Shown here: positions 1 through 64,000 of the stretch, one piece after another
Layout of the letters: each line of letters begins with the position of its first letter
Position numbering within the stretch: the first letter of the stretch is position 1
Assembly: GCA_964342815.1 (NCBI GenBank)
Contig: CAYFHS010000012.1
Location: 42,421-106,420, forward strand
Reading direction: 5' to 3'
DNA: 64,000 bases
DNA from: an uncultured archaeon
GTDB taxonomy: Archaea; Thermoplasmatota; Penumbrarchaeia; JASLWR01
Notes under the pieces: generated by a model
Told to the model about the DNA's origin: nothing
Seen by the model: only the letters and a program-made list of their open reading frames with translations
Database searches by the model: none
Translations under genes and position numbers: made by a program

Positions 1-53
1 TTTTTAGAAAGTTTCCGATATTTTTCATCCCAGCAGCTGGAGAACCTATTAGG

Positions 54-1343
54 TCAAATCGGGTTACGTCCTTCCTTGAGATAGCTGATGAGATCGGCTT
101 CTGCCACGTTCCGCTGTTCCCCTGAATTCATGTCCTTCACCGCTACCAGAGATTTATTGCGTTCGTCCTCTCCGATTATCCCCACGTAAGCAGCACCCAG
201 GGCATTACCGTATTTCATTGCCTTCTTCATATTTCTGCCTCTCAACTCCAGATCCACCTTCAAGCCCGAGCTTCTCAAACGGTTGGCAACCTTCACAGTA
301 TGGGAAACGTCATTCTTTGAGACAGGGACCAGAAACAGATCCAATTTCTTAGATTTGAAAGCGTAACCCTGGGTATCAAGTGCCAGTAGTAATCTGTCGA
401 ATCCCAAAGCAAAGCCGCTTGTGGCCACCTCCCTTCCTCCGAACAAAGGTACAAGCGAATACTCTCCACCGCCGCAGATCTGTTTCTCGGCTCCCAATGC
501 TGGCGCCTCTATCTCGAAGACGATCCCCGTGTAATAATCCAGACCTCGGACCACACCGAGGTCAACGTTGTAGTTACCCACATCCATGATGTCCAACCAT
601 TGACAGATCTTCCGGAAAAGGTCCAGATGTTTATCGATACCCGGATACTCAGTTTCCATCTCCTTGATCTCCGAGAGAATCCCCCTGCCTCCGCTGCCAT
701 CCGTAAGTCTTACGATGTCCGATACCAGCTTCGACGGCGTACCGTGCTCAAAAAGAAGGTCCTCCAGTCCTTCGATGTTCTTCTTGTCGATGAGTACAAT
801 GGCAGACGCCAGTGCATTTGAGGGTAGTTCGGCCTTCGCCATCACTGTCCTCAATATATCCAGGTAACCGATGTTGATCCGGAAATCATTCAGGCCGGAT
901 TTCTCCATTATCCTTACTGATAATGCGATCAATTCGGCCAGCGCAAGAGGTGTGGAACTGCCAATGAATTCGACACCGAACTGCCAGAACTCGCGGAACC
1001 TTCCCTTTTGGGGCCTCTCGTATCTGAAGCAGTTTCCGAAATAGTACAGTTTTTGAGGTTTTGGTCGGTTCTGAAGACTATTGACATAGAACCTCATTGC
1101 TGATGCCGTTAGTTCCGGTCGAAGAGCCAGGCTCCTCCCGTTCTTATCGGTAAAGTTGTACATCTGGTCGATTATTCCCGGGCCCGAACGCAGGGTGAAG
1201 AGATCCAAGTGTTCAAATGTAGGAAGATTGATCTCTCCGTACCCGAAACTCTCGACGGTTCCTCTCAGTGTAACAAGAAGTTGTTCCCGCCGGTCCATTT
1301 CCTCCGGTGTGAAATCCCTAGTTCCTCTGGGCCTACCGATCAT
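54..1343 (-). CDS. hisS: histidine--tRNA ligase (class II aaRS)
   Basis: 429-aa ORF with an ATG start. N-terminal MIGRPRGTRDFTPEEM, motif-2-like CFRYERPQKGRFREFWQFGVE and motif-3-like ICGGGEYS are typical of archaeal-type HisRS. Confidence 0.95.
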   Translation of the reverse strand: MIGRPRGTRDFTPEEMDRREQLLVTLRGTVESFGYGEINLPTFEHLDLFTLRSGPGIIDQMYNFTDKNGRSLALRPELTASAMRFYVNSLQNRPKPQKLYYFGNCFRYERPQKGRFREFWQFGVEFIGSSTPLALAELIALSVRIMEKSGLNDFRINIGYLDILRTVMAKAELPSNALASAIVLIDKKNIEGLEDLLFEHGTPSKLVSDIVRLTDGSGGRGILSEIKEMETEYPGIDKHLDLFRKICQWLDIMDVGNYNVDLGVVRGLDYYTGIVFEIEAPALGAEKQICGGGEYSLVPLFGGREVATSGFALGFDRLLLALDTQGYAFKSKKLDLFLVPVSKNDVSHTVKVANRLRSSGLKVDLELRGRNMKKAMKYGNALGAAYVGIIGEDERNKSLVAVKDMNSGEQRNVAEADLISYLKEGRNPI

Positions 1344-1430
1344 ATCTCCATCCCCTGATTAGCTCGCCAGTTAATATTCAACCTCAATAATTTCTCGGAT
1401 AAGCTTGTGGAGCGAACCGGTAAAAATAGC

Positions 1431-4400
1431 TTATTCCTGGATGTGCTTAATACTCTCCTGAGCCAATCTCAGTGCTTCCTTGTAACGTTCCAGCCCGTAG
1501 GCGGTTCGCGCTTTCCTGAAATAATCCTGGGCCCGTTCATTATCAGTACCCTTTACAATCTCACCTGTGGCATAGAGTACCGTCTTTGCTCTCTGTTCGA
1601 GAAGAGTGTTCCTCTGGTCCTTGAGTTCTTTCAAACACGCCTGGGAAAGTTCGTTCGCGCTTTCAAGGAGACCTCCTGAGAGATAATCCGTGGCCTTTTT
1701 GATATTTTTCTGGATCTTGGTGGTATCTCCTCTCATCCCTTCGACCTCTTCCATTATCGCACTGCAGTTATCGAGAATCCTCCTCAGTTCATCCCGGAAA
1801 ATATCCTTTTCAAGGCCGCCCATGGCATTAATGATGAGGTTTTTAACCTCACCCGCTTTCTCCAATTCTCCCTCTTTAAGGAGAACCAGCAGCTTTTCCA
1901 GATCCCTTCTTGCGTTCAGAACCTCAGCTCCCTTCTCCTCGTATATATCCAGTTCTTTTCTAAGGGCTGTAGCCTCATCCTGCATTATCCGTACCCGGTT
2001 CATGTGAAGAAGCTCGTTAATCACTGATATTGCTTCGCGTATGTTATCATAGGCCAATGCCATGGCTTCCTTGAGGAACAACTTCCGGCTTTCTTCCATA
2101 AGAAGGGTGCCCTGGGAAATGTCGAGATCAATGGCCTCGGCTTTCTCCAATCCTCTCTCAGCCTCCTGGCGGCTGATCAAATATTTCTCGCTCATTATCT
2201 GCCAGTAACTATCCCGAGCGTCCTTCTCAGCTCTTTTGGCCACATTCATTGCGAATTTATACATCCCGGATTCAAACAGACGACCGGCCATATCCAATCT
2301 TTTCAAGTGAACGGCTCCGTCCATATCTCTGGCCTTTGATTGAATAACATTCGTTATCCTTCTAATCTCCTCATTGAACTTCACCCTCCGTCTGCTGTCG
2401 ATTTCCTTTTCAGCCAGATCGATTGCCTCTTCGCAGAGTCCCTGTATCTTCGAGTAATTCCTTTGTCTCTCCGCTTCCTGGGCCTTTATCAGGACTACCT
2501 GTACATCTTTCGCCTCTGAGAATTTTAGGCCCATCAGCCTCATTTTTTCTATAGCAGATGTAATAAAACGGCTCGCCAAGTCCTGTTCATGCCTCTTTAG
2601 GGCCATGTTCGCTCCGTCTTCGGCTCGAATAAAACATTTTTCCGCTTCCTTGAATCCCCCATTTTCAAGTGCTGCTTTTCCCTGAGCAAGCCAATGAAGC
2701 GCGCTGGTGGGGGTAAATTGTTTAGACTTAAGGGCGTTTACCTTGTAAGAAAGATCAAGATAATGGTCAATGTGGTTCTGTTTCGTTACTCTCTGTTCGA
2801 TCTTCTCGATCTGATCACCCAGAAGATTTACGTATCGAAGTCTTTCCACCCACTCCGTCCCGGGTGTATCACTAAATATGTTCAGGTATAATTTATAAAC
2901 ATCAACCCCTACGATACCCCTTTTGAGCAGCTTTTCCACTCCGCCCAACCTGTTGATACGGGCTTTTTGATCTTCAAGTCCTCGTCCGATCTCCGCTTCG
3001 ATAGTTTCGGTTATGAGATCCCGTATCTTTTCAAAATCCACGAAAGCACTGTCTTCTTCGGATCTGGGAACGGCTGGACCTATGCTCGGCAATCCATCCA
3101 GTTTCATTGTGTATTCCCGGATTCTCTCTTCCGGTAGATATTCGGAAACTCGGTCCAATAACCTTCTTACACTTTTTACATTCTTTTGAAACATTGCTTT
3201 TGTTTCTTCATCCTCCAACATTTTAAAGAACTTGCTTAGAGACAATATCGTTTGTGTCAGTTCCTCGGTTATTGGAATGGCAGAATCGTCCCGCAACAAT
3301 CTGAGTTTTTTCATCAGCTCCGTTTCATACCCCTGCCTTTCTCCTGTTGCTATCAATGAGTCTTCGAGTGAGAGAACAGCTTCGGATATATCTGCTGTTT
3401 TCTGCTTGCGGATATTCTGTGCCAGTTGAACTGCTTCCTCCATCAGTTTATAGGCTTTATCCAGCTCGCCGTTCTTAATTAATATTCGTCCTTGATCCAT
3501 CATATTTTTCGGTTCATCCTGGTCAATACCGTCGGCAGCAAGTTCGTCTATCTGCAGTTTTATCCGCTGGTATTTCTCATTCGCCATATTATTTTCATAT
3601 TCGCTCCGTTTCAAATTGAAAAGCTTAATAATTTCCTCGTATGATTCATTCGCCGCGTCGAACTTTCGCTCGATTAACAGTCCCTCAATCTTTTTCATTT
3701 CTTCCTCGAAATGATCCTTTTTTATTGGAAGATTGCTGACTGATTCCCTCAGAGCTTCGATCTTCGTCTGAAGTTCACCCATTACTGTCATCTCGTCGCA
3801 GGCACTTATAAATGATTTCAACTGGTGTGCGCACTTTCTGTGCTTTTCCTCAGCATAATTATCCTTGGCTTTATTCATCATGGATTCGAGGTGACTTATG
3901 TCGAAGGGGAGCTTTCGGATATCTTTCATCAACAATTCCGCCGTATACAAAAGTCCGTTGGCACTATCTTTGAAGAACTGGGCCCTCTTTTCTTTAGCCA
4001 AGGCAATACACTCGGTTCCCTTGGCCAAGCCTTTCTCCGTATCCCCACCATCATACATCTCCCTCGCCTCGGCCAATAGAGCCATGGGTTCTGTTACGTC
4101 GACACCTTCCATACCGTATTTCTTGAGAAGAGCTTCATTTCGTTCAAGATTGGTATCGAGGAGATGAAGCTTGAACGTTGTTTCCTGCTCCCGAGCGCTA
4201 TGAAGTGCGTGTCGTATATCATCCAGTAAGGAACGCTGCTCATCATCGGGTAATTCCGTACGGTCATCCAGGGTCTCCCTCAGCTCATTCAGCAATTGTA
4301 GAGATGAGGATATCTCAACTCCCTGTTCTTCGATGCCGCTGCATATATCAGATGTTTTTTCCAGTTCCTCCGATACAATTCTCAGATTGTGCCTGTTCTT

Positions 4401-7400
4401 AAGCTTAACAAGGGTCGTCGCCGCTTTTTTGACATAGATCTCTGCCTCGTCCAGAACACCTTTATCCACTAGGAGCTGGCTCATATCCATGAAGGATTTT
4501 TCCTCTTTCATCTCTATCTTGGATACGCCCATCTCCTTGAGATTATCATAAATGATCTTGTTTTTTATGATCATACCGTTTATCTTCGTTTTCAAGTAAT
4601 TGAACCTTGCAGCGGTGATGGTCTTCTTAGCGTTTTCCAGCAGATTGATCGATTTATCATAATCCTCTCTTTTGAATTCTCGTTTACCTTTATCGAACAA
4701 TGAGGAGCCTTCGGATACATCCACTCCGATGTTACGGGCTTCTTCCTGCAATGTTCTGATACTGTCTATGGACAGTAGAATTTCTTGGCGCCTCTTTTCG
4801 AAAGCTGCTTTCTCGATCCCCTTTTGAAACCATTCTATACTAGGTCCGTAGTGTTCTTTGTCAAGCAATTTATCCCCTTTCTGAATATAAACCATGAGAG
4901 GAGAGGTTGCGCCACCCAGTTCTTCGATCTCGGCTATAATATCTTCGAGCAGCCTTTTTGTGGAGATTGCTTTGCGTTTCATGTATTCCCGGCTTCGATC
5001 CCTTACATCGTCCTCGAACTGGACGATACGTGCCAATATCTCGGTTGAAACTTCTTCCTTTACGCCATTGTATAGTTCATTCAATCGGTTAAAATAATCC
5101 GTAAGATCAAAACCTCCTCCGGAGTCCTTTTCTATGAACTCCACCACCCCCTTGCTTCTTGAGAGACGATCCAAGGCGATTTCCAGGTCGTACTCCCTTT
5201 CCCTTTTCATCCCTTCTTTAATTGCCAGCTTACAGTATGCCTCCACCTCGATGAAATTGTTCTTCTTAAATAATTCAACTGCATCACGATAGAGGTCGCT
5301 CATCAGCTCCGTGTCAACGCCTTTGGCTAAAAGACGGTCCAATTCCTCCTTGACGCTGTCCAAAGAAGTTTGGGAATTTCCCAGCTTATGATCGAGCTCA
5401 AGGGAATCCCTTATCTTCTTCACTTTATCTATTATCCGGTATGTCTCATCAAAGATTCCTTTGGAAAGGTTGGAATTCGCACTCACCAGAAGAGTTTCCA
5501 TCTCCATGGTGTCAACCCCCTCTTCGCTTAGGCTACGCTTTTTCTGTTCCAGTTCATCCAAGAATACACGGACCTTACCACGGTGGAACTCGATCTCTAT
5601 CTCCCTGATATCTTTCTGCCTCTTCAATATTGCGGACCTTGCTTCGGAGAAGGAACCTTTGGATATCATCCGCTTTATTTTCAGTAATTTACCATCCATT
5701 CCCGTTACATCGGCACCTCGGTTAGCAAGTTCGAAAAGAGCGTCCTCCAATTCGTATAACTGGGTCAATAAGCGATTGGTCACGAAAAAATCCCTGGCGG
5801 ATTCAGCCTCGGTCCATCCTTTTTTCAAAAGTTCCGACGTGACATTGTATTCCTTCTGCTCAAGGTAATCTGTACTTTTATCAACTATCGAATACAGAGA
5901 AGAAACATCAACATCCTTTTTGGAAAATTTGTCCAGGAGAGCCTTGAATTCACCGATCTCTTTACGATAGAAATCATCCCTGTATGCATGGAATTTTTCA
6001 TTCATCTCATTATCGAGCTTTTCGAGGGTTTCTTTGGCATTATCGAAATCGGCCGCATCCAGCATAACTGCCACCTGGGACAGAACATCTTTTTCTTCTT
6101 TAAGCTCCATACCTTCATTTTCCAGTTCAGCGTGCCGGTCCATAAGAATTTGGCTTTTTTTCTGCAGTGTACCAAGTCTCCTTCTTACCTTTATCTTGCT
6201 AGACAATTCTTCGCCGAGCTCATATGCCTCTTTATACTTCTGTTCAGTGAAATATTCCTTCACGCGGTCCAGTTGTACCCGGAAGGAGGAGATGTCCTGG
6301 CCGACCTCAAGCAATTCGCGAAAGGCGATCTTCGTTTCCGATATGATATCCAAAGACCTTTCCTGGTAATAATATTCTCGCAACCTTGAAGATATCTCCA
6401 AGGCCTGATCCAGATCCTTTGAGGCTGTCGCCATCTCTTTCAATTCAATCTTCTTCTTTGCATCTTCAAGTATCATTTCCAGTTCAGCAGTATCTATGGA
6501 TGCTTCTTTCCACTTACCAATGTCCCTGAAAATCCCGTCATAGGTCTCTTTGAAAACCGAACTCTTAGTAAGTATATAACTGTTCTCCGCCTTCTTTCGT
6601 GCTTCCGTTAGAATGGCCTTGGCCTCTTCATAATTGCCTTTCTTGTGAGCATCGGCCGCGTCTTCCAGTGCACCCTTTACTTCATCAAGCTGGATTCCCT
6701 CGGTTTCAAGCTCATTATACCGATCTTGCATTTCCTTTAATTTTTCAGCGGATTGCCCCCCCAGATATTCCTGTTTCTTCTCCGTAATGGATTCCATTAT
6801 CTTGTTCATAATGGGAGCCAGGTCTCCAAAATCGTCATTTTCGACTTTTGTCTTTGCATCGTTCAGCCGTTCCTCCAATGAACTAATATCCACTCCGCCC
6901 CGCTGAAGCGCTTTGATCAGGGTATGATAGTCGAGTAACGTATCAAGGTACATCTTGCGAAAGAAATCCGTTTTCGTGTTCTTAGCTGAATCGAAAGCAT
7001 CCTTGACTATTTGAAAACCCGCCTCCATATCCTTACCCCGTATCTTGAGATCGGCCAATTGCAAAAGTTTCTCCGCCTTTATTACCTTCAATCCTTTTTC
7101 CTTCAATTCTGATATGATGGAATCAGTATCTCCCTTGATCTTGTCTATCTTCATGAGCAGGTGGGCTCCCCAGGTTTCGTTCAATAATTCTTCCGCGGTC
7201 CTTAATGCTTCATTAGCACTGTTGTAATCTCCACTTTGTAATATACTTCGTCCCTTGTTGAAGGAGAGCCATGCCTTGGAAACATCGACATCCTTCTTCG
7301 CTATTTCCTCAAGGCGTTTTTCGGTCTCGTCAAACTTCTTTTTCGACTCAGTAAGCTTGTGATGACTGATCATTTTTTCGGATAAATTTTTTACCTTTTC

Positions 7401-8777
7401 CGTAAGTTCGTCTATACGCCGGTAATCGTATTCCTTGAAGGCTTTCTGCGCTTCAGCGAGCATGTCCGTTACTTCTTTTAAGGGTAGGCCGAGTATTTTC
7501 AATTTCCTTATATCGACCTGAATTGATGAGATATCGCTGCTTCCCTTCTTGATTCTCATGTTATTTTTTTCCTTGAGAAGTTCGAGAGAGATATTCTCCA
7601 GCATATTCTCGCATTCCAAATATTTTTTCATGGCCGCATTCTGTGCCACACCTGCAAGCTTCGATTTCAACTCATCAAGTTCTAAACCGGACTTCTCCAG
7701 TTGTTCTATCTTCAGGGTATATTCTTCTATCTTTGAAAAAATCTTACCCTTATAGAACTTGTGCTTCACGTCCATAGCCGTATTGATAGCATCGTCCGAT
7801 CTCTCTATTGATTCGTCATATTTTTTTTCTTTGAAGAGGTTCTTTGCCATCCCGAGTTTTTCCAATGGTTCTGTGGACCCCTGAGCCGATTCTCCCATTT
7901 GATCAACAACATATTTGGCCCGGGCTAGTCGCTCCTGGGCTGCCTTGATCTTCACTCTGTCCTTAAGTCGAGAAATAATGATATAGCAGCTCGAAATAAT
8001 GTCCCGGGTGCCCACAATATCTCCGTTATCCAGGGCTTGTTTACCGTTCTGCAACCTTATATTGACCGCTTTTACTCCGGCACCTAATCTTTCAAGTTGT
8101 TCAACCTCGCTCTCAATGGATCCCAGTTCTTCAAGAAGAGACTGCATCTCACCGTATTTACTTTCCTCTGAGCATCTGTTCAATACTTCATATGCCATTT
8201 CTGTAGCCTTATCAAGTTCATCGTTCTCGGCTAATTCCCTACTTTTTTCAAGCATACCTTGCAGCCTGCCATCAGAATCATTAATGAATTTTTTATGGCT
8301 AGCAGTCTCCGCCCTGGTAATCAATCCCATAATCTTTTTCTTATCAATCCGTCTACGAACTTTTACAATACTACTAACACCAATTTCTAGAAATTTATTA
8401 GCTTCATCATAATGTCCCAGGATCAACTCATCCTCGCCTCTCGCAAGATATTCACGTACTTCAGCGACATCAATATTCTGGGAAAATGATCGGATGAAAT
8501 CTTTTATTTCAGCCACCTTGTTCCCAACTATTTGGATGATACCCTCGCTTTTCCTGTGTTCCCCTATTGTACAGGCATCGGTTGCCTTTGCGGTGGCTAA
8601 AGCGACGTTGCCCTTTGAAATCGCGACCCTAGCCTCTCCTAAAAGGTCATTTACTTCAGTGGCTTCGATGGAGAGGCTCTTCAATTCCCGGTACAGCTCT
8701 TCACCTAGCGAAAGCAGCTCCTCAGCTACTGTGACACCTTGACCGGTCCCATTGGTCCGATTGGTTCCAACTCCCAT
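1431..8777 (-). CDS. giant (2448 aa) cytoplasmic all-helical tandem-repeat protein, function unknown
   Basis: Uninterrupted 7.3-kb ORF with an ATG preceded by AAGGAGGG. No signal peptide, TM segment or ATPase motifs. E/K/L/A/D-rich helical composition built from 66-aa repeats. Confidence 0.9.
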   Translation of the reverse strand: MGVGTNRTNGTGQGVTVAEELLSLGEELYRELKSLSIEATEVNDLLGEARVAISKGNVALATAKATDACTIGEHRKSEGIIQIVGNKVAEIKDFIRSFSQNIDVAEVREYLARGEDELILGHYDEANKFLEIGVSSIVKVRRRIDKKKIMGLITRAETASHKKFINDSDGRLQGMLEKSRELAENDELDKATEMAYEVLNRCSEESKYGEMQSLLEELGSIESEVEQLERLGAGVKAVNIRLQNGKQALDNGDIVGTRDIISSCYIIISRLKDRVKIKAAQERLARAKYVVDQMGESAQGSTEPLEKLGMAKNLFKEKKYDESIERSDDAINTAMDVKHKFYKGKIFSKIEEYTLKIEQLEKSGLELDELKSKLAGVAQNAAMKKYLECENMLENISLELLKEKNNMRIKKGSSDISSIQVDIRKLKILGLPLKEVTDMLAEAQKAFKEYDYRRIDELTEKVKNLSEKMISHHKLTESKKKFDETEKRLEEIAKKDVDVSKAWLSFNKGRSILQSGDYNSANEALRTAEELLNETWGAHLLMKIDKIKGDTDSIISELKEKGLKVIKAEKLLQLADLKIRGKDMEAGFQIVKDAFDSAKNTKTDFFRKMYLDTLLDYHTLIKALQRGGVDISSLEERLNDAKTKVENDDFGDLAPIMNKIMESITEKKQEYLGGQSAEKLKEMQDRYNELETEGIQLDEVKGALEDAADAHKKGNYEEAKAILTEARKKAENSYILTKSSVFKETYDGIFRDIGKWKEASIDTAELEMILEDAKKKIELKEMATASKDLDQALEISSRLREYYYQERSLDIISETKIAFRELLEVGQDISSFRVQLDRVKEYFTEQKYKEAYELGEELSSKIKVRRRLGTLQKKSQILMDRHAELENEGMELKEEKDVLSQVAVMLDAADFDNAKETLEKLDNEMNEKFHAYRDDFYRKEIGEFKALLDKFSKKDVDVSSLYSIVDKSTDYLEQKEYNVTSELLKKGWTEAESARDFFVTNRLLTQLYELEDALFELANRGADVTGMDGKLLKIKRMISKGSFSEARSAILKRQKDIREIEIEFHRGKVRVFLDELEQKKRSLSEEGVDTMEMETLLVSANSNLSKGIFDETYRIIDKVKKIRDSLELDHKLGNSQTSLDSVKEELDRLLAKGVDTELMSDLYRDAVELFKKNNFIEVEAYCKLAIKEGMKREREYDLEIALDRLSRSKGVVEFIEKDSGGGFDLTDYFNRLNELYNGVKEEVSTEILARIVQFEDDVRDRSREYMKRKAISTKRLLEDIIAEIEELGGATSPLMVYIQKGDKLLDKEHYGPSIEWFQKGIEKAAFEKRRQEILLSIDSIRTLQEEARNIGVDVSEGSSLFDKGKREFKREDYDKSINLLENAKKTITAARFNYLKTKINGMIIKNKIIYDNLKEMGVSKIEMKEEKSFMDMSQLLVDKGVLDEAEIYVKKAATTLVKLKNRHNLRIVSEELEKTSDICSGIEEQGVEISSSLQLLNELRETLDDRTELPDDEQRSLLDDIRHALHSAREQETTFKLHLLDTNLERNEALLKKYGMEGVDVTEPMALLAEAREMYDGGDTEKGLAKGTECIALAKEKRAQFFKDSANGLLYTAELLMKDIRKLPFDISHLESMMNKAKDNYAEEKHRKCAHQLKSFISACDEMTVMGELQTKIEALRESVSNLPIKKDHFEEEMKKIEGLLIERKFDAANESYEEIIKLFNLKRSEYENNMANEKYQRIKLQIDELAADGIDQDEPKNMMDQGRILIKNGELDKAYKLMEEAVQLAQNIRKQKTADISEAVLSLEDSLIATGERQGYETELMKKLRLLRDDSAIPITEELTQTILSLSKFFKMLEDEETKAMFQKNVKSVRRLLDRVSEYLPEERIREYTMKLDGLPSIGPAVPRSEEDSAFVDFEKIRDLITETIEAEIGRGLEDQKARINRLGGVEKLLKRGIVGVDVYKLYLNIFSDTPGTEWVERLRYVNLLGDQIEKIEQRVTKQNHIDHYLDLSYKVNALKSKQFTPTSALHWLAQGKAALENGGFKEAEKCFIRAEDGANMALKRHEQDLASRFITSAIEKMRLMGLKFSEAKDVQVVLIKAQEAERQRNYSKIQGLCEEAIDLAEKEIDSRRRVKFNEEIRRITNVIQSKARDMDGAVHLKRLDMAGRLFESGMYKFAMNVAKRAEKDARDSYWQIMSEKYLISRQEAERGLEKAEAIDLDISQGTLLMEESRKLFLKEAMALAYDNIREAISVINELLHMNRVRIMQDEATALRKELDIYEEKGAEVLNARRDLEKLLVLLKEGELEKAGEVKNLIINAMGGLEKDIFRDELRRILDNCSAIMEEVEGMRGDTTKIQKNIKKATDYLSGGLLESANELSQACLKELKDQRNTLLEQRAKTVLYATGEIVKGTDNERAQDYFRKARTAYGLERYKEALRLAQESIKHIQE
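1434..8678 (-). repeat. about 37 tandem copies of a 66-residue protein repeat (G-[VIL]-[DE]-[VIL] ... LLxxA ... G-[DN]-[YF]-xx-A ... long helix)
   Basis: I registered the motif by hand at residues 34, 100, 166, 232, 298, 364, 430, 496, 562, 628, 694, 760, 826, 889, 955, 1021, 1087, 1153, ~1221, 1288, 1351, 1417 and 1486. Spacing is exactly 66 in 17 of 22 intervals and 63-69 in the rest. The pattern continues to the C-terminus (...ERYKEALRLAQESIKHIQE). Confidence 0.85.
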
Positions 8778-8830
8778 ATAGATTATCCCTCCTTGAATCC
8801 GATAGGATCCCTTTTTGGTCCGGATGAGAT

Positions 8831-8845
8831 TTATTTATATTAATT
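8831..8845 (-). promoter_or_regulatory. candidate TATA-like box for the giant repeat gene
   Basis: On the minus strand, TTAATATAAATAAAT lies about 55-68 nt upstream of the ATG at 8777, with the AAGGAGGG RBS in between. Position is the only evidence. Confidence 0.25.
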
Positions 8846-8989
8846 TCCTCCGCAAGGTCTGGGAGGTCCGCATCCCTTCTCGTGTACACCCATTAACTAT
8901 TTTTTATTTATTTCTTTGTATATGGGCATTTCTATAAAGATATTATTAGGAGTAATCGAGCATAATATCTTCCCACAAGGAGGAAGTGA

Positions 8990-11815
8990 CTATACCGAAA
9001 CAAACACTACGGATATTATCGTACAGAGCAATAGCCAAAAAGCGAAAGTGGGAAGCAGTCTCTTAATAAGAATAGATTCCTGGTTTTTCAGGCCGATTGC
9101 CGTTGCAATCACAACTGCGTTCATAGGAGATATCATCTCTCCGGCACTGGAACCAAGCACCTGCGCGGCAGCCACCTTTATCGTGGGAAGCCCCAATCTG
9201 GTCGCTGCTTCAATATGCAGTCCACCAAATAGGACATTGGAGGTGGTGGTGGAACCCGTCAGAGCGGATCCACTCATACCGATAATCGGAATAAAGAACA
9301 CGTATGCATCCCCAACCAGTTTTACAATATTGATAGCTATTGAAGATGTCATGTTAAAATATCTCATAATGTTGGCCATAGCAATGAATGCAACGATTGC
9401 CAGAAGGATCGGGGCGACATCCTTCGCAGTATTCAATAATGCCCGTTTTATCATTCTGTTAGGACGTATAGCATGGGCAAGAACGTCAATTCTCACCGTT
9501 TGCACATCCTCCCCACTCTTATCCACGGAATCGTCGGTAGAATCTTGAAAGTAATCCTCATCCAATTCGTCATCATCTTCGAAATCGAATTCCATATCAT
9601 CATCATCGTCCGATTCATCCCAATCCAGGTCATCATCATCATCATCGTCGAAAACAACCTCATAATCCCCGCCGTCGTTCATTAGTTTCCGTTTTTTCTT
9701 CTTCCGGGCCTCAAATGAACGCCTCCTCTTTTCTCGATTAGACTTCCTGTCTGTCATCGTCCCGGATTCATTTTCGGAGTCCTCGTCATTTGAATCATCA
9801 CCGTTTCCTTCCTCATCCCTATCTGTTGCAGTTTCCGATGTATCAATTTTCGGTTGTTTCTTTTTCTTCTTCTTTTTCTTCTTTTTCAATTCTTTTCCCC
9901 GTTCTCCGGACCTGGTTTTCTTGTCCGAGACGTCCTTCTCCCCGTCCTTGACCTTGGTACTTTTAATCTTCTCCGCTGTTTTCTTCATTTCCTCAGTCAA
10001 ACTGGTGGATATCTTTTTTGGTATAGGTTTCTCTTTTTCGCTACTTTTTTTCCTTGGGATTTCACCTATCTCCTGACCTTTCATCCCTCTCAGGATATTC
10101 ATTTCTTTCTCGGCATCTCCAAGATGTGATATCTCAGCGTTTGTCAGGTCCTCAATAAATGTACTTTCCATCTCGCTATCGGGAAAATATCTCGCAGCGA
10201 CTTTTACGAATAAAGGGACCGTTAAAGTTGTAATAAACAGAATGGTCCCGGGAGAATAGAAGGGAGAGAATTTCATCACCTTGTCGGCGGATATGGAACT
10301 GAAAGGCACCTCCAGGGTAATAATATCCATTGTAAGAAAATCATTTATCCACGGTACCAAGCGGGTTGCCAATAGTAAAAACACCATTAATACCATAGCG
10401 TAGAAATATGGTCTGGAAAATAGACCGAGACGAGGTTTAGATGACTTGTCTGCTTTAACTCGTTTTGATAAATCATGTTTTCCTGCCTTTTTCAGTATCT
10501 TCCGTTCCACAACATATCTTTCGTAAAGAATTACGAAGACTAACGTAGCACCACCAGCGATTATTGTGGGTAGTTCTGGGCCGGCAAAATACGCCACAAG
10601 TGCTTGCAAAGTCCCGTAAACTGCACCCATCCCCATTAGCAGTATGATATCTTCCTTGAGATCGGGATCACGGAAATCGGCAAGAGGACCCTGCTCTGTA
10701 TACACAATATTCATGATCAGCGGTGCAAAGATACAAAGAACAATCATGTAGATGCCGATCCATCCTGATATTGGTAATAGAGCGAGTCCAGTCACCTCCT
10801 TCAGTGCAATAATGCTAACACCCAATAAACCGAAGACCGAGGAGATGGAGTTTCCGAAAAGGCAGAGCACTCCCACACCTATGCGGTTGAAACCCAGAGA
10901 TACAAGCATGATTGCAGCTATCACGAAATTCGATCCACCCGGGGCCACGGCAGCCAGGATCAATGCAAAGCAGAATCCTATTAGCAGTACCTGATGTTGT
11001 TTATCTGTTGAAATCGATTTGAAATCGTTCTTCAATTGATCGATGGCACCCACTTTCTCCAGCATCTTTAAGAAGAAGAAAGCACCGAAGATGGCATAAA
11101 CGTAATCCAATCCACCCCAGAGAGCGCTGTAAGCGACAGTCCCGCCCATCTTATTCAGAGCTTCCCCGAACCCGAGTTCGTCCTTGAAGAATATAAGGGC
11201 TAGGATTATCGTTATAAACAACGCCGCTGGTGCCACGTACCTGGACGACAGTTTGAATACCAATATACCCGTGAAGACCACCACCAGAGGAATGAGTGCA
11301 ATCAGTGCGAGATACCAAGGGAAATCCGTCTCATCCTCTTCAACAGTTATTTTCGAGATATCCAGTATCATCACGTTATTCGTGAGGTCGGGATCACGAA
11401 CCGTCTCATTAGTAGTGGTATATTGTGAAATTCGAATTCTAACGCGTTTGATGCTGGTATCATTTAAAGTTATATCCGCATAGACCAAAGTATTGCTTGC
11501 TGTTAAGGACGTGTCTTCGCGATAGAACTCTTCCCAGAGTGCTTCATCGACCTGGTTGCCCAGGTCTATGAAAAGGGTTATCCGCGAAAAATTTTTAACT
11601 AGGGGATTCTGGATATTCACCGATATGTTAACATCGAATCGCGGATCGATGCTATCCATAATCTTTCCCTTCCTGACCGCCAATTTGTTTCCGTCCTGAG
11701 AAATACCGATTCCAGAGATTGACATATCGTTTTCCGATATTGCCATAGTGGTTGGGGCAATCGTCATGATCAAGGTGAAAAGGACGAATATAAATAACCA
11801 GAACTTTCCTTTCAT
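8990..11815 (-). CDS. L-lactate permease (LctP)-family transporter with an N-terminal extracellular domain and a large charged cytoplasmic insertion
   Basis: 941 aa with a signal-like N-terminus (MKGKFWLFIFVLFTLIMTIAPTTMA) followed by a beta-rich domain of about 140 aa. LctP-like TM core (…APGGSNFVIAAIMLVSLGF…; C-terminal …GMSGSALTGSTTTSNVLFGGLHIEAA…GSSAGEMISPMN…). Confidence 0.8.
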   Translation of the reverse strand: MKGKFWLFIFVLFTLIMTIAPTTMAISENDMSISGIGISQDGNKLAVRKGKIMDSIDPRFDVNISVNIQNPLVKNFSRITLFIDLGNQVDEALWEEFYREDTSLTASNTLVYADITLNDTSIKRVRIRISQYTTTNETVRDPDLTNNVMILDISKITVEEDETDFPWYLALIALIPLVVVFTGILVFKLSSRYVAPAALFITIILALIFFKDELGFGEALNKMGGTVAYSALWGGLDYVYAIFGAFFFLKMLEKVGAIDQLKNDFKSISTDKQHQVLLIGFCFALILAAVAPGGSNFVIAAIMLVSLGFNRIGVGVLCLFGNSISSVFGLLGVSIIALKEVTGLALLPISGWIGIYMIVLCIFAPLIMNIVYTEQGPLADFRDPDLKEDIILLMGMGAVYGTLQALVAYFAGPELPTIIAGGATLVFVILYERYVVERKILKKAGKHDLSKRVKADKSSKPRLGLFSRPYFYAMVLMVFLLLATRLVPWINDFLTMDIITLEVPFSSISADKVMKFSPFYSPGTILFITTLTVPLFVKVAARYFPDSEMESTFIEDLTNAEISHLGDAEKEMNILRGMKGQEIGEIPRKKSSEKEKPIPKKISTSLTEEMKKTAEKIKSTKVKDGEKDVSDKKTRSGERGKELKKKKKKKKKKQPKIDTSETATDRDEEGNGDDSNDEDSENESGTMTDRKSNREKRRRSFEARKKKKRKLMNDGGDYEVVFDDDDDDDLDWDESDDDDDMEFDFEDDDELDEDYFQDSTDDSVDKSGEDVQTVRIDVLAHAIRPNRMIKRALLNTAKDVAPILLAIVAFIAMANIMRYFNMTSSIAINIVKLVGDAYVFFIPIIGMSGSALTGSTTTSNVLFGGLHIEAATRLGLPTIKVAAAQVLGSSAGEMISPMNAVVIATAIGLKNQESILIKRLLPTFAFWLLLCTIISVVFVSV
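9446..10183 (-). other. low-complexity block-charged insertion of about 246 aa inside the permease (K/R block, K10 run, D/E block)
   Basis: Residues ~545-790 read ...KELKKKKKKKKKKQPK..., ...REKRRRSFEARKKKKRK..., ...VFDDDDDDDLDWDESDDDDDMEFDFEDDDELDEDY.... The segment sits between LctP-like TM segments. Confidence 0.8.
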
Positions 11816-12093
11816 TTGTCACACCAACTATCATCACATAAAGGAAAATGAAATCGAATCCACAACGGAATAGGCAGGTTCTTTATTAAAGTTTCTCTGG
11901 TTTATACCTTCATCTTAAGGAATATGGTTTCAGGGCTGGCAATGCCATTTTATATCAGAGAGTCCAAGATAAATTTTCAATAAATAATTTAAGCCGCGGA
12001 CCGCATCGAGGAAAATATCCAACATAATATTGAGGCAGATTTTGAAAGATGGAATTTCAATGCGACGGTATCTGGTTACAGTGAGGTTATAAA

Positions 12094-13092
12094 ATGCGCG
12101 CCATGGTGTTGAGCAAGCAAGGACCGTTAGGAGAAAATAGCTTGGTGTTAAGTTCGATTCCCCTGCCCGAACCAGGTACAGAAGAAATCCGGATCAAGGT
12201 GGCCGCCTGCGGTGTATGCAGAACCGACCTCCACATTGTGGAAGGTGATCTGGAACTTCCCAGGTCCCCACTTATACCGGGTCATCAGGTTGTTGGGACG
12301 GTGGATCAAGTAGGAAAGAATGTGACTCTTTTCAATAAAGGAGACTTAGTTGGTGTTCCCTGGCATCGCAGTTCCTGTACTGAATGTGAATTCTGTATAC
12401 AAGGATTCGAAAACCTCTGTGACAGCGCACGGTTTAACGGATATCATGCCAACGGCGGATTTGCAGAATATATGACAGCTCCAGCAGATTTTATATTCCC
12501 AATACCAATCGGATTTCCTATGATTCAAGCAGCCCCGCTTCTTTGCGCCGGCATTATTGGATTTCGTGCATTGAGACTTTCCAATATCAAAGAAGGAGGC
12601 ATTCTAGGGCTGTACGGTTTCGGCGCATCAGCCCATGTAACGATCCAGATTGCAAGGCATTGGGGTATCAAGGTATATGTATTCACCCGAAGCAGGGAGC
12701 ATAGAAAATATGCTGAAAAATTAGGTGCCGCATGGACGGGAGCTTCCACTGATTCTCCTCCAAGTAAAACAGACAGCAGCATAATCTTTGCCCCGGCCGG
12801 ACCGCTGATACCGGTAGCTTTGAGGGTTCTTAGAAAGGGTGGGACACTGGCCCTGGCGGGAATTTATATGAGTCCGGTTCCTGAGATGTCATATGAGCTT
12901 CTATACGGTGAAAGAAATATCAAAAGCGTCGCAAACAGCACTAGAGAAGATGCTAGAGGACTTTTAAAGCTTGCTGCTGAAATACCCATAGTCACCGATG
13001 TGAAGATTTTTCCCCTCATAAAGGCAAACGAGGCATTATTGCGATTAAAGCGAAGCGGGATAAATGGTTCTGCGGTTCTGAAAATCGGATGA
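12094..13092 (+). CDS. zinc-dependent alcohol dehydrogenase (MDR family)
   Basis: 332 aa. Catalytic-Zn motif CGVCRTDLHIVEG, structural-Zn Cys cluster CTECEFCIQGFENLC and a Rossmann segment GLYGFGASAH. Confidence 0.9.
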   Translation: MRAMVLSKQGPLGENSLVLSSIPLPEPGTEEIRIKVAACGVCRTDLHIVEGDLELPRSPLIPGHQVVGTVDQVGKNVTLFNKGDLVGVPWHRSSCTECEFCIQGFENLCDSARFNGYHANGGFAEYMTAPADFIFPIPIGFPMIQAAPLLCAGIIGFRALRLSNIKEGGILGLYGFGASAHVTIQIARHWGIKVYVFTRSREHRKYAEKLGAAWTGASTDSPPSKTDSSIIFAPAGPLIPVALRVLRKGGTLALAGIYMSPVPEMSYELLYGERNIKSVANSTREDARGLLKLAAEIPIVTDVKIFPLIKANEALLRLKRSGINGSAVLKIG

Positions 13093-13115
13093 GAAATTGG
13101 ATCGATTCAGAAGGA

Positions 13116-13988
13116 TCAAAGCTCACCTTCGATTCCACACTCCGGACATTTCACAGGTAGTGGATCTTTACCCGTGTCCTCTACATTGAAACTAACCGAG
13201 CATCCGGGACACTCCACTTCGAAAAGTTTCTGGCTAACCTTCTTCTTAAAAGATATTTTACGCATTTCTTTCTCAACTTCCACGTATATATCTTCCGCGG
13301 CTTCCTCGCTGATGTTAAAATGTACCCTTAAAGCCTGCAGTATCTTTTCCTCACTGTCGCTTATGATACCGTCCGATAAGGCACCCCGAAGGGCATCCTT
13401 GTATGCTTCACGATTCTTGGGATCGTTGAATTTCGCCGAAGGAACCTCGAGAGCCCCCACATCGAGGCTTGAGCGCTGGATAACGCTGTCCTTGACATCG
13501 ATACTCCCTCCGGCATAATATTTTTCAACCTGGAACACAACAGTTTGTTTTTCGTCCGGTATCTTTTTTTCCTTTACTGGCTTGGATTTCAGCTCCTCCA
13601 GTCTCCTCCTCACTTCCTCTTCTTTCCGGTAATTATTTTTATAGCTTTTCAATCCCGTAAAGAACATAAGAATCCCAACACCAACGAATAAAAGCGGGAC
13701 TATCCTGAAAAGAAGTGGTATCTTTGCCTTGAACAAGACCGTGGTAATCCCCAGGCTGAGGATTGAAAAAATCACACCCACGATCATGACGCCAATTGCT
13801 TTGGAACGTTCGGCACTAGGAGCACATACTCTGCAGTACGTTTTTAGTGCCGGGGCGGCTTGGTGACCTTGTGACGTGCTTGCTCCACCTACCTGAACCT
13901 CCCTTTTGCAGACCATACAAATCGGCTTATCGCATTTTTCACAAGAAGTGATAGAAGGCTCGTCGGGGTGGAAAGCGCATGGTATCAT
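13116..13988 (-). CDS. membrane protein: N-terminal B-box-type zinc finger, 2-3 TM, TerB/DjlA-like helical segment, C-terminal zinc ribbon
   Basis: 290 aa. CAFHPDEPSITSCEKCDKPICMVC at the N-terminus, hydrophobic stretches IGVMIVGVIFSILSLGITTVLF and IVPLLFVGVGILMFF, then ...ALSDGIISDSEEKILQALRVHFNISEEAAEDIY... and C-terminal CPGC...CPEC. Confidence 0.6.
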   Translation of the reverse strand: MIPCAFHPDEPSITSCEKCDKPICMVCKREVQVGGASTSQGHQAAPALKTYCRVCAPSAERSKAIGVMIVGVIFSILSLGITTVLFKAKIPLLFRIVPLLFVGVGILMFFTGLKSYKNNYRKEEEVRRRLEELKSKPVKEKKIPDEKQTVVFQVEKYYAGGSIDVKDSVIQRSSLDVGALEVPSAKFNDPKNREAYKDALRGALSDGIISDSEEKILQALRVHFNISEEAAEDIYVEVEKEMRKISFKKKVSQKLFEVECPGCSVSFNVEDTGKDPLPVKCPECGIEGEL

Positions 13989-14051
13989 AACTATCGACCG
14001 TGGGAATTAATAATCAGCTAATATTTTAAAATTTAGGTTCGGGATGAAAAA

Positions 14052-14489
14052 ATGAACGTCACTAGATTTATAATAAAAAATGGCAATACGCCATCCATGA
14101 CCTCCGGTACCTCGAGGAAATTGAAGGTACATTGCCATGAGGAGATGGCCTCGGAAGCGATACGGATGCTCTGGGCCGGGCTGCCCTATAGAGAAAAAAA
14201 AATCAAGATCGACAGATTACCCAAGGATTTTTGGGGTTCGTTCAAAATCAAAGGGGACGGCGCTCTTATCAAAAAATTCAATAAGGTACATTTTTTCGCA
14301 GATGTAAAAAGAAAAAATGATGACTACCTGATCATCAGAGTGGAAGTGGTGATTCCCGCACCGATCTTCGGCCATGGATCCTTAAAGATATTAACGAGGT
14401 GCATCCTTCTTCTGGCAGGATATTTTCAACGTCGAAACATCGAGGTTGAAAGCGTACGTCAGTTGTTCGGACCGACACTGAAGTTGTGA
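14052..14489 (+). CDS. hypothetical protein (145 aa)
   Basis: ATG ORF in an otherwise empty interval. I recognise no motif. Confidence 0.4.
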   Translation: MNVTRFIIKNGNTPSMTSGTSRKLKVHCHEEMASEAIRMLWAGLPYREKKIKIDRLPKDFWGSFKIKGDGALIKKFNKVHFFADVKRKNDDYLIIRVEVVIPAPIFGHGSLKILTRCILLLAGYFQRRNIEVESVRQLFGPTLKL

Positions 14490-14597
14490 AGTGTTTACAA
14501 AGAGTTAAATATTTTGGCAAAGAACGTACAAATAGTCTTAATTATGCTCTATACTTTTCTGTGATACTCATTGGAGTGTATATGGGGGGTGTAATCT

Positions 14598-15236
14598 ATG
14601 AAAAAAAGACTGTGTATTGGAATATTCCTCACCCTTTTTTTTATATTCCACCCACGCATGGTAATAAGCGAGAATTCAATAAACTATATTCAGATCAACA
14701 TAAGCAATTATAATAGATGCGAATCCCGAGCGACTGCGGTTTACATTACCCCTGCCGAGAACACGAGTTATGAATACCAAGCGGATACAGAGAACAAGAC
14801 CATAGCGAGGATATGGATGAAGATAGTTTGTGAAAAATACAATCCATTGGAGACTGTAACTATAGAACCGGAGGCGGAAACTGGCGGTTGGGAGCATTCA
14901 TTGGTTCCGGATACCATAGAGGTCACAGAGAACGGCCAAAGCGAACATCCGTTCGTTCTCATATTGATTGTACCTCCAATGGAGAAGAACACAACCAAGG
15001 AGATTATGTTCAGTGGGTCCTACATAGCTCTTGGAGGAGGAACGTATAAACTACCCGAAACTGGGGCAGAATATACGTTTTTTGTCAATGAGACACTTGA
15101 TATAAGGGAAGAATCCAAAAACGAGGTGAAAACGAATGGTGGATTTTCCACAGTAGCGGTAATCACGATCATCGGGATCGCCTTGATACTGGTACTTATA
15201 TCCATCGAAATCTTCTGGCGCAGGAAGAGGAAATAG
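14598..15236 (+). CDS. small secreted, C-terminally TM-anchored surface protein
   Basis: 212 aa. GGGGGTG RBS before the ATG, a signal-like N-terminus (MKKRLCIGIFLTLFFIF), N-glycosylation sequons, and a C-terminal TM followed by the basic tail WRRKRK. Confidence 0.55.
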   Translation: MKKRLCIGIFLTLFFIFHPRMVISENSINYIQINISNYNRCESRATAVYITPAENTSYEYQADTENKTIARIWMKIVCEKYNPLETVTIEPEAETGGWEHSLVPDTIEVTENGQSEHPFVLILIVPPMEKNTTKEIMFSGSYIALGGGTYKLPETGAEYTFFVNETLDIREESKNEVKTNGGFSTVAVITIIGIALILVLISIEIFWRRKRK

Positions 15237-15246
15237 TAAACTCAGT

Positions 15247-16047
15247 TCAATCCAATATTTTGTTTACCTGCTCCATCACACTTTGCCTAACGCTCTCAGG
15301 AGTAAATACCTCCAGATGACCAGGGACAGACAATATCTTCAAATTATGATTTTTTAGATATTCTATGGCAGGTTCCGTTTTCTCGGTGAACTCGTTCAAT
15401 CTCGAACGAATCTTTTCTTCGGTATCATCCGATCGGATTATCACCTCGGTTCCACACATCCTGCAGAATCTGCCATTGGTGGGTGGTTCGAACTCCAAAT
15501 GAAAAACCTTTTTGCATTTGGGGCAAATCCTACGGCCCATTAGCCTCTTTATGATGGATTCATCCCTGTTGTACACATGGATAGCAAAGTCGACGGTGAA
15601 GTTCTTTCGGGTTGCAAGCTCCAGAAGGAATTTGGCCTGTCCCGGCGTCCGGGGAAATCCGTCCATCACCTTGCCACGGTAATTCGACCGTGACAAATAA
15701 GCTTTGAATAAAGAGTTCGTAATTCGATCCGGAACGTATTTTCCGCTGTCTACAAAATATTTGGCCTTCAAACCCATGAGCACTTCTTTCATACGGCCTT
15801 TGCAATTCCCCCCGAGCATTTCCACCAGCACTACGACATCCTTGAACCAATCAAGGTCATTATCCCAGAACTGAGCGAGATCACCCTTGAAACCGCATTC
15901 ATTGAATATCCCCATGTAGTACCTGAAGATTTCACCTGTGGATAGCTGCTCCAAACCGAATTCTTCCAGTAGTACGTCGATCCGGGATTGTTTTCCTGCA
16001 CCACTCTTTCCCATGACAAGAACATTCTGAACATCCTCGCGTTTCAT
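15247..16047 (-). CDS. adk: adenylate kinase (long form with a 4-Cys zinc lid)
   Basis: 266 aa. P-loop MGKSGAGKQS, NMP-binding LSTGEIFR, and a lid GRRICPKCKKVFH...CRMCGTEVIIRSDD. It carries an extra segment of about 50 aa compared with typical AKs. Confidence 0.85.
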   Translation of the reverse strand: MKREDVQNVLVMGKSGAGKQSRIDVLLEEFGLEQLSTGEIFRYYMGIFNECGFKGDLAQFWDNDLDWFKDVVVLVEMLGGNCKGRMKEVLMGLKAKYFVDSGKYVPDRITNSLFKAYLSRSNYRGKVMDGFPRTPGQAKFLLELATRKNFTVDFAIHVYNRDESIIKRLMGRRICPKCKKVFHLEFEPPTNGRFCRMCGTEVIIRSDDTEEKIRSRLNEFTEKTEPAIEYLKNHNLKILSVPGHLEVFTPESVRQSVMEQVNKILD

Positions 16048-16175
16048 TGTACCACCTGTGGATTTTATACCTTATCCCTATCTGATTAAATTAATTTATC
16101 CCAAATCCTCAAAAATCTAAAAATAAATCCACAATGTATATCAATAATTAACAGTTACGTAAGTAGAAAGCAATT

Positions 16176-16652
16176 ATGATCACGGGGTCTCGAAATATGA
16201 TCAGCGGTGTAGAACTAAAATCCTTGAAGATCAATCTAGATGACAGAGGATATTTGATGGAGATCCTCCGCAATGACGAACCCTTTTTCAGCGGTTTCGG
16301 CCAATGTTATATTACCAGCTGCTTTCCAGGTATTGTCAAAGCCTGGCATATGCATGAACGCCAGGAAGATAATATCTGTGCTATCAAGGGAAACATAAAA
16401 TTGGTCCTCTCTGACCTGAGAAAGAAATCTCCAACATTGGCTGATATTAACGAATTCTTCATTGGCGAACAAAATCCACTGCTCATCAAGGTACCACCGG
16501 GAGTATACCACGGGTTCACCTCTCTAGGTGGTGAAACGGCGTTTCTTCTGAACATACCCTCGGAACCTTTCAACAGGAAGAAACCGGATGAGCATCGACT
16601 TCCTTATGACACCCGAAAGATCGATTATTCATGGTCAGATATCAATCGTTAA
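16176..16652 (+). CDS. dTDP-4-dehydrorhamnose 3,5-epimerase-like cupin (RmlC/WxcM-like)
   Basis: 158 aa. The cupin core ...VKAWHMHERQEDNICAIKGNIKLVLSDLRKKSPT...IKVPPGVYHGFTSLG... resembles the RmlC family. No rmlABD neighbours. Confidence 0.65.
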   Translation: MITGSRNMISGVELKSLKINLDDRGYLMEILRNDEPFFSGFGQCYITSCFPGIVKAWHMHERQEDNICAIKGNIKLVLSDLRKKSPTLADINEFFIGEQNPLLIKVPPGVYHGFTSLGGETAFLLNIPSEPFNRKKPDEHRLPYDTRKIDYSWSDINR

Positions 16653-16686
16653 CCAGCAGATTTATCATTTACAAAGGAGACAATAG

Positions 16687-17850
16687 ATGGGAAGGTCCTC
16701 CCGTGGAAAAGAGGCAAGAACACATTACCAGATACTAGGTGTTCAGTTCAATGCCACCAAGGCGGAGATCAAAAAAGCTTACCGAAGATTGGCGGAGAAA
16801 TATCATCCAGACCGGACTCGGGACCTACCGGAACACATACGTAAAAAATACGAAAAAGAAATGAAATTGATAAACATGGCTAAAGACGTTGTTCTAAATC
16901 CCACCAGCCGTTCATTTTACAACTACAAACTAGGTTTTTGCGACAGCGTGGAGGTTTTTGAAGAAGAGATCGAGGAAGTAGAACCCTTGTCAGGTGAAGG
17001 TGACCCTGCTGGCTCGCCACACTTTCAAGCCGAGCCAGAAGGCGACATAGAAACGAATGTTTCTATTAGCCCTAATAGAATCTATGATTCTATGTCGGGA
17101 CTCGACTTGTCAGGTAAAGGCGATTCGGATGGTTCCCATTTCATTCCGACGCATCAAGATGCGCCTAAACCCTCGGTTGGAAAGCCAGCTGGATCACAAC
17201 ACAGGACGGGTAGAGACTTGTCAAATGATAAGGGTAACATAGACGGGATCGATAGGTCATATGTTTCTTTCGGAACCAACCCCGAAAGGGAGAACTCTGA
17301 AGAAGAATTATCTTCTGAAGATATAGACGAGGATTACGAAATCGCCGCAGAAGTGGTGGAGTTCTTCAGGGAAGAAAACGAAGGTTTGGAAGAACCCGAA
17401 TTGGTTGCCGAAGTGGTAGATATTATCGATGATTCATCCGATTATACCTCACAAGATATGTACCATGAGGATATTGATCCGATTTCCAACGGTAGTCTGA
17501 ATGATGAAAAAAATGATTCCAATGAACGGGAGATTACAGAGATCAATAATAATTACGAGGAAGCAAACTTAGAAGACAGAATTCCTTTCTGGGATGAAGA
17601 ACCGGTCCGGAAAAGACCAGTTAATGAATTCAAAAAGATCCATCCCCCCCTACCAAAACAAAATAATCCCGATACCGGTAGCCAGAATTTATTTATCAGA
17701 GGAACGGGTTATCACTTGGAGGTACGCCCGGTCAGTCTGTATCAGGACGACAATGTCACAATCGAGGTTACGGCGTCCGGCCTCAAGTACCGGGACCTGA
17801 AGAAGAGAACTCGAAACAGAAAAAAGGGGGATAAAAACCATCACGGATAA
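16687..17850 (+). CDS. J-domain (DnaJ-like) protein with a long acidic disordered region
   Basis: 387 aa. The N-terminal J domain [32 protein letters not shown] contains the HPD motif. There is no G/F or zinc-finger domain. The remainder is E/D/S-rich and ends in a basic tail. Confidence 0.85.
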
Positions 17851-17962
17851 ACGAGTATTTCCCGGTGCAAGCGAACAGATGTTCCAAGATTATCGGCAGA
17901 GGCGTATATATAAGAAAAATATAGATACTTTATTAAATTTCAGTTCCTAAGGTTTATCGAAG

Positions 17963-20900
17963 GTGTCCTCGATGTTAGAGTTTACCAACAGCTCTCTAAA
18001 AAAGGCCCTACTCGGGTTTGTCGTAGCCCTGCTATTTCTGATACCAATTATAATAGACGCTGAATCTCCGACATCCGGTGGAAAATTGCATGTACATATA
18101 GAAAACGTACAAGAAAATGACCCAATTTCGAATGTAAATGGCGAACCGACCAGCGGCATTACAGGAACCAGGAGTATATTGATCGAGGAGAGTTTCGAGA
18201 GCTACGATAATCTGGACAATACCAGCACCACTGCATTATTGTCCGATGGCAAGGCAATGCTATCGAGAACCCCGGCACCCGATAAAAAGACAACAATAAG
18301 CATTGACCTTGACTGGCTTTCGAATCCTGTCCATACTTATCCCTTTCATCCCAACGCCATGACCTATGATCCAATGATTCCATGTCTGGTTCTATCACTC
18401 CAGGGTCCAAAGGTACTGTACCGTGTAAATCTGGACAATGGAGACAAGCTCGATGAGATTCCAACCATAAGCAACAATAATAGCGGGATTGCGTACAACG
18501 GGGATTATTACTATTACTCTGTGGGTGCTGACTCCGATTCCAGTAAACCTGACGTATATAAATATCAAAAGGGCCAGGATAAGACCGCTGAATTTATTTC
18601 CAGTAAATCCAGCAAGGATGGATATCCCCTTACAGTGGTGGGCAATTATATTTACAGGGGAAAGGGCTATGAAGACGGAAGCAAGGATTGGGGGAAAATA
18701 AACCAGTTAGAAAAGGTGTCTTTGGCGGAACCAGACAAGGTATTGAGCACCTTCCAGCTGGGATTTACGGGGATGACCGATCTCGCTTTCGATGGCAAAT
18801 ACATCTGGGTGCTTGTTAACAGCTCTGATAAAGTCTCTTTATATCAATTTGATACGGATGGGAACAGCATTGGGACCTTCAAGGACTTTTATACTCCGAG
18901 AGCCGGGCTCAAACCATGCGGCCTTGCTTACGTTGATGGTACGGGGGATGAAGAAGATTCCCTGTATGTACTACTATACAAGGAGAGGGGCGAACCCGAT
19001 AACAGCCAATTGTTAAGGGTGAAGATGACAAGTCGTTATCAGTTAGAAGACACGATAATTTCGAAAACCTATGATGATTTCGAGGAACCATTATATGCAG
19101 TAAAATTCGAAGCTGTAACAACGACAACATCCTCAACCACTCTAGAATATTTCTATTCCAAAGAGAATGGAATAAATTGGGAGGAGGCAAATCTGAACGA
19201 ATGGATCGATTTCGAAGAACCGGTGAACAAACTTTCCTATAAGATAATATTGGGTACACGAAATCACGAAAAAACTCCTACATTATCCAACCTGAAAGTG
19301 CTGAAGAACGAGGTAGAAACTCCCGTTGCCAACTCCCCCACACATAATTTTTGGGCCAACACAGCGAACGTGAATTTCAAATGGACCTTCAATGATCCAA
19401 ACGAAGGTGACGCACAGGCGGCATTCGAGATTGAATTAGCTGAAAGTGACACGTTCAGCACGATTTACCGGGAACAGACCGTAACAAGCTTGGAAAGAAG
19501 CCATACTTTCACCGAAAATTTAAAAGACGGATTATTTTACTGGAGAGTTCGAACAAAGGACGATCACAATCAATGGAGCGCCTTTTCCGACCCATTCCTC
19601 GTCAATGTAAATTGGATATCTCCAGTGGGAAGTGTGATCATTAACAATGACAACCTTACCACCGATGACCGGAAAGTAGAATTGACCCTCGCTGCAGATG
19701 GTACCTACCCAGGCGTCATAGAGATGTATATCAGCAATAACCCCGCGGCTCCCAAAGACGGATCAGCATGGGAAATTTACGTGACAAGTTTCAACTGGAC
19801 CTTGGATAAGGAACTTGGTGAGAAAACAGTCCATGTCTGGTACCGTGACGAAAACGATCTGAAAAGTACTGTTGCAAAGGCCACCATCACTCTAGAAGAA
19901 AAAGCCGTCGATGTCGATACGGGAATTCTGGGTTGGGGAAAGATCGGAGCGGATTCAAAGGGGTATGGGGGCGTTGATATTTTTTACATCGTTCTCATCT
20001 TGGTTTTAATCGTTATCGTAGTAGTAGTGATCTTTGTAATAAAGAACAGAGGTGGAGGAGATTATTACGACGATGACTATGACGATGATGATGAAGAGGA
20101 GGAAGATGATCTGGATGTTCTGGAACAGATCCGTCGGAAGCGGAAGAAGGAAATGGGTGCGGAAATAAAGGAAGAGAAAGAGGACGTGATAGAGGAGGAA
20201 GAAGAGGAGGAAGAGAAATTCGAGAAAAAAGCCCACGGCCGCTATACCGACCTTTCAACGGAAGACGATTTTTCCATGGGCACCAGTCGTTACGGTGTTC
20301 CAGAAGAAGAAGAAAAAAAAGAAGAAAAGGAACTCAGCGGTCCGTATTCCATGAAATCATTGGAGGACGATTTCTCATTGGAACCCCAGAGATACGGGGG
20401 CCCTCCTTCCTTGGATGATTTCATGAAGAATATCGAGGACATGAGTGAAGAACCTCAAGCAGAAGAGAAAAAGTCCGCATCCATGCCCAAGGAAAAAGAA
20501 AAGACGCTCTCAAAAGAGGAAGCAAAGAAAGCCAGGGAACAGATAGAAATGCTGAAAAAACGCCGCCTGGACATTCTGGATTCATTGAGGTCAACTACAG
20601 ACAGCCGCAGACAGAAAGCACTTGAGCAGCAAATGGACGATATTCAGCAGCTGATTATTGGATTGAGAAAACATCTTCCCGCTGACGAAGAAGTGGACGA
20701 AGTCACTGAAGAGGAAGCCCCACCCACGGTAGAGGCGGAAAAGATTGAGGTAATGGATGTACCCAGCGATATAAAGGACCAGTTGAAAGAGGGAGCGAGA
20801 CGAGATAAAAAACGCGGGGTTGGCTTTGGATTTCTGGACCAAGAAGTAGCAGACACGGAAGAAAAAACCTCGCAACAACAACCGATATCTCCGGAAGTCC

Positions 20901-22069
20901 AAGCGAGGTTGGCACAGATACTCCAACAGTTACAGGTACTTCAACAGCAGCAGCTTGCGGTGCAGAACCAGATGCGGCAAACATCCGAACCCGGACAGCA
21001 GAGATTATTGAATCAACAGGTACAGGTGATGGCACAACAACAGCAGGCATTGCAGCAGGAAGCTCAAAGACTTCAACAACAGTCACAGCAAAAGTCACCC
21101 ACGGAGGAAAAGACCGCAATATCACCCGAAGTGGAAGCTAAACTGGCACAGATTCTTCAACAGCTGCAGGTCCTGGCTCAACAGAAAATGGCAGTACAGA
21201 ACCAGATGCGGCAGACTGCGGATCCTCAGATGCAGCAGACACTTAACCAGCAGTACCAGACCATAACGCAGCAACAACAGACATTGCAGCAGCAGGCGCA
21301 GTTACTTCAACAACAGGCTGCAGCGCTTCAACCTGAAGCAGCAGCACCACAGCCCGAACCGGCGGTAGCACCTTCGGACGTGGAGGCAAAGGCAAGACAG
21401 ATACTTCAGCAACTTCAGGCACTTGCTCAACAGCAGATAGCGATACAGAATCAGATGCGGCAGACCACAGACCCGGCGCAAAAACTGACATTGGCTCAGC
21501 AGGATCAAGCTTGCAAACAGCAGATGGAAGCTCTGAAAGCACAGGCTGCAGCGCTTCATCAGCAGTCTCAGTACCAACCACCGGCTCCTCCCCAGGAAGA
21601 GGCGCCGCCACCTGCTCCGACTCCCGAGATGGAGGCAAAGTTGAGACAGATACTAGGACAGCTACAGGCAATTCAGGAGCAGCAGGCAGTGGTACAAAAT
21701 CAACTTTCACAGACACAAGACCCGGGACAACAACAGGCTTTAAGTTCACATTATCAGTCACTTCAGCAGCAAGCTATGGCATTGAAACAGCAAGCGGAAG
21801 CAGTACAACAACAGGCAGCGGGAACCCCTGCACCACCAGCCCAAGCACCGGCTCCGCAACCTGCACCACAGAATGCACAGGCACAATATAACGCCGTGGC
21901 CCAACAGTACCAGACCCTGCAGCAGCAGAGTGCCGCCATCCAGCAGCAGCTTCAGCAGGCCAGGGATCCCGGGCAGCAGCAGGCCCTTATGCAGCAGTAT
22001 CAGGCCGTACAACAGCAGCTCGGCCCACTGGGCCAGCAGCTTCAACAGCTGCAGGCTGCACAACGATAG
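17963..22069 (+). CDS. bitopic giant membrane protein: extracellular beta-propeller-like and FN3-like domains, one TM, and a 674-aa cytoplasmic acidic + Q-rich repeat tail
   Basis: 1368 aa. The track start is GTG 17963, but ATG 17972 (MLEF...) has a better GAAGGTG spacer. Signal/anchor LLGFVVALLFLIPIII; mid-protein TM IVLILVLIVIVVVVIFVI (about nt 19973-20041); downstream DYYDDDYDDDDEEEEDD followed by the Q-rich repeats. Confidence 0.85.
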   Translation: MSSMLEFTNSSLKKALLGFVVALLFLIPIIIDAESPTSGGKLHVHIENVQENDPISNVNGEPTSGITGTRSILIEESFESYDNLDNTSTTALLSDGKAMLSRTPAPDKKTTISIDLDWLSNPVHTYPFHPNAMTYDPMIPCLVLSLQGPKVLYRVNLDNGDKLDEIPTISNNNSGIAYNGDYYYYSVGADSDSSKPDVYKYQKGQDKTAEFISSKSSKDGYPLTVVGNYIYRGKGYEDGSKDWGKINQLEKVSLAEPDKVLSTFQLGFTGMTDLAFDGKYIWVLVNSSDKVSLYQFDTDGNSIGTFKDFYTPRAGLKPCGLAYVDGTGDEEDSLYVLLYKERGEPDNSQLLRVKMTSRYQLEDTIISKTYDDFEEPLYAVKFEAVTTTTSSTTLEYFYSKENGINWEEANLNEWIDFEEPVNKLSYKIILGTRNHEKTPTLSNLKVLKNEVETPVANSPTHNFWANTANVNFKWTFNDPNEGDAQAAFEIELAESDTFSTIYREQTVTSLERSHTFTENLKDGLFYWRVRTKDDHNQWSAFSDPFLVNVNWISPVGSVIINNDNLTTDDRKVELTLAADGTYPGVIEMYISNNPAAPKDGSAWEIYVTSFNWTLDKELGEKTVHVWYRDENDLKSTVAKATITLEEKAVDVDTGILGWGKIGADSKGYGGVDIFYIVLILVLIVIVVVVIFVIKNRGGGDYYDDDYDDDDEEEEDDLDVLEQIRRKRKKEMGAEIKEEKEDVIEEEEEEEEKFEKKAHGRYTDLSTEDDFSMGTSRYGVPEEEEKKEEKELSGPYSMKSLEDDFSLEPQRYGGPPSLDDFMKNIEDMSEEPQAEEKKSASMPKEKEKTLSKEEAKKAREQIEMLKKRRLDILDSLRSTTDSRRQKALEQQMDDIQQLIIGLRKHLPADEEVDEVTEEEAPPTVEAEKIEVMDVPSDIKDQLKEGARRDKKRGVGFGFLDQEVADTEEKTSQQQPISPEVQARLAQILQQLQVLQQQQLAVQNQMRQTSEPGQQRLLNQQVQVMAQQQQALQQEAQRLQQQSQQKSPTEEKTAISPEVEAKLAQILQQLQVLAQQKMAVQNQMRQTADPQMQQTLNQQYQTITQQQQTLQQQAQLLQQQAAALQPEAAAPQPEPAVAPSDVEAKARQILQQLQALAQQQIAIQNQMRQTTDPAQKLTLAQQDQACKQQMEALKAQAAALHQQSQYQPPAPPQEEAPPPAPTPEMEAKLRQILGQLQAIQEQQAVVQNQLSQTQDPGQQQALSSHYQSLQQQAMALKQQAEAVQQQAAGTPAPPAQAPAPQPAPQNAQAQYNAVAQQYQTLQQQSAAIQQQLQQARDPGQQQALMQQYQAVQQQLGPLGQQLQQLQAAQR
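20520..22066 (+). repeat. 6 copies of a helix-turn-helix hairpin repeat of about 80 aa (one ancestral copy, then five Q-rich copies) separated by P/A/Q linkers
   Basis: The copies align on ...QILQQLQ[VA]L[AQ]QQ...[AV]QNQMRQT[STA][DE]P.QQ..L.QQ[YV]Q...QQQQ.LQQ.... A non-Q-rich copy (AREQIEMLKKRRLDILDSLRSTTDSRRQKALEQQMDDIQQLI) precedes them. Linkers include QPEAAAPQPEPAVAP and PPAPPQEEAPPPAPTP. Confidence 0.8.
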
Positions 22070-22131
22070 AATGTCCCTTTCGACCTATTCAATATCGTAG
22101 ATATTTTCCATATATCACTTGGGGGAATTAA

Positions 22132-23082
22132 ATGAAGGATAATAAAAAGGTCTTCAGAAAGACCGAATCCGGTCTGAACTGCCCGAACTGCAGCCAGTTC
22201 ATGGGCCCGTTCAAAGTTTGCCCATACTGCAGGACAAAGGTAAAGAACCGCCTGGATATCAGGACCTTCAAGGCTATTAGCGTTGTTGTTGCCGTAGTGG
22301 GGATCGCCTTCTTATTGGTCTGGGCCAACATGAAAGATCGGGAAAAGTGGGATATTGAGGATCTGACCAAACGCCAGAATTACGCGTACCTAGAATTCAA
22401 CGGTACCGTGGTGGAAGATTCTCGTTATTATGTTTCATTCGGAGCGGAAGGGGAAAGACTCCCCGGTTCCCTAAGTTTCCGTTTTGACGATGGAACCGGG
22501 ATAATGGAGGTAAAAGCATACCAGGAGGTTGCCAAGGACCTTGTCAAAGAAAAGATGATCCCTGTTAGAGGCGACAGCATAAAAATTTCCGGCCCCGTCA
22601 ACTATCGCGGCAACGACATGACGCTGCTGCTGCAGGATTGGACAGCCCTCGAGATCGAGAGACCCGATCCCGATATTACCGTAACTATCGCAGACATTTA
22701 TGAGAATCCGGATGAAGATGCCTTTCCATTTGGAAAGATGATAAAAGTATCCGGTCTTTTAACTGGAGCGGTATTTGTGGCAGAAGATCTTGAAACGGAT
22801 TTTGCTGACAAGGTCGGTAATATGAAAATTCTGATAAAGGACGAGAATGACAACACAGCCATTATTCATGTGGCCCAATCTCTCTACTCACCATATTATC
22901 TCTATAACGAAGAAGTTGGCGCTGGAGAATATAACTTATATGAAGTGGGGACTGAACTCATAACGGTTACCGGTCATCTCGTCTGGGACAAGTATGCGCC
23001 CAACGAGGTTACGGGCGGGAAGGGGAACTGGGTTATTGAACCACAGAGACTGGAAGACGTACATCTGGAGGTGGTTTCATAG
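22132..23082 (+). CDS. Zn-ribbon / single-TM / extracellular tandem OB-fold-like protein (2 OB-like modules)
   Basis: 316 aa. GGGGG RBS. N-terminal CPNC...CPYC, TM ISVVVAVVGIAFLLVWA, then segments with an OB (tRNA_anti-like) pattern: YAYLEFNGTVVED...LSFRFDDGTGIMEVKAY...IPVRGDSIKISGPVNY and GKMIKVSGLLTG...MKILIKDENDNTAIIHV...ELITVTGHLVW. Confidence 0.65.
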   Translation: MKDNKKVFRKTESGLNCPNCSQFMGPFKVCPYCRTKVKNRLDIRTFKAISVVVAVVGIAFLLVWANMKDREKWDIEDLTKRQNYAYLEFNGTVVEDSRYYVSFGAEGERLPGSLSFRFDDGTGIMEVKAYQEVAKDLVKEKMIPVRGDSIKISGPVNYRGNDMTLLLQDWTALEIERPDPDITVTIADIYENPDEDAFPFGKMIKVSGLLTGAVFVAEDLETDFADKVGNMKILIKDENDNTAIIHVAQSLYSPYYLYNEEVGAGEYNLYEVGTELITVTGHLVWDKYAPNEVTGGKGNWVIEPQRLEDVHLEVVS

Positions 23083-23129
23083 CCGAGAAGATCGAAGAAA
23101 CCGAGAAAAAGCCAGTTGGGAAGGAAGAA

Positions 23130-24380
23130 GTGCTGGCCGCAGGCAAGAAACAATGTCCCGCTTGCGGTAAATACGTTGACAAGGAACGCCGTATCTGCCC
23201 CGAGTGTACCGCACATTTCAGCTACCGCATAAAGGAATCTACCCTGGTGAAATTCTCATCTATATTTGTTGTAATAGGCGTCGTATTCTTTCTGATAGCA
23301 GCATATTGGCCAACAGGTATAACCGACGTGGAAGACATGGACCGATATGACAATTTCTCAATCATGACTTTCAAGGGAAAGGTGGTTGAAGCACCCGACT
23401 ACGACGTTTATCCTTACCAGGAATACGGTGAGATGAAATTAAATATAAGCGACGAGACAGGTTATTTACAAGTACTATGCAACAGCGGGGTGACCGAGAG
23501 TCTGATAAAGAGCGGAAAGATACCAGCCGTTGGCGACACCGTGGAAGTGACAGGGCGAGTTCTTTTCATTGAGTCCGTGTCCCCCGGGGCATGGAAAAAC
23601 ATCACTCTTTCAAATCAAGGCCTCAAATTATATCTTAAAGGGGAAGCAGAACTAAAGGGGCGGGAAGATGCGTTCAAACGGGTGGAGGTGATGTACGAGG
23701 ATAACATCAAGATATTTCCCAACAAATACACGAAAAAGTCGATTTCCAATATTGCCGGAAAACCCAAAGAAACCTTTGAAATTGGCACAAAAGTTGTGGT
23801 GAGCGGAAAAGTTGTTTCTGTTTTAACAGATTACCCCACTGCTTATCAGTTCCATATCGGTGACGAAGATAATGCAAAAAATCTCATGGTATATGTTCCA
23901 AAGGGTCTCGTTCAACTATCTGGCATTGAATTAGAATCGGAAGAAGATATCATTTTCAATATAAAACCGGGTTCGGATGTTACAATAATCGGTGCTTTGA
24001 TATATTATGACAATAAAGAGATATGGGAATTGGTACCAACATCTGTGGGGACGAAAATCAAAGTGGGTGGAAATCCGTGTTTCGAAGTTACTCAAGAGGA
24101 TTCTTCGTTTACATTTACCGTGGACAAAATAATGTCCAACAAGGGATTGTACGAGAATGCACGCGTAGGATTGAATAATGTCAAAATAGTAAATAAAAAC
24201 TATAAATTGTATGTTAAAGACCAGGGTGGTACGGATGAAATTGTTCTTTTCAGCTATGGAAGTTTAGGAGAATATAATACAGGTGACATCGTTAACGTCG
24301 AAGGGCAATTTATATATTATGAAGGAAAAAAGATATGGGAAATTAAACTAAATGCCGATGATATCAGGGAGGTGGTCTGA
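23130..24380 (+). CDS. paralogous Zn-ribbon / single-TM / extracellular OB-fold-like protein (3 OB-like modules)
   Basis: 416 aa with a GTG start. CPACGKYVDKERRICPEC, TM FSSIFVVIGVVFFLIAAYW, then three units such as MTFKGKVVEAP...MKLNISDETGYLQVLC...PAVGDTVEVTGRVLF, KVVVSGKVVSV...FHIGDEDNAKNLMVYV...SDVTIIGALIYY and ...LYVKDQGGTDEIVLFSY...GDIVNVEGQFIYY. Confidence 0.65.
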   Translation: MLAAGKKQCPACGKYVDKERRICPECTAHFSYRIKESTLVKFSSIFVVIGVVFFLIAAYWPTGITDVEDMDRYDNFSIMTFKGKVVEAPDYDVYPYQEYGEMKLNISDETGYLQVLCNSGVTESLIKSGKIPAVGDTVEVTGRVLFIESVSPGAWKNITLSNQGLKLYLKGEAELKGREDAFKRVEVMYEDNIKIFPNKYTKKSISNIAGKPKETFEIGTKVVVSGKVVSVLTDYPTAYQFHIGDEDNAKNLMVYVPKGLVQLSGIELESEEDIIFNIKPGSDVTIIGALIYYDNKEIWELVPTSVGTKIKVGGNPCFEVTQEDSSFTFTVDKIMSNKGLYENARVGLNNVKIVNKNYKLYVKDQGGTDEIVLFSYGSLGEYNTGDIVNVEGQFIYYEGKKIWEIKLNADDIREVV

Positions 24381-25724
24381 GTGAACATGCCGCTTGATCT
24401 GATGCTTTTTACCATTGCAATTACCACAGTTGCCGCCGTGGTCGGGGGTCTCATTACAATGATGTTCCCTGGAATGCACGTTTACAACCTTTTGGGATTC
24501 ATGATGATATTTTCCATGGCCACGGTGGAGAGCATTAACCCGATCTATCTGGCGTCTATCATAGTTGGATTGATGCTGGGTTACATCATGACCTTCTCTT
24601 CCATAAGTACTCTTTATTTCCAGGCACCCGACGACTCCACAATGTTCTTCATGATGCCTTCCCAGAAATACATGATGAAGGGAAAGGGGCATGCAGCTGC
24701 CGTGCTGGGTGCTGTTGGCTCGCTTGTTGGAGTTCTCATCGTGGTGGTGGGTCTCCCACTGGGAGGATTCATAATCAAGATATTTTACGATGTGTTCAAA
24801 GAAGCAATGTTCTTTCTCACCGGTATCGTGATCTGCTTCATCCTCATGTCCGAATGGCCCAAGGATTTCGGACAGGGACAGACCAAGTGGCAGCGGATGA
24901 GGGACGGGTGGTCCACTCTCATGTGGGGATATCTGGTGTTCTTCCTGGCCTCAATACTCGGTATAATAAACTTCAATAAACCGCTCATTCCGGCATCCAA
25001 CGCCTTTCAGAGTCTGGCGCCCATCTTTATCGGTCTTTTTGCCATTCCCTCCATGATCACCAACGTGATATCGAAGACAAACATTCCGCCGCAGTTCGTT
25101 TCCAAAAGCGTCCATCTAAGAGCCCATCATATTATTCAGAGCGGGGTATCCGGTGCGGCAGGAGGTCTGTACGGCGCTGTAACACCTGGAGTGACCCCGG
25201 GCCCATCTGGTTATATGGCGGGCCACGCGACAGCACAGAGCGGAGAGACGAATTTTCTAATGTCTATGAACGTGAACAGGATAGTGTATTACGTTGGGGC
25301 GGCCACGCTGCTGCTGCACCCCGACGTTCACCTAAGGAGAGGCGGGGTATCCATGTTCATTGACCTTTTCGGCTACTCTCCCAAGAGCTCCGCGGATTAC
25401 TATCTCGTAATCTCAGCCCTATGTTTCGCAGCATTTTTCTCGTTCATTCTGATACTTGGTTTGTCCAGGGTGGCGGGGAAATTCGTGAGAAAGCTCGACT
25501 TCAGAATAATATCAATAATCAGTATCGTGGTGCTTGTGATCATTGTGGTGCTGTTCACCTCATGGCAGGGCCTGATAGTCCTCACCGTTGCTTCCGGACT
25601 CGGTCTCTTACCGGTTCTTTTCCAGACTCGCAGGATGAATCTTCTCGCAGTTCTGCTGACACCCATGTTCCTCAATATGAGCGGTGCCGGCGGTACCGTT
25701 GCAAAATTACTGGGGTTGATATAG
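24381..25724 (+). CDS. polytopic integral membrane protein, DUF112/TctA-like (tentative)
   Basis: 447 aa with about 10-12 hydrophobic spans. GTG start directly after the upstream TGA, with GGGAGGTGG 7 nt upstream. The motifs GGLITMMFPGMHVYN and GAVTPGVTPGPSG recall the paired G-x-x-PG-x-H/S motifs of archaeal TctA-family (COG1784-type) proteins. Confidence 0.55.
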   Translation: MNMPLDLMLFTIAITTVAAVVGGLITMMFPGMHVYNLLGFMMIFSMATVESINPIYLASIIVGLMLGYIMTFSSISTLYFQAPDDSTMFFMMPSQKYMMKGKGHAAAVLGAVGSLVGVLIVVVGLPLGGFIIKIFYDVFKEAMFFLTGIVICFILMSEWPKDFGQGQTKWQRMRDGWSTLMWGYLVFFLASILGIINFNKPLIPASNAFQSLAPIFIGLFAIPSMITNVISKTNIPPQFVSKSVHLRAHHIIQSGVSGAAGGLYGAVTPGVTPGPSGYMAGHATAQSGETNFLMSMNVNRIVYYVGAATLLLHPDVHLRRGGVSMFIDLFGYSPKSSADYYLVISALCFAAFFSFILILGLSRVAGKFVRKLDFRIISIISIVVLVIIVVLFTSWQGLIVLTVASGLGLLPVLFQTRRMNLLAVLLTPMFLNMSGAGGTVAKLLGLI

Positions 25725-26812
25725 TGAAAGGCCTCACACATTACATCGTAGGGGTCGCCGTGGCGACATTCTTCATTGACGCAGTCCAGATGACGCTTAT
25801 CGACAAGTCCTGGATAATACTTCTGGGCGGTATCTTCGGAATACTTCCCGATTTCATGGATTTCCGCTTCGCAAGATACTTGATAGTACACGATTACGAA
25901 GTTACACCCGGTCACAAGGAGCTGAATCCGCGCGTTGTGGCCGATACCATAGTAAAGGCCATCGACGAAGCGGCCCAGACCGGGAAATCCGTAAAGATAA
26001 AACTTCACTCCATGAAGGTAACCCAGGACCTCTGGAGGCAGTATTCCGTCCAGTTCGATACGGACCGTAAGGAAGTTATTGCAAGGATCGGACCTCTCGT
26101 GACCACTGGTCAGACAGAACAACCGGACACGGCACCAAAGGGAGACAAGGCAATGGCGGTTGCGAAGTACAAGAGCGACATCAACCACACTTACCACCTG
26201 GCAACTAACATAGATATCTGGCACGGGAACGATTACGAGTTCGTCCCCGAGGGCGATAAGGTTCGAGTGGATTTCATACCATGGCACAGAAAGATATGGC
26301 ATTCTCTCACAGCCGCTTTCCTCTTCGCCCCAATAGGACTGCTTCTATATGGTCTGGATTACGAGGGAATTCTAGCCGCCATAATAATAATCGTGGCATT
26401 CTGGTCCCATGTTCTCGCGGACCAGATGGGTAATCTCGGATCGAACTTGATCTATCCATTCACTAAAAAGAGGTCAAGGGGTTTGAAGCTCACCAGCGCA
26501 GCGGACCCATTTTCAAATATCTCTTTCGTTTGGGGTGCCATCGCGATAATCATCTTCAATTTCAACGCGTTCAATTTCACCCATACCTTCATGATGTGGG
26601 GGATCGACGATTATCATGGTCTGAATTACTTCATAGGATTTGGGGAGTATTTTCTGCTGATTGTGGTGATACCCATGGTCCTTCTGAAACTGGGGATAAC
26701 GTTTTACAAAAAGAAATTCATTACACGGACGGTAAAGGAAGAGCCCTTATCGGATGAGGAAAAGGAGGCCCTTGAGTCACTGGCGGAGATAAGCGACGTG
26801 GTAAGGGGGTAA
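25724..26812 (+). CDS. membrane-bound metal-dependent hydrolase, DUF457/YdjM-like, with a soluble insertion of about 150 aa
   Basis: The GTG start overlaps the upstream TAG (TAGTG). VKGLTHYIVGVAVATFF..., ...GGIFGILPDFMDF..., ...WHSLTAAFLF... and ...FWSHVLADQMGNLGSNLIYPF... match the His/Asp pattern of the YdjM family. The longer track ORF from 25421 overlaps the upstream gene by 300 nt and I rejected it. Confidence 0.65.
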   Translation: MKGLTHYIVGVAVATFFIDAVQMTLIDKSWIILLGGIFGILPDFMDFRFARYLIVHDYEVTPGHKELNPRVVADTIVKAIDEAAQTGKSVKIKLHSMKVTQDLWRQYSVQFDTDRKEVIARIGPLVTTGQTEQPDTAPKGDKAMAVAKYKSDINHTYHLATNIDIWHGNDYEFVPEGDKVRVDFIPWHRKIWHSLTAAFLFAPIGLLLYGLDYEGILAAIIIIVAFWSHVLADQMGNLGSNLIYPFTKKRSRGLKLTSAADPFSNISFVWGAIAIIIFNFNAFNFTHTFMMWGIDDYHGLNYFIGFGEYFLLIVVIPMVLLKLGITFYKKKFITRTVKEEPLSDEEKEALESLAEISDVVRG

Positions 26813-26815
26813 TAA

Positions 26816-29800
26816 ATGAATGCCGAGCCGAATATTATTTATAAAAGGGCCTTTACAGCCATCGTATCCGTCGTTCTGCTGACAAGCGCTTTACTGAGCT
26901 TGCTTCCATTGGCAGGATCATCACCCGATAGAGAAAGCAGATCGGTACTGGAAATAGTTATCAGCGAGGTCGCGCCTCACGGTGGCGGTTTTCAGGGTGA
27001 GGACTGGCTCGAACTTCTTGTGGTCTCGGGCAGCGGGGACATCTCGGATTACGTGGTGACGAGTTTCGACAGCCAGGATGATGACGAGAGCTTCGCGAAT
27101 TCCACAGTTACGGTGAATGAGGGCGAACGCCTCTTGGTACATTACAACGGTAGCTTAGCGGACGAAACGGATATAACGGGAGACACTAACGGGAACGGAT
27201 ACATCGATCTGTACATTGCTTCGTCCGAGCTCTCACGTACTCATGAACAGGCCGCTCTCTATACAGCTTCAGATTATTCCGTTATGGTGGACGCCGTATG
27301 CTGGAGCAAAGGGGATATCACCGCAAGCGAGGCGGCAGATGCCCAGAACCTTGTTGACCTGGGAATGTGGCCCTCGAACTCTGCATCAGACATGGTTTAC
27401 TCGGGTGACATAGACAAAGGGATAAGCATAGCAAGAAAGGAGGGGAGGAATGACACCGACAAGCAAAGTGATTGGTACGTGGAACCGAAAAGTTCTCCAG
27501 GGGCCGAAAACAAATTTTTTAACTTTACTGGAGAGGTGCTAATAACCGGGGTATACCTTTCCGGATCCCCCAAGGCACTTACAATAAAGGTGATCACCGG
27601 AGGTGGTGATGTTTCCTGCCTGTCCGTATCCGATCTCGATCGTGCCCCAATCTTTCTCGCCACCGAACCGGTCAGTCTCACTCAAGGTGATGAGCTTATA
27701 TTATATTTCGGAACGGGAACGAATGAAACAGACTCCATAGGGGATATAAATCAGAACAATCTTTGGGAACTGTTTATCGATCCAAAGATTTCTCCCACAG
27801 GTACCACGGATGCAGTTGCACTCTTCAACGGACTGGACGTAATGGACGCTGTTGCATGGTGTACCGATGGAAAGCTCAGTTCAGGTGAAATATCCGACCT
27901 GGAGTTCCTAATTTCCCAAAACGCATGGGACGGAAATACCAGTGAACACTGTGTGAATATCTCCTTGATGGGCTCACGAAATGAGCTTGTTCGATCAGAA
28001 CTAAACGACACGAATACCAGTGCCGACTGGACCATCAGCGGTGAGATAAACAAAGAGATCGATCTCAAGAAATTCGACCTTGAGACCTTCCGGAACGTGG
28101 ATTCTGTTACATGTGGTGTTTCCCCCGATTCGAGCTTTTGGTTATTGGCCGGGTTAATTGAGAATGCAACGGAAAGTATCCATATCGAGGTTTACCAGTT
28201 CGATAATTTTAAAATCGCTGAGAAAGTATTTGCCGCTCAAGAAAGGGGCGTTGAGGTGAAGGTATTGCTGGAGGGAGCGCCGGTTGCCGGTATACCTGAC
28301 ATGGAAAAATATGTTATGAAAGTAATAACTGATAAGGGAGGGGAGGTCCGTTATATAATCACGGATTCGGATGCTGGTATAAAGGAGAGGTACACAAACG
28401 TTCACTCTAAATTCATGGTTGTTGATGGGGAGAAATCTTTCATTACTTCCGAGAATTTCAGGGATGACGCTATTCCCTACTACGGTACCAAGGGAAACAG
28501 AGGATGGTCGGTTCTCATCGAATCGGTTGAGGTTGCGGAATACTTTGAAGGGGTTTTCTCATATGATTTCACACCCAGCAGCCCAGATACCTTTCCATTT
28601 ACCGAGAACGATCCTGTTTACGGGGGTCCCCCGGATGGCTTCAACCCGTCATCCAGCCCAAAAAGCGGAAAACACGAAAAGGTTTTCCACGAACAAAAAT
28701 TCACGGGTAATATCTATGTAACTCCTATCCTGTGCCCGGACCATACCGGTGATTTGAAGGCCATTTTACCACTTATTGAAAGCGCAAAAGATTATATCTG
28801 GGTAGAGCAACACAGCGTGGGAGTGATATGGGACGACAGTAATAATAAAATTGATAATCAATATTTGGATGCACTTCACCAGGCGGCAAGGCGGGGCGTG
28901 GAGGTGAGGGTTATCCTCGATTCCAAGTTTGAGTTCGATAATAAACATGAGGAGATCGTCAATAATTTAAATGAGCTTGCCAAGACAGAAAGACTAAACA
29001 TGGTAGCAAAGTTATCCTCCAATAAACGAATCGAAGTGGAAAAGGTTCATAATAAAGGAATCATAGTGGACGGTATGAAAGTACTGGTATCGTCTATCAA
29101 CTGGGCCACCAATTCCATCTATAACAACCGCGAGGCCGGGGTCATTATAGAGAACGAAGAGGTTGCCGATTATTATTCAAAGGCATTCCTTCTGGATTGG
29201 GGTGAGAACAATACAGGGGTCATAGAGGGAATCGTCACGAACCCGGATGGCAACTATATCTCAGGGGCCGATGTGAAGATTGAAGGCACGGGCTTCAATA
29301 CGATAACAGAATCGGATGGTAGTTTCATCATAACCGGCGTTCCGGTGGGAACCTATATTTTGAAGGTCACTGCCGTGGGATTCGAAGAGCATTCCCAGGG
29401 TGTCACGGTGGAATTATGGGTGCCAGCCAATGTCACATGCATCATAGGTTCCTGGGGAGCTATTGAGGGAATTGTAAAAGATATCAATGGAAACCCAATG
29501 AAAGGAGCGAAGGTGATAATCGACGATACCGATATAGTCGTTTACACAGACGATAAAGGCCGTTATCTTATAGAGAAAGCCCCGGTTGGCAGTTATTATC
29601 TGAACATAACAATGAAAAAATACCGGAATCTTCTCACCCAGGTTGAAGTGGAGATGGGTAAGATTTATCAGGCAGAGTCGACCATTACTAAGGAAAGCTC
29701 AACCGGGACCGATGGAGAAGATTCCAATAAACCACCCCTTTATCTTCTGGTAATTCTAGGAGTTATCCTTGTGCTGGTATTGGTTATTTTTTCAGCGATT

Positions 29801-29902
29801 GTACTAAACGCAAAAAAAGTAAGCAAATTGGAAAAGGGAAAGAAAGTAACCCGCATCAGCGGAGATCAGCATCCCTTTGACGATAAGATCGAAAAGGAAT
29901 AA
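26816..29902 (+). CDS. secreted, TM-anchored LTD-LTD-PLD(HKD)-PLD(HKD)-CarboxypepD_reg x2 hydrolase (nuclease or phospholipase D superfamily)
   Basis: 1028 aa. Signal-like FTAIVSVVLLTSALLSLLPLAG. Two lamin-tail-like domains (LEIVISEVAP...EDWLELLVVSG... and VLITGVYLSG...). Two HKD motifs, VHSKFMVVDGEKSFITSENF (His codon 28403-28405) and VHNKGIIVDGMKVLVSSINW (His codon 29048-29050). Two units such as GVIEGIVTNPDGNYISGADVKIEG...TYILKV. C-terminal TM plus a basic tail. Confidence 0.85.
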   Translation: MNAEPNIIYKRAFTAIVSVVLLTSALLSLLPLAGSSPDRESRSVLEIVISEVAPHGGGFQGEDWLELLVVSGSGDISDYVVTSFDSQDDDESFANSTVTVNEGERLLVHYNGSLADETDITGDTNGNGYIDLYIASSELSRTHEQAALYTASDYSVMVDAVCWSKGDITASEAADAQNLVDLGMWPSNSASDMVYSGDIDKGISIARKEGRNDTDKQSDWYVEPKSSPGAENKFFNFTGEVLITGVYLSGSPKALTIKVITGGGDVSCLSVSDLDRAPIFLATEPVSLTQGDELILYFGTGTNETDSIGDINQNNLWELFIDPKISPTGTTDAVALFNGLDVMDAVAWCTDGKLSSGEISDLEFLISQNAWDGNTSEHCVNISLMGSRNELVRSELNDTNTSADWTISGEINKEIDLKKFDLETFRNVDSVTCGVSPDSSFWLLAGLIENATESIHIEVYQFDNFKIAEKVFAAQERGVEVKVLLEGAPVAGIPDMEKYVMKVITDKGGEVRYIITDSDAGIKERYTNVHSKFMVVDGEKSFITSENFRDDAIPYYGTKGNRGWSVLIESVEVAEYFEGVFSYDFTPSSPDTFPFTENDPVYGGPPDGFNPSSSPKSGKHEKVFHEQKFTGNIYVTPILCPDHTGDLKAILPLIESAKDYIWVEQHSVGVIWDDSNNKIDNQYLDALHQAARRGVEVRVILDSKFEFDNKHEEIVNNLNELAKTERLNMVAKLSSNKRIEVEKVHNKGIIVDGMKVLVSSINWATNSIYNNREAGVIIENEEVADYYSKAFLLDWGENNTGVIEGIVTNPDGNYISGADVKIEGTGFNTITESDGSFIITGVPVGTYILKVTAVGFEEHSQGVTVELWVPANVTCIIGSWGAIEGIVKDINGNPMKGAKVIIDDTDIVVYTDDKGRYLIEKAPVGSYYLNITMKKYRNLLTQVEVEMGKIYQAESTITKESSTGTDGEDSNKPPLYLLVILGVILVLVLVIFSAIVLNAKKVSKLEKGKKVTRISGDQHPFDDKIEKE

Positions 29903-30018
29903 TGATAAGGTAAAAATTAAATTTCACCACTGGATATTTATGATAACAAGAACAATGATAAAATATTAATCGTAAGAAATCCCTTTGCCTAATATTAGAT
30001 CGTTCCGCGGGTGTAAAA

Positions 30019-31218
30019 ATGAGCTTGAAAATTATCCATTCTCCAAAGCCGATACTATTCGCAATTATTGCAGTAATAATCATTTTCCTACCAATTTTTT
30101 CTGTTACACAACCAGCAAGATCACAAGCCGTGGCCACCGGGACCGCGCTGCGGGAAGTTAACCTGAGGATGAATGCAAACGGACTTACGCCCATCACTCC
30201 TCCGGAAGACGAGACGACAAGAAAAAGATCGACGCCAAGTGGACTAATGCCTTTCCCGGTCCCTGGAATATCTCTTATAAACCCGAATTTTCAGAAAGTG
30301 GGAACGTGGGAGCTGGATAATATCGCGGATGTTATTTCTATTCAGCAGCCGGTGAAATTCATAATATGGTTGTCCACATCCAGTGCCACAAGCGGGGATA
30401 TAAAGTTCACCCTGAAATACGGTACTGTAGTTGTGGCCGGACCAACCGTGCTCGATGCCAACAATATCGATACCTCAGCAAAGCGGTACGAGGTTTCCTC
30501 ACATGCGAACCTCACCACCACGGATAGCGGAAAACCGTTGGGATTAGAGATTGAGTCCAAAATAAACGGGGACGGGGTTATGATCCATTATGGAGGTTAT
30601 CAAGAGGATTCGGGGGTTAGTTTCATGAGCGATGCGGTGAAATTCAAGTATTTGCATGCAGGACCGAAGGAATTTTGTGTGGAATTCAGCGATGCTTTTC
30701 GGGCTCCCGTAAACGACATCTACCCCATAATCTTCGTAGATGATATGGCTGTGTATGACGAGGATGGAAACGTTCTCGAGCGGACAATATCAGAGAACGG
30801 TAACAATTTATTCAAATGGAAATTGAAGCTCCTTCCGGGAGTACATACCTTTCTCGTGGGGATCGCTTATGCTAAAAACAGGGACATCAACCTTACCTGG
30901 AACACACAGGTGAGTCTCAAGGTCGTATTAGAAGATAATGACCGAAGTTGGTTACAAGGTATGGGTACTGGAGATATTATCGTCATGTTCTTGTTGATGA
31001 TAGGAGTGCTGGTATTTTTCATATCCATTTTCGCGGTTCTATCGTCCCGAAGTTCCGCAAAAAATGTATACGTGCGCAGATCACCAATACCAGATCGGTA
31101 TCGGTTGATCGTAAAAAAGAAGATGGACCGCTTCCATATGAAGCCAAGACCCGCTGTAAGGTCCGCAAGGCAAACCGGGGGAAAGAGGGCTTTTCATAAA
31201 GCGAAAAAAAAGAAGTAA
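30019..31218 (+). CDS. secreted, C-terminally TM-anchored surface protein, function unknown
   Basis: 399 aa. N-terminal anchor/signal ILFAIIAVIIIFLPIFSV, a beta-rich ectodomain, TM IIVMFLLMIGVLVFFISIFAVL, and a long K/R-rich tail ending KAKKKK. Confidence 0.6.
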   Translation: MSLKIIHSPKPILFAIIAVIIIFLPIFSVTQPARSQAVATGTALREVNLRMNANGLTPITPPEDETTRKRSTPSGLMPFPVPGISLINPNFQKVGTWELDNIADVISIQQPVKFIIWLSTSSATSGDIKFTLKYGTVVVAGPTVLDANNIDTSAKRYEVSSHANLTTTDSGKPLGLEIESKINGDGVMIHYGGYQEDSGVSFMSDAVKFKYLHAGPKEFCVEFSDAFRAPVNDIYPIIFVDDMAVYDEDGNVLERTISENGNNLFKWKLKLLPGVHTFLVGIAYAKNRDINLTWNTQVSLKVVLEDNDRSWLQGMGTGDIIVMFLLMIGVLVFFISIFAVLSSRSSAKNVYVRRSPIPDRYRLIVKKKMDRFHMKPRPAVRSARQTGGKRAFHKAKKKK

Positions 31219-31220
31219 AT

Positions 31221-31234
31221 TTTCCTTTTTTTTA
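31221..31234 (+). terminator. oligo-T tract between convergent genes (candidate archaeal terminator)
   Basis: TTTTCCTTTTTTTT lies immediately after the TAA at 31216-31218. Composition and position are the only evidence. Confidence 0.3.
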
Positions 31235-32011
31235 TTTATCCTGGGATTCATTTCCCGTCTTTTTCTGAATAGCTATCGCCTCAAGAAGATCAAGTTCACC
31301 TATGGCCACCCGGGCTGCCAGCGTACGTGATATCGTCACAAATGAGCCGCTTCTTATCCGGCTGATCCTCTGAATATCTTTTAATTCACCCGGGGTGGGA
31401 TTGATATTCATATAACTCTCCACGGGGGAGCCGGGCATAGAAGATATTTCGATAGCAGCATTGATATGAGGATCGTGCTTCAAGCGTGTCGTGCTGGTCT
31501 CATCTGCGATCTCAAGGATAAACTCATTTTTTTTCCTCAGCTCCAAAAGGTCGTTTATGATACGATTCCGGATAGTTACAGCCTGGTGACCCACCTTGAC
31601 CTTTCTATTTTCCGCATCATATGTGTAAAAGACCTTCTCGACGATAACAGAAACCTCTTGGGGTGAATAACATTTGTACTGGTTAATCAACTCACCGTCC
31701 CCAATTACCGCCACACCGGGAGACTTGCCCGGATCCACTCCTATCACCAAATACTTGATCCTAACGCGACCGCGGAGTATCTCAAGGGCCCGATCAACCA
31801 TTCGAGGGATATCACCCTCTGTTTCCACTATGATCTTTCGTGGAAAATCGATCTCTTCCATGCAGGACCGGGTTGTGATAACCACACCAACATTGTAGGG
31901 GATCGGCTCGCCCCCCGCAAGGGATATAAAACTGATATTTTTCCTCTTCAATTCCCTTATCAATCCGTAATACAGTCGAAATTCATCTGTAATAAGGGCC
32001 ATTATCTTCAT
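31232..32011 (-). CDS. RNase H-fold (RuvC/YqgF-like, DUF460-like) putative nuclease with a C-terminal helical DNA-binding-like tail
   Basis: 259 aa. LVIGVDPGKSPGVAVIGDG is a RuvC-type first acidic motif; later come EIADETSTT and HDPHINAAIE. An N-terminal alpha/beta domain of about 85 aa precedes these. Confidence 0.5.
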   Translation of the reverse strand: MKIMALITDEFRLYYGLIRELKRKNISFISLAGGEPIPYNVGVVITTRSCMEEIDFPRKIIVETEGDIPRMVDRALEILRGRVRIKYLVIGVDPGKSPGVAVIGDGELINQYKCYSPQEVSVIVEKVFYTYDAENRKVKVGHQAVTIRNRIINDLLELRKKNEFILEIADETSTTRLKHDPHINAAIEISSMPGSPVESYMNINPTPGELKDIQRISRIRSGSFVTISRTLAARVAIGELDLLEAIAIQKKTGNESQDK

Positions 32012-32053
32012 GGTGCATCCCGGCGGTCAATGGAATCAACTCAAACTTTTACA

Positions 32054-33916
32054 TCACTCACCCCAGTCAACCGCGCCTTCCACGATATAATCCTCGTCAA
32101 AGAACTCCTCCTGGGAACCTACGAAAACGTTGGTCTTTTCCTTTAGCTGAAACGCCCTTCCATCCATGGCCCGCATTCCCCTGGTGGCAAAGGTAAGTCG
32201 GTTCTGCCCGAGGTTCTGGAATCTAAGTTTCATTCTCTCGCTGTGGGAAGCCTGACCCTTTATTTCCGCTATCTTCCTGAAACCTTTCTGGTCCACCACT
32301 CCGGAGACCTTTAACATGATCTCTTTTATATGGGTATTCGAATTGTTCTTAATAGTTATCTCCGCAGGTACCCAATCCTCAACCCTTGAGGCCTCCTCCA
32401 GTAGATTAATATTAACGTCGATATCTATCTCCTTCATCTCCATTTCCCTGAAGAATTGTTCGATCTGACCAACTTCCCTTTTGACATCCATTGCTTTCCC
32501 TTTCTTGTAGGCATTCATAGCCTTCTCCAAATGGTCTGTAATATCCTTTGGAACCATGCAAACCTTTTCGAAGCTCTTCAACTTTTCCTTGAGAGCCTTG
32601 AGTTCGATGCCCCCTTCCCGCTTCTCCTGTTCCTTCCGAGAATGTCTCGCTCGGGCTCTGGATAATGCGGAATATGTGGCCGTGATGTATTCCTGTATCT
32701 TTTTGTAATCTTCCGCGGTCTTTGCTTGTTCCATCTTCTCGATGATCTTCTCCACCAGGTTCTCAGCATCCTCGATATCCACGCCCTTTGAGCGGTCCTG
32801 CTGAAGCTCGCCGTTTAGAGCCATGAGGGCATTTCTAACGTTGGCGTACATATTCTCCATATTGGAGCGCTGCCTCCAATCGATCTCGTCCTTTACAATA
32901 TCCAACTCGACACTGGACTGCCGGGCATATTCCTCGGCCATCTTGAAATCCGATGCCAAGAGCATGCGGTTGGCTTCCCCCAGTATCGATTCAGCTTGGT
33001 AAACGTTCACTCCCAGGTTCTTGGCGAGGTATAACCGGGAAGAAACTCCCTCAACCTTATTCAATGTCTTCTGGTAAGTCTTGACGTGGGATTCGATCAA
33101 GGGTCCAGCTTTTTGTGCGAGATCTATGGCTGTGAAGAAATCTGCATTGTAAACCGCATATTCCGCCTGAGATAGGGTTTCCTGGACGTTGGAAAAGATA
33201 ATATCCGGTTGGAGCGATATCTCGTAATAGGAATCCTGAATCAATTTATTGACGTATTCGGTCTGGGCTACATCTAGTAGTTTCGTAAAATTCTCCATTT
33301 CCTTGTAAGCGTTATTCAGGTCATTTGCCTTGATATGGACGTTTATAATTTCCAGTTTATCAGGCATTTCCGGATTTTCTATCTCAAGTTTTTTGCACTG
33401 CTCATACCTGCGTATCAATTCATCTAGATAGGTCGATATCTGAGAATATCTCTGATATATATCCTCAGTCAGAGTCCATGCCTGACTTGCGTATAACATA
33501 GCTGCCTCATGGTCGTGCAGTTTCATCTTGCTACGCAGTGCTGCCAGCAGCCTCAGGGGTTTTTTCATATCCATACCCAGCTCCGTATATTTCTTGATAT
33601 TAGCGAGGCTCTGTTCAACCGTTGCGATTATTTCCTGGACTTTCAGATCGATATTATGAGCAGTATTCTTTGCCTTATTCAGACGATTTCCCACCGCAAT
33701 GTAGTCCTTCATACCCCTGCAACGCGTGAACTGGCTCTTGGCGGACAACAATTCCTGTTTCGAAGCACTGACGTCCACACCGTCTGCGGCCAAAGACAAG
33801 AGATATGCATCCATCTCGACAAATTCGTTCTCCAGGTACTCCTTGAACTTTTTTGTCTTTGCAAGTATCTCCATAGTTTTCGTAACCTTTGCACGAAATT
33901 CATCGCTCTCATCCAT
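32054..33916 (-). CDS. cytoplasmic helical-repeat protein (paralog of the 66-aa repeat family) with a C-terminal CARDB-like Ig domain
   Basis: 620 aa with no signal peptide or TM. Seven repeats carry the same G-V-D-V ... LL..A ... [DN]-[YF]..A grammar (GVDVSASKQELLSAK, GMDMKKPLRLLAAL, GVNVYQAESILGEA, GVDIEDAENLVEKI) at spacings of 59-78 aa. The C-terminal beta domain reads ...VPAEITIKNNSNTHIKEIMLKVSG... and the protein ends in the acidic EEFFDEDYIVEGAVDWGE. Confidence 0.8.
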   Translation of the reverse strand: MDESDEFRAKVTKTMEILAKTKKFKEYLENEFVEMDAYLLSLAADGVDVSASKQELLSAKSQFTRCRGMKDYIAVGNRLNKAKNTAHNIDLKVQEIIATVEQSLANIKKYTELGMDMKKPLRLLAALRSKMKLHDHEAAMLYASQAWTLTEDIYQRYSQISTYLDELIRRYEQCKKLEIENPEMPDKLEIINVHIKANDLNNAYKEMENFTKLLDVAQTEYVNKLIQDSYYEISLQPDIIFSNVQETLSQAEYAVYNADFFTAIDLAQKAGPLIESHVKTYQKTLNKVEGVSSRLYLAKNLGVNVYQAESILGEANRMLLASDFKMAEEYARQSSVELDIVKDEIDWRQRSNMENMYANVRNALMALNGELQQDRSKGVDIEDAENLVEKIIEKMEQAKTAEDYKKIQEYITATYSALSRARARHSRKEQEKREGGIELKALKEKLKSFEKVCMVPKDITDHLEKAMNAYKKGKAMDVKREVGQIEQFFREMEMKEIDIDVNINLLEEASRVEDWVPAEITIKNNSNTHIKEIMLKVSGVVDQKGFRKIAEIKGQASHSERMKLRFQNLGQNRLTFATRGMRAMDGRAFQLKEKTNVFVGSQEEFFDEDYIVEGAVDWGE

Positions 33917-33929
33917 AAAAAAGCTCCCT

Positions 33930-36900
33930 CTACTTCAGCTTGATCCTAAACTCGTTTTCGATATCTTCCAGCATGTTCTCCGCCTCCTGCACACCAACAC
34001 CCTTGCCGGTAGCCTCCTTAATGGTCTTTTTAACCTCTTGGAGGACCTTTTTCCTTCTTCTTTTCCTTAAAAATACAGAGATTACAAAGAAAGCGATAAT
34101 AATTATGAAAGCAAAGGCAATGGAGAGCAAAAACACCCAGGAGCTGGCATCCTGTTTCACTTCAAGGTCCATATTCAGTTTCCCGCCGTCCAGGATCGTA
34201 ACGGTGGAGTATTTTGAATCCTTCACAATAATCGAGATATTATGTTTTCCTGACTGGGCTTCCCATATTGCAGTTGCAGTCCTCGTTTCCCCGGGGAATA
34301 TATGTGGGAACCAGATAACCCGAATCCTGGTTCCGTCCACCATGAAAGTAACGTTCACGTTCCTCGCTGCAGCGGTACCATTGTTCTTGATATGAACATT
34401 CAAGTGGACATCATCCCCTTCCATATACTCCCCTTGGTCCACGGGGACGAAGATGAGCTCCAACAGCGGGGCAGTGATGAAAATCTCGATATTTCTTATC
34501 TCTGACCAGGCACCGTCATCGTCCTCGACGCTGAATGTAATAATATGAAGACCCAGTGAGATATTGTGCCTGGAACGCAGATCCAGGTTCGAAAAATTTC
34601 CCAATTTACCGTCGACGCTCGAAACCCACAAATAGTCTCGGATATAACCTTTTTCGTACACCGCCTCATCAACTCCCCACCCTGATATCTTCATATTGCT
34701 TCCTCCCTTTTCCATTTCCCTCGATCGGGATTGGATAAAAGCAACTGGAATGTCATTGACCTCAAGGACCTTCAACGTGAACGTAAAGCTGCTCATCTCA
34801 CCAGATGGGTCAACCGCGGATACGGTTATCTCTATTTCCCCGAACCAGTTGAGGGTGGGTTCCAACCTCAGCGAGTTGTTCTCCATTATTGAAAGGTTGA
34901 TCTCTGCAAATCCTGATTGGGCAACATACAACAGTTCCAGGTCATCGGGATCGGAAAAACAATCACCAACATCCAAATAACCCGTAGTATCCTCTTTTAT
35001 GGTTACGATTTTCTCAAAACCGATGATGTCCGGTTTATCATTTACAAGGCTTACCATGAAAGAGATTGTATGATGAGCTTCGTCCTGTCCGTCGCTGGCT
35101 GTAAAAGTAATATTCTCCTTACCGTACCAGTTGTGAGCGGTTGTAATATTCACGATTCCAGACGAAATGATATTAATGATAATATTGGATGAATTGGTAA
35201 AGTTAACAGCAAGAATATCCTCGTCTATATCATAGAATATATCCGTCATATCGATTTGGTATATGGTATCATTATCCTCCTCGAGTTGAATTTCTTTTGG
35301 AGCTCCGTCGAATACCATGGGTGGATCATTCACATTCTCCCAGCTGAAGTTGAAAAATTCCTCCACGTAATCTCCGTCCTTGTCCGTGAACTTCATTAGA
35401 ACGCTTGAGTTTCCGTGAAAATTATTAATAGGATTGAAAACGAATTTGTTCGGCCCATCACCTGGCGTTACCGAGCCTATCTTGAATTTATTGAAGGTCT
35501 CAAGAGTCCAAGTTGTTTGAAGTGGATCTCTCCCGTCCTCCACGTCCCACCCGTATACGTTGAAATCCACGTTGATGGCGTGGTCTTCGAGAGAAGTAAA
35601 GGTCGGCGTAGAATTGATCATGGGAAAATTATTCACTGCCTTGAATGCTCTCAATTTCCAATCCGAGATGAAACCACTAGGATTGGTATATCTAAGCCGG
35701 AGGTCCAGTATGGTATTTATGGGTATATCCAGCGGTGGGGTGTAGCTAGAGTAGAAGTAAACCAATTCTCCATCGTCATAGAGTTCAACGGGCAATTCAT
35801 TCCAACCGCCCTCGGTATCGCCAAGCCAGATCTGGAGAGTGAGGTTCAGACCGCTTTCCCCGAATACGACATCGGTAAGATTCATTGTAATGGGAATGGC
35901 TTTTCCACGGTAGGCTATGGGTTCATGGCTGATGTCCAGCACTTTTGGATATATTACTTCGATGGTATCATTGATCGTAGTTCCTCTGTTACCCGCAACG
36001 TCTTCTGCCCATACGTAAATGTGATGTTTCCCTTCAGGGGCATCTAAAATATAATTCGTTTTATTGGTCCAGATGCCGTTATCGGTTCCACTACCATCGA
36101 AAAAGGAGATGTAATATCCCTTTATCTGTGAAGATGGAGCCGCATCGGAAAATCCGCTCCAGTTGAGGTAGATTGTCTTGTCCGAGCAATACTCGGATTT
36201 GTTCTCTATCTCAAGGGAAGCAGACGTTGACGAGGGTGCAATGGTATCAATGAAAATATCGTCCGATACGGCATCACCAATATTGAAAGAATAATCCTGT
36301 GCCCAGGCGTAAACCGTTGTGGGACCCTGATTAGGGAGTGAAATGTAATCGGTAGGCTGCCCGCCCCACAACCTGCTTGCGGGGATGACCGGTGGGGCCC
36401 CTGCGGTCCCCCATTTTTCCCATTTTGCTGCAACAGCGGCTCCACCATTGTGTTCGTAATAGTGCATTTCGAATCTATGGAAACCGCGTTCTAGATAGAC
36501 GCTGACGGTGTTTTCCGTATAGGCCCTGCTGTACCAATGGCTCAGTAACCTGACGTCATCGATATAAAGGCGTGCACCGTCGTCAGATCCTATGGTGAAA
36601 TTGTATGTAGTGGATTCATCCGCGAAAATGGAGCCGTTCCAGATTATCGAATATTGGTTGTTGCCGCAGCCGCCTCCGGGCCCGCCGTTGCCGAAATTCC
36701 GATTTATTGTGCCATCATACCTGCTGAACTTGTACTCGTTGAAGTTCATTCCATTAAAATAATGGCCCCTTATGCCGCCATTGGATATCTGACCGCTCAT
36801 TGTACCTTCATTATTTGTCGTCCCGAAATAATATCCTGCCAAACCCCTGGTGGCATCGTTATTGTCTGAAAAACCTGACCATCGGACCTGAGCAACTGTA

Positions 36901-39683
36901 GAATTCCAATACGTTAGATCGTTCTGAAGTACTATACTACCGGTAGAAGGTTCAACCAAATCAATTAAAATATTTCTGTAGAGTGCACGGTTTTGAATAT
37001 TACCTGCCCGGTCCACACCCCAAACCCAGAAATTCACCCATCCCGTCTCAGCGGTATTTATAACGCCAGTTGCCCCTTGAATGAAAAATCCGTTGCTCGT
37101 TCCACTGTTATTAACATGATTATAGTAATAACCGGATAGGCCGGATTGGTCTACCCCTGAATCAACTATATTGGAAATGCGATAATAAACATTTTTGTCA
37201 TTTGTATATCGGCTCCCGTTCTCCAACCTTAAACTTGCTCCACCGGTAAATGTTGGACGGACAGTATCAATATGAATTGAATCCGAAACTGCAATGCTGT
37301 AATGCCCGTATGCATCCTTGGCCCACACGTAAACCACGACATTCTTCCGGACCGGGGCATTGTGAATATCCACGTTGGTTTCAGTGGTATAATTGGCATC
37401 CGGTCCGCCGGACCCGTTCACGAACGAATAATAGTAACCGGTCAGCGTTGGATCGCTGAAACCTCCCCAGCTGAGATGAAGTGTCCTATCATTGGTCCAT
37501 TCGTCCCCGTTGTTTATCAACAGCCACGCATTCGAGATGTCGGGAACAAAGGCATCGATATAGATAGAGTCCTCCGTTGCATTTCCGATATTACCAGCAT
37601 TATCCACCGCCCAGACGTAAATTGTGACGGTCCCGTTTACTGCCGAAGCGGCGGTAGCATTGGTGCTGGCCGTGTAGACTCCGTTTGGCGTCCCGCTTCC
37701 ATTGGTGAAATTATAATAATATCCTTTTATACCTGCTCCCCCGGAATCGGTAAAATTGCTCCACTCGAAAAAAATATTGTTGCTACCGACATTTTCAGCG
37801 CCGCTCTCGATGATGACGTTGGCATTGGAGTTATCGGGATTCTCAAAATCCACCTGTACGGTATATTTCTGTGATGCCGTCGGGCCGTTGGTGATATCAT
37901 CGGTTCCCCGCCACTGTATGTAATTGCTGCCCCCCGCGGCGAATTCCACATTGGCCGAGGCTGAAAAAAGCTGCTGGGCAGCGCCTGCGTCACCTGTTGA
38001 GATCCACTGGCTGAGCGTCCCGTTGAAATATCGGTATTCAATGGTATTCAAGCGTACTCCCGAGGTATTGTCCCTTATATCGATCCCGCAAGTAACCATA
38101 CTTTCGTTCACCCAGTCATTTGGCGATGGGGACGGGTTCTCGAAGAATATTTCAGACGTATCCACCATTATCGTATCCGTAGCCGAAATTCCGATATTAC
38201 CTGCCTTGTCAATGGCCCATACATACACGTTCACAGTCCCGTCCTGTGCATTGGAAAGGACACCTGGACTGGAGTAATCCACGGTTCCGTTGGTGCTTCC
38301 CTGATTATTATCGAATGAATAGTAATAATGATCAATACCTGAGATTTCCGCTCCCTGGTCGATAAAGCTGGACCAAGTGAATGCCAGGTTAGAAACGTTT
38401 GTTCCGGCCGCACCGCCGTTAATTATGACATTATTGGGAGGAATGTAGGATGGTGCGCTGGTATCGAGTATTATTGTATCATTTTTCGATGATCCTATGT
38501 TACCCACATTATCCTCGGCCCATAGGTACACTGTGATTATACCCTCAACTAGGTTAGAATCAGCAATGGAAGATTGGTTTCCGTTCGTTGTATTGGTGTC
38601 CACCTTCCCCTCGTCATTGGTAAACGAATAGTAATATCGTTTTGTTCCCGAATCCGAATCCACGCTGGCATTCCAGGTTACATAGAAGGTTGTGTCGTTA
38701 TCCGCCAGAGTCCGGTTGTCTCCGAAGGAATCTGCGTGAATGGTAATATTCCCGGGCCCCGGTGGAGCCTCACCGTCCACCCTGATAATAAATGTCTGAT
38801 TTGCAGGTACGTTACCGGCTCTTCCCACAGGTAGCTTGTTTACCGAAACATTGTAATTGTTCGAGTTTTCCGAAACTGGGGCCGAGCTCATGAGGATGCT
38901 GAAGGCCTGACCCGAGGAACTGTTATTGTATGCAACAGCTCCAGTATCGTTTGTTACCGATACATTGAAATATTGATTTGATGGATAAAATACCGGAAAA
39001 CCGGTGTAATGGACCTTTGGGCCGGAAAAGGTCAGATTCTCATTGGTTCGTACCCAATCCCCACTAGCAATGGAACCCTGGTGCTGAGCAGCCACAGTCA
39101 GTGTTCCAGACATATCGAGTCCGGTTTCCACCCTAAATAGATTTGGAAAATTCGTGCTGTTTGTATTGTTCGAGGCGTCCGTTATATTCAACCTTATATC
39201 ACATAATGCCGCGTCAGGGAAGGTCCAGTTGAAATCCACATGGAAATTTACGAAGGTGTTGTTAGCATCAGTATCTCCCCAATGGGTATCGTTGGAACTC
39301 AGATTTATATAGTCTTGAGTATCTCCGCCATCCAGCTCGTAAAAATGTGTTGCGTTATCCCTTGACCAGCAAAGGGTGATGTTCTCGTCTCCAGGCTCGA
39401 TGGTGATATTCACATATTTGATATCATTGGCTCCATCGGTATCATTGATGGTGGCGTTGAAGTGGTATGATTTGAATCTTGCGAGGCATACGTCTCCCAG
39501 CTCGCCGTTCTCGAGAACGAGATCCTCGATGTCCGGCTCGGCCTGTCCCAGTTGCGGACCAATATCTGCAATTGAAAGAAATGATAGAATATCCAATCCG
39601 GAAAGGAGAAAAAGAACCGTAACCGACAAGATGAGAATAGGTTTCACAGTGGAAAAGCAATAGGATTTTTTTTTCGTCATCAT
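33930..39683 (-). CDS. giant PA14-domain surface adhesin, C-terminally TM-anchored
   Basis: The track ORF begins at TTG 39695; ATG 39683 (MMTKKK...) with a GGGTG spacer is preferred, giving 1917 aa. Signal/anchor ILILSVTVLFLLSGL, seven modules of about 105 aa, a PA14 domain, three cadherin-like modules ending VNDxP, PKD-like and CARDB-like domains, a TM, and a basic tail. Confidence 0.9.
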   Translation of the reverse strand: MMTKKKSYCFSTVKPILILSVTVLFLLSGLDILSFLSIADIGPQLGQAEPDIEDLVLENGELGDVCLARFKSYHFNATINDTDGANDIKYVNITIEPGDENITLCWSRDNATHFYELDGGDTQDYINLSSNDTHWGDTDANNTFVNFHVDFNWTFPDAALCDIRLNITDASNNTNSTNFPNLFRVETGLDMSGTLTVAAQHQGSIASGDWVRTNENLTFSGPKVHYTGFPVFYPSNQYFNVSVTNDTGAVAYNNSSSGQAFSILMSSAPVSENSNNYNVSVNKLPVGRAGNVPANQTFIIRVDGEAPPGPGNITIHADSFGDNRTLADNDTTFYVTWNASVDSDSGTKRYYYSFTNDEGKVDTNTTNGNQSSIADSNLVEGIITVYLWAEDNVGNIGSSKNDTIILDTSAPSYIPPNNVIINGGAAGTNVSNLAFTWSSFIDQGAEISGIDHYYYSFDNNQGSTNGTVDYSSPGVLSNAQDGTVNVYVWAIDKAGNIGISATDTIMVDTSEIFFENPSPSPNDWVNESMVTCGIDIRDNTSGVRLNTIEYRYFNGTLSQWISTGDAGAAQQLFSASANVEFAAGGSNYIQWRGTDDITNGPTASQKYTVQVDFENPDNSNANVIIESGAENVGSNNIFFEWSNFTDSGGAGIKGYYYNFTNGSGTPNGVYTASTNATAASAVNGTVTIYVWAVDNAGNIGNATEDSIYIDAFVPDISNAWLLINNGDEWTNDRTLHLSWGGFSDPTLTGYYYSFVNGSGGPDANYTTETNVDIHNAPVRKNVVVYVWAKDAYGHYSIAVSDSIHIDTVRPTFTGGASLRLENGSRYTNDKNVYYRISNIVDSGVDQSGLSGYYYNHVNNSGTSNGFFIQGATGVINTAETGWVNFWVWGVDRAGNIQNRALYRNILIDLVEPSTGSIVLQNDLTYWNSTVAQVRWSGFSDNNDATRGLAGYYFGTTNNEGTMSGQISNGGIRGHYFNGMNFNEYKFSRYDGTINRNFGNGGPGGGCGNNQYSIIWNGSIFADESTTYNFTIGSDDGARLYIDDVRLLSHWYSRAYTENTVSVYLERGFHRFEMHYYEHNGGAAVAAKWEKWGTAGAPPVIPASRLWGGQPTDYISLPNQGPTTVYAWAQDYSFNIGDAVSDDIFIDTIAPSSTSASLEIENKSEYCSDKTIYLNWSGFSDAAPSSQIKGYYISFFDGSGTDNGIWTNKTNYILDAPEGKHHIYVWAEDVAGNRGTTINDTIEVIYPKVLDISHEPIAYRGKAIPITMNLTDVVFGESGLNLTLQIWLGDTEGGWNELPVELYDDGELVYFYSSYTPPLDIPINTILDLRLRYTNPSGFISDWKLRAFKAVNNFPMINSTPTFTSLEDHAINVDFNVYGWDVEDGRDPLQTTWTLETFNKFKIGSVTPGDGPNKFVFNPINNFHGNSSVLMKFTDKDGDYVEEFFNFSWENVNDPPMVFDGAPKEIQLEEDNDTIYQIDMTDIFYDIDEDILAVNFTNSSNIIINIISSGIVNITTAHNWYGKENITFTASDGQDEAHHTISFMVSLVNDKPDIIGFEKIVTIKEDTTGYLDVGDCFSDPDDLELLYVAQSGFAEINLSIMENNSLRLEPTLNWFGEIEITVSAVDPSGEMSSFTFTLKVLEVNDIPVAFIQSRSREMEKGGSNMKISGWGVDEAVYEKGYIRDYLWVSSVDGKLGNFSNLDLRSRHNISLGLHIITFSVEDDDGAWSEIRNIEIFITAPLLELIFVPVDQGEYMEGDDVHLNVHIKNNGTAAARNVNVTFMVDGTRIRVIWFPHIFPGETRTATAIWEAQSGKHNISIIVKDSKYSTVTILDGGKLNMDLEVKQDASSWVFLLSIAFAFIIIIAFFVISVFLRKRRRKKVLQEVKKTIKEATGKGVGVQEAENMLEDIENEFRIKLK
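35946..38798 (-). repeat. seven tandem Ig-like modules of about 105 aa in the adhesin (G-Y-Y-Y-x-F ... N-G ... V-Y-V-W-A-x-D-x-A-G-N-x-G ... D-T-x-x-P)
   Basis: The aligned signatures are RYYYSFTNDEGK...VYLWAEDNVGNIG, HYYYSFDNNQGS...VYVWAIDKAGNIG, GYYYNFTNGSGT...IYVWAVDNAGNIG, GYYYSFVNGSGG...VYVWAKDAYGHYS, GYYYNHVNNSGT...FWVWGVDRAGNIQ, GYYFGTTNNEGT...VYAWAQDYSFNIG and GYYISFFDGSGT...IYVWAEDVAGNRG. Confidence 0.75.
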
Positions 39684-39940
39684 ATGTACACCCAAAAAAT
39701 CTGGAAATGGTAGAGACCTATGAATACATGTTACAATGTTGCTGCTGTTTATCTACTATTATCAGACAATATTTCGATTCCAGTAATACAATCGGTATAT
39801 AAAATATCTGGTATATTATATATTAATTGTTGAACAAATTCTAAATCCATATCCCTTTTATTTTCTCGTTCATTATATACTTCAAAATTTTAGGGAAAGT
39901 GGATTTCAATGATGGGCCAATTTTTCAATTCAGCATTGCG

Positions 39941-41380
39941 TCATAAACGGCGCTCATGGATCGATTCCTCTACCATCTCCCTGCCCAATTCAAGCAGTTC
40001 ATCGGCCCTGGCTTGTGTCATGGCATCCGAATAGAGGCGGAAAAGGGGTTCCGTTCCAGAAGGCCGCAGCAGAAGCCATGAATCGTCATTGAATAAACGT
40101 TTCAGTCCGTCTACAGTGAGATCCTTCACACACCCCTTCAGCAAAGCAGGGGAATTATGAAAACGCCTAATAACACTTTCATATACCTTATCCTTCACGT
40201 CATCCGGACACCTGAACTGCCCCTTTGCCTGATAGAATCGAGGAAACTCTTCCGTGAGCTCCCTAAGAGTCTTCTCTCTCTCAGCCATTATCTGCAGCAG
40301 GAAAAGCGTGGCCAATATCCCATCGCACCAATGCACGTGCTTGGCAAAATAGTACTTTCCGCTCTCCTCGTAGGCAAATACCGCTCTGCTTTCATGAACT
40401 GATAGAACCCTTTCTGTATCCGGTTGACCGATCCTGCAGTATTCCACAGCGACCCCATACTGTTTAGCGAGATAATCTATAAGACCAGAAGAGTTTACAG
40501 GAGTTACACAAACTGGATTTTCTTGACCATTATTTAGGCATTTCTCGAATATCCATTTTCCAAAAACCGCACCCATGACATCCTCAGATACCACTTCCCC
40601 TGTTTCGTCCACGAATAACACCCGATCGGCATCCAGGTCGGTAGCGGCAGCGAGGGACGCGTTGCTGTTAAGAAGCGAGTTTACCGTAGTACCAAGAGTA
40701 TGCTTTCTCGGTTCGGGAGGGCGTTCGGGGTCTCCACTGTGATGGTCATGCAACCTTATTACCTCGATGCCGCACTTCTCTATAATGGAAGGCAGGATAC
40801 CTGAGGCTGTCCCGTTCCCGGGATCCATCACAACCCTGAAATTATCTCGCTTTGCCAACTTGGCAATTGATTCTTGATCAACCAGATTTAAAAGGAATCG
40901 TTCGTAGCGATCCAAAACACCGCAGTCTGTTTCCACGGTCCCGATGGATTGCATCACGATCTTTTTTCGTTCTTCGAGCCCGTTGAAATACCGATCCTCG
41001 ACTTCCAATGCCTGATCATCGCCGATATAAGACGCGGTAGAATCCATGTAGATAAGACCCACTCTATCGGGAGGCATATGAGAACCGGTCACCATCACCC
41101 CACCGGCCGCTTCCATTACCTTCAATGCATAACCCAATGCAGGGGTAGGAACAATTCCGCAATCAATTACTTTCAAACCCATTGACTGCAGCCCCGCCGA
41201 TATGGCGCAGCAGAGCATGGAAGTACCAAAACGGGTATCCCGGCCCATTACGACCTTCCCGGAGCCCAGCCAATCAGCAAAAGCCATGGACAATTTCATA
41301 GCCAGTTCCGGTGTAATCTCAGTATTTGTTGCTCCCCTGACTCCACTGGTACCGAACATTCTCGGTTTTCTTTTTATCAT
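39941..41380 (-). CDS. phosphohexomutase (phosphoglucosamine / phosphomannomutase family)
   Basis: The start is ATG 41380 (MIKRKPRMFGTSGVRG) with an AGGTG RBS. The track start 41446 would overlap the upstream gene. Active-site loop TGSHMPPDRVG, Mg loop AATDLDADR, and a sugar/phosphate-binding C-terminus LLRPSGTEPLFRLY. Confidence 0.9.
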   Translation of the reverse strand: MIKRKPRMFGTSGVRGATNTEITPELAMKLSMAFADWLGSGKVVMGRDTRFGTSMLCCAISAGLQSMGLKVIDCGIVPTPALGYALKVMEAAGGVMVTGSHMPPDRVGLIYMDSTASYIGDDQALEVEDRYFNGLEERKKIVMQSIGTVETDCGVLDRYERFLLNLVDQESIAKLAKRDNFRVVMDPGNGTASGILPSIIEKCGIEVIRLHDHHSGDPERPPEPRKHTLGTTVNSLLNSNASLAAATDLDADRVLFVDETGEVVSEDVMGAVFGKWIFEKCLNNGQENPVCVTPVNSSGLIDYLAKQYGVAVEYCRIGQPDTERVLSVHESRAVFAYEESGKYYFAKHVHWCDGILATLFLLQIMAEREKTLRELTEEFPRFYQAKGQFRCPDDVKDKVYESVIRRFHNSPALLKGCVKDLTVDGLKRLFNDDSWLLLRPSGTEPLFRLYSDAMTQARADELLELGREMVEESIHERRL

Positions 41381-41402
41381 TATGAGCACCTGTCGAAAAA
41401 AT

Positions 41403-42857
41403 TCACACCCTGAACAATATTTTCTCGCTTTTGAACATCTTAACACAGAGATAAATCAAAATGGCGGCTGCCAATACCGTGACAATAATATTCAGCAGAA
41501 GCAGGCTGACGGTCAATTTCCCAAGCAGCAGGTCTTTCATTGCGAAAACAGAAGAAGCGATGGGGATCAAATATACCTTTTTCGATATATCGAAATTAAT
41601 GCTCATTGTCATTATCCCCAGAAATATTACTATGAAGAATACCGGTGTCATATAGCTGCTGGCTTCTTTGAGATTCCGTGCAAAGGTACCGACTAAAATT
41701 ATTATAGAGACCAACACGGTTGAAAGGGGAATAAGTATCAGGAAAAGGCCGACTACGACCCAAGGAGTGAAGACCGCAAAGGCCGAGCTTGTGCCTCCAC
41801 CTCCGAAAATAATTCCGAAAGTAAGGATTATTCCAAGACCACCGATGGTGAAAAGAGCTGATACAAAGGAGACCACCATTACAGAAATGATTTTTCCTAT
41901 TACTATGGACGTCCGGGCAACTTTGTTAACGAGGAGTGTTCCAAGTGTGTTCCGCTCCTTTTCTCCTGCAACGGCGTCAAGACCGATGCTCATTGCACCG
42001 CTCATGAGGTATATGACCACGAAATAAGGCAGAATCATACCTAGGATGGAGCCTGATTTCTCCTCAGTTGTGGCTGTATCGACATATTCATGATCCACCA
42101 CATTGAGGATGTCATCATCAATCGTGCGGAAAAAATTCAGCTCGCCACTGGCGTTTCGTATCCGATAAGCATGCAGTCCATCGGCGATACTCCACCATTC
42201 TTCTGAAACTTTTGTTACGGCTGAATCTTCGCCAAGTTTGATGTTATGATTCATAAGAATTCCTTTTAATGTAGTGTTCAGGCTGCCGTTGCCGAGGAAT
42301 CTTATATATTCAGCAGGGAGAGAGAATAAAAAAACCTCTTTTTGGTCCAGGCGGCGCCCGCGCTCATCCAGTATGAAATCCCAGATGAGATTGATAAATG
42401 TGTCCTTGGCCCTCGCTGACGCCGGTACCGCCGAAGAATAGGAAATTGTTATATTGCCTGTGAGATAATCCTCCACGTTATCGGTGAAATTATCCGGGAA
42501 CTGAACGTAAAGTTCCAGCTTTTCGCTGGAAATGTCCTGTACCGGATGGGATGAATTGATAATGGTAAAATTTTCCGATCTTTCGATATACAACACGAAA
42601 TCCTGGGCATGGCTGCCGTTCTCTACTGCGACATTGAATATTCTCTCCTGCAGCTTCTGCTCCGAGATATAAAAGAAACTTCCCATGCCCAGCAGGAAAA
42701 GGGGTAACAGTAAAAGAGGAACCAGGGTAACTGTTATAACAACTCTCTTCTGTCGAATGATGCCTCTAAGTTCATTGGCGGCAATGACCATGAAATCGGG
42801 CATATCAAGCAGATTCTCACGAGGTCGGGGAATTTCAGGCTTGGGTTTTTCGGCCAT
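41403..42857 (-). CDS. ABC-2 type transporter permease (NatB-like)
   Basis: 484 aa. An N-terminal TM, an extracytoplasmic loop of about 200 aa, then 5 clustered TM segments. It lies immediately downstream of the ABC ATPase, with a 1-nt gap. Confidence 0.8.
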   Translation of the reverse strand: MAEKPKPEIPRPRENLLDMPDFMVIAANELRGIIRQKRVVITVTLVPLLLLPLFLLGMGSFFYISEQKLQERIFNVAVENGSHAQDFVLYIERSENFTIINSSHPVQDISSEKLELYVQFPDNFTDNVEDYLTGNITISYSSAVPASARAKDTFINLIWDFILDERGRRLDQKEVFLFSLPAEYIRFLGNGSLNTTLKGILMNHNIKLGEDSAVTKVSEEWWSIADGLHAYRIRNASGELNFFRTIDDDILNVVDHEYVDTATTEEKSGSILGMILPYFVVIYLMSGAMSIGLDAVAGEKERNTLGTLLVNKVARTSIVIGKIISVMVVSFVSALFTIGGLGIILTFGIIFGGGGTSSAFAVFTPWVVVGLFLILIPLSTVLVSIIILVGTFARNLKEASSYMTPVFFIVIFLGIMTMSINFDISKKVYLIPIASSVFAMKDLLLGKLTVSLLLLNIIVTVLAAAILIYLCVKMFKSEKILFRV

Positions 42858-42858
42858 A

Positions 42859-43608
42859 TCAGGCAGCCTCCCTTATGTTAACCTTTTCCGCAAGCTTGAA
42901 AAAGGTTTCCTCAAGTGAATTTACTTGATATTTCTCGTTCAATTCCTCAACTGTTCCGCTGGCCATCAATTTACCATTGAGAAGAATGCCTATGCGGTCG
43001 CACAATTTCTCCGCAATTGCCATGTAATGGGTTGAAATTATTATGGTCTTACCCCTGGTCTTCTCGGCCAATAGAAGATCAGTAACGGATTTGGCGGTCA
43101 TGATATCCAAACCGGAAGTAGGCTCGTCAAAGATTATTACCTTTGGATCGTGGATCAGGGCCACGGCTATAGCGGCCTTCTGAGCGTTTCCGTGGGACAG
43201 TTTATCTATGAGCAGGTCTCTGTATTCGTCGATCTTGAAGCGTGAGAAAAGAAAGTTCTCCCTTGCTGTTATTATTTTCTTGGGCATGCGGTTGAGCTTG
43301 CCGTAGAAAGTAACGAGTTCATGAGGGGTGAAATTGGGGCTGAGTTTCATCTGAGCCGTGAGGAAACCCAAAGAACCCCTGACCTTCCCCGACTCCTTTT
43401 CGGTGGAAAATCCGTTAACGGTTATTTTACCCTTGGTAGGTTTCAACAATGTTGCCAGCATTCTCAATGAAGTGGTCTTTCCCGCACCATTGGGACCCAG
43501 GAGACCGTATATCTCACCCGGACGTACCGTAAAGGATACGTCATTCACTGCTGTTAGCGAACCGCTTTTGGTCTCGAATATTTTTGTAATCTGCTCGCTT
43601 TTAATCAC
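42859..43608 (-). CDS. ABC transporter ATP-binding protein (NatA-like)
   Basis: 249 aa with a GTG start. Walker A GPNGAGKTT, signature LSHGNAQK, Walker B VIIFDEPTSGLD. Confidence 0.9.
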   Translation of the reverse strand: MIKSEQITKIFETKSGSLTAVNDVSFTVRPGEIYGLLGPNGAGKTTSLRMLATLLKPTKGKITVNGFSTEKESGKVRGSLGFLTAQMKLSPNFTPHELVTFYGKLNRMPKKIITARENFLFSRFKIDEYRDLLIDKLSHGNAQKAAIAVALIHDPKVIIFDEPTSGLDIMTAKSVTDLLLAEKTRGKTIIISTHYMAIAEKLCDRIGILLNGKLMASGTVEELNEKYQVNSLEETFFKLAEKVNIREAA

Positions 43609-43991
43609 TCTATCGCCTACGGAGGTTTATCTGGAATACGGAGCGATAGTGGGATTTGGATAAATCAATGTTTCCTTGTTATTGGATTTTTGGTCAATAG
43701 ATTAGTAGGGTCAATTAACATATATGGATCAATTAGCGAAATATAAATTCTAATGAAAGTTGGGTTCGGCCTCGATGATTGATTAATCTCATATGCCTCC
43801 AAAAACTATATGAAAGTCTAAGCTATTCATGAATGAAATGAGTCTGTAGTGAGATTTCAAATCGTCGCTTTGAAAAAGATCAGGCGTGATCCAGAGAAAA
43901 AATGAACGCTATATAATCACTGAACCGATAGTGAAAATGATAAGAACGAGAATCGAGAGGTGAATTGGCTCATCTGTCATGAAATAATATA

Positions 43992-46900
43992 ATGGTGGTC
44001 TGGAATATCAAAGAGAGTTCAATCCACATTCCTTGGTCCCACAAGACCTATTCCCTATTTGGTTTTGTAGTGGTCACACTGCTTTTGCTGACCAGCATGG
44101 GGGTGATCATACCATATCATTTAAAATCCGCCTCAGAAAATAATATATTTCTTTTACAGACCATTAATAAATACAATGGAAAAGAAAGGGGTGCTGCTGG
44201 AATAATCAAAGGCCCGTATCTCCAGAACGTGACTGCCAACAGCATATACATAATGTGGGAGACCCAGGGAGAGGGAGACAGTAAGGTGGAGTATGGTCTC
44301 ACCTCTTCGTATGATCGATGGGTTCACCAGATTGATGCAAAGACGATCCATGAGGTCAATCTAACCGGGTTGAATTCGGGGGCGATCTACCACTATCGAG
44401 TAAGTTCTTCCGGTATTCTGAGCGATGATTATACATTCACCACAGCTCCGCATCCCGCAGAAACTTATACCTTTTTAGCACTAGGTGATACCCGAACACT
44501 TCACAACCAGCACAGGGCGGTAGTGAATTCCATGAGACAAGAAGCAGCGGATTTCGTCATAAATACGGGTGATCTTGTGGAATCCGGGGAAGAACAAGAA
44601 CAATGGGATACCTTCTTTAATATCTCAGATGGGATAATGCATTCTTGGGTATACTGGCCCGTCCTCGGTAACCATGAACATCACGGCGAACCGTATTTCA
44701 GATATTTTTCATTACCGGGGAACGAGTACTGGTATGCGTTCGACTACGGCAATCTTCGTTTTATCGCACTGGATTCGACACAGAATTGGAGGAAGGGAAC
44801 CGACCAGTACAATTGGCTTATAACAGAACTTCAGAATGCTAGTATTGGACGCCGTTTCATAATTGTGGCTTTTCACCATCCGATCTACAATACCGGAGTG
44901 GGACACGGTGAGAGTAATCCAACGGGCCCCGATGACGATTACTATGAAATGAGGGAAACGCTGGCCCCGCTTTTCGAGACCTACGGGGTAGAACTTGTGC
45001 TCAATGGTCATGAGCATATATATGAGCACAATCTTGTGAACGATGTTCATTATGTGGTAACAGGAGGCGGTGGGGCGCCTTTGAGCCTGCCAGGATTCAG
45101 CAAGGAGTGGACCGTATCCAATGCAAGAGCATATCATTATATGCGAATAGAGATGAGTCCCTTCTCAGCCAAGGTGACCGCCCAAGGAATTGACGGTTCC
45201 GTTCTTGACAGTTTTGTTATTTCGATTCCCTTCTTCGATTTTCCTCCCGCCAACGTCACAGACCTGAATGCCGTAGATACGCCTAATGACAACGGCGGAA
45301 GCATAACCTTGACCTGGAATTTGTCGGCAGATGATGGGGGGGGTTGGGACGATGTTTCCCACTATGCATTGGAGAGGGCCACTGGAGAATCCGGACCATG
45401 GTCTCTTATTGACATTCTACCTGCAGGCACACTTTCCTATATCGATACCACCACCGACGGTACAGAATACTTCTACCGTATGATAACGAAGGATAGGAAT
45501 AAAACCAATACTGGCCCGGTCGGTGGTCCCGCCAGATCCCTTGATAACGTTCCCCCGCACCCTCCATCTCTTCTCCATGGTTACGATACACCCGGAGACG
45601 ATGGTTACTCACTGACGCTTGAATGGGTGCCATCTGCCGATGAGGAACATGGAGCCGGATCGGGCGATGTGATAAGATATCTAATCGGCAGAGGGGTGAT
45701 TCCCAGGCAAAGTACCAATATCACATCCAACGAAGATGCTTATGCAAATGTGACTGCAGGCGTTCACTCTTACACTGATACGAATGCGGATATGAATGTT
45801 TTTTATTATTACACTGTTTACGCTGATGACGGGACATTTCTTTCCGAACCATCCAATACCGAGGGACCGTTGAGATCAAGAAATGACAGGGCACCATATA
45901 AGCCCCACTCTCTAAAGGCAACAAATATAAAAGGGAACAGTGTGGACCTGACTTGGAACGCTGTGACCGATACGGACCTGGCTGCTTATGAAGTTTTCAT
46001 TAGTCCAGATGTAATTTCCGCAGATTATAAAAAACGCAGCAACGGGGATTTTTTCTTTTTTAAATCCACATCTCCGGAGAATAATTCATGCATGATCACC
46101 GGTCTAGCGGATGATACGACTTACAAGTTCAAGGTTAGAGCATTGGATACTGTAAATAACACCTCCCCGTTCTCCAATATGGTTGAAGTGAAAACACCGG
46201 ATATTACGCCCCCTCCAGCCCCGAGAATGGATAATCTCGGAATAACAATCACCAATAATCCCCGTCTTACAGTAACAGGAGTGAGCATCGATGGTATGAT
46301 GGTGACGGTCACGATAAATGGTGAGGAGCGAGATCAAATAGAGGTTGACCAAGAAGACGGGACCTTTGCAGCTTCACTGGTACTGGATGAGGGATTCAAC
46401 GTCATAAGTTGCTTTGCAGTGGATGCCAGCGGTAATATCGGCCATTTATCCAATACAATAGAGATCACACTTGACACCATTCCCCCTTCTGTCAGTAAAG
46501 TTACACCCAGGGATAATGAGGCATCCGCTCCTCTGGACTCCTATATCACCATTTTCTTCACGGAACCTGTTAGTATGATTGGCATACCTCAACCGGATAC
46601 CTATTGTAAAAATCACAATATTGAATTTATACCTTCCCTTTCTGGAAACGGGTCAATATTGACGCTGCCTCCAGGGAATCTGCTCCGACCAGGAACGCTA
46701 TATATGGTATCCCTTCAGAACTCGATTCGGGATACAGCAGGAAATCAGATGAAGGAACCCTATAGCTGGTCCTTTACAACAACTGCTGAGCCATTATTTT
46801 CCGGTCCGGAAATTATTCATTCGATCCCTTCGTCACCATATGGGACAATAATCGGGGAAAAAGTGGAATTGGAAATAGCAGTTTATGATCCGGATACTCC

Positions 46901-47432
46901 CAACTCAAAACTATCAATAACGTGGTTCAAGAACGAAAAAGTAATTGCTGAAGTAGATAAAGATATTATGAAATTTGTTCTCGGGACAGAGAGAGAAAAC
47001 CCGGGTTGTTCATACGAAATAAAAGTGGATGTTTCGGATGGAAGAAGCAAAATTTCCCATACTTGGATCATAATTCTTTTCTCGCCCGAAAGCGATATTG
47101 ACCGCGACGGTATGGGAGATGCGTGGGAAACAAACAATGGGATGGACTGGACCGACCCGCTGGATGGTGGGCTGGATTACGATGGTGATGGGATTAGCAA
47201 TCTCGAAGAGTTCCTTGGAAAAAGCGACCCATTGAACTCATTATCAATCCCTACCGGTGAGGAGGATGAAGACTCGTCGGAAAGAAAGGCGAGCTTGTTT
47301 TCAAGTTTTTTATTTTGGCTGATTGGAATCATTTTTTTCCTGTTAATATTATTAGTTACATTTATCACTTATAGAAATAGGGCAAATAAAAATCGAATCA
47401 AAGAAGAAAACGACGATTTAGGATCAGGTTAA
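43992..47432 (+). CDS. surface-anchored purple-acid-phosphatase-like metallophosphoesterase with FN3, Ig-like and Ca-binding repeats
   Basis: 1146 aa with an N-terminal anchor/signal. PAP N-domain KGPYLQNVTANSIYIMWET...YHYRV. Metallophosphatase motifs LGDTR, NTGDLVE, GNHEHH, FHHP and GHEH. Several FN3-like modules, a TSP3/dockerin-like DIDRDGMGDAWE...DYDGDGISNLEEF, and a C-terminal TM. Confidence 0.85.
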   Translation: MVVWNIKESSIHIPWSHKTYSLFGFVVVTLLLLTSMGVIIPYHLKSASENNIFLLQTINKYNGKERGAAGIIKGPYLQNVTANSIYIMWETQGEGDSKVEYGLTSSYDRWVHQIDAKTIHEVNLTGLNSGAIYHYRVSSSGILSDDYTFTTAPHPAETYTFLALGDTRTLHNQHRAVVNSMRQEAADFVINTGDLVESGEEQEQWDTFFNISDGIMHSWVYWPVLGNHEHHGEPYFRYFSLPGNEYWYAFDYGNLRFIALDSTQNWRKGTDQYNWLITELQNASIGRRFIIVAFHHPIYNTGVGHGESNPTGPDDDYYEMRETLAPLFETYGVELVLNGHEHIYEHNLVNDVHYVVTGGGGAPLSLPGFSKEWTVSNARAYHYMRIEMSPFSAKVTAQGIDGSVLDSFVISIPFFDFPPANVTDLNAVDTPNDNGGSITLTWNLSADDGGGWDDVSHYALERATGESGPWSLIDILPAGTLSYIDTTTDGTEYFYRMITKDRNKTNTGPVGGPARSLDNVPPHPPSLLHGYDTPGDDGYSLTLEWVPSADEEHGAGSGDVIRYLIGRGVIPRQSTNITSNEDAYANVTAGVHSYTDTNADMNVFYYYTVYADDGTFLSEPSNTEGPLRSRNDRAPYKPHSLKATNIKGNSVDLTWNAVTDTDLAAYEVFISPDVISADYKKRSNGDFFFFKSTSPENNSCMITGLADDTTYKFKVRALDTVNNTSPFSNMVEVKTPDITPPPAPRMDNLGITITNNPRLTVTGVSIDGMMVTVTINGEERDQIEVDQEDGTFAASLVLDEGFNVISCFAVDASGNIGHLSNTIEITLDTIPPSVSKVTPRDNEASAPLDSYITIFFTEPVSMIGIPQPDTYCKNHNIEFIPSLSGNGSILTLPPGNLLRPGTLYMVSLQNSIRDTAGNQMKEPYSWSFTTTAEPLFSGPEIIHSIPSSPYGTIIGEKVELEIAVYDPDTPNSKLSITWFKNEKVIAEVDKDIMKFVLGTERENPGCSYEIKVDVSDGRSKISHTWIIILFSPESDIDRDGMGDAWETNNGMDWTDPLDGGLDYDGDGISNLEEFLGKSDPLNSLSIPTGEEDEDSSERKASLFSSFLFWLIGIIFFLLILLVTFITYRNRANKNRIKEENDDLGSG

Positions 47433-47485
47433 GCACAATGCTAAGTCATTAATTCTAACCATCCCGTCAGTTAATATTAATTAAC

Positions 47486-48169
47486 TCATTTCAATTCGTC
47501 TAAAAGTTCCATTACTTTCGTCTTGATGATATCAAAAGTTTTCCTGTATTCTTCTATGTCCTTCCCTTTAGGGTCCTCAATGTCCCACATAATAAGCCTG
47601 GACTCTTTATTTGGTAAATTGTCTGCCAGGTCGTCACCCATTCCCAGCTGTTTTCTAATAAGGTCGAGGGAATCGTCGGGAGCATCATCCGAGAGAAGAC
47701 ATCCGAGATCACATCCGAAAGTTACAACCACGTCAGAATCGATCATTCTCGGGGCCTTCGTCGGCTTCCCCTCCCAATCAATTCCATTCTCCCGAAGCAT
47801 ATCCACCATGGTGGGATCGACCTTTTCCGCAGGATTGGTACCACCACTTTCGAAGATCAACCTTGAATTCGTATTCAATTCAGTTGCCAATGCTTCCGCA
47901 ATCTGGCTTCTCAATGAGTTCTCCCTGCACATGAAAAGCACCGTAAGTTTCTTCATTTTCCGATAAAGCTCTTCTCCGACGCAGTCCTTGGCATATTTGC
48001 ACCATTGAATGCAGTTCTGCAGGTCGTTGTATACGCTGAAACCGCATTTATCACATTGGATCACAGTATCTATTGAGAAGAGTTCCACGTCGGACCCGCA
48101 TTCCGGACATTTTTTTATCTTCAACGTCGGTGTTTTCACATTGAAGGTACCTGGGCATCCCATTACCAT
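47486..48169 (-). CDS. LMW-PTP / ArsC-family (thioredoxin-coupled arsenate reductase-like) protein with an N-terminal Cys-rich zinc-ribbon domain
   Basis: ATG 48169 with an AGGTGA RBS is preferred over the track's GTG 48178. Zn ribbon CPECG...CDKCG plus CIQWCKYAKDC. P-loop VLFMCRENSLRSQ (C-x5-R-S). Downstream GCDLGC. Confidence 0.7.
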   Translation of the reverse strand: MVMGCPGTFNVKTPTLKIKKCPECGSDVELFSIDTVIQCDKCGFSVYNDLQNCIQWCKYAKDCVGEELYRKMKKLTVLFMCRENSLRSQIAEALATELNTNSRLIFESGGTNPAEKVDPTMVDMLRENGIDWEGKPTKAPRMIDSDVVVTFGCDLGCLLSDDAPDDSLDLIRKQLGMGDDLADNLPNKESRLIMWDIEDPKGKDIEEYRKTFDIIKTKVMELLDELK

Positions 48170-48180
48170 TTTTCTCACCT

Positions 48181-49803
48181 TTACCTTTCTTTCTTAATCC
48201 AATAGGGATGGGAAATATCCTCGAATGCGGCAATGGCAGCAGTCGATCCTTCACCCACCGCAGTTACGATCTGACGTACTCCTCCGGTAACATCCCCAGC
48301 AGCATATATTCGGGGTATGTTCGTTCTGCATTTTCGGTCAACTTCGATGTAACCGGACCCGTCGAGCTTCACCCCGATCTCCCCGGCAATCCTGGAATTT
48401 GGAATTTCCCCGATGGCCACGAATATTCCCTCCACCTTAAGGTTCTTCACATCACCCGTTACAACGTTTTCGAGTTTCACTCCCACCAATTCTTCATCTT
48501 TGCCCACAATTTTTGTCACTATAGAATTCCATTTTACATGCATGCCTTCTCTCACAACCGCCTCCTGAAGATACGCTTCGCCTCTGAACTCATCCCGACG
48601 GTGAACAATTGTTACCTTGGCACCAAGGTTCTTAAGATATAGTGCATCAGTCAGGGCGTTATTCCCACCGCCAACAATGATCACTTTCTTTTCCTTGTAG
48701 AGATATCCGTCGCAGGTTGCGCAATAGCTGACGCCGTGCCCGGAGAACCTTGCTTCACCCGGTACGTCAAGTTTCTTGTGCGACGCCCCAGTTGCTATAA
48801 TGAGTGCTTTTCCCACGTAATTATTCCGGTTCGTAATTGCCTCGATATTTCGGCCCACCTTGATCTCGCGAACCCCTTCCCCCTGACGAATATGTGTATA
48901 ATTACCTGCCTGTGCGCTTATTATATCCATTAATTTCTTTCCAGGAATATTTGCATAACCCGGATAATTCTCCACAACCGGAGTGACCGAAACCTGTCCT
49001 CCGATGGTCGCTTCTTCCAGAACAACGGTACGCAGCCCGCTTCGCTCCCCGTAGATCGCAGCGGTAAGTCCTGCAGGACCCGCACCCGCGATGATCAGGT
49101 CAACCTTTACTATCTCTCCCCTCACGTCCGGCTCAAACTCTTCAGCTGGTTCCAAACTCAGTAGTTCTGCCATGAATCTCTCTTCAGGCTCCAATCCCCT
49201 GCTCACAGTAATATCGTTTATAATTGTATGAGGAACCGAGCCAACCTTGTAATTTTTAGCGAGGTCTGGGTTCTCAGTAGATTCCACACATTCGGCCGAA
49301 ATGAACTCCGGTCTCTCAATGGCGGCTCTGAAAGCGTTCAATACCTGGCCGGGACAGTATGGGCACCCGGGGGTGACATAGACCTGAACATGCCGTTTCT
49401 CTGTAATCTCGTCCAAGATCTTGCGGGAATCATCAGATAGACCGCTTTTTCCTTTCGAGATCAGCATAATGGTCTCGATGAAAGAGCGCCCTTCCTCGCC
49501 CACCGGGGCCCCCGTATAACGTATATTGTATTCCTCGGGATTGATCAGAACGGTAGGCGACCGCGTAACCTTGTATTTTACGGATTTTTTATTTCCTAGA
49601 ATATTTACCCTCGCTTCGATCTTCTCACTAAGCCTAGCAAGATCATTGACAAACATCATCGTCAGAATATTGTAGGGATTCTCCGTACCCTCGTCCACAA
49701 AGACTTCGAGAATCACCTTACGGTCCAGCTCCCCGAACCTCTCCAGTAACATTTCCCTGCTTTCCTCCGGGATAAACCAATTATTCTGTTTATCATCGGT
49801 CAT
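48181..49803 (-). CDS. thioredoxin-reductase fused to an N-terminal double thioredoxin-fold (AhpF-N / PDO-like) domain
   Basis: ATG 49803 with a GGTGA RBS is preferred over the track's GTG 49812. N-domain CPYC, FAD motif IIAGAGPAGLTAAIY, redox CATC(DG), NAD(P)H motif IIVGGGNNALTDALYL. Confidence 0.85.
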   Translation of the reverse strand: MTDDKQNNWFIPEESREMLLERFGELDRKVILEVFVDEGTENPYNILTMMFVNDLARLSEKIEARVNILGNKKSVKYKVTRSPTVLINPEEYNIRYTGAPVGEEGRSFIETIMLISKGKSGLSDDSRKILDEITEKRHVQVYVTPGCPYCPGQVLNAFRAAIERPEFISAECVESTENPDLAKNYKVGSVPHTIINDITVSRGLEPEERFMAELLSLEPAEEFEPDVRGEIVKVDLIIAGAGPAGLTAAIYGERSGLRTVVLEEATIGGQVSVTPVVENYPGYANIPGKKLMDIISAQAGNYTHIRQGEGVREIKVGRNIEAITNRNNYVGKALIIATGASHKKLDVPGEARFSGHGVSYCATCDGYLYKEKKVIIVGGGNNALTDALYLKNLGAKVTIVHRRDEFRGEAYLQEAVVREGMHVKWNSIVTKIVGKDEELVGVKLENVVTGDVKNLKVEGIFVAIGEIPNSRIAGEIGVKLDGSGYIEVDRKCRTNIPRIYAAGDVTGGVRQIVTAVGEGSTAAIAAFEDISHPYWIKKER

Positions 49804-49873
49804 CCGACTCACCTTTTTTTTAGCTTATAACCTATTAATCCTGTCCCAAAAGTCGACACGAAAAAACCGAGAA

Positions 49874-50413
49874 CTAACCAAAACTGAACTGTTGGAATCG
49901 ATCGGCCTTCACCTTGCATATGGGACAGATGGGAGGAGGATATTCCCTGGCACATAGATAACCGCATACCTCACATCGCCATACTTTTATTGAAGTTTTC
50001 TTTCGGTCAACCGGGACTGCATCACTTTCCAATAAAGGCGTTTCCCGCACGGAATCATCCCCGTCACATTCATAGTCATTGGCAGCTTTCTGAACCTCTG
50101 GGGGTCGCCGTTCAGGGATCGGTCCCATGAGTGAAGGATCGTCGGTAATTTCTTTCGAGACAAAAAGCGCGCAGTAACACATCCCGAACTCGTCGACATC
50201 TGCATCACGGTACTCACAGGGGCACATGATATCCCCGTCATAGATCTTGCTGCCCACTGCCACCCTGCAAGGACAGGAACCGTAACCGTAGCGCTCCTCG
50301 TTCGTCGAGAGACCATCAATCAGATCATCGAGAAGCTCCTTGTCCGGGCAAAGAAAATAACCGTTATTGGCAGCATTTTTCTTCATACGCGAGAGGACAT
50401 TGGCAGTACTCAT
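49874..50413 (-). CDS. ferredoxin:disulfide (thioredoxin) reductase catalytic-subunit-like protein fused to a C-terminal rubredoxin
   Basis: 179 aa. The FTR-type Cys pattern is CPCR...CPCEYRD...CYCALF. The C-terminal WRCEVCGY...CPICK is a rubredoxin-type 4-Cys site. Confidence 0.8.
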   Translation of the reverse strand: MSTANVLSRMKKNAANNGYFLCPDKELLDDLIDGLSTNEERYGYGSCPCRVAVGSKIYDGDIMCPCEYRDADVDEFGMCYCALFVSKEITDDPSLMGPIPERRPPEVQKAANDYECDGDDSVRETPLLESDAVPVDRKKTSIKVWRCEVCGYLCAREYPPPICPICKVKADRFQQFSFG

Positions 50414-50700
50414 TTAACAAGCACCTCACGGATCCGGTCTTCTTTGAATCCCACGATTACTTCTGTGCCGTTGTCCACAACCAAAGTGGGAAAACTCCTC
50501 CGCGGATTATGTTTTCTGGCCTCTTCCATGACCTTCTTCTTCTCATCACCGTGAAGAAGGTCCACATCAACATACTCGTATTCGATATTGAGAGCCTGCA
50601 GCAGTCTTTTCAGCTTTTTGCACCAGCCACAGGTGCTGAGAGTATAGATCGAAACGTGATGTTCACAATTCTTTCCCGGGACATTTTTCATACATTTCAT
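50410..50700 (-). CDS. glutaredoxin / NrdH-like small thioredoxin-fold protein
   Basis: The start is reset to ATG 50700 (MKCMKNV...), 1 nt after the iscU stop. CGWC active site and a Grx-like ...FPTLVVDNGTEVIVGF.... Its stop overlaps the start of the FTR-rubredoxin gene by 4 nt. Confidence 0.75.
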   Translation of the reverse strand: MKCMKNVPGKNCEHHVSIYTLSTCGWCKKLKRLLQALNIEYEYVDVDLLHGDEKKKVMEEARKHNPRRSFPTLVVDNGTEVIVGFKEDRIREVLVK

Positions 50701-50701
50701 T

Positions 50702-51142
50702 TCACTCACACTCCATATCATAGGTTTCGGGGATCGAGCTGGATATATCCGAACCGTCCCCCTCCCCATTCTTCTCTTTGAAGTTCTTTATCGCTGCGTG
50801 CAGAGCGTCTGCTGCCAAGTTAGAACAGTGCATTTTCAAGGGAGGCAGGCCGTCAAGCTCGTTGGCAACATCATTGCGTGTGATTTTCAATGCCTCGTCC
50901 ACATTCATTCCGGTGGCCAATTCAGTAACCATACTGCTAGTAGCAATGGCTGATCCGCATCCAAAGGTTCTGAACTTAATATCGGTGATTATTTCGTCCT
51001 CCACCTTGATGAATATCTCCATGACGTCTCCGCAAACGGGATTGCCAACCTTCCCGTAACCGTCATTGTCCTCGATGACCCCCACGTTTCTCGGGTTCAT
51101 GAAATGGTCCATGACCTTCTTGGTGTATCCTACTTGTGCCAT
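50702..51142 (-). CDS. iscU: Fe-S cluster scaffold IscU/NifU-N
   Basis: 146 aa with a GGAGGTGA RBS. MDHFMNPRNVG, GNPVCGDVM, FGCGSAIATSS and LPPLKMHCSNLA are the three conserved Cys contexts. Confidence 0.9.
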   Translation of the reverse strand: MAQVGYTKKVMDHFMNPRNVGVIEDNDGYGKVGNPVCGDVMEIFIKVEDEIITDIKFRTFGCGSAIATSSMVTELATGMNVDEALKITRNDVANELDGLPPLKMHCSNLAADALHAAIKNFKEKNGEGDGSDISSSIPETYDMECE

Positions 51143-51169
51143 ATCTTTTCACCTCCATATTATTTATCA

Positions 51170-52321
51170 TTACAACGGTGACAACATTCTGAGTCTATTT
51201 ACAGTATTCTTTGACGCTTCCACCACCCGCAGTACTTCATCCATCGTATTTCCACGCCCCAACGTCAAGACCATGGAGCCATGGGCTTCCTCGTGCTTCA
51301 GCCCGATGGCCAGTAGAACATGGGAGGGCTCGAGAGTCTTCGAGGAGCATGCCGAACCTGTGGAAACTGGTATACCGTACATGTCCATTGACAGCAAGAT
51401 GCTTTCGCCCTCGATCCTGCTGAAGCGGAAACTTGCATGATTCGGTAGACGCTTTGAGGGATGCCCCGTGAGATACGACTCATCTATTTTTAATATTCCC
51501 TTTATCAGTTCGTCCCTAATAAGGGTCAACCGACGGCTTTCCGCATTCATTTCACTTTTCACGATACGTGCAGCTTCGCCCATACCGGCTATTGCGAATA
51601 GGTTCTCCGTGCCTGATCGAATCCCACGCTCCTGCCCCCCGCCCGGTAGTATGGATTGGATCTTCACCCCTGGTTTAACATACAGGGCACCGGCGCCCGG
51701 GGGACCATAGATATCGTTCGAGGAGATGGTGAGAAGATCTATCCCGTCATCTTGCACATCCACGGGTATTCGTCCCACGGCAGCAGTTGCATCCACATGC
51801 AGGTAAGAGCCTTTCTCATGAACGATCTCGCTTATTTCCTTTATGGGTTCTATGGTACCGATCTCGTTGTTCGCATACATTATGGAGGTCAAAACGGTTT
51901 CCTCGCTCAAAGTATTTCTAAGTGATTTGATATCCAAGATACCGGTAGAATCCACAGGGATCAATTTCAATTCATATCCATTCTTCTGAAGCTCTTTCAT
52001 GGGATTGAGGACTGACATGTGATCAATTGCACTTGCAGCAAGCTTCTTTCCCTTTACCGGATTCCGAAGAGCCGTTCCCTTGATAGCCAGGTTATTGGCT
52101 TCGGTTGCACCGGAAGTAAATATGATACATTTTTCACTTTCGGCATTGATTAGCTCGGCGATACTCGCCCTGGCTTCTTCCAGCTCCCTTCGCGCCTCGA
52201 GACCTGATGAATGAAGCGAAGAGGGATTGCCGAAATCGATCATTAAAAAGCGTTTCGCATATTCAAGTACCCGGGGGTCCACCGGCATGGATGATGCATG
52301 ATCCAGATATATACGTTCCAT
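51170..52321 (-). CDS. iscS: cysteine desulfurase (IscS/NifS class)
   Basis: The start is reset to ATG 52321 (MERIYLDHAS...), which avoids overlap with the upstream gene. PLP-region ...FTSGATEANNLAIKG..., ...HVDATAAVG..., and the active-site loop SGSACSS. Confidence 0.9.
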   Translation of the reverse strand: MERIYLDHASSMPVDPRVLEYAKRFLMIDFGNPSSLHSSGLEARRELEEARASIAELINAESEKCIIFTSGATEANNLAIKGTALRNPVKGKKLAASAIDHMSVLNPMKELQKNGYELKLIPVDSTGILDIKSLRNTLSEETVLTSIMYANNEIGTIEPIKEISEIVHEKGSYLHVDATAAVGRIPVDVQDDGIDLLTISSNDIYGPPGAGALYVKPGVKIQSILPGGGQERGIRSGTENLFAIAGMGEAARIVKSEMNAESRRLTLIRDELIKGILKIDESYLTGHPSKRLPNHASFRFSRIEGESILLSMDMYGIPVSTGSACSSKTLEPSHVLLAIGLKHEEAHGSMVLTLGRGNTMDEVLRVVEASKNTVNRLRMLSPL

Positions 52322-52331
52322 AGGCTCATCT

Positions 52332-52700
52332 CTAAAACCACATTGTTGCACCGGCATCGAGGGACAGGTCGTTCAAGGTACCGGCTCCCACGATTTTAAC
52401 TCCGGGGATAAATTCCACCTTATCAAGTCCCAGCATCTGCTTTGATGCCTCGCATACATATATCGTTATTCCCATTTCGAGGGTTTTTTGAATCATCTCC
52501 GCAACACTTGGAAATGATCCGAGTTTTATCTTCTCGGCTTCGCCTGGCATCAATAATTTGAGGCCAGTACCGAGATAATAGACTTCCGCTTTTATATCCA
52601 TCATCTTTGCAGTCTGCGCCAACACCAGCGGCGAATACTGTTTTTCAGGATTGTCGGTGGTCTGCACATACAGAATATAGTTCTCATCTTTCATATTCAT
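52332..52700 (-). CDS. DsrE/DsrF-like (COG2044-type) sulfur-relay / peroxiredoxin-family protein
   Basis: 122 aa with a GGGAGG RBS. The pattern is a DsrE-like alpha/beta fold, with a conserved Cys in the YVCEAS context. Confidence 0.65.
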   Translation of the reverse strand: MNMKDENYILYVQTTDNPEKQYSPLVLAQTAKMMDIKAEVYYLGTGLKLLMPGEAEKIKLGSFPSVAEMIQKTLEMGITIYVCEASKQMLGLDKVEFIPGVKIVGAGTLNDLSLDAGATMWF

Positions 52701-52757
52701 ATACCTCCCATATACTTTCCTTCTTTCAAATTAAGAAATATAACAGCAGTATCCACG

Positions 52758-53000
52758 TCATTTCATTCGTCTGATAAAAAAGGTCATTATTGATCCTTCT
52801 TTTTCAAATTTCAGCACATCGTGACCGGTTCTTTTGGCCCATCGTTTGATATCCTCTTCCGCAGCTGGATCGTCGGCTTCAATTTTCAATACTTGACCCA
52901 CCTCTATCTTGTCTATTCCCTCCTTAGTCATTGAGATGGGCATAGGACAGTAAAAACCCACGCAGTCCAATTCCGCGTCAATTGCGATATCCGATGACAT
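52758..53000 (-). CDS. TusA/SirA-like sulfurtransferase
   Basis: The start is reset to ATG 53000 (MSSDIAIDAELDCVGFYCPMP...) with a GGAGGA RBS. The track's TTG at 53099 adds 33 unsupported residues. The CPxP motif (CPMP) is the TusA persulfide-carrier signature. Confidence 0.8.
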   Translation of the reverse strand: MSSDIAIDAELDCVGFYCPMPISMTKEGIDKIEVGQVLKIEADDPAAEEDIKRWAKRTGHDVLKFEKEGSIMTFFIRRMK

Positions 53001-53095
53001 TTTCAATTCCTCCAATTGCTTTTCGTACATTGCCCTGGCTATTTCGATTAATCTAGGTGGCAGACCTGTGTCAGGTCTATTTATGAAAGAGAGAA

Positions 53096-53569
53096 TCAAT
53101 TCTCGGTCAGGATCTGTTCATCATATTCTATCTCAAAGCGCAGCTTGTGTTTTGCTTCTTCCTGGGCAAGGTCAAGAAACAGAGTGGACAGGCTCTCATC
53201 ATCCATTGCGGTTGCTAGATCGGAATACATCTTGAATGCCGCTTTTTCTTTCTTCATTGCAACGATAAGAGCTTCCTGATAATCCATCCCGGGATATGGT
53301 TCAATATCAACTAGGTAATCACCAATTTTCAAGTCCGGGACCTTTTTCCCCCCGGTCTTTCCGATGGTTCCGGTCTTTATCCCAATTAACTTCTTTTTGT
53401 GGCCAAGCTCCTCACGGGCGAAATCCTCGAAGACCTTTCGCATGGACGGACGCTCCATATTTTGAGCAAGATCCATGTAGAATCCATGAGCTTCCTCTTC
53501 ACCCTTGATAGCAAAATCGAGTATGTCATCCACCGAGTCAAAGTTGATCATGGTTTTTTCCTCCTGCAT
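53096..53569 (-). CDS. ferritin-like diiron domain protein (rubrerythrin-domain only, COG1633-type)
   Basis: 157 aa. Two E...ExxH pairs (GEEEA...EELGH; KEKAA...EEAKH). An alternative start at ATG 53551 has a GGAGGA spacer. Confidence 0.7.
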   Translation of the reverse strand: MQEEKTMINFDSVDDILDFAIKGEEEAHGFYMDLAQNMERPSMRKVFEDFAREELGHKKKLIGIKTGTIGKTGGKKVPDLKIGDYLVDIEPYPGMDYQEALIVAMKKEKAAFKMYSDLATAMDDESLSTLFLDLAQEEAKHKLRFEIEYDEQILTEN

Positions 53570-53580
53570 TGATAATTGTA

Positions 53581-54156
53581 TTACCAGTTTTCTGCGGCGA
53601 CCTCAAAATACTTTTGAGGGTGATCGCAAGCGGGACATTTCGGAGGTGCATTTGTTCCCTCGAAAACATATCCGCAATTGAGACAACGCCATACAACGGG
53701 TTTTTCTTTTACGAAAGCTGTACCGTTCCGTACATTCTCGAGGAGTCCCCGATACCTTTTCTCATGTTGTTTCTCGGCAACCGCTATGGACTCGAAAGTG
53801 GAAGCGATCTCGTCGAAACCCTCGTCCCATGCAATTTCGGCAAAACCAGGATACATCTCTGTCCACTCGTAATTCTCACCTGCTGCTGAATTTGTTAAAT
53901 TTTCCGCAGTGCCCTCGATCATACCTGCAGGGAAAGCCCCGCTGATCTCCACCTCGCCGCCCTCGAGGAATTTGAACAACCTCTTTGCGTGTTCCCTTTC
54001 CTGATTGGCGGTCTCATCGAATATCTGTGAAATCTGTACAAATCCCTCTTTCTTTGCCTTGGCACTGTAGTATGTATAGCGGTTTCGGGCTTGGGATTCT
54101 CCAGCGAATGCCGTTAATAAATTCTTTTCCGTTTGTGTTCCTTTCAAACTCTTCAT
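53581..54156 (-). CDS. rbr: rubrerythrin
   Basis: 191 aa. The N-terminal [27 protein letters not shown]...EREHAKRLF is the classic diiron domain. The C-terminal WRCLNCGY...CPACDHP is the rubredoxin-like domain. Confidence 0.92.
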
Positions 54157-54177
54157 TTAATTCCTCCGTATTTTCCA

Positions 54178-54372
54178 TTATAAAGGTGCATAATAACATC
54201 TTTTCGGTGAATGCAGTTTACCCCGCATTCTTAATTCTTTTATTATTTTTGAAACTTCTTTGCTCTCAATTCCTGTTATCTTGGCAACGTCCCCGGGTCT
54301 CATGGGTTTATCTGCATCTACAAATGCTTTTAGTACCTTTTCCTGGTCACTCATAATAATCACCTCTTTCAT
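54178..54372 (-). CDS. small winged-helix DNA-binding protein
   Basis: 64 aa (58 aa from ATG 54354, which has a GAGGTGA RBS). ...KPMRPGDVAKITGIESKEVSKIIKELRMRGKLHSPKRCYYAPL has a helix-turn-helix plus wing pattern. The ATG overlaps the TGA of the hemerythrin gene (ATGA). Confidence 0.6.
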   Translation of the reverse strand: MKEVIIMSDQEKVLKAFVDADKPMRPGDVAKITGIESKEVSKIIKELRMRGKLHSPKRCYYAPL

Positions 54373-54854
54373 TTCGGGTCGATCCTTCCCTTAAGCAATA
54401 AGAGATTTTCTTTTGATAGTTTATGACGTACAAACGGATAAAAGGTATCATCCTCTTCATCAGCATGTTCAAGAAGATCTCTCAGTAATATCCGGGATTC
54501 TTCCGAAAATTCTCTGATCATTCCATAATCAAGTTCATCCTGAGATATTAATTTTTTTAATTTGTAAAATCCATTCCGCAGTTCTTTATGTTTGCGCAGG
54601 ATATTGGACATGATCCTTTGTTCTTCCGCAGTAATATCAACATTTTCTTCGATGAGATCGATAAGTATCTCCTCCTGCTTGAAGTGAACTAATAAATTTT
54701 CCGATAGATATCTCATAACATTATTGAAATTTACCGTGGTTACTTTATTATTTTCGTGGGTCGGCCCAAACATTGAAGAATATTCTATACCGAGAGCGAT
54801 ATTTTCTCTTAGATTGTTATGTGCGTTGGAAATAAGACCTATTATATCGATCAT
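54369..54854 (-). CDS. hemerythrin-like (HHE cation-binding) domain protein
   Basis: 161 aa with an AGGAGG RBS. H/E-containing helices (…LVHFKQEE…, …RKHKELR…, …LLEHADEEDDTFYPFV…) are consistent with a four-helix diiron hemerythrin fold. Confidence 0.55.
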   Translation of the reverse strand: MIDIIGLISNAHNNLRENIALGIEYSSMFGPTHENNKVTTVNFNNVMRYLSENLLVHFKQEEILIDLIEENVDITAEEQRIMSNILRKHKELRNGFYKLKKLISQDELDYGMIREFSEESRILLRDLLEHADEEDDTFYPFVRHKLSKENLLLLKGRIDPK

Positions 54855-54890
54855 GTCTCACAACCTCCTGTGGGCGATATACTTTTTCCA

Positions 54891-55385
54891 TTATTTATAT
54901 TTCCAGTCACCCGTCCTTTCCAAACTCTTTAGATTATCCGTTAGAAGGGCGATATGATCCTTTTCGAAATCGGCCAGTCTCCCGAATAGATTCCTCGTTT
55001 CATAGTCATCAATGATCTTTTGGTTTTTCTTATAGAATTCAACTGATCTTTTCTCGATGTCAATGGCGAATTTTATTGCTTTCACTGCATCGAAATCGGA
55101 AAATATTTCCGGGAGTCTCCTGTGATCGAGGAATATCTCACCTTTTGCAATAATGGAAATTGGCTGAGCCCCCGACTCATTGAGCACATCTGAATTTTGC
55201 AGGGTTCGTTTATATTCCTCTTCAAGCCATTTCATATGCTCCAATTCCATTTCTGCCAGATGAGAAATTATGCTCTGAGCGCTACGATCATTTACAAAGT
55301 CTCTCATAGTGTTGTAGAAACCGTAACCGAAGTTCTCGATCTCTATGGCCTGGCGAATTGTTCCCATTGTAATGTCGATTTGCAC
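54891..55385 (-). CDS. ferritin-like diiron domain protein (COG1633-type), second copy
   Basis: 164 aa with a GTG start. ExxH pairs are AIEIEN...EMELEH and AIDIEK...FEKDH. Confidence 0.7.
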   Translation of the reverse strand: MQIDITMGTIRQAIEIENFGYGFYNTMRDFVNDRSAQSIISHLAEMELEHMKWLEEEYKRTLQNSDVLNESGAQPISIIAKGEIFLDHRRLPEIFSDFDAVKAIKFAIDIEKRSVEFYKKNQKIIDDYETRNLFGRLADFEKDHIALLTDNLKSLERTGDWKYK

Positions 55386-55450
55386 GATATCATTCCTCGT
55401 AACAGTTTTGCGTCATCGCTGATTTTTTTATTCTTATCATTTCTCCAGTT

Positions 55451-55942
55451 CTATTTGCCGCGCTGCCCGAGGTCCCGGTCCAGTACGAAGAGCCCGGGAC
55501 CGTTATTACCTATGAGCCTAGCCTTGTCCAATATTTCGCGGGAATGGTCCTCTTCCTCAACCTGCTCTTTCACGAACCACTGGAGAAAGTTCTGGGTAGA
55601 ATGATCTTTTTCCCCGGAAGCGAGATCCACAAGTTTGTGTATCAAGCCTGTCACTTTCTGCTCGTGGGCATACACATGCTCGAAGACCGCTAGAGCCGAA
55701 TCCCATTGATCCGGAGTGGCTTCAATATTGAACAAGGTCACCCTACCGCCGGAATCTATCACGTAATCGTATATCTTCATGGCGTGCTCCATCTCTTCCT
55801 CCGCCTGTTTCCTCATCCAGTGTGCCATTCCTGAGAGACCCTTGTCACTCAGGGAGGCGGACATGGAAAGATAGAGATATGCAGAGTACATTTCGGCATT
55901 AGTCTGCGCATTCAAAGCTTCTTCCACGGATTTATTTAACAT
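55451..55942 (-). CDS. ftn: ferritin (non-heme, FtnA-like)
   Basis: 163 aa with a GGAGGG RBS. LNAQTNAEMYSAYLYLSMSA...EEEMEHAMKIYDY...EQ.EE is the canonical ferroxidase-centre pattern. Confidence 0.9.
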   Translation of the reverse strand: MLNKSVEEALNAQTNAEMYSAYLYLSMSASLSDKGLSGMAHWMRKQAEEEMEHAMKIYDYVIDSGGRVTLFNIEATPDQWDSALAVFEHVYAHEQKVTGLIHKLVDLASGEKDHSTQNFLQWFVKEQVEEEDHSREILDKARLIGNNGPGLFVLDRDLGQRGK

Positions 55943-56005
55943 TTCTACAACCCTCCAAAGAATTTTTCGTTTTCAATTTACTATTTTCATGGGGCCGTTA
56001 TCCTT

Positions 56006-56377
56006 TCAAGCGGACCACAGGCCGTGTAATGAGCAATATTCCCTGACCTGAATGATCTCCTCGGTGTTTTTAAAGAAGGCCTGGGGCGCATCACCCGGTT
56101 TTAAAAACTTTCGTTGCACTCCACCGGCGGTGATGACCTCGATCCATTCGATGTAATGGTTGGACTCCATTGGGTGCTGCACGGCGCCCACGGTAACCTT
56201 CACACCTTCATCGGTCTTTTCCACCACGGGGACATGCTTCTCCATGCCCTGATCTTCTGTTTTTGCTTCCTGTAATTGCATCGATTGCCCGCAGCACACC
56301 AATCGTCCTCCTCCGGCATGCAGCACACTCACGATGTTCCCACAGATATTACATTTGTATACTCCTGTCCTCTTCAT
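56006..56377 (-). CDS. dfx: desulfoferrodoxin (2Fe superoxide reductase)
   Basis: 123 aa. Centre I is YKCNICGN...LVCCG. Centre II ligands sit in EKHVPV, VQHPM, SNHYIEW and YCSLHGLW. Confidence 0.92.
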   Translation of the reverse strand: MKRTGVYKCNICGNIVSVLHAGGGRLVCCGQSMQLQEAKTEDQGMEKHVPVVEKTDEGVKVTVGAVQHPMESNHYIEWIEVITAGGVQRKFLKPGDAPQAFFKNTEEIIQVREYCSLHGLWSA

Positions 56378-56398
56378 TGTTTTTCACCTCTATATTGA

Positions 56399-56689
56399 TC
56401 AGATTTCGAGATTTCGTCCAGTACATTCCGGGATGTAACAGGTCACGTCGATAAATTGACATTTTTCCTTGCATCCCGGACATATCTCAGGTGGAACGGA
56501 GCCGCTGAGAGCATACCCGCAGCTAGAGCATTTCCATTCCATTTTTGGGTTTTGACTTTTATTTAGCAGGATCTTTCCTTCGGGTACCTTGCCGAATTTG
56601 GATTTTAGCGCGCCGCATTCAGGGCATGTTTCCGGAGATTCATTGCCCATGTGCTCGTAACCGCAAACTACACATCGCCATTTTATCAT
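56399..56689 (-). CDS. tandem rubredoxin-type (rubrerythrin C-terminal-like) 4-Cys domain protein
   Basis: 96 aa with two units: WRCVVCGY...CPECGA and WKCSSCGY...CPGCKE. Confidence 0.75.
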
Positions 56690-56698
56690 CTTTTCACC

Positions 56699-57022
56699 TC
56701 AATTGGTCCTTTTCATGTAATTTTCGCGGATGTTGATTAGAGAGCCGTGTTCTTGATAAGCTTCAATAAGATCATGAGAGTAATTATCGGAACAATACCA
56801 TATAAACGGATTGGTTTTCCGATATCTGCTTTCCGGCGTATTGTGTACTTTTTTTTCAAGCTCTGTGTATCTCGATTTCCATCCGGCGGGTTCTTTCTCA
56901 CGACCAAGAAAGACTCCATTCTCATTTTTATACATATTTATTAATCTTTGGTTGAGATATTTTATTTCTTTCTCAGAAAGGTTTTTTATTATCAACACGC
57001 GTAAGACCTCACGATACGTCAT
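56699..57022 (-). CDS. hypothetical protein (107 aa)
   Basis: The ATG abuts the stop of the upstream cupin gene (TAGATG). No motif recognised. AT-rich. Confidence 0.45.
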   Translation of the reverse strand: MTYREVLRVLIIKNLSEKEIKYLNQRLINMYKNENGVFLGREKEPAGWKSRYTELEKKVHNTPESRYRKTNPFIWYCSDNYSHDLIEAYQEHGSLINIRENYMKRTN

Positions 57023-57388
57023 CTATTCACCTTCTTTCAAATTGTTATTATTTAACTCGACCCCCATCTTCCCGTTCGGTATTATCGGACAAAACGAGAG
57101 CAAAGTCATTCCATTTTTTGATGCGGATAAGAAGTGAGAGTTTCCTTTTGGAACGAGAATCAACATACCTTTACTTATATTCTTACTAGATTCATCAATC
57201 GTAATTAGACCATTTCCATCCACTATATAATGTATCTCATCGATATCGGTGTGGATATGGCGGGGTAACGTTCTATCGGGACCAATGAAATATACTGAGG
57301 CTATGACCTGATCGGTAATTATCGGGACTTTTTTGATCACCTTTGCTTGTTCTATTTCTTTCATGTCATCAATATTTATCAATTCCAT
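57023..57388 (-). CDS. cupin-domain protein
   Basis: 121 aa. The cupin metal motifs are PRHIHTDIDEIHYIVDGNG and LVPKGNSHFL. It is the first gene of the redox island. Confidence 0.7.
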   Translation of the reverse strand: MELINIDDMKEIEQAKVIKKVPIITDQVIASVYFIGPDRTLPRHIHTDIDEIHYIVDGNGLITIDESSKNISKGMLILVPKGNSHFLSASKNGMTLLSFCPIIPNGKMGVELNNNNLKEGE

Positions 57389-57409
57389 TGTATACCCTTA
57401 CGGCTTCCG

Positions 57410-57419
57410 CTATATATAT
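57410..57419 (-). promoter_or_regulatory. candidate TATA box for the redox-island operon
   Basis: The alternating tract CTATATATAT lies about 22-31 nt upstream of the ATG at 57388 on the minus strand. This would imply a leaderless or very short-leader transcript. Confidence 0.3.
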
Positions 57420-57468
57420 CGAAATTTCAAATTTCTTTATAAAATAAGTGAATATCTTCTATAATTAA

Positions 57469-57490
57469 TATGCAAATCATATGCAAATCA
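57469..57490. promoter_or_regulatory. perfect 11-bp tandem direct repeat TATGCAAATCA x2 (candidate operator)
   Basis: 57469-57479 and 57480-57490 are identical. The repeat sits in the 200-bp divergent intergenic region between the redox island and the HTH-PAS gene. Confidence 0.4.
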
Positions 57491-57588
57491 CAGATAATAC
57501 ATTCATTATTGTATCATCTTATTTAATAGGCAAATAATGGGGTGCAAAAAAGTTTAATAACCAGGATACCATTTGAAGTACCGATCAG

Positions 57589-59058
57589 ATGCTTCCGTTA
57601 AAGAGAAAGCTGTCCTATCTCATTCTCGGTCAAAAGGGCGGTAAGAATAGGATAAAAATCATCGAGATATTGAAAGACCGACCATATAACTTGAACCAGC
57701 TAGCCGGATTATTAAACGTAAACTATCGTACCGTAAAACACCATATAGACGTATTATTGAAAAACGAACTGATAAGCTCATCAAGGACAGGGGGATACGG
57801 GGAAGTATATTTTCTGACTCCAGAAATGGAAGGAAATATGGATATCTTCCAGGACGTAATCAAGAAATTGACCGACTTTACATCATCAAAAAAGTTTTTC
57901 AAAAATATAATGGAACAGACCACCGATGCAGTGATGATAATCAACGAGGAGGGGGATGTGTATTTCTGGAATAACGGCGCAAAAAAGATTTACGGTTATA
58001 GCGAGGAGGAGGTATTGGGTAAAACAATCACAATCTTTCCTGATCTCGGAACCTATGAAAAATTGATTAAGCAAATCGCTGACGGTGAACAAATTGTGGC
58101 TTTGGAAGCAGAGCTTAGGCACAGATCCGGAAAACTCATTGATGTCAGTCTGACCATAGACGGAATTAAGGATGAGAACGGGAGCATTATAGGTTATTCT
58201 ATAATGTCACAAGATATTACAGAACGGAGGCGCGCGGCAGAGAAACTGAAAATCAGCGAGGAGCGTTATGCACTAGCACAGCGGACGGCCAATATCGGGA
58301 GCTGGGACTGGGATATTACCACCGGAGATCTTCATTGGTCTGATACCATCGAGCCGATGTTCGGTTTTAGCCCCGGAAAATTCAGGCGCAGCTACGAAGC
58401 ATTCCTGGATTGTGTACACCCCGACGACCGCCAGTTCGTGATCAACAGTGTGAATGCTTGTGTGGAAAAGGGCGATGAATACGATATCGAGCACCGTATC
58501 ATTTGGCCCGATGGTACAATAAGAATAGTATCCGAGACCGGGGACGTGTTCCGGGATGAGCAGGAAAATGCCGTCCGAATGGTGGGAATCGTGCAGGACA
58601 TTACCGACCGCAAAAGAGTGGAAGAGGAACTCAGGAAAAATGAGGTCGAAATGACCGCCATACTCAAGAATGTACCGATACCCATGATACTGGTGGACGG
58701 GGAAAGACGGATACATGAGGTCAATGACGAAGCCATAAAATTCGCTGGAAACGCTGAAGAAATGATGATCGGTCAACTGGAAGGCAACGGGCTCGGATGT
58801 CTCTATTCACTGGACGACCCAAAGGGCTGCGGGTTCGGACCTAACTGTGGATTTTGTGAGATACGCACAACCGTACTGGACACTCTTGATACAGGAACGA
58901 ACCATTACAGGGTAAAAGCCCGGATCACAAGGGGAACCGAGGAAAACAGAGAAGTACTGGATATTCTGCTTTCAACGACACTACTTCACGTCATGGGGGA
59001 GCGAAAAGTATTGGTCTGCATTGAGCCGTTGAATGGCGGTTCCAAGTGTGGGGAGTAA
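57589..59058 (+). CDS. HTH (ArsR-like) transcription regulator with three PAS domains; the last carries a 4-Cys motif
   Basis: 489 aa. N-terminal ...RIKIIEILKDRPYNLNQLAGLLNVNYRTVKHHIDVLLKNELI.... PAS signatures include ...TTDAVMIINEEGDVYFWNNGAKKIYGYSEEEVLGK... and ...GSWDWDITTGDLHWSD...VHPDD...EHRIIWPDGTIR...QDITDRK.... The third PAS has GC...GCGFGPNCGFCEIR. Confidence 0.85.
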   Translation: MLPLKRKLSYLILGQKGGKNRIKIIEILKDRPYNLNQLAGLLNVNYRTVKHHIDVLLKNELISSSRTGGYGEVYFLTPEMEGNMDIFQDVIKKLTDFTSSKKFFKNIMEQTTDAVMIINEEGDVYFWNNGAKKIYGYSEEEVLGKTITIFPDLGTYEKLIKQIADGEQIVALEAELRHRSGKLIDVSLTIDGIKDENGSIIGYSIMSQDITERRRAAEKLKISEERYALAQRTANIGSWDWDITTGDLHWSDTIEPMFGFSPGKFRRSYEAFLDCVHPDDRQFVINSVNACVEKGDEYDIEHRIIWPDGTIRIVSETGDVFRDEQENAVRMVGIVQDITDRKRVEEELRKNEVEMTAILKNVPIPMILVDGERRIHEVNDEAIKFAGNAEEMMIGQLEGNGLGCLYSLDDPKGCGFGPNCGFCEIRTTVLDTLDTGTNHYRVKARITRGTEENREVLDILLSTTLLHVMGERKVLVCIEPLNGGSKCGE

Positions 59059-59079
59059 GAATTTTTCTGCGATGAAAAA

Positions 59080-59841
59080 TCAATTTCTTCTTATCAATCT
59101 CTCAATATTATCCACTACACTTTTCAACTCACCGATATTCTTCACGATATATTCTCTCGAGGCATCGTAGATATTCCCTACCTCGAATGGACATTTCGTT
59201 TTCCTTATAAAGAGGGCATCCACCACTCCGCCCTTGTGGATTATTAAATGCCTCAGTTCTATAAAGTTTTTAAGATTCTTCTTCTGTTTTTCACAGACAA
59301 ATATCGTGAATCGGTCGCTCCGTTCATCGAGAACCCTCTTGAATGCCTGATCCACCTTGCTCATTTTAAAAAAGGAAAAGCGGTGTATGGATAATATTTC
59401 ACCAATGGTGTATTTGTTGATATTGAGTTTTTTTATTACTTCGAAATCAATTTCTTTTTGGTATTTTCGATTTATTTTTTTTGCGATCTTTCCATCGTTA
59501 AGCATCAATTCAATCAGCCGATTCTTTAGATAAGCCTCGAATGACGTCACAGCCGATACCACTGCATCGTGATATAACGGGTGTTCAAAGGAGATTTCCG
59601 AAGTTTTAAATGCTTCGCTCAGAGCTGATATTGAATTGTAAAATGACAATATCGTGGTCTTTTCTTCATCAAAGGATTTTGTGTTGATATAATCCTGGAG
59701 AGTTTTTTTGTCTTGGATCATGATGTCGATCAAATTCTGAACCTCGAGTAGAGCCTTTGCCCGTGAGATGTTGCTTAGGAAGATATCGTAGATTTCGGTA
59801 CGGTGTTTCAAGTGAATAACTCCTTTCACATCATCTTTCAC
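59080..59841 (-). CDS. HEPN-domain (RiboL-PSP-like) protein, putative RNase/toxin
   Basis: 253 aa with a GTG start; all-helical. The E-x-R-x4-H-x-G-G motif ELRHLIIHKGG has its R..H codons at 59236-59253. The gene is visibly more AT-rich than its neighbours. Confidence 0.5.
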   Translation of the reverse strand: MKDDVKGVIHLKHRTEIYDIFLSNISRAKALLEVQNLIDIMIQDKKTLQDYINTKSFDEEKTTILSFYNSISALSEAFKTSEISFEHPLYHDAVVSAVTSFEAYLKNRLIELMLNDGKIAKKINRKYQKEIDFEVIKKLNINKYTIGEILSIHRFSFFKMSKVDQAFKRVLDERSDRFTIFVCEKQKKNLKNFIELRHLIIHKGGVVDALFIRKTKCPFEVGNIYDASREYIVKNIGELKSVVDNIERLIRRN

Positions 59842-59856
59842 TGTAATGAAATGTTA

Positions 59857-62800
59857 TTATTTTAGATTTCCTGATTCAGCGGAATCGGTCCCTTTTCTAA
59901 TGCTCTTCATATTGGTATACATCTCGAGATGGGCATTAATATCGTCAATAGGTACTTCCTCAAAAGGGAGCGCCAAATCCTCCGGTAAATTATCACTTTT
60001 TTCTTTACGTCTTCTTCTGGATATAAAAAAAAACACCAGACTGCCAATAACAACAATGGCAACGAGACCGAGTAACAGGTAAATGAAAACTGAAGCGGAT
60101 GTTTCTTTATTGGTATCCACATCTTTATCACCATTGTCGATGGGTACCAAAGGCTCGCTAGATGTGATAATCACAGGAATGTTGATCGTTTCATACCCGC
60201 CGGGATAACTCAACTCGATGACCAATTCAAAATCCCCAGGATTGAGCGTGGATGTATCATTGATAGTTACGAGTACTTTTATAAGCTCTGAGACGGGAAT
60301 GCTAACATTTCTCGGTACGTCGATTACGCTTGACATATCCCCTGATGAAATCAGCTTGACCGTTGTGAGTACATTCCCGTTGTTTGTGAGAGTTATGTTG
60401 AATTCTGCTCCTTCGCCGTGTGCGATCTCAAGTCTCTCCACATCTACTAGCATGGTGATATTGTAAACCCGCTCAGGAGGAACATCTACGGTAAATTGCC
60501 ATACTCCCGTATAGCAGATGCCATTAACAAAGCCGTCATTGGGAATCACTGACCAGTAATATGTTTCATTCAACAAAAAAGTAGCATTATATATTGTAGA
60601 TTCTTGGGATTTTGATACCAGAGCAGATGGTTCCCTCCAGGCTACGGACGTGAACATCGTTCCCAAATAGACATCATAATGGATGGGAAAATCGCCATTG
60701 GCATCTCTCCCTTCCCATAAAAGGCTAACCGAGGATCTATTCACTAATTTGTGATTTGTTGGGGACAGTAATAACACCGTTGGCTGAACATTTATTGTAA
60801 CATTGAACGAGGCTACGTGAGAAACGGCTGTAGTAAATCCGTCAAAGGCTTCGACCCTCCAGTAATAGGTCCCGTTATCGCTAAGACCGGTCAAGATCGT
60901 TGAGCGGTCTTCGGAATAAGCTTCTATCAAGGTAGCGGGGTCCGGGTTGTTCAGCTCGCCATAAACTGTATAATATATCACGTCCCCGGCATCCGGATCA
61001 ACCGAAGATGACCAGTTAGCCGTGATCTCACTATTTTCAAAAAGGGTGATCATATCTAGCGATGGATTCAGCCCGGTAGGTTTTGTAGGAGCGGTGTTAT
61101 TGATCCGCACATGGGAAGATTCAATTTCCATGCCGAAACTTTCCCCATCGCTCGGCCTTAATGAAAACCACCACTCTTCCCCTTTGTAAGTAGCATTTGA
61201 CGGTATCACCGACCGATTATTGTGGCTCGATTGGAGCTCACCATCCCTATACCACCTGATCACGGAGCCATTCTCCGTATCATCATCCAGATCGGCAAAG
61301 GTGTAGACGACAGTCAGGTTATCTTCTGTTTTTGGTGTTGATGGTACAATGTATAAATTATCTATTGTTGGTATGGAATTCGTTATGAAAACCGAACGCG
61401 ACGTTTGGATTTTACCAAATTCGATCCCGTCTCTCGGTCTAACGGTGAAAAACCATTTTTCATGCTTTCTGGTGGAATTCCTTGGAATGACCAGTTCGTC
61501 GTTATATTCAGGTTGCTGTGTTTCATTCTTGTACCATCGTATCTCGGTGCCCGACTCCGTTTCAGAATCGGTATATGTATAATTTGCATGCAGGTCATCT
61601 ATGGTGATGGGATATGTGGGCGATAGTTTCAGGTTTTCAGCAAAGGGAACGTCATTAGCGTCGTAGGTGATGATGAGGGAATCCAGAACAGGAGTATAGT
61701 AAGTACTATTCTCCGTTTCAAGCAGAACGCGGTACTGAAACCAGCGCTGATTGTCATGCAGGGCAGGAATATCAGAAATGCTCGCAGTGTAGAAATCCGT
61801 CTCGGTCCCGGCGGGTCCCTTGAACGTCTCCGCTGAGAGTCCCGCCTCGGTAGTTGCAGTACGGAACTGGAATTTGACCGTGGTGTTCGTAACCATCTGT
61901 CGTGTGAACCTGAGCTGCCCGTATTCAACCTGTGAGGAAGGTATCTCGTAGGGTCGTGAGACCAGAGAGCCATTGGATTCATAGGTCGCGGCATATAAAC
62001 GGGCGGGGCTCGATCCGGCCCGGTCCCCCCCCGTACCTACGTAGAGCCTGCCTAACCAGCTGTAAACGCTCAACGCTTCGTCCTCGTCGAATGCGAAAAC
62101 CTCCTGCCAGTCGTTCCCATTCCTGGTAGACCAGAGCTTGGCGTTATTGATTCCATCGGTGTAGATAGGTGCGACTGGGAAAAGTTTGCGAAAGGCATTG
62201 TCGTCCCCGATGAGGTCGTCCCTATACACCTGGCCGGTCACAGCGAAAAATTCTCCATCCTGCTCTGCAAACTCGTAGGTGACATGGTCCATATGTTTGA
62301 CTTCTGTGACAGTATCGGTAACGTCGTTATAGCGGAATATGGACTCCATTGCGCCCAGATATAACTGGTCCTGATAGATACCGAAACCGGCAATGGCATC
62401 CCACTCCTGACGAGGGTTTCCTATGTTCTTCTCCTGCCAGGAGTTACCGTCGTACTTCACTATTTTGTTCTTATAGACCACGGCTGCGTCCGGATATCGA
62501 TAAAGGGAGTTTCCCAGATACAGGTTCCCGTTATATGCCTTTAATTTGTCGATACCCCATTGTGAATAGGAATATGATTGACTCCAGTTCTCGCCCCCGT
62601 CGTAGGATACCCACACTCCGGATTGAGAGTTGATCTGGCAATTTGAAATGTACAATCGATTTTGGTATTTCTCCATGTCCATATTGTGGTCAGCGCTGAA
62701 CTGGGTTACGTAATGCCAGTTCCAGGTTTTTGTCGTACCGTCGTAGATATGGACACGACCCCGCTTGTCTCCCAGTGCAGTGTCGTGGCCGGGTACGTAG

Positions 62801-63732
62801 AGTTTGTCGTCGAAGGTGCGGATCTTCCACATGCCGTCCTCGTTCAATTCCTTGACCATCACCGGGAGCCCGGTGCCGTTATAGGCGTAGACGTAACCCC
62901 TGTTACCGGATTCCATGGCGCTTTTGCAGACCGAGATGTATAGTTGATCCCGGTACTCCGTCATACCCCACAGTTGGTAGAACGGGCGGTGTGCCCCATC
63001 GGTGTCGAAATCGTAGAGCATGACCATCTTTGATGGGTCGGAGGCCAAGCGCAGTTCAGGTCCAAGGCTTTCCACAAGACCGGACTTTGATTCGTACCCT
63101 CCTTCAGACCAATGGGTCTGGACGAATGAGCCATGTGGAGAGTTTGTCCGCACCGTCCATGTGTCCGTGCTCACGTCACCATCCCCGTCCCCATCGCCTG
63201 AAATGCACGGAAGTGGGTCGGGATTGGCGGAATCATCGAGTGTCGAAGTGAAGTTCAGCCCCCAGTCCACGCCCTCCGGCGTATCGGCGGCAAAGCTCAC
63301 CTGGAGTACCGTGCCATTAGTTGTTATTTTTACGGCCAGAACCGCCTCTATCAAATTGCTTTCTGTGTTGTCGGTATAAGCCACCAACATATCATCAACC
63401 CTGATATTGCTAACGGTGACATTGGAATAGACACCCGGAATTTCTATTCGAACAGTATCGAAACCCGTGTCTCCCGGGTCAATGACCGGTCGTATAAAAT
63501 AGATAAAGGACATGTTCTTCATATTCGTCCCCACAATGGCAGGACTGATCTCCGCATAAGCGGTCAGTCCCACGCCTCTTCCCCCTCGGCCCACCACGTT
63601 ACCAACAGAGACGGCGAACTCAAGATCATTTTCCAAGGGGATGGATTCTTTCATTTCCATATTCAAGAATAATCCTGAAACGGAACTTAGCAGAAGAATG
63701 GAAATAACCGCGATGATCTTCTTTTTTATCAT
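59857..63732 (-). CDS. giant secreted BNR/Asp-box beta-propeller surface protein with tandem Ig/FN3-like domains, C-terminally TM-anchored
   Basis: 1291 aa with a GAGGTGA RBS. Signal MIKKKIIAVISILLLSSVSG. Asp-box SYDGGENW and the degenerate STRNGNDW. Two modules of about 85 aa (…IRWYKNETQ…KHEKWFFTVRPRDG…, …IRWYRDGEL…KGEEWWFSLRPSDG…). FN3-like modules with YYWRVEA and YYWSVIP, a CARDB-like FNITLTNNGNV, a TM and a basic tail. Confidence 0.85.
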   Translation of the reverse strand: MIKKKIIAVISILLLSSVSGLFLNMEMKESIPLENDLEFAVSVGNVVGRGGRGVGLTAYAEISPAIVGTNMKNMSFIYFIRPVIDPGDTGFDTVRIEIPGVYSNVTVSNIRVDDMLVAYTDNTESNLIEAVLAVKITTNGTVLQVSFAADTPEGVDWGLNFTSTLDDSANPDPLPCISGDGDGDGDVSTDTWTVRTNSPHGSFVQTHWSEGGYESKSGLVESLGPELRLASDPSKMVMLYDFDTDGAHRPFYQLWGMTEYRDQLYISVCKSAMESGNRGYVYAYNGTGLPVMVKELNEDGMWKIRTFDDKLYVPGHDTALGDKRGRVHIYDGTTKTWNWHYVTQFSADHNMDMEKYQNRLYISNCQINSQSGVWVSYDGGENWSQSYSYSQWGIDKLKAYNGNLYLGNSLYRYPDAAVVYKNKIVKYDGNSWQEKNIGNPRQEWDAIAGFGIYQDQLYLGAMESIFRYNDVTDTVTEVKHMDHVTYEFAEQDGEFFAVTGQVYRDDLIGDDNAFRKLFPVAPIYTDGINNAKLWSTRNGNDWQEVFAFDEDEALSVYSWLGRLYVGTGGDRAGSSPARLYAATYESNGSLVSRPYEIPSSQVEYGQLRFTRQMVTNTTVKFQFRTATTEAGLSAETFKGPAGTETDFYTASISDIPALHDNQRWFQYRVLLETENSTYYTPVLDSLIITYDANDVPFAENLKLSPTYPITIDDLHANYTYTDSETESGTEIRWYKNETQQPEYNDELVIPRNSTRKHEKWFFTVRPRDGIEFGKIQTSRSVFITNSIPTIDNLYIVPSTPKTEDNLTVVYTFADLDDDTENGSVIRWYRDGELQSSHNNRSVIPSNATYKGEEWWFSLRPSDGESFGMEIESSHVRINNTAPTKPTGLNPSLDMITLFENSEITANWSSSVDPDAGDVIYYTVYGELNNPDPATLIEAYSEDRSTILTGLSDNGTYYWRVEAFDGFTTAVSHVASFNVTINVQPTVLLLSPTNHKLVNRSSVSLLWEGRDANGDFPIHYDVYLGTMFTSVAWREPSALVSKSQESTIYNATFLLNETYYWSVIPNDGFVNGICYTGVWQFTVDVPPERVYNITMLVDVERLEIAHGEGAEFNITLTNNGNVLTTVKLISSGDMSSVIDVPRNVSIPVSELIKVLVTINDTSTLNPGDFELVIELSYPGGYETINIPVIITSSEPLVPIDNGDKDVDTNKETSASVFIYLLLGLVAIVVIGSLVFFFISRRRRKEKSDNLPEDLALPFEEVPIDDINAHLEMYTNMKSIRKGTDSAESGNLK

Positions 63733-63809
63733 ATAGAATCACCTCTTCAAGACCACAGATTACTCAATATTTTCACCCATTTCTACATTAACTCTATGTC
63801 CCTGACAAC

Positions 63810-64000
63810 TTAAGACCTCTTGTAGACATAATCTTGGCATGGGTCACACCAAAAACAATCGTATTCAGGATAATGCTGAGATAGCTGGCCACATTTCAGG
63901 CAGAGTGGAGAACTACTTTGAGCAGGGAGTAATGTTTCCGTATCCTGTTGGAAACTTTCATCCAATTTCGGCGGGTTTTTTTCGTGTACTGCTTTTCCTT
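63810..64000 (-). CDS. 3' end of a Cys-rich (zinc-finger-like) ORF truncated by the window edge
   Basis: The minus-strand frame reads ...SSSPLCLKCGQLSQHYPEYDCFWCDPCQDYVYKRS* with its stop at 63810-63812. Only 63 codons are visible, so coding status is uncertain. Confidence 0.25.
   Translation of the reverse strand, partial: GKAVHEKNPPKLDESFQQDTETLLPAQSSSPLCLKCGQLSQHYPEYDCFWCDPCQDYVYKRS

Follow-up and report, generated by a model that had tools for sequence, protein, structure and literature searches.

Genomic context of the repeat protein

In the window, a stretch of 64,000 nucleotides from an uncultured marine archaeon of the phylum Thermoplasmatota, an ORF with an ATG start codon encodes a repeat protein of 2448 aa, referred to below as the giant. 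The features at the locus are as follows:

1431..8777, minus strand: repeat-protein gene, with its stop codon at 1431-1433 (ORF list and translation)
8787..8846, minus strand: putative expression signals of this gene (direct sequence reading)
8829-8846, minus strand: putative A/T-rich TATA-like box, AAATTAATATAAATAAAT (direct reading)
8787-8794, minus strand: putative Shine-Dalgarno-like element, AAGGAGGG, upstream of the ATG at 8777 (direct reading)

As read from the sequence, the TATA-like and Shine-Dalgarno-like elements are putative signals for the gene's own expression. The neighbouring genes encode an LctP-like permease and HisRS. Operon linkage with either was considered and rejected, since the entire ~20-kb region is collinear among related genomes, which also makes the neighbours uninformative with regard to the function of the giant.

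The initial annotation described the product as devoid of a signal peptide, transmembrane (TM) segment, Walker motif and terminal globular domain, and indeed none of these, nor any other globular domain, was found. The highest 19-residue Kyte-Doolittle mean is 1.03, hence no TM segment is present, and Walker A and CxxC motifs are both absent from the 2448-aa sequence. The Pfam scan of the whole giant returned sub-threshold TPR matches and a marginal match to HEAT_Nup120 (30.0 bits against a cutoff of 29 bits, with no stretch significant individually), but no other domain. Searches with the giant against NCBIfam and PADLOC gave no match, and an Rfam scan of the window yielded nothing.

A 66-residue unit with one short and one long helix

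The BLOSUM62 autocorrelation of the giant peaks at a lag of 66 (-0.264 versus a shuffle mean of -0.743, SD 0.044; z = 10.9), with the maximum at any lag among 100 shuffles being -0.548. Harmonics follow at 132, 198, 264 and 330 residues (z from 8.7 to 6.3), and there is no peak at 33/34 residues. The proposal of a single array with a strict 66-residue period is thus borne out. A unit HMM trained on the giant itself recovered 31 units, and one built from four orthologues identified 34 domains. Units start at residues 36, 101, 166, 232, 298, 364 ... 826, 889, 955, 1021, 1087 and 1153, continuing at 1219, 1288, 1351, 1420, 1486, 1558, 1624, 1684 and 1750 and then across 2020-2403, within 1-3 residues of the motif starts previously counted by hand.

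In the positional profile of 1401 units, the consensus opens with a loop, G-[VIL]-D-[VIL]-[ST], followed by a short helix of 15 residues, a G-D-[YF] turn and a long helix of 43 residues. The long helix carries an unbroken hydrophobic seam (positions 23, 26, 30, 33, 37, 40, 44, 49, 53, 56, 60 and 63). The AF2 model of residues 430-825 (pLDDT 90.6) displays the same arrangement, each unit consisting of helices of 15 and 43 residues that are separated by a 3-residue turn and followed by a 5-residue loop; the three helices per unit initially envisaged are accordingly reduced to two. Non-overlapping windows were aligned; in MAFFT, overlapping six-unit windows matched through their identical overlaps rather than in repeat register.

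Segments along the array

Along its length, the protein can be divided into the following segments:

8673..8777, minus strand: N-terminal cap, residues 1-35 (direct reading against the unit model)
3333..8672, minus strand: regular array, residues 36-1815 (unit HMM, AF2 model and 1401-unit profile)
2721..3332, minus strand: three sequence-degenerate units, residues 1816-2019 (orthologue identity and AF2)
3051..3095, minus strand: proline-rich loop of 15 residues, LDGLPSIGPAVPRSE, residues 1895-1909 (orthologue alignment and AF2)
1434..2720, minus strand: seven C-terminal units, residues 2020-2448 (unit HMM and orthologue identity)

The cap consists of a G/T/N-rich leader, followed by G-V-T-V and an 18-residue helix (VAEELLSLGEELYRELKSL) similar to the second, C-terminal half of a long helix; many positions within residues 17-35 are invariant in four orthologues. 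This helix would complete the first three-helix bundle and probably has a capping role. The 27 units of the regular array are 60-72 residues long, with 18 at exactly 66. In the degenerate stretch, identity among orthologues drops to 28-32%, the lowest in the protein. Nevertheless, AF2, supplied with an MSA that included paralogous windows in register, retained the alternation of short and long helices throughout this stretch (pLDDT 87.9, falling to 61-77 around residues 1814-1850), so that the earlier estimate of about 37 units (27 + 3 + 7) is fair. Within the same stretch, the proline-rich loop occupies the place where a unit normally has its 3-residue turn. Four of its residues (G1900, P1904, S1906 and E1907) are invariant across four orthologues, and it may serve as a docking or hinge site. 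At the C-terminus, orthologues share 62% identity over the final two units, and the last one is cut short halfway along its long helix; in terms of the contact model described below, the array would therefore finish on a complete bundle.

Conservation of length and sequence

Orthologues of the giant, at 80, 72, 43-46 and 25% identity, preserve an array that is nearly free of indels. Among those of 2441-2448 aa (43-80% identity), which are present in independent ENA, JGI and NCBI assemblies, the only internal gaps are two of a single residue each, the remaining length differences amounting to a few residues at the termini. Even the relative at 25% identity aligns across ~2240 residues with two indels. 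The format of ~2448 aa and 37 units is kept only in this orthologue group. Orthologues are 60% identical at core positions versus 43% at surface positions. The initial annotation regarded the repeats as old and diverged at the DNA level, which agrees with our results: no tandem or dispersed DNA repeats above chance-level 20-30-mers occur in the gene, and paralogous units within the giant share a mean identity of 13.6% (maximum 27%), as opposed to 26-68% for orthologous units. Compared with the 80%-identical orthologue, dN/dS is ~0.10 (dN 0.114, dS 1.12), similar to the value for the HisRS neighbour (~0.13).

The suggestion that the length of the array is under selection holds in part. Length is conserved almost to the residue; however, strict length conservation is also expected from helical phase constraints alone, and the static number of units may partly reflect the lack of DNA homology between units.

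A scan of metagenome contigs added one locus only, 80% identical. A word-indexed search with the full giant produced only 4 matches, its list of candidates being saturated by low-complexity words, and the same type of search with the 66-residue unit alignment gave no match.

A family of giant proteins in Thermoplasmatota

The survey with a repeat profile that had been called for uncovered a considerable number of relatives. An exhaustive search with the unit profile retrieved 1634 cluster representatives at E<=1e-3, 343 at E<=1e-10 and 101 at E<=1e-30. The named family members come nearly all from Thermoplasmatota MAGs, in line with the initial attribution of the protein to archaea, and are annotated as 'hypothetical protein'; the label 'TPR repeat protein' is attached by JGI to one fragment from the orthologue cluster and to one other family member. 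Relatives match the profile over positions 1-65, with a modal spacing of 66 or 62/64 residues, in arrays of 7 to >80 units, the largest members being P0010 (7686 aa) and MDP6154826.1 (7274 aa). No match for the family was found in Pfam, NCBIfam or the PDB, and we found no description of this repeat family in the literature, including PMC10936438 (ESCRT evolution). Collectively, the unit defines a large and as yet unnamed giant-protein family.

Some relatives bear RING, zinc-ribbon, CARDB-like, CHAT or DUF5915 modules or membrane anchors, e.g., P0004/P0021 (~1500 aa, with Prok-RING_1) and TET91790.1 (1963 aa, with DUF5915), whereas P0080 and P0183 combine an ectodomain, a TM segment and units in a single chain. 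The attachment of units to RING, zinc-ribbon, CHAT or DUF5915 modules or anchors is as expected for a spacer or scaffold element. The giant itself has no terminal RING, zinc-ribbon, CARDB-like, CHAT, DUF5915 or TM module.

Another family member lies in the same window:

32054..33916, minus strand: gene for a 620-aa family member, translationally coupled to that for a 1921-aa PA14/CARDB surface protein

The surface protein has a 49-residue cytoplasmic tail ending in a loop plus short helix, i.e., half a unit (GKGVGVQEAENMLEDIENEF...). In three lineages whose flanking genes differ, both the pairing of the two genes and the tail motif, with the pattern …GVGxxEAxxxL…IxLK, are conserved. We also considered that the two ORFs are fused by frameshifting and rejected this, given that a second stop lies in frame, that the ATG is preceded by an SD-like GGGAG and that relatives maintain the split.

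Packing of successive units

Mean-field DCA of 851 natural two-unit windows (Meff 843) revealed three coherent sets of contacts. Within a unit, the short and long helices are antiparallel (13-29, 17-25, 14-33 and 7-40). Between units, the C-terminal half of the long helix runs antiparallel to the next short helix (top score, A64-B8, 2.39; also A57-B15) and parallel to the next long helix, with an offset of 18-26 and a mean of ~21 residues (A52-B34, A52-B30 and A63-B41). Nine inter-unit couplings exceed 1.0 in the real windows versus none in three partner-scrambled controls. A Foldseek search of the six-unit model against the PDB yielded no significant analogue, the best E being 0.36, with TM values of 0.21 for EzrA and 0.25-0.34 for BibA, elongated all-helical queries being hard for this method.

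Building on the computed period, helix pattern, inter-unit contacts, conservation and family membership, we propose that the giant forms a fixed-length rod in the cytoplasm, made up of 37 TPR-derived hairpins, each with its second helix lengthened to 43 residues. In each three-helix bundle, the first half of a long helix would pack with the short helix of the same unit and with the end of the long helix before it, and the second half of that long helix would join the following bundle. With long helices shared between successive bundles, the predicted result is one continuous, staggered rod of spectrin-like topology, with three helices in cross-section because every 43-residue helix spans two consecutive bundles. 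Of the rod or solenoid initially suggested, AF2 and covariation thus point to a rod rather than a compact solenoid. The contacts suggest a rise of ~21 residues (~3 nm) per unit and a total length of ~100-135 nm if the rod is straight, its straightness being part of the same model. Most likely, its job would be structural, as a spacer, strut or scaffold that is stiff and has a defined length, and the 37 non-equivalent conserved unit surfaces, together with the conserved ends and the proline-rich loop, may dock partners.

Alternative interpretations

We consider the chances roughly even that the giant is a fixed-length, staggered three-helix rod with a structural job, a putative cytoplasmic location and a putative scaffolding role. 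Among the points that weigh against this assignment are that the giant carries no effector or anchoring domain and that the distant members P0109 and P0071 appear to place their units outside the cell. The strongest competitor, although still rather unlikely in our judgment, is that the giant serves as a multivalent interaction platform and not as a mechanical part. As in TPR adaptors, each unit would bind its own client, up to an ordered set of 37, to make an assembly line or a signalling hub, and the rod shape would be incidental. The TPR-like hairpin signature, the unit-specific sequences (26-68% orthologous versus 13.6% paralogous identity), the 43% conservation at surface positions and the conserved proline-rich loop are all consistent with client binding. 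Yet the concave groove in which TPR solenoids hold their ligands would be missing from the packing, because the long helices are staggered, there are no linked partner genes, and the near-absolute intolerance to indels along all 2448 residues is more readily explained by a geometric constraint than by independent binding modules. A canonical TPR/alpha-solenoid superhelix, which would make the giant an ordinary large TPR protein, is highly improbable: unit positions 2-35 do match the consensus TPR, TPR_2 and TPR_12 match weakly and JGI uses the TPR label, but the period is 66 without a peak at 33-34, helix B has 43 residues, every Pfam TPR match falls below its gathering cut-off, covariation between long helices is offset by ~21 residues instead of being in register, and Foldseek returned no TPR or solenoid match. 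That the ORF is an assembly artefact or non-functional, a check recommended at the outset, can be practically dismissed, as there are no DNA repeats to collapse or expand, orthologues of 2441-2448 aa exist in independent assemblies and dN/dS is ~0.10.

A further, improbable possibility is that the giant belongs to a cortical membrane skeleton analogous to spectrin, tethered to surface or membrane proteins through completion of split units in trans or through lateral association with anchored paralogues. It draws on the 620-aa member, coupled in the same window to a surface protein with the half-unit tail GKGVGVQEAENMLEDIENEF, on the maintenance of this gene pair and tail motif in three lineages, and on the fusion of ectodomain, TM segment and units in P0080 and P0183. 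On the other hand, the ends of the giant look capped, no anchor or half-unit partner is encoded nearby, the LctP-like neighbour lacks the unit motif, and the link to the giant is by family analogy only. We are similarly sceptical of the broader generalization, namely, that fixed-length cytoplasmic rods of Thermoplasmatota constitute a spectrin-analogous membrane skeleton or a cell-size ruler, anchored to surface proteins by split-unit completion in trans, and that archaea independently arrived at this spectrin-type cytoskeleton by building on TPR hairpins. If it were true, the giant would form a rod of ~0.1 micrometre and the paralogues of 7.3-7.7 kaa rods of ~0.35 micrometre, close to the cell diameter.

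Returning to the proposed structural rod, if the model is right, it represents a previously undescribed design for a long rigid rod, in which TPR hairpins whose second helix has been doubled are staggered such that each long helix bridges two three-helix bundles. Thermoplasmatota are a globally abundant archaeal phylum, and many of them have no rigid wall. This sizeable unannotated giant-protein family, several of whose members rank among the largest archaeal ORFs recorded, supplies concrete candidates for the long-suspected cytoskeleton or cortex of wall-less Thermoplasmatota. The nearly indel-free array of 2448 residues makes the giant an attractive candidate 'molecular ruler', and a rod of programmable length could appeal to protein designers.

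Comparison with known helical-repeat proteins

The unit resembles TPR (Pfam clan CL0020, e.g., PF07719 TPR_2 and PF13424 TPR_12). The 34-residue TPR consensus can be aligned to positions 2-35 of the unit, including the 'L-D-P'-like inter-repeat loop (G-[VIL]-D-[VIL] in the unit), the G-D-Y turn and small interface residues (A14, A26 and A33), and the hairpin contacts within the unit obtained by DCA are TPR-like. Against CTPR consensus proteins, the unit profile reached a summed E down to 1e-72 (per-repeat i-E 0.008-1), and against the natural HOP TPR2A, E from 1e-6 to 5e-8. However, Pro32 is missing, helix B runs on for 43 residues rather than stopping there, the period is 66 instead of 34, and successive units do not stack in register but are staggered by ~21 residues. 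Pfam TPR scores of the giant lie under the gathering cut-offs (22.6 versus 27 bits for TPR_2, 23.5 versus 30.1 for TPR_12), and scans of single units gave weak matches in 7/128 (TPR_2) and 6/128 (TPR_12). The initial impression that the repeat belongs to no recognised named family needs qualification: the TPR consensus is matched by the first 34 residues of the unit, although the unit fails the Pfam TPR thresholds and the TPR packing rule.

MIT (PF04212) and ArnB_C (PF18677) also adopt TPR-like three-helix arrangements, but as single domains and not in long arrays; ArnB_C matched 8/128 units weakly and below threshold (best E 0.0027), and MIT matched neither the whole giant nor single units.

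Spectrin rods (PF00435) and the bacterial spectrin-like proteins EzrA (PDB 4uxv) and SbsC share the predicted up-down-up three-helix bundles with a helix bridging adjacent bundles. As far as prediction and covariation go, the bundles of the giant are likewise joined by a continuing helix, and the strict repeat length and similar number of residues per nm (~2 residues per Angstrom) add to the likeness. Nevertheless, the unit has 66 residues versus 106 in spectrin, PF00435 gave no match at E<=1 (whole giant) or E<=0.1 (single units), and SbsC_spectrin-like matched a few units below threshold. Furthermore, the giant lacks the CH, EF-hand or PH end domains, and its ends look capped rather than like the partial repeats used for head-to-tail assembly; such assembly is considered unlikely here, as each end of the array appears to form a complete bundle. 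With the unnamed Thermoplasmatota family, the giant shares both the unit profile (34 domains) and the tandem spacing of 62-66 residues, but it is a bare array, whereas its relatives may bear terminal modules.

A 2448-residue protein with a 66-residue period

The 66-residue repeat noticed in the initial annotation is confirmed for the product of the following gene.

1431..8777, minus strand: repeat-protein gene, 2448 residues encoded

In a BLOSUM62 autocorrelation, the protein scores highest at lag 66 (z = 10.9; none of 100 shuffles attained the observed value at any lag), with clean harmonics at lags 132, 198, 264 and 330. A self-trained HMM found 31 units and an HMM from four orthologues found 34. 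Unit HMM copies start at residues 36, 101, 166, 232, 298, 364, 430 ... 826, 889, 955 ... 1750, and then 2020-2403, agreeing to 1-3 residues with the starts previously counted by hand. The repeats are indeed diverged at the DNA level: apart from 20-30-mers at chance level and a trivial 9-nt array close to its start, the gene is free of DNA repeats, so that collapse or expansion of repeats during assembly is not a concern. As originally stated, the protein has neither a TM segment (maximum 19-residue hydropathy 1.03) nor a Walker A motif; CxxC motifs are likewise absent. Pfam returned sub-threshold TPR matches and a marginal HEAT_Nup120 match just above its cutoff, NCBIfam and PADLOC hold no matching entry, and literature searches found no description of the family.

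Full-length orthologues, 2441-2448 aa long, were found in independent assemblies. Identity to the window protein is 80% for MDP6155064.1 from a Thermoplasmatota MAG, and likewise for the related loci L004 and L006, 72.5% for orthologue P0191, 43-46% for P0001-P0003 and L005, and 25.5% for the relative P0016. Orthologues of at least 43% identity show just two internal gaps, each of a single residue, and a single HSP aligns the 25% relative, with two indels across the last roughly 2240 residues. This extreme scarcity of indels is consistent with a continuous helical rod, in which any indel would break the helical phase; the constant unit number may also reflect missing DNA homology for unequal recombination. 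Units inside the protein share on average 13.6% identity (maximum 27%), whereas orthologous units share 26-68%. Thus, the array is ancient, as initially proposed, and its units are individually distinct. Against the 80% orthologue, dN/dS comes to about 0.10, close to the value for the adjacent HisRS gene (about 0.13), and identity among four orthologues is 60% at core and 43% at surface positions.

Anatomy and packing of the units

An AlphaFold2 model of residues 430-825 (pLDDT 90.6, pTM 0.60), based on 24 aligned six-unit windows, orthologous as well as paralogous, is built of units in which a turn of 3 residues joins a 15-residue helix to a 43-residue one and a loop of 5 residues follows. 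Because this pattern recurs in every modelled unit, the unit has two helices rather than the three originally assigned. In a second model (residues 1684-2085, pLDDT 87.9), the degenerate stretch 1816-2019 still alternates short and long helices, a regularity that in-register paralogues in the alignment may favour. The model and the orthologues locate one further element.

Residues 1895-1909: proline-rich loop of 15 residues in place of the turn in one unit, with G1900, P1904, S1906 and E1907 invariant

In a search of PDB sequences with a profile built from 128 units, positions 2-35 aligned with consensus TPR proteins and with the natural HOP TPR2A (E 1e-6 to 5e-8). The first half of each unit is therefore a TPR-like hairpin, with the G-[VIL]-D-[VIL] loop as the counterpart of the loop between TPR repeats. 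Matches of single units to Pfam were sub-threshold and scattered (ArnB_C, 8/128; TPR_2, 7/128; SbsC_spectrin-like, 3/128).

Packing of successive units was addressed by mean-field DCA on 851 distinct two-unit windows (A, first unit; B, second) with a spacing of exactly 66, drawn from 149 relatives identified by exhaustive search (Meff 843). The strongest couplings form three coherent sets: (i) antiparallel contacts of the short helix with the N-terminal part of the long helix in the same unit (13-29, 17-25, 14-33, 7-40); (ii) antiparallel contacts of the C-terminal part of the long helix with the next short helix (A64-B8, the highest-scoring coupling at 2.39, A57-B15, A60-B8); and (iii) parallel contacts between consecutive long helices (A52-B34, A52-B30, A63-B41, A45-B24), offset by 18-26 residues, with a mean of about 21. 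Nine inter-unit couplings exceeded 1.0, whereas none exceeded 0.88 in three control runs with second units permuted among windows. From these sets we infer that each long helix belongs to two successive three-helix bundles, such that the cross-section would always comprise three helices. The unbroken hydrophobic seam of the long helix, with irregular spacing near positions 44-53, where the helix passes between bundles, agrees with staggered packing. The rise per unit would be about 21 residues (about 3 nm), and 37 units would span roughly 100-135 nm if the rod is straight. The initial annotation's reading of the protein as a rod of helical units was largely right, with corrections such as that to the helix count.

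A wider family of archaeal repeat proteins

The family survey proposed initially, a unit-profile search of 1.84 billion cluster representatives, uncovered 1634 relatives with a threshold of E<=1e-3; tightening it to E<=1e-10 left 343, and E<=1e-30 left 101. Most of the relatives match unit positions 1-65 many times over. Two period classes exist, one of 66 residues and one alternating between 62 and 64. Family members extend from a few units up to 7274 and 7686 aa; in the two largest, 79-83 units were detected, and their length corresponds to about 113. These two, P0011 (7274 aa, MDP6154826.1) and P0010 (7686 aa), carry about 110 66-residue units and a C-terminal zinc ribbon; their predicted rods, about 0.35 micrometre long, would approach the cell diameter. 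P0011 and the 80% orthologue are encoded in one MAG (locus tags QF682_01650 and QF682_02875). Named members are 'hypothetical proteins' of Thermoplasmatota, Thermoplasmata or Methanomassiliicoccales MAGs, except for a few short fragments binned elsewhere.

Relatives carry appended modules, namely a CARDB-like sandwich with Prok-RING_1, zinc ribbons, a CHAT/C25 protease, DUF5915, or an ectodomain with a TM segment, none of which is present in the window protein. DUF5915 otherwise occurs as the C-terminal domain of archaeal/eukaryotic-type IleRS. Four relatives (P0031, P0074, P0112 and P0116) share a C-terminal module of 580-650 residues after the array, comprising a CARDB-like sandwich, a region resembling Roadblock/LC7-type domains by eye, which Pfam does not confirm, and DUF5915. 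Some distant members seem to have extracellular units, and the family seems not to be uniformly cytoplasmic.

A second member lies within the window, next to a surface-protein gene.

33930-39695, minus strand: surface protein, 1921 aa, with signal anchor, PA14, Big_9, CARDB and a TM segment at residues 1854-1872
33917-33932: junction of the two ORFs, with SD-like GGGAG ahead of the 620-aa start
32054..33916, minus strand: second repeat-family member, 620 aa, about 7-8 units and a C-terminal CARDB-like beta-sandwich

The 620-aa ORF, which has no Pfam match, begins 13 nt downstream of the surface-protein ORF. Contigs of up to 217 kb encode an identical protein (P0203). The surface protein ends in a 49-residue cytoplasmic tail, RKRRRKK...GKGVGVQEAENMLEDIENEFRIKLK, the end of which reads as a half unit, loop plus short helix. 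The 620-aa member opens with a full 45-residue long helix, and the two parts together span about one unit. The pair may be a split-unit docking module. Since gene pair and tail motif are kept in two further lineages (loci L007 and L009, 62-65% identity) despite different flanking genes, the arrangement suggests that completion of a split unit in trans can serve to anchor the family's rods on membrane proteins.

Genomic context

8990-11815, minus strand: LctP-family permease, 941 aa
13116-13988, minus strand: 290-aa protein whose N-terminus weakly matches a B-box-type zinc finger (E 2.8e-4, sub-threshold)
17963-22069, plus strand: 1368-aa ORF with N-terminal signal/TM segment
59857-63732, minus strand: 1291-aa ORF with N-terminal signal/TM segment

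The repeat-protein gene, preceded by a TATA-like box and an SD-like motif ahead of its ATG, sits between the permease and HisRS genes. This adjacency carries no specific information, because all related contigs are collinear throughout the block that extends from the 1368-aa ORF to HisRS. The permease is unusual in having an N-terminal signal/TM segment, an extracytoplasmic segment of about 150 residues and, inside the transporter, an extreme low-complexity insertion of about 230 residues (roughly 570-800), with a lysine-rich run followed by an Asp/Glu-rich run; its orthologues vary from 945 to 989 aa. The 290-aa protein is 58-78% identical across related contigs; archaea rarely have B-box-like fingers. 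The 1291-aa and 1368-aa ORFs, which have no or one marginal Pfam domain, probably encode surface proteins; the latter displays a weak 83-residue periodicity.

Possible roles and relation to known proteins

The description of the window protein as a rod of helical units is well supported. We give a structural or scaffolding role about an even chance, its main rivals being roles as a multivalent adaptor or as part of a membrane skeleton. A cytoskeletal or cortical function can be hypothesized.

A Foldseek search of the six-unit model against the PDB yielded no significant match (best E 0.36), with faint resemblance to elongated helical proteins such as BibA and EzrA. The predicted topology is the same as that of spectrin-type rods, the building block here being a TPR hairpin whose helix B is doubled. 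Derived from TPR units and resembling spectrin in topology, the window protein represents a family of giant archaeal proteins that lacks annotation.

Follow-up and report, generated by a model that had tools for sequence, protein, structure and literature searches.

A conserved array of glutamine-surfaced helical hairpins in the predicted cytoplasmic tail of a Thermoplasmatota surface protein

The C-terminal 400 aa of a type-I β-propeller/FN3 protein from a marine Thermoplasmatota archaeon are predicted to form folded antiparallel coiled-coil hairpins, each of two ~30-residue helices with an Asp-Pro helix-capping turn, that would be joined by flexible Pro/Ala/Gln linkers on the cytoplasmic side of the membrane. 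The repeat is genuine, is conserved and has no annotation, and the tail looks like an ordered interaction module, not a disordered prion domain. The best overall explanation, to which we assign roughly even odds (about 0.5), is a Gln-surfaced hairpin sticker array beneath the membrane of a surface protein.

The gene lies in the window (the whole 64,000-nucleotide stretch of DNA that was analysed) as an ORF of 1368 aa with a GTG start; starting instead at the ATG at 17972 yields 1365 aa, the form of database entry P0001, and the stretch 20520..22066 is in frame within this ORF. The protein is organized as a signal peptide, a β-propeller/FN3 ectodomain, one transmembrane (TM) helix and a 675-aa tail (Table 1), the length of which is a special feature, as the tails of other type-I surface proteins encoded in the window span only about 25–60 aa. 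The signal peptide and the TM helix are the only two segments of the protein that attain a 19-aa Kyte-Doolittle hydropathy ≥1.6. The ectodomain is modelled by AF2 as all-β (pLDDT 72) and is matched by Foldseek to ROS1/Sevenless ectodomains (E to 2.6e-13) and to 5-bladed glutaminyl-cyclase propellers (TM-score normalised to target 0.62–0.65); a Pfam match to Ig_Rha78A_N is borderline. From the two hydrophobic segments, the N-terminal signal peptide, the Lys/Arg residues after the second segment, the all-β propeller/FN3 fold between them, the N-x-S/T sequons (five in the ectodomain, none in the tail) and the zinc-ribbon fusions of the module in relatives, we infer that the tail is cytoplasmic, as an earlier note on this DNA had placed it. 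The juxtamembrane region is marked by poly-Asp/Glu, the basic cluster RRKRKK and a conserved DDF motif in three copies, matches no Pfam family and keeps invariant columns across 40%-identity orthologs.

Table 1. Features of the tail gene, with positions in the window and the evidence for each.
Feature	Position	Strand	Evidence
Whole gene, type-I membrane protein with 675-aa cytoplasmic tail	17963..22069	+	ORF list; orthologs; loci L001 and L006, which are colinear
Signal peptide or anchor at the N-terminus, aa 1-33 (KK, a hydrophobic core, IDA/ES)	17963..18061	+	hydropathy
Ectodomain, aa 34-672: β-propeller followed by β-sandwich and FN3/Ig-like domains	18062..19978	+	AF2, Foldseek, Pfam
Transmembrane helix, aa 673-693, then K-N-R	19979..20041	+	hydropathy scan, sequence
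Juxtamembrane acidic region, aa 694-851	20042..20515	+	composition, ortholog columns
U0, charged hairpin (probable divergent copy), aa 852-907, 11% Gln, about 43% DEKR	20516..20683	+	HMMER, hhalign, shuffles, AF2
Acidic spacer, aa 908-976, one short helix (VPSDIKDQLKEGARRDKK), G-F-G-F-L-D motif	20684..20890	+	AF2, sequence
U1, Gln-rich hairpin, aa 977-1044, 43% Gln	20891..21094	+	alignment, shuffles, AF2
Linker 1, SPTEEKTAIS	21095..21124	+	pLDDT < 50
U2, Gln-rich hairpin, aa 1055-1122, 38% Gln	21125..21328	+	alignment, shuffles, AF2
Linker 2, QPEAAAPQPEPAVAP	21329..21373	+	pLDDT < 50
U3, Gln-rich hairpin, aa 1138-1205, 31% Gln	21374..21577	+	alignment, shuffles, AF2
Linker 3, Pro/Ala/Gln/Glu-rich	21578..21622	+	pLDDT < 50
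U4, Gln-rich hairpin, aa 1221-1288, 32% Gln	21623..21826	+	alignment, shuffles, AF2
Linker 4, PAPPAQAPAPQPAP	21827..21868	+	pLDDT < 50
U5, C-terminal Gln-rich hairpin, aa 1303-1368, 44% Gln, 5% charged	21869..22066	+	alignment, shuffles, AF2

Gln makes up 33% of the last 395 aa, compared with 2.4% in 21 other ORFs of the window. The five units U1–U5, each 66–68 aa with a period of 78–84 aa, align without gaps, and the in-register BLOSUM62 score exceeds all 5000 composition-preserving shuffles per comparison in 10/10 unit pairs (z = 6.3–11.7, identity 38–68%); the repeat is thus not an artefact of Gln-richness. In the turn column, [DE]-P is invariant and is mostly preceded by T. The earlier note had described six repeats that drift to 40–50% glutamine and are separated by Pro/Ala/Gln linkers. 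Five Gln-rich units are firm, whereas the sixth copy, U0, is much weaker; 45–50% Gln is reached only in 40-aa windows, whole 68-aa units having 31–44%; and such linkers (10, 16, 14 and 14 aa, rich in Pro/Ala/Gln/Glu) join U1–U5, whereas U0 and U1 are split by a 69-aa acidic segment. A steady drift is absent from this protein (U0 11%, then 43, 38, 31, 32 and 44%), and the ortholog P0004 is the only one with a monotonic rise across its units (18 to 36%).

U0 is a probable divergent copy of the repeat. It is detected by HMMER among the ORFs of the window (15 bits, i-E 5e-4) and by hhalign with P = 0.006 but a probability of just 6%, and shuffles give, in a single consistent register, z = 4.4–6.2 against the five units of the window and 2.8 against the first unit of P0004. 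Its AF2 model is a helix-turn-helix (pLDDT > 90), it shares the heptad core columns of the Gln-rich units (86% hydrophobic), and its counterpart in ortholog P0008 shows, in register, a genuine K-D-P turn. U0 lies 125 aa ahead of U1, and the acidic segment between them carries an extra helix (H87-102 of the tail model), the rest of it having pLDDT < 50.

AlphaFold often renders Gln-rich sequence as helices. The AF2 monomer model of the tail, run with a 4-sequence alignment, places helices of 30 and 32 residues with a 3-residue turn in U1–U5 and in U0 (pLDDT 70–93) and, together with the alignment, bears out two-helix hairpins with a conserved T-x-[DE]-P turn, as had been proposed. The linkers have pLDDT < 50 and the pTM of 0.25 implies no fixed inter-unit arrangement. 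Hydrophobic residues occupy heptad columns 7, 10, 14, 17, 24 and 28 of the first helix and 40, 44, 47, 54, 58 and 61 of the second, and columns 25, 45 and 50 carry invariant Gln. Foldseek with the tail model gives no match below E = 0.5, and the profile and structure searches point to nothing more specific as a parent fold than a generic antiparallel coiled-coil hairpin; the generic matches are all of that kind (FapA, Seryl_tRNA_N, ABC_tran_CTD and designed single-chain antiparallel coiled coils, sc-apCC, which have a DP loop). In the PDB, the unit profile matches the designed sc-apCC best by sequence (8qaf, 9tll, 9tls; E about 0.1–1); these too have heptad cores and two helices linked by a D-P loop, although they are synthetic and the analogy is geometric only.

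The core a/d columns are hydrophobic to 86–88% in the Gln-rich units, U0 and archaeal intermediates, and to 72% in bacterial charged hairpins. At non-core columns, Gln occupies sites where U0 and distant relatives have Asp/Glu/Lys/Arg: the fractions of Q and DEKR are 0.51 and 0.12 in the Gln-rich family, 0.33 and 0.29 in the archaeal intermediates, 0.08 and 0.49 in the bacterial relatives and 0.13 and 0.56 in U0. As the core stays hydrophobic while non-core Gln replaces charge, the earlier reading of a compositional takeover of a pre-existing fold is supported. Its companion claim, that this is not a CAG expansion, agrees with the mixed Gln codons of the tail (42 CAA and 93 CAG, longest Gln run 4) and with codon turnover at conserved Gln, CAA/CAG differing between orthologs at 34/125 conserved Gln columns; at the DNA level, Tandem Repeats Finder detects no repeat within 20520..22066. 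The Gln-rich tail is under purifying selection, with dN/dS of 0.09 vs 0.15 for the ectodomain (at dS about 1.2).

The Gln hairpin module is rare. A profile search of 1.84 billion (1.84e9) proteins returned 23 matches, and only six members of the Gln-rich tail family are known. Orthologs of the protein are P0002, P0003, P0004, P0007 and P0008. The unit is also found in presumed cytoplasmic tails, C-terminal to a TM helix and basic cluster, in unrelated Thermoplasmatota surface proteins, namely P0009 (PLD+FN3), P0016, P0017 (FN3; from the same MAG as P0004) and P0025 (FN3), and in the small proteins P0010, P0014 and P0018.

Two readings other than a sticker array appear unlikely. In the first, the tail would not self-associate but dock a single defined partner in the cytoplasm, for which cytoskeletal and chaperone components and the zinc-ribbon modules found with the unit elsewhere are candidates. 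In P0014, P0017 and P0025 one copy of the unit precedes a conserved zinc ribbon (CxxC...CxxC) at the C-terminus, cytoplasmic zinc ribbons start both genes directly downstream in the window, the ORF 13116..13988(-) ends with one of the same type, and the invariant Gln positions could make a binding face; yet the fusions amount to three proteins only. The tail gene is colinear at two further loci, with a conserved DnaJ (J-domain) gene upstream and Zn-ribbon/OB proteins downstream, but this synteny gives no specific functional link because the region is globally colinear.

It is similarly improbable that the tail is a passive spacer or tether, in which hairpin beads and stiff polyproline-like linkers would make a long and semi-flexible stalk or brush that sets distance or excludes volume beneath the membrane, Gln being a neutral soluble surface. 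The AF2 beads-on-a-string with disordered Pro/Ala linkers fit such a stalk, as does the variation among orthologs (5 or 6 units, the middle ones duplicated per lineage). The closest charged look-alikes are unannotated hairpin/poly-proline arrays at the C-termini of bacterial BlaR1/M56-family proteins (P0012, P0020, P0022, P0027; fragments P0013, P0019, P0021, P0026; profile E 4e-7 to 9e-4 vs 1.84e9 proteins), a setting in which Pro-rich spacers are typical, as in TonB. They share hairpin length, the [ST]-x-D-P turn, heptad core columns and Pro-rich linkers but have Lys/Glu-rich surfaces; they follow the last TM, are probably periplasmic by BlaR1 topology and more likely act as a stalk, and their similarity may be convergent, as Asp-Pro is a generic helix N-cap. 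The tail linkers resemble those of TonB, ZipA and FtsK (Pro/Ala/Gln/Glu-rich, predicted disordered or extended) in composition only, being short and alternating with folded units. A pure spacer should tolerate change, yet the three Gln columns are invariant, evolution is slower in the tail than in the ectodomain, and the last unit retains its own identity in the orthologs compared (U5 clusters by similarity with the last unit of P0002, P0004, P0007 and P0008, apart from the others). The module is, moreover, single-copy on other tails and in small proteins, where a spacer role is impossible.

The least probable reading is a prion-like or amyloid domain, as the earlier note had suggested, with the tail converting to a self-templating β-aggregate or liquid condensate that gives an epigenetic or phase-separating receptor state. 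Michelitsch and Weissman reportedly set the Q/N-rich criterion at ≥30 Q/N per 80 aa, and the tail agrees in composition only (maximum 34 per 80 aa, over aa 956-1170 and 1238-1368). Gln-rich coiled coils of eukaryotic prion-like domains can seed amyloid conversion (PMC7997880, PMC8386614) and some archaeal candidate prion domains form amyloid (10.1101/2020.07.20.212902), but the tail is predicted as ordered hairpins (pLDDT 70–90) with a conserved hydrophobic heptad core, is poor in Asn, Gly, Ser and Tyr (2, 1.8, 3 and 1.5%; Ala 16%, Leu+Ile+Val+Met ~19%), is broken every 68 aa by proline-rich linkers, has Gln runs ≤4, and shows position-specific conservation and a dN/dS that point to a defined fold, not a composition-only domain.

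The earlier statement that such domains are undescribed in archaea was too strong. In a PLAAC survey, 69% of archaeal proteomes contained candidate prion domains, with ‘integral component of membrane’ the dominant GO term among carriers and with P-Q and Tyr/Phe noted in the experimentally positive candidates (Zajkowski et al., bioRxiv 10.1101/2020.07.20.212902). These are likewise Q/N-rich and mostly in membrane proteins, but are defined by composition and presumed disorder, whereas in the tail the repeat is structured and its heptad core hydrophobic. Eukaryotic Gln-rich coiled coils (e.g. the MED15 PrLD) also carry Gln on exposed sites of heptad-periodic helices and are proposed to mediate protein association (PMC7997880, PMC8386614, PMC3378862). 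They are mostly single parallel coiled coils that overlap polyQ in nuclear transcription regulators, whereas the archaeal tail is membrane-tethered and cytoplasmic, with 5–6 discrete 68-aa antiparallel hairpins, Asp-Pro turns, proline linkers and no long polyQ.

Pfam EAD9 (effector-associated domain 9, PF19962), also a short all-helical module (about 62 aa), is matched over nearly its full profile by 13/19 units, all below the gathering score (best, U3, 23.9 bits vs a cutoff of 25). EADs are homotypic adaptors on several different proteins, EAD9 coming from vWA-MoxR/VMAP conflict systems (PMC7159879). EAD9 is bacterial and not Gln-rich, unlike the tail units, and there are no VMAP, vWA or MoxR genes near the tail gene and no duplicated unit copy in an adjacent gene; by analogy, the homotypic-adaptor logic matches the role proposed for the Gln hairpins.

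For the sticker array, we regard as very probable its structural and evolutionary part, a folded antiparallel hairpin string with a Gln-recoated surface kept by selection. An older charged hairpin kept its hydrophobic a/d core while Glu/Lys/Arg at the solvent-exposed b, c, e, f and g positions gave way to Gln, a state maintained by purifying selection. Removal of surface charge would make each hairpin an uncharged, hydrogen-bonding ‘sticker’ that may pack on hairpins of the same chain, of neighbouring copies or of other module-bearing surface proteins. More tentatively, at somewhat less than even odds, the tail would function in clustering or as an adaptor, a multivalent sticker-and-spacer array that may cluster or dock the receptor under the membrane.

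The ORF that carries the Gln-rich region in its 3′ third encodes a protein whose database form, P0001, begins at an ATG three codons past the ORF start. A Kyte-Doolittle scan reveals two hydrophobic segments only, a signal-like segment and a transmembrane helix, and the region between them is all-β in the AlphaFold2 model (pLDDT 72). In Foldseek searches this ectodomain model resembles receptor ectodomains that combine a β-propeller with FN3 domains (ROS1/Sevenless, best E 2.6e-13), and the propeller alone resembles five-bladed glutaminyl-cyclase folds (target-normalised TM-score 0.62-0.65); Bacteroides hybrid two-component sensor domains are also among the top structural matches of the ectodomain model. 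The presence of two hydrophobic segments, an all-β ectodomain, and five N-x-S/T sequons in the ectodomain with none in the tail implies that the 675-aa remainder after the transmembrane helix is most simply cytoplasmic. Such a tail is exceptional, as the tails of four further type-I surface proteins encoded in the window measure only about 25-60 aa. The window holds three further very large ORFs, two of which encode type-I surface proteins with short tails, and the product of the largest is helical and TPR/HEAT-like with no apparent signal peptide.

Features of the receptor-like protein and of other genes in the window
Feature	Window coordinates (strand)	Residues or length	Remarks
Very large ORF	1431..8777 (-)	2448 aa	
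B-box/2-TM protein	13116..13988 (-)		ends in zinc ribbon
J-domain (DnaJ) protein	16687..17850 (+)		
Receptor-like protein	17963..22069 (+)	1368 aa	
Signal-like N-terminal segment		aa 9-38	Kyte-Doolittle
Ectodomain	18062..19978		predicted glutaminyl-cyclase-type five-bladed propeller, then β-sandwich/FN3
All-β region of AlphaFold2 model		aa 69-662	
Transmembrane helix		aa 673-693	Kyte-Doolittle; followed by K-N-R
Juxtamembrane acidic region	20042..20515	aa 694-851	three conserved DDF motifs
U0, charged helical hairpin		aa 852-907	
Acidic spacer		69 aa	between U0 and U1
Gln-rich units U1-U5		start at aa 977, 1055, 1138, 1221, 1303	
Linkers between U1-U5		10, 16, 14, 14 aa	rich in Pro/Ala/Gln/Glu
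Downstream paralogs	22132..23082 and 23130..24380 (+)		
PLDc_2 + CarboxypepD_reg surface protein	26816..29902 (+)		short tail
Very large ORF	33930..39695 (-)	1921 aa	
Very large ORF	59857..63732 (-)	1291 aa	

Three short DDF motifs (RYTDLSTEDDFSMGTSRYG, GPYSMKSLEDDFSLEPQRYGG and PPSLDDFMKNIEDM) in the juxtamembrane region, which also has an RRKRKK cluster and a stretch of poly-Asp/Glu, look from their sequence like linear binding motifs. Many of their key residues (DDF, RYG, SLDDFM, NIEDM) are invariant even in a 40%-identity ortholog, and no Pfam family matches the region.

Beyond it, five units are certain and a sixth, the charged hairpin U0, is probable. The five Gln-rich units of the window protein and 14 full-length Gln-rich units of the orthologs P0002-P0004 (the last unit of P0003, truncated by a contig end, was excluded) form a gapless alignment of 68 columns. 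In all ten within-protein unit pairs (38-68% identity) the score lies well beyond those of 5000 shuffles that preserve composition (z = 6.3-11.7); the repeat is therefore not produced by Gln-richness alone, and the repeat alignment proposed in the earlier note is statistically supported. Each unit is 31-44% Gln, and the last 395 aa are 33% Gln compared with 2.4% in 21 other window ORFs, which rejects a proteome-wide Gln bias. A CAG/polyQ expansion tract is likewise rejected, in line with the earlier note, as the tail mixes 42 CAA with 93 CAG codons, its Gln runs reach 4 residues at most, and 20520..22066 holds no DNA tandem repeat according to Tandem Repeats Finder. The steady drift towards Gln that had been claimed for the units is absent from the window protein, where U0 (11%) is followed by values of 43, 38, 31, 32 and 44%; the units of P0004 do show a steady increase, from 18% to 36%. 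In orthologs with a complete C-terminus the charge declines towards that end, to only 5-6% charged residues in the last unit.

The claim that U0 is an ordinary copy of the same hairpin proved probable, although the evidence is weaker than for the other five. U0 scores 15 bits against the unit profile (HMMER, i-E 5e-4 within the window), and hhalign returns P = 0.006, yet a probability of only 6%; shuffle z values are 4.4-6.2 against the five window units and 2.8 against the first unit of P0004, at a constant offset. In two orthologs, P0007 and P0004, the unit HMM misses U0, although the U0 region of P0004 aligns, and a U0 profile finds no match among PDB sequences. A true copy is nevertheless favoured because U0 is a helix-turn-helix in AlphaFold2 (pLDDT above 90), its core columns are 86% hydrophobic in the HMM register, and the U0 turn of ortholog P0008 (E-K-D-P-R-K-Q-T-A-L) lies in register with the Q-T-x-D-P-G-Q-Q-Q-A-L of other units.

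In the AlphaFold2 model of the tail (aa 849-1368, 4-sequence alignment), every unit is a pair of helices, roughly 30 and 32 residues long, with a turn of 3 residues between them (pLDDT 70-90). With linkers at pLDDT <50 and a pTM of 0.25, the model is therefore one of beads on a string. Hydrophobic residues recur with 3-4 spacing at columns 7, 10, 14, 17, 24 and 28 of helix 1 and 40, 44, 47, 54, 58 and 61 of helix 2, columns 33-34 are an invariant [DE]-P that forms a helix N-cap, and columns 25, 45 and 50 are always Gln. With hydrophobic heptads in the predicted helices, and Gln at 51% of non-core but only 7% of core positions, the tail would behave, by analogy, like a Gln-rich coiled coil. Comparison with solved structures yielded nothing specific: the PDB sequences closest to the unit profile belong to designed antiparallel coiled coils, built as single chains with a D-P loop (E about 0.1), and a Foldseek search of the tail model against the PDB gave nothing below E = 0.5.

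Judged by sequence, the tail belongs to no curated family. Neither Pfam nor NCBIfam has a family that the whole protein, any unit or U0 matches above its curated threshold; below threshold, the Pfam matches of the units are antiparallel coiled-coil hairpins of a generic kind (FapA C-terminus, Seryl_tRNA_N, ABC_tran_CTD), EAD9 and SOAR. EAD9 (PF19962) is matched weakly by 13 of the 19 units, none of which attains the 25-bit gathering threshold (whole protein 17.1 bits; best unit U3, 23.9 bits, E 3.6e-5). EAD9 also has a defining context: it belongs to vWA-MoxR/VMAP ternary conflict systems, in which a neighbouring effector or signalling gene carries the domain a second time (PMC7159879). The unit HMM matches no other ORF in the window, which thus holds neither a paralogous tail nor a second copy in a neighbouring gene, and instead of a conflict system the gene order reads J-domain protein, receptor-like protein, two Zn-ribbon/TM/OB proteins, TctA, YdjM and PLD surface protein. 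EAD9 membership is rejected on both counts. The window protein and P0002-4 and P0007-8 define a new hairpin-repeat family. Its 68-aa unit has an invariant [DE]-P at the turn and a core of heptads, and at least five tandem units lie C-terminal to a propeller/FN3 ectodomain, a transmembrane helix and an acidic DDF region.

The profile of the 19 units yields only 23 matches at E of 1e-3 or better among 1.84 billion representative proteins, and these fall into three groups. The first is the family itself (P0001, P0004, P0007, P0008 and the close relatives P0002 and P0003), which shares ectodomain, transmembrane helix, DDF region, U0 and 5-6 units. The second, archaeal-type group (13-38% Gln) comprises P0009, P0016, P0017 and P0025, with a large FN3 or PLD ectodomain, a transmembrane helix, a basic cluster and then 1-2 units, together with the small proteins P0010, P0014, P0018 and P0023; P0017 and the ortholog P0004 come from one MAG. 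P0009 (L008) is a PLDc_2 + FN3 surface protein with two Gln-rich units on its tail, and the contigs bearing P0009, P0010 and P0014 are short, with uninformative gene context. The third group consists of bacterial BlaR1/M56-family proteins and fragments, with C-terminal charged [ST]-x-D-P hairpins divided by poly-proline (Gln 3-10%, DEKR 33-46%). P0012, P0020, P0022 and P0027 (fragments P0013, P0019, P0021 and P0026) bear 2-4 such hairpins past the last transmembrane helix, an array that itself appears to be an unannotated repeat architecture. P0024 (2884 aa), a weak match (E 4e-4), has dozens of helix-[ST]-x-D-P-helix repeats and is tape-measure- or fibre-like.

Across these groups, the hydrophobic fraction of core columns is 0.88 in Gln-rich units, 0.86 in U0, 0.88 in archaeal intermediates and 0.72 in bacterial hairpins, whereas the DEKR/Q fractions at non-core positions shift from 0.56/0.13 (U0) and 0.49/0.08 (bacterial) through 0.29/0.33 (intermediates) to 0.12/0.51 (Gln-rich units). 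The earlier suggestion of a compositional takeover of an existing fold is borne out, as the core is kept and only non-core positions move from DEKR to Q; the comparison lends direct support to a takeover that would be limited to the solvent-exposed surface. Against the 74%-identity ortholog at the colinear locus L006 (dS about 1.2), dN/dS is 0.09 for the Gln tail, 0.08-0.11 for the rest of the tail and 0.15 for the ectodomain, and 34 of 125 conserved Gln columns differ in CAA/CAG usage. The low tail dN/dS together with codon turnover at conserved Gln implies that Gln is selected at the protein level. In gapless identity clustering, the last units of the five orthologs compared group together, as do the first units of P0001, P0002 and P0008, and the first unit within P0007 best matches U1; the middle units reflect lineage-specific duplications. 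The array is old, with some turnover.

The tail, which is most simply cytoplasmic and evolves under purifying selection, presents folded-looking hairpins whose core is conserved and whose surface is Gln, with flexible linkers between them, and the module is common to other surface proteins of the lineage. Replacement of Glu/Lys by Gln at e/g and outer positions would remove charge-based specificity and repulsion, Gln surfaces would retain the hydrogen bonding for hairpin-hairpin association, and five or six hairpins with spacers would confer multivalency, such that the tail may hold receptors in clusters or dock them to other proteins that bear the module. Eukaryotic Gln-rich coiled coils behave in keeping with such association (PMC7997880, PMC8386614, PMC3378862), and the mode of action proposed for EAD-type homotypic adaptors is similar (PMC7159879).

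Two other readings are each held to be unlikely. The tail could be a passive stalk; were it only a spacer, it would merely be a lineage-specific repeat family of unusual composition. Equally doubtful is a platform that serves a single specific partner, for instance a zinc-ribbon module, in favour of which P0014, P0017 and P0025 carry a single unit followed by a conserved C-terminal zinc ribbon (hydrophobic-x-C-x-x-C ... P-x-x-hydrophobic-x-C-x-x-C-G-x-x-G-x-L). The B-box/2-TM protein of the window ends in a zinc ribbon of this type, and a hairpin-zinc ribbon link is possible. Least likely, and very improbable in our estimate, is a prion or amyloid switch, which fits poorly with the ordered fold, with prolines that interrupt the array and with conservation at specific positions.

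The designation 'prion-like domain' in the earlier note is apt in composition only. The Michelitsch and Weissman 2000 definition of a Q/N-rich region reportedly asks for at least 30 Q/N in 80 residues, and aa 956-1170 and 1238-1368 of the protein pass this limit, with a maximum of 34 per 80 aa. Prion-like domains are further expected to be disordered, of low complexity and poor in hydrophobic residues, whereas this tail is predicted to form helices (pLDDT 70-90) around a conserved a/d core that is 88% hydrophobic, with 10% Leu and 16% Ala. That such tails were undescribed in archaea was also an overstatement, since an earlier survey covers candidate prion domains in archaea, most of them on membrane proteins (10.1101/2020.07.20.212902).

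The window protein is present on Tara Oceans marine metagenome contigs, and P0002 is labelled 'Candidatus Thermoplasmatota archaeon'. GTDB genome contigs hold only two loci (one Thermoplasmatota MAG and one uncultured archaeon MAG), and JGI metagenome contigs one more. Gene order is colinear in the 40%-identity ortholog locus, as is everything within ±10 kb; synteny across this 20-kb neighbourhood therefore gives no specific functional link and is rejected as functional evidence. The J-domain gene, with a long acidic low-complexity tail, lies 113 bp upstream on the same strand and is also found in the colinear ortholog locus L001; a chaperone encoded next to a Gln-rich protein is suggestive, although colinearity extends over the whole region. 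The two paralogous genes directly downstream, conserved in L001, each encode an N-terminal zinc ribbon, one transmembrane helix and an OB-fold (tRNA_anti-codon-like) ectodomain.

We regard as a rather long shot the proposal that the Gln-surfaced hairpin, a charged coiled-coil form recoated with Gln, is a lineage-specific homotypic sticker on several marine Thermoplasmatota surface proteins, whose multivalent arrays nucleate a membrane-attached, receptor-co-clustering condensate or lattice, possibly with a dedicated J-domain chaperone next door. What appears new is a rare, unannotated 68-aa hairpin repeat, observable in charged, intermediate and Gln-coated states, in the very long cytoplasmic tail that an archaeal receptor-like protein carries; our literature search found no prior account of such an architecture in archaea. 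To our knowledge, work on Gln-rich coiled coils is nearly confined to eukaryotes, in which what they contribute to interaction, condensation or amyloid formation is debated. One hairpin in three states with its core untouched provides a compact, evolutionarily clean system that separates the contribution of surface Gln from that of the fold. For uncultured marine Thermoplasmatota, in which the coupling of cell surface to cytoplasm has, as far as we know, hardly been described, the finding flags an unannotated cytoplasmic-tail module common to their surface proteins, and the sticker condensate or lattice, if true, would give prokaryotes an equivalent of the clustering of eukaryotic receptors via multivalent tails.

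Follow-up and report, generated by a model that had tools for sequence, protein, structure and literature searches.

An operon of OB-fold, TctA-like, YdjM-like and PLD proteins from a marine archaeon as a candidate apparatus for uptake of extracellular nucleic acid

What might be the joint role of five tightly packed genes of a marine archaeon that encode two OB-fold proteins, two membrane-embedded proteins and a large surface enzyme? Within the window (the whole stretch of DNA analysed, 64,000 nucleotides), the list of open reading frames places these genes on the + strand at 22132-29902, separated by gaps of 47, 0, -1 and 3 nt. This bears out the genes, coordinates and spacing given in a first-pass annotation made from the sequence, and the GGAGG-like spacer that it placed before each gene corresponds to a G-rich, Shine-Dalgarno-like run found 5' of each of the five starts. 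The fourth gene begins with a GTG overlapping the TAG stop of the third, a start that is confirmed by homologues with invariant M1-K2-G3-H6. The genes and the features referred to below are as follows.

22132..23082, + strand: OB protein 1, 316 aa; single TM helix between a cytoplasmic Zn ribbon and an extracytoplasmic OB-fold region
23130..24380, + strand: OB protein 2 (paralog), 416 aa; Zn ribbon, TM helix, first OB fold and a longer ectodomain
24381..25724, + strand: TctA/DUF112-like polytopic membrane protein, 447 aa; candidate translocator
25724..26812, + strand: YdjM/DUF457-like membrane protein, 362 aa; invariant His/Asp residues
25883..26311, + strand: alpha/beta insert of the YdjM-like protein (aa 54-196), from alignments and the AF2 model
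26816..29902, + strand: surface-anchored PLD enzyme, 1028 aa; two HKD domains and a C-terminal TM anchor
28403..28426, + strand: HKD motif 1 of the PLD protein, HSKFMVVD (aa 530-537)
29048..29071, + strand: HKD motif 2 of the PLD protein, HNKGIIVD (aa 745-752)

The arrangement of these genes is not chance, since the same gene order is repeated in 85 related loci from archaea and at least six bacterial phyla. When neighbours were counted at those loci with enough flanking DNA (79, 74 or 58, depending on the position), the TctA-like gene was immediately preceded by an OB gene in 67 of 79 and immediately followed by a YdjM-like gene in 48 of 74, with six more nearby, while an LTD-PLD gene (LTD, lamin-tail domain) then followed in 12 of 58 (about 20%). 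The first-pass annotation had proposed that gene neighbourhoods be searched for co-occurrence, and these counts provide it; indeed, a look-up in reverse, from a YdjM homologue, reaches the same module. The conserved core is an OB gene with a TctA-like gene, usually accompanied by a YdjM-like gene, and the PLD gene is a lineage-specific accessory and not a core part. Apparent OB-TctA fusions also occur among the predicted proteins, P0182 (852 aa) comprising several OB folds and a TctA-like domain, P0251 a Zn ribbon, a TM helix and a TctA-like domain, and P0284 an OB fold and a TctA fragment. Neighbours outside the module are not conserved and are mostly unrelated to DNA. Some relatives nevertheless show suggestive ones. 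In Ca. Natronoplasma, a deoC-deoB-deoA-cdd-deoD cluster lies directly upstream of the module and an HD dNTPase-like gene downstream; elsewhere YdjM is followed by an NPP phosphodiesterase gene (locus L052) or by LTD proteins (loci L013 and L051). The products of the Ca. Natronoplasma upstream cluster are those of deoC, a phosphopentomutase, a pyrimidine-nucleoside phosphorylase, a cytidine deaminase and PNP.

Both OB proteins carry a cytoplasmic Zn ribbon (C17, C20, C30 and C33, nt 22180-22230, in OB protein 1; C9, C12, C23 and C26, nt 23154-23207, in OB protein 2), followed by a TM helix (aa 45-63 and aa 39-57, respectively), and the cysteines of this CxxC...CxxC pattern are >90% conserved among 93 homologues. 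OB protein 2 additionally matches Zn_ribbon_3 in Pfam (E 1.3e-4) and is enriched in basic residues on the N-terminal side of its helix. Its match to PF01336 lies above the curated Pfam cut-off (E 4.6e-9), and that of OB protein 1 is weak and below it (E 1.5e-3), although aa 76-161 of the latter match the OB-domain HMM of the family with an iE of 3e-28. The first-pass annotation had given each paralog two to three OB-fold-like modules besides a Zn ribbon and a single TM helix; the ribbon, the helix and an OB fold were recovered, but only the first module is firmly detected in each (aa 68-146 in OB protein 2), the further ones being weak by the family HMM (iE 0.016-0.1). Its view that the folds are of a nucleic-acid-binding type fared better. 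PF01336 is matched by 72 of the 93 family members, tRNA_anti_2 by 49/93 and RMI2 by 18/93, and matches to PDB profiles include archaeal RPA (1.8e-7), the ExoVII large subunit, STN1 and YhaM. Judged by these profiles, the OB modules of the operon belong to nucleic-acid-binding OB families.

The TctA-like protein matches PF01970 over its full length in an HMM search of Pfam (E 2.3e-28), in agreement with its earlier designation as DUF112/TctA-like. The AF2 model is all-helical (pLDDT 82), no relative was found in the PDB by sequence or fold search, and the family has 35 invariant residues, including R417, R418 and, within the family motif SEWPK (aa 157-161), E158, P160 and K161. Characterised TctA family members are secondary transporters of small carboxylates, and OB folds can bind oligosaccharides as well as nucleic acids. 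It is thus conceivable, if rather unlikely, that the operon transports a small anionic solute other than nucleic acid (a carboxylate, a uronate or another acidic sugar), with the OB proteins replacing TctC as receptors for oligosaccharides or other ligands and the YdjM-like and PLD proteins being peripheral. The match to a Pfam family of tricarboxylate transporters would suit such a role, as would the many polymer-degrading Verrucomicrobiota, Kiritimatiellia, Lentisphaerae and Anaerolineae among the carriers, the sugar-metabolism genes (dehydrogenase, lyxose isomerase, PfkB and mannitol dehydrogenase) that flank Lentisphaerae locus L009 and the GH3 glycosidase gene upstream at locus L053. However, the resemblance to TctABC is confined to the permease: neither TctB nor TctC is encoded in the module or its examined neighbours, and it is the OB proteins that occupy the position of the binding protein. 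Moreover, the OB domains match nucleic-acid-binding and not sugar-binding OB families, glycoside hydrolases are not enriched among operon-linked neighbours, the accessory genes are of nuclease or phosphodiesterase types and the genetics of M. maripaludis, described below, point to DNA. The profile of the window's TctA family also matches just 1,930 of 1.84 billion clusters, so few that canonical TctA proteins seem to lie beyond its reach. Among the matches listed, those that are named and lower-ranked are archaeal DUF112 proteins of 390-415 aa (E 1e-45 to 1e-57); for this tier, three of five sampled loci have an adjacent gene for a 118-124-aa TM and OB protein, and one sampled locus has a secreted SNase nearby. 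At family level, the window's TctA-like proteins are therefore linked to DUF112 genes of archaea that likewise lie beside OB genes.

To our knowledge, MMJJ_13020 and MMJJ_13030 of M. maripaludis are the only gene pair genetically shown to be necessary for archaeal DNA uptake. Deletion and complementation established that natural transformation requires both MMJJ_13020, encoding an OB fold with one TM helix, and its TctA-like neighbour MMJJ_13030; in Methanoculleus thermophilus, too, the TctA-like homologue is essential, and a secreted thermonuclease was also a hit in the M. maripaludis screen, the published table of which contains no YdjM-like gene (Fonseca et al., 2023, PMC10133366). The statement in the first-pass annotation that no such system had been described was therefore wrong for the OB and TctA core; as regards the YdjM-like and PLD genes added to that core, the Zn ribbon and the broad distribution in bacteria, no report was found in the literature searched. 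The likeness is one of architecture and protein families, with an anchored PF01336 OB gene directly upstream of a PF01970 TctA-like gene, no TctB or TctC, and a secreted nuclease from the screen that parallels the PLD enzyme of the operon. In contrast to the methanogen pair, the window's family forms a distinct and larger clade of proteins of ~445 aa with the SEWPK motif, is widespread in bacteria, is served by OB proteins with a Zn ribbon, several OB modules and often two paralogs, and comes with a YdjM-like gene, to which some lineages add an LTD-PLD gene. None of the sequence matches examined came from Methanococcales, a hint that the methanogen protein may be no more than distantly related.

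The first-pass annotation had likened the operon to a disassembled ComEC, a comparison that survives as an analogy only. No homology to ComEC was found, and Pfam detects no Competence or metallo-beta-lactamase (Lactamase_B) domain in any of the five products. The OB and beta-lactamase domains of ComEC face outward, and in pneumococcus a separate surface nuclease, EndA, assists it (PMC12663950). By analogy, the two systems would share a set of functional parts, namely an OB fold that binds DNA on the outside, a polytopic component in the membrane, a metal-dependent hydrolase and a separate surface nuclease, and OB-to-channel fusions occur in both. However, just 7 of the 93 OB relatives match the DUF4131 domain of ComEC, and these weakly, and the hydrolase of the operon is of another fold, with a site predicted to be cytoplasmic where that of ComEC faces outward. 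Genes resembling ComFA or ComFC were found neither in the operon nor in its examined flanks.

This putative hydrolase, the YdjM-like protein, matches PF04307 above the cut-off (E 1.2e-14), and its ~140-aa insert, alpha/beta in the AF2 model (pLDDT 89.6), is present in every aligned family member, so both the YdjM/DUF457 assignment and the insert described earlier stand. In the literature E. coli ydjM is a LexA/SOS-regulated gene, and YdjM and YbcI are DUF457 proteins, predicted membrane metal hydrolases; we know of no substrate for the YdjM family. The operon protein shares with them the PF04307 match and a conserved His/Asp constellation, family alignments identifying H6, D43, D46, H188, R189, H193, H229 and D233 as invariant, whereas it differs in its insert, with which it reaches about double the 176 positions of the Pfam YdjM model, and in being genomically tied to the OB-TctA module. 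A fold search of the PDB gave no match. The protein is predicted to cross the membrane six times, so that its N and C termini are cytoplasmic, and positive-inside analysis based on K+R counts places the insert and the conserved His/Asp residues on the cytoplasmic face.

The PLD protein has an N-terminal hydrophobic segment (aa 15-33) and two PLDc_2 domains (Pfam, E 5e-38, aa ~445-800) with intact HxKxxxxD motifs (aa 530-537 and 745-752), and a TM anchor near its C terminus (aa 978-996) that is preceded by two CarboxypepD_reg domains (Pfam, aa ~803-960), which the first-pass annotation lacked. That annotation was right to describe an anchored enzyme with two HKD domains, but its two lamin-tail domains were not recovered as such: no LTD is detected by Pfam in residues 40-420, and a profile-profile comparison with the LTDs of homologues gave, for the first repeat alone, a probability of 65% (E 6e-5). 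The region of aa ~40-420 may perhaps be a divergent LTD-like region. In PLD homologues associated with the module, true LTDs number one to three per protein, LTD-PLD proteins being present in Thermoplasmatota and Anaerolineae, and fusion of LTDs to secreted nucleases or phosphoesterases is common. The solved sequences closest to the PLD domains are Nuc, Zucchini/MitoPLD and NucT, and the best model is DrmC (PADLOC, E 2e-27; NCBIfam, 7.7e-26). The PLD domains are thus nearest to nucleases, albeit by a narrow margin (NucT 51 bits, ClsB 49 bits), and the enzyme may act on either nucleic acid or lipid. In H. pylori, the PLD nuclease NucT has been implicated in the salvage of purines and in natural transformation (PMC5714352). 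With this enzyme and plasmid Nuc, its best matches among solved structures, the operon enzyme has the HKD catalytic motif in common, although it matches models of cardiolipin synthase almost as well; it differs in having two HKD domains per chain, a pseudo-dimer, and in adding the LTD-like region, the CarboxypepD_reg domains and the C-terminal membrane anchor.

Matches of the first PLD domain to ClsB and cardiolipin synthase models (5.5e-13 and 7e-11), the membrane location of both the PLD and YdjM-like enzymes and the lack of a known substrate for the YdjM family would also be consistent with remodelling of membrane lipids or the envelope, in which the PLD protein would be a phospholipase or resemble cardiolipin synthase in its activity, the YdjM-like protein would hydrolyse lipids and a flippase or exporter would be provided by the TctA-like protein. 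We regard this as improbable: the PLD gene occurs in so few loci (12 of 58) that it cannot define the function of the module, its best matches are of nuclease type (DrmC, Nuc, NucT and Zucchini), its module-linked homologues carry LTDs and the conserved partners are nucleic-acid-type OB proteins. The match to DrmC, a DISARM component, raises the further possibility of an anti-virus defence module built around a DrmC-like nuclease, yet the other four operon proteins match no PADLOC model, the examined flanks showed no gene for DrmA, DrmB or a methylase, the PLD protein is predicted to be extracellular and is absent from most loci, and the gene order is kept across phyla among examined neighbours of mostly ordinary metabolic or housekeeping types, so that a role in defence appears very improbable.

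Uptake of nucleic acid is the likely function of the operon. More specifically, we propose, with a probability only a little above one half (roughly 0.55), that it encodes an apparatus at the cell surface and in the membrane by which nucleic acid from outside the cell, most likely DNA, is captured and imported, whole or as fragments. The anchored PLD enzyme, on its LTD-like stalk, would be the surface enzyme that cuts DNA; single-stranded DNA or oligonucleotides would be retained at the membrane by the pair of anchored OB proteins, whose Zn ribbons, on the cytoplasmic side, may couple to an intracellular partner; the TctA-like protein would carry the substrate across; and the YdjM-like protein, with its cytoplasmic His/Asp metal site and insert, would process or release the incoming molecule inside. 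The analysis shows the domain identities, the gene order kept across phyla, the OB-TctA fusions and the DUF112 link, whereas the substrate, the direction of transport, every enzymatic activity and a use of the DNA as food or for recombination are inferred. Several points weigh against uptake: the operon is without an ATPase or helicase to pull DNA, a YdjM metal site that is predicted to be cytoplasmic agrees poorly with degradation of a strand outside the cell, characterised TctA members carry small carboxylates, the PLD scores for NucT and ClsB are nearly the same, and the neighbours beyond the module are not conserved and mostly unrelated to DNA, those of the Lentisphaerae locus being sugar-metabolism genes. 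If the uptake reading is true, the operon would be a testable parts list for a route of DNA import without ComEC, extending the OB and TctA-like core by a membrane metal hydrolase and a secreted nuclease-like enzyme.

We infer, as the best-supported reading, that the five-gene operon encodes a surface and membrane apparatus that captures and imports nucleic acid. Its genes are as follows.

22132-23082, + strand, OB protein 1, 316 aa
23130-24380, + strand, OB protein 2, 416 aa
24381-25724, + strand, TctA-like protein, 447 aa
25724-26812, + strand, YdjM-like protein, 362 aa
26816-29902, + strand, PLD enzyme, 1028 aa

Intergenic distances are 47, 0, -1 (a TAGTG overlap) and 3 nt, and a G-rich run resembling a ribosome-binding site precedes all five start codons. 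This gene order, with these coordinates and spacings, had been proposed in the first-pass annotation and is borne out by our ORF calls and by public gene calls, which return the same five genes on identical contigs. The GTG start of the YdjM-like gene is confirmed by the fact that all homologues start M-K-G-x-x-H. An Rfam scan of the window yielded no RNA element. The source contig is from a Tara Oceans marine metagenome (ERR868468, 217 kb), and its nearest genome relative in a scan of GTDB species representatives is a Thermoplasmatota MAG (locus L011), the TctA-like proteins being 94% identical.

Two genes flank the operon on the same strand. The product of the directly upstream gene (17963-22069, +, 62-nt gap; 1368 aa) combines a large ectodomain and one TM helix with a hydrophobic segment at the N-terminus, and its long C-terminal tail consists of Gln/Ala-rich units (QILQQLQ...QNQMRQT) repeated about six times; L010-L012, the closest relatives, are the only loci with a homologue in the equivalent position. 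The gene 116 nt 3' of the PLD gene (30019-31218, +) encodes 399 aa without a Pfam match, and its product has a hydrophobic N-terminal segment and ends in a TM helix and a basic tail; the close relative L011 has a gene of similar length in this position, which is outside the widely conserved module. Further away, a 1146-aa protein (43992-47432, +) combines a purple-acid-phosphatase N-terminal domain with calcineurin-like metallophosphoesterase, fn3 and Big_5 domains and is probably a secreted phosphoesterase, consistent with an organism that scavenges extracellular organic phosphate. There are also two giant ORFs, of 2448 aa (1431-8777, -) and 1921 aa (33930-39695, -), the latter with precomputed matches to PA14, CARDB and cadherin-like domains that suggest a surface adhesin or S-layer-associated protein.

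Both OB paralogs have a CxxC...CxxC arrangement in a basic N-terminus followed by a single hydrophobic helix. The 416-aa paralog matches PF01336 above the curated cut-off (E 4.6e-9) and gives N-terminal zinc-ribbon matches in Pfam, and the PF01336 match of the 316-aa paralog is weak; both are detected by an HMM built on the first OB domain of the family (iE 1e-24 to 1e-28). The zinc ribbon, single TM helix and first OB fold originally assigned to these proteins therefore stand, and the additional OB modules assigned with them are marginal with the domain HMM, two to five OB repeats being present in 41 of the 92 family members that it matches. Across the 93 OB proteins compared, archaeal and bacterial, the zinc-ribbon cysteines are more than 90% conserved and Pfam matches are to PF01336 (72/93), tRNA_anti_2 (49/93), RMI2 (18/93) and DUF4131 (7/93); solved structures matched by the family profile are archaeal RPA, the ExoVII large subunit, STN1 and YhaM. 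By these matches, the OB proteins fall in nucleic-acid-binding OB families. At a further related locus (L097, 1-4675), three genes precede the module: two encode OB proteins, one of more than 1074 aa that also has PKD domains and one of 270 aa, and the third encodes 465 aa that Pfam does not match; given these extra upstream OB genes, receptor elaboration differs among lineages.

No ComEC homologues have been identified in archaea, and the sole clue to the archaeal DNA transporter comes from a genetic screen of a single methanogen (PMC10133366). [quoted passage not shown] The methanogen pair and the window module have in common a TctA/DUF112-like polytopic protein without TctB or TctC and a single-TM OB gene that adjoins it (two such genes lie upstream in the window), a likeness of architecture, taken from the published description. 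Methanococcales sequences were absent from the homologue-search matches and from the 20 archaeal-tier profile matches that were named. At E up to 1e-3, the profile of the window's TctA family matched only 1,930 clusters among 1.84 billion representatives, so the clade is small, which suggests separateness from canonical TctA proteins. The named lower-ranked matches among those listed (E 1e-45 to 1e-57) form a tier of 390-415-aa archaeal DUF112 proteins from Woesearchaeota, Aenigmatarchaeota, Hydrothermarchaeales and Euryarchaeota. A 118-124-aa TM + OB gene adjoins the DUF112 gene in three of the five loci sampled from this tier, and the OB + TctA-like pairing therefore spans at least two clades of the group. 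A fourth sampled locus, from a marine archaeon (L092, 2462-6185), has a secreted SNase two genes upstream of its 394-aa DUF112/TctA-like gene, echoing the thermonuclease of the M. maripaludis screen, with a gene for an RNase_T-like exonuclease also just upstream. The haloarchaeal DUF112 protein P0075 was rejected as a query, since its addition to the profile flooded the results with haloarchaeal proteins; neither its own locus nor that of the divergent protein P0090 has an OB or YdjM neighbour.

The co-occurrence of the genes elsewhere, on which the first-pass annotation had depended, is confirmed, most strongly for the OB and TctA-like pair. A scan with the motif [FY]x[LIV][ML][ST]EWPK[DGA] over GTDB species-representative genomes, one per species and bacteria included, confirmed at least 355 loci, of which the best 80 are all from MAGs and span Thermoplasmatota, Hadarchaeota, Chloroflexota/Anaerolineae, Verrucomicrobiota, Kiritimatiellia, Lentisphaerae, Myxococcota, Planctomycetota, Wallbacteria and others. 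When iterative HMMs from the window proteins were run over all ORFs of the compared loci, with only loci having enough flank counted in each denominator, an OB gene was found directly upstream of the TctA-like gene in 67/79 and two or more OB genes in 25/79; a YdjM-like gene was directly downstream in 48/74 (and nearby in six more), and a PLD gene lay further downstream in 12/58. A reverse look-up that started from a YdjM homologue found the same gene arrangement. Beyond the module, neighbours show lineage-specific synteny only, with GNAT genes in Anaerolineae and assorted genes elsewhere. Three protein-library representatives are apparent fusions of OB or zinc-ribbon-TM parts with the TctA-like domain (P0182, 852 aa; P0251, 529 aa; P0284, 563 aa), gene-calling read-through being possible in any single case, and they argue for a physical complex of the module proteins. 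One Lentisphaerae MAG (L009, 3983-10273) has two adjacent, divergently oriented copies among sugar-metabolism genes, with the order YdjM-TctA-OB in the minus-strand copy and OB-TctA-YdjM in the plus-strand one.

Assignment of the third and fourth genes to the TctA/DUF112-like and YdjM/DUF457-like families was upheld by HMM searches, with a full-length PF01970 (TctA) match for the former (E 2.3e-28) and a PF04307 (YdjM) match above the curated score for the latter (E 1.2e-14; 54.6 bits against a cut-off of 29). AF2 models of the two (pLDDT 82 and 89.6, the YdjM-like model being confident) gave nothing significant in fold searches against the PDB, with TM-scores of at most 0.24, and the TctA-like protein has no solved relative there by sequence profile either. 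In homologue alignments the YdjM-like protein has invariant residues H6, D43, D46, H188, R189, H193, H229 and D233, and the conserved His/Asp lie at the ends of TM helices, as expected for YdjM/DUF457; the soluble insert noticed at the outset is indeed present, at about 140 aa, in every homologue aligned. Across 41 homologues, the Lys/Arg counts of the short loops agree with six TM helices with both termini inside, a topology that, under the positive-inside rule, is predicted to place the insert and all invariant His/Asp on the cytoplasmic face. For all members of the YdjM/DUF457 family, metal-dependent hydrolase activity is, to our knowledge, so far a prediction. A Cap1 preprint retrieved as DUF457 literature was a false match, its text having DUF4579.

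The description of the operon as a 'disassembled ComEC' is tenable as analogy but not as homology. Each system combines an OB fold with a membrane domain and a metal hydrolase, which in the window is a candidate one, and each also occurs as fusions, apparent ones in the window's family. However, Pfam searches of the five proteins gave no match to the Competence domain PF03772 or to Lactamase_B, and whereas the domains of ComEC face outward (PMC12663950), the YdjM-like site is predicted to face the cytoplasm. DUF4131, the ComEC-type OB domain, has no match in the window proteins; among the family members that match it the best E is 3e-9, and the one inspected, at locus L058, lies below the curated cut-off. 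Comparison with TctABC bears on the possibility that the operon encodes a transporter for non-nucleic anions. The sugar-metabolism genes around the Lentisphaerae locus speak for such a transporter and count against a nucleic-acid substrate, most flanks being uninformative. Yet TctABC comprises TctA, the small subunit TctB and the TctC (Bug) binding protein, whereas the window has the TctA-like protein alone, with OB and YdjM genes as its neighbours, TctB and TctC genes being absent from the operon and its vicinity, and the small size of the clade suggests that canonical TctA was not reached. An anion transporter is thus less well supported than nucleic-acid import.

The fifth protein contains two PLDc_2 domains, whose HxKxxxxD motifs (residues 530 and 745) are intact, in agreement with the two HKD domains first annotated. 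It also has two CarboxypepD_reg domains, and a hydrophobic segment lies at its N-terminus and an anchor at its C-terminus. For the lamin-tail domain (LTD, PF00932), Pfam gave no match in aa 40-420 at E up to 1; profile-profile comparison with hhalign aligned the first repeat (aa ~45-120) with the LTDs of homologues at 65% probability (E 6e-5), and module-linked PLD proteins of other Thermoplasmatota and Anaerolineae have one to three clear LTDs. The closest solved proteins to the PLD domains are Nuc, MitoPLD/Zucchini and NucT (all ~3-6e-5). Among model scores, ClsB (49 bits) is almost level with NucT (51 bits), so that from sequence either substrate class is possible, with cardiolipin synthase at 42 bits; lipid remodelling draws on this parity and is, as an account of the whole operon, less well supported. 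The best model matches are to DrmC (91 bits), which raises the question of defence. DISARM, however, combines DrmC with DrmA, DrmB and a methyltransferase, whereas in the window only the PLD domains match, generically, DrmC, and the other four proteins have no PADLOC match, so that defence too is less well supported.

Our working model for nucleic-acid import is that the surface PLD enzyme would cut nucleic acid, single strands or oligonucleotides would be held by the OB receptors and translocated by the TctA-like protein, and the YdjM-like protein would act on the cytoplasmic side. The complete five-gene set of Ca. Natronoplasma lies immediately downstream of genes encoding deoxyribose-phosphate aldolase, phosphopentomutase, pyrimidine-nucleoside phosphorylase, cytidine deaminase and purine/uridine phosphorylase and is itself followed by an HD dNTPase-like gene, a context that points to use of DNA breakdown products. 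After YdjM, one Verrucomicrobiota locus has an NPP-type phosphodiesterase and two Thermoplasmatota loci have LTD proteins. The Ca. Natronoplasma context favours short fragments for nutrition as the cargo; by analogy with the methanogen genetics, in which transformation depends on the OB/TctA-like pair, it could instead be long ssDNA for recombination. We put at roughly 0.3 the probability of the joint claim that OB receptor, TctA-like translocator and cytoplasm-facing YdjM-like hydrolase constitute a true ComEC-independent DNA importer, common to Thermoplasmatota and Hadarchaeota, present in minimal form in DPANN and methanogens, and shared with the bacterial phyla Chloroflexota, Verrucomicrobiota, Kiritimatiellia, Lentisphaerae, Myxococcota and Planctomycetota.

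The view that no such system had been described needs qualification: the OB + TctA-like core has been published as a candidate archaeal DNA-uptake component (PMC10133366), and the module is therefore not categorically new. Our literature search found no description of the YdjM-like third partner with its insert, the zinc-ribbon receptor architecture, the LTD-PLD accessory or the broad bacterial distribution with fusions. The pair is part of a more extensive conserved module, whose further defined parts are a YdjM-like predicted metal hydrolase with a unique insert, a receptor zinc ribbon and LTD-PLD, SNase or NPP surface enzymes. A genetic lead from a single organism thereby becomes a defined, widely distributed and testable module, whose proteins can be purified, deleted and modelled as a complex, and the uncharacterised DUF457/YdjM family gains a testable role. 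If the importer reading is true, the module would be the DNA translocase that archaea have been missing, prokaryotes would have a second, independent solution to DNA uptake, and for the marine Thermoplasmatota, which are abundant heterotrophs, dissolved DNA would join the polymers that they may use.
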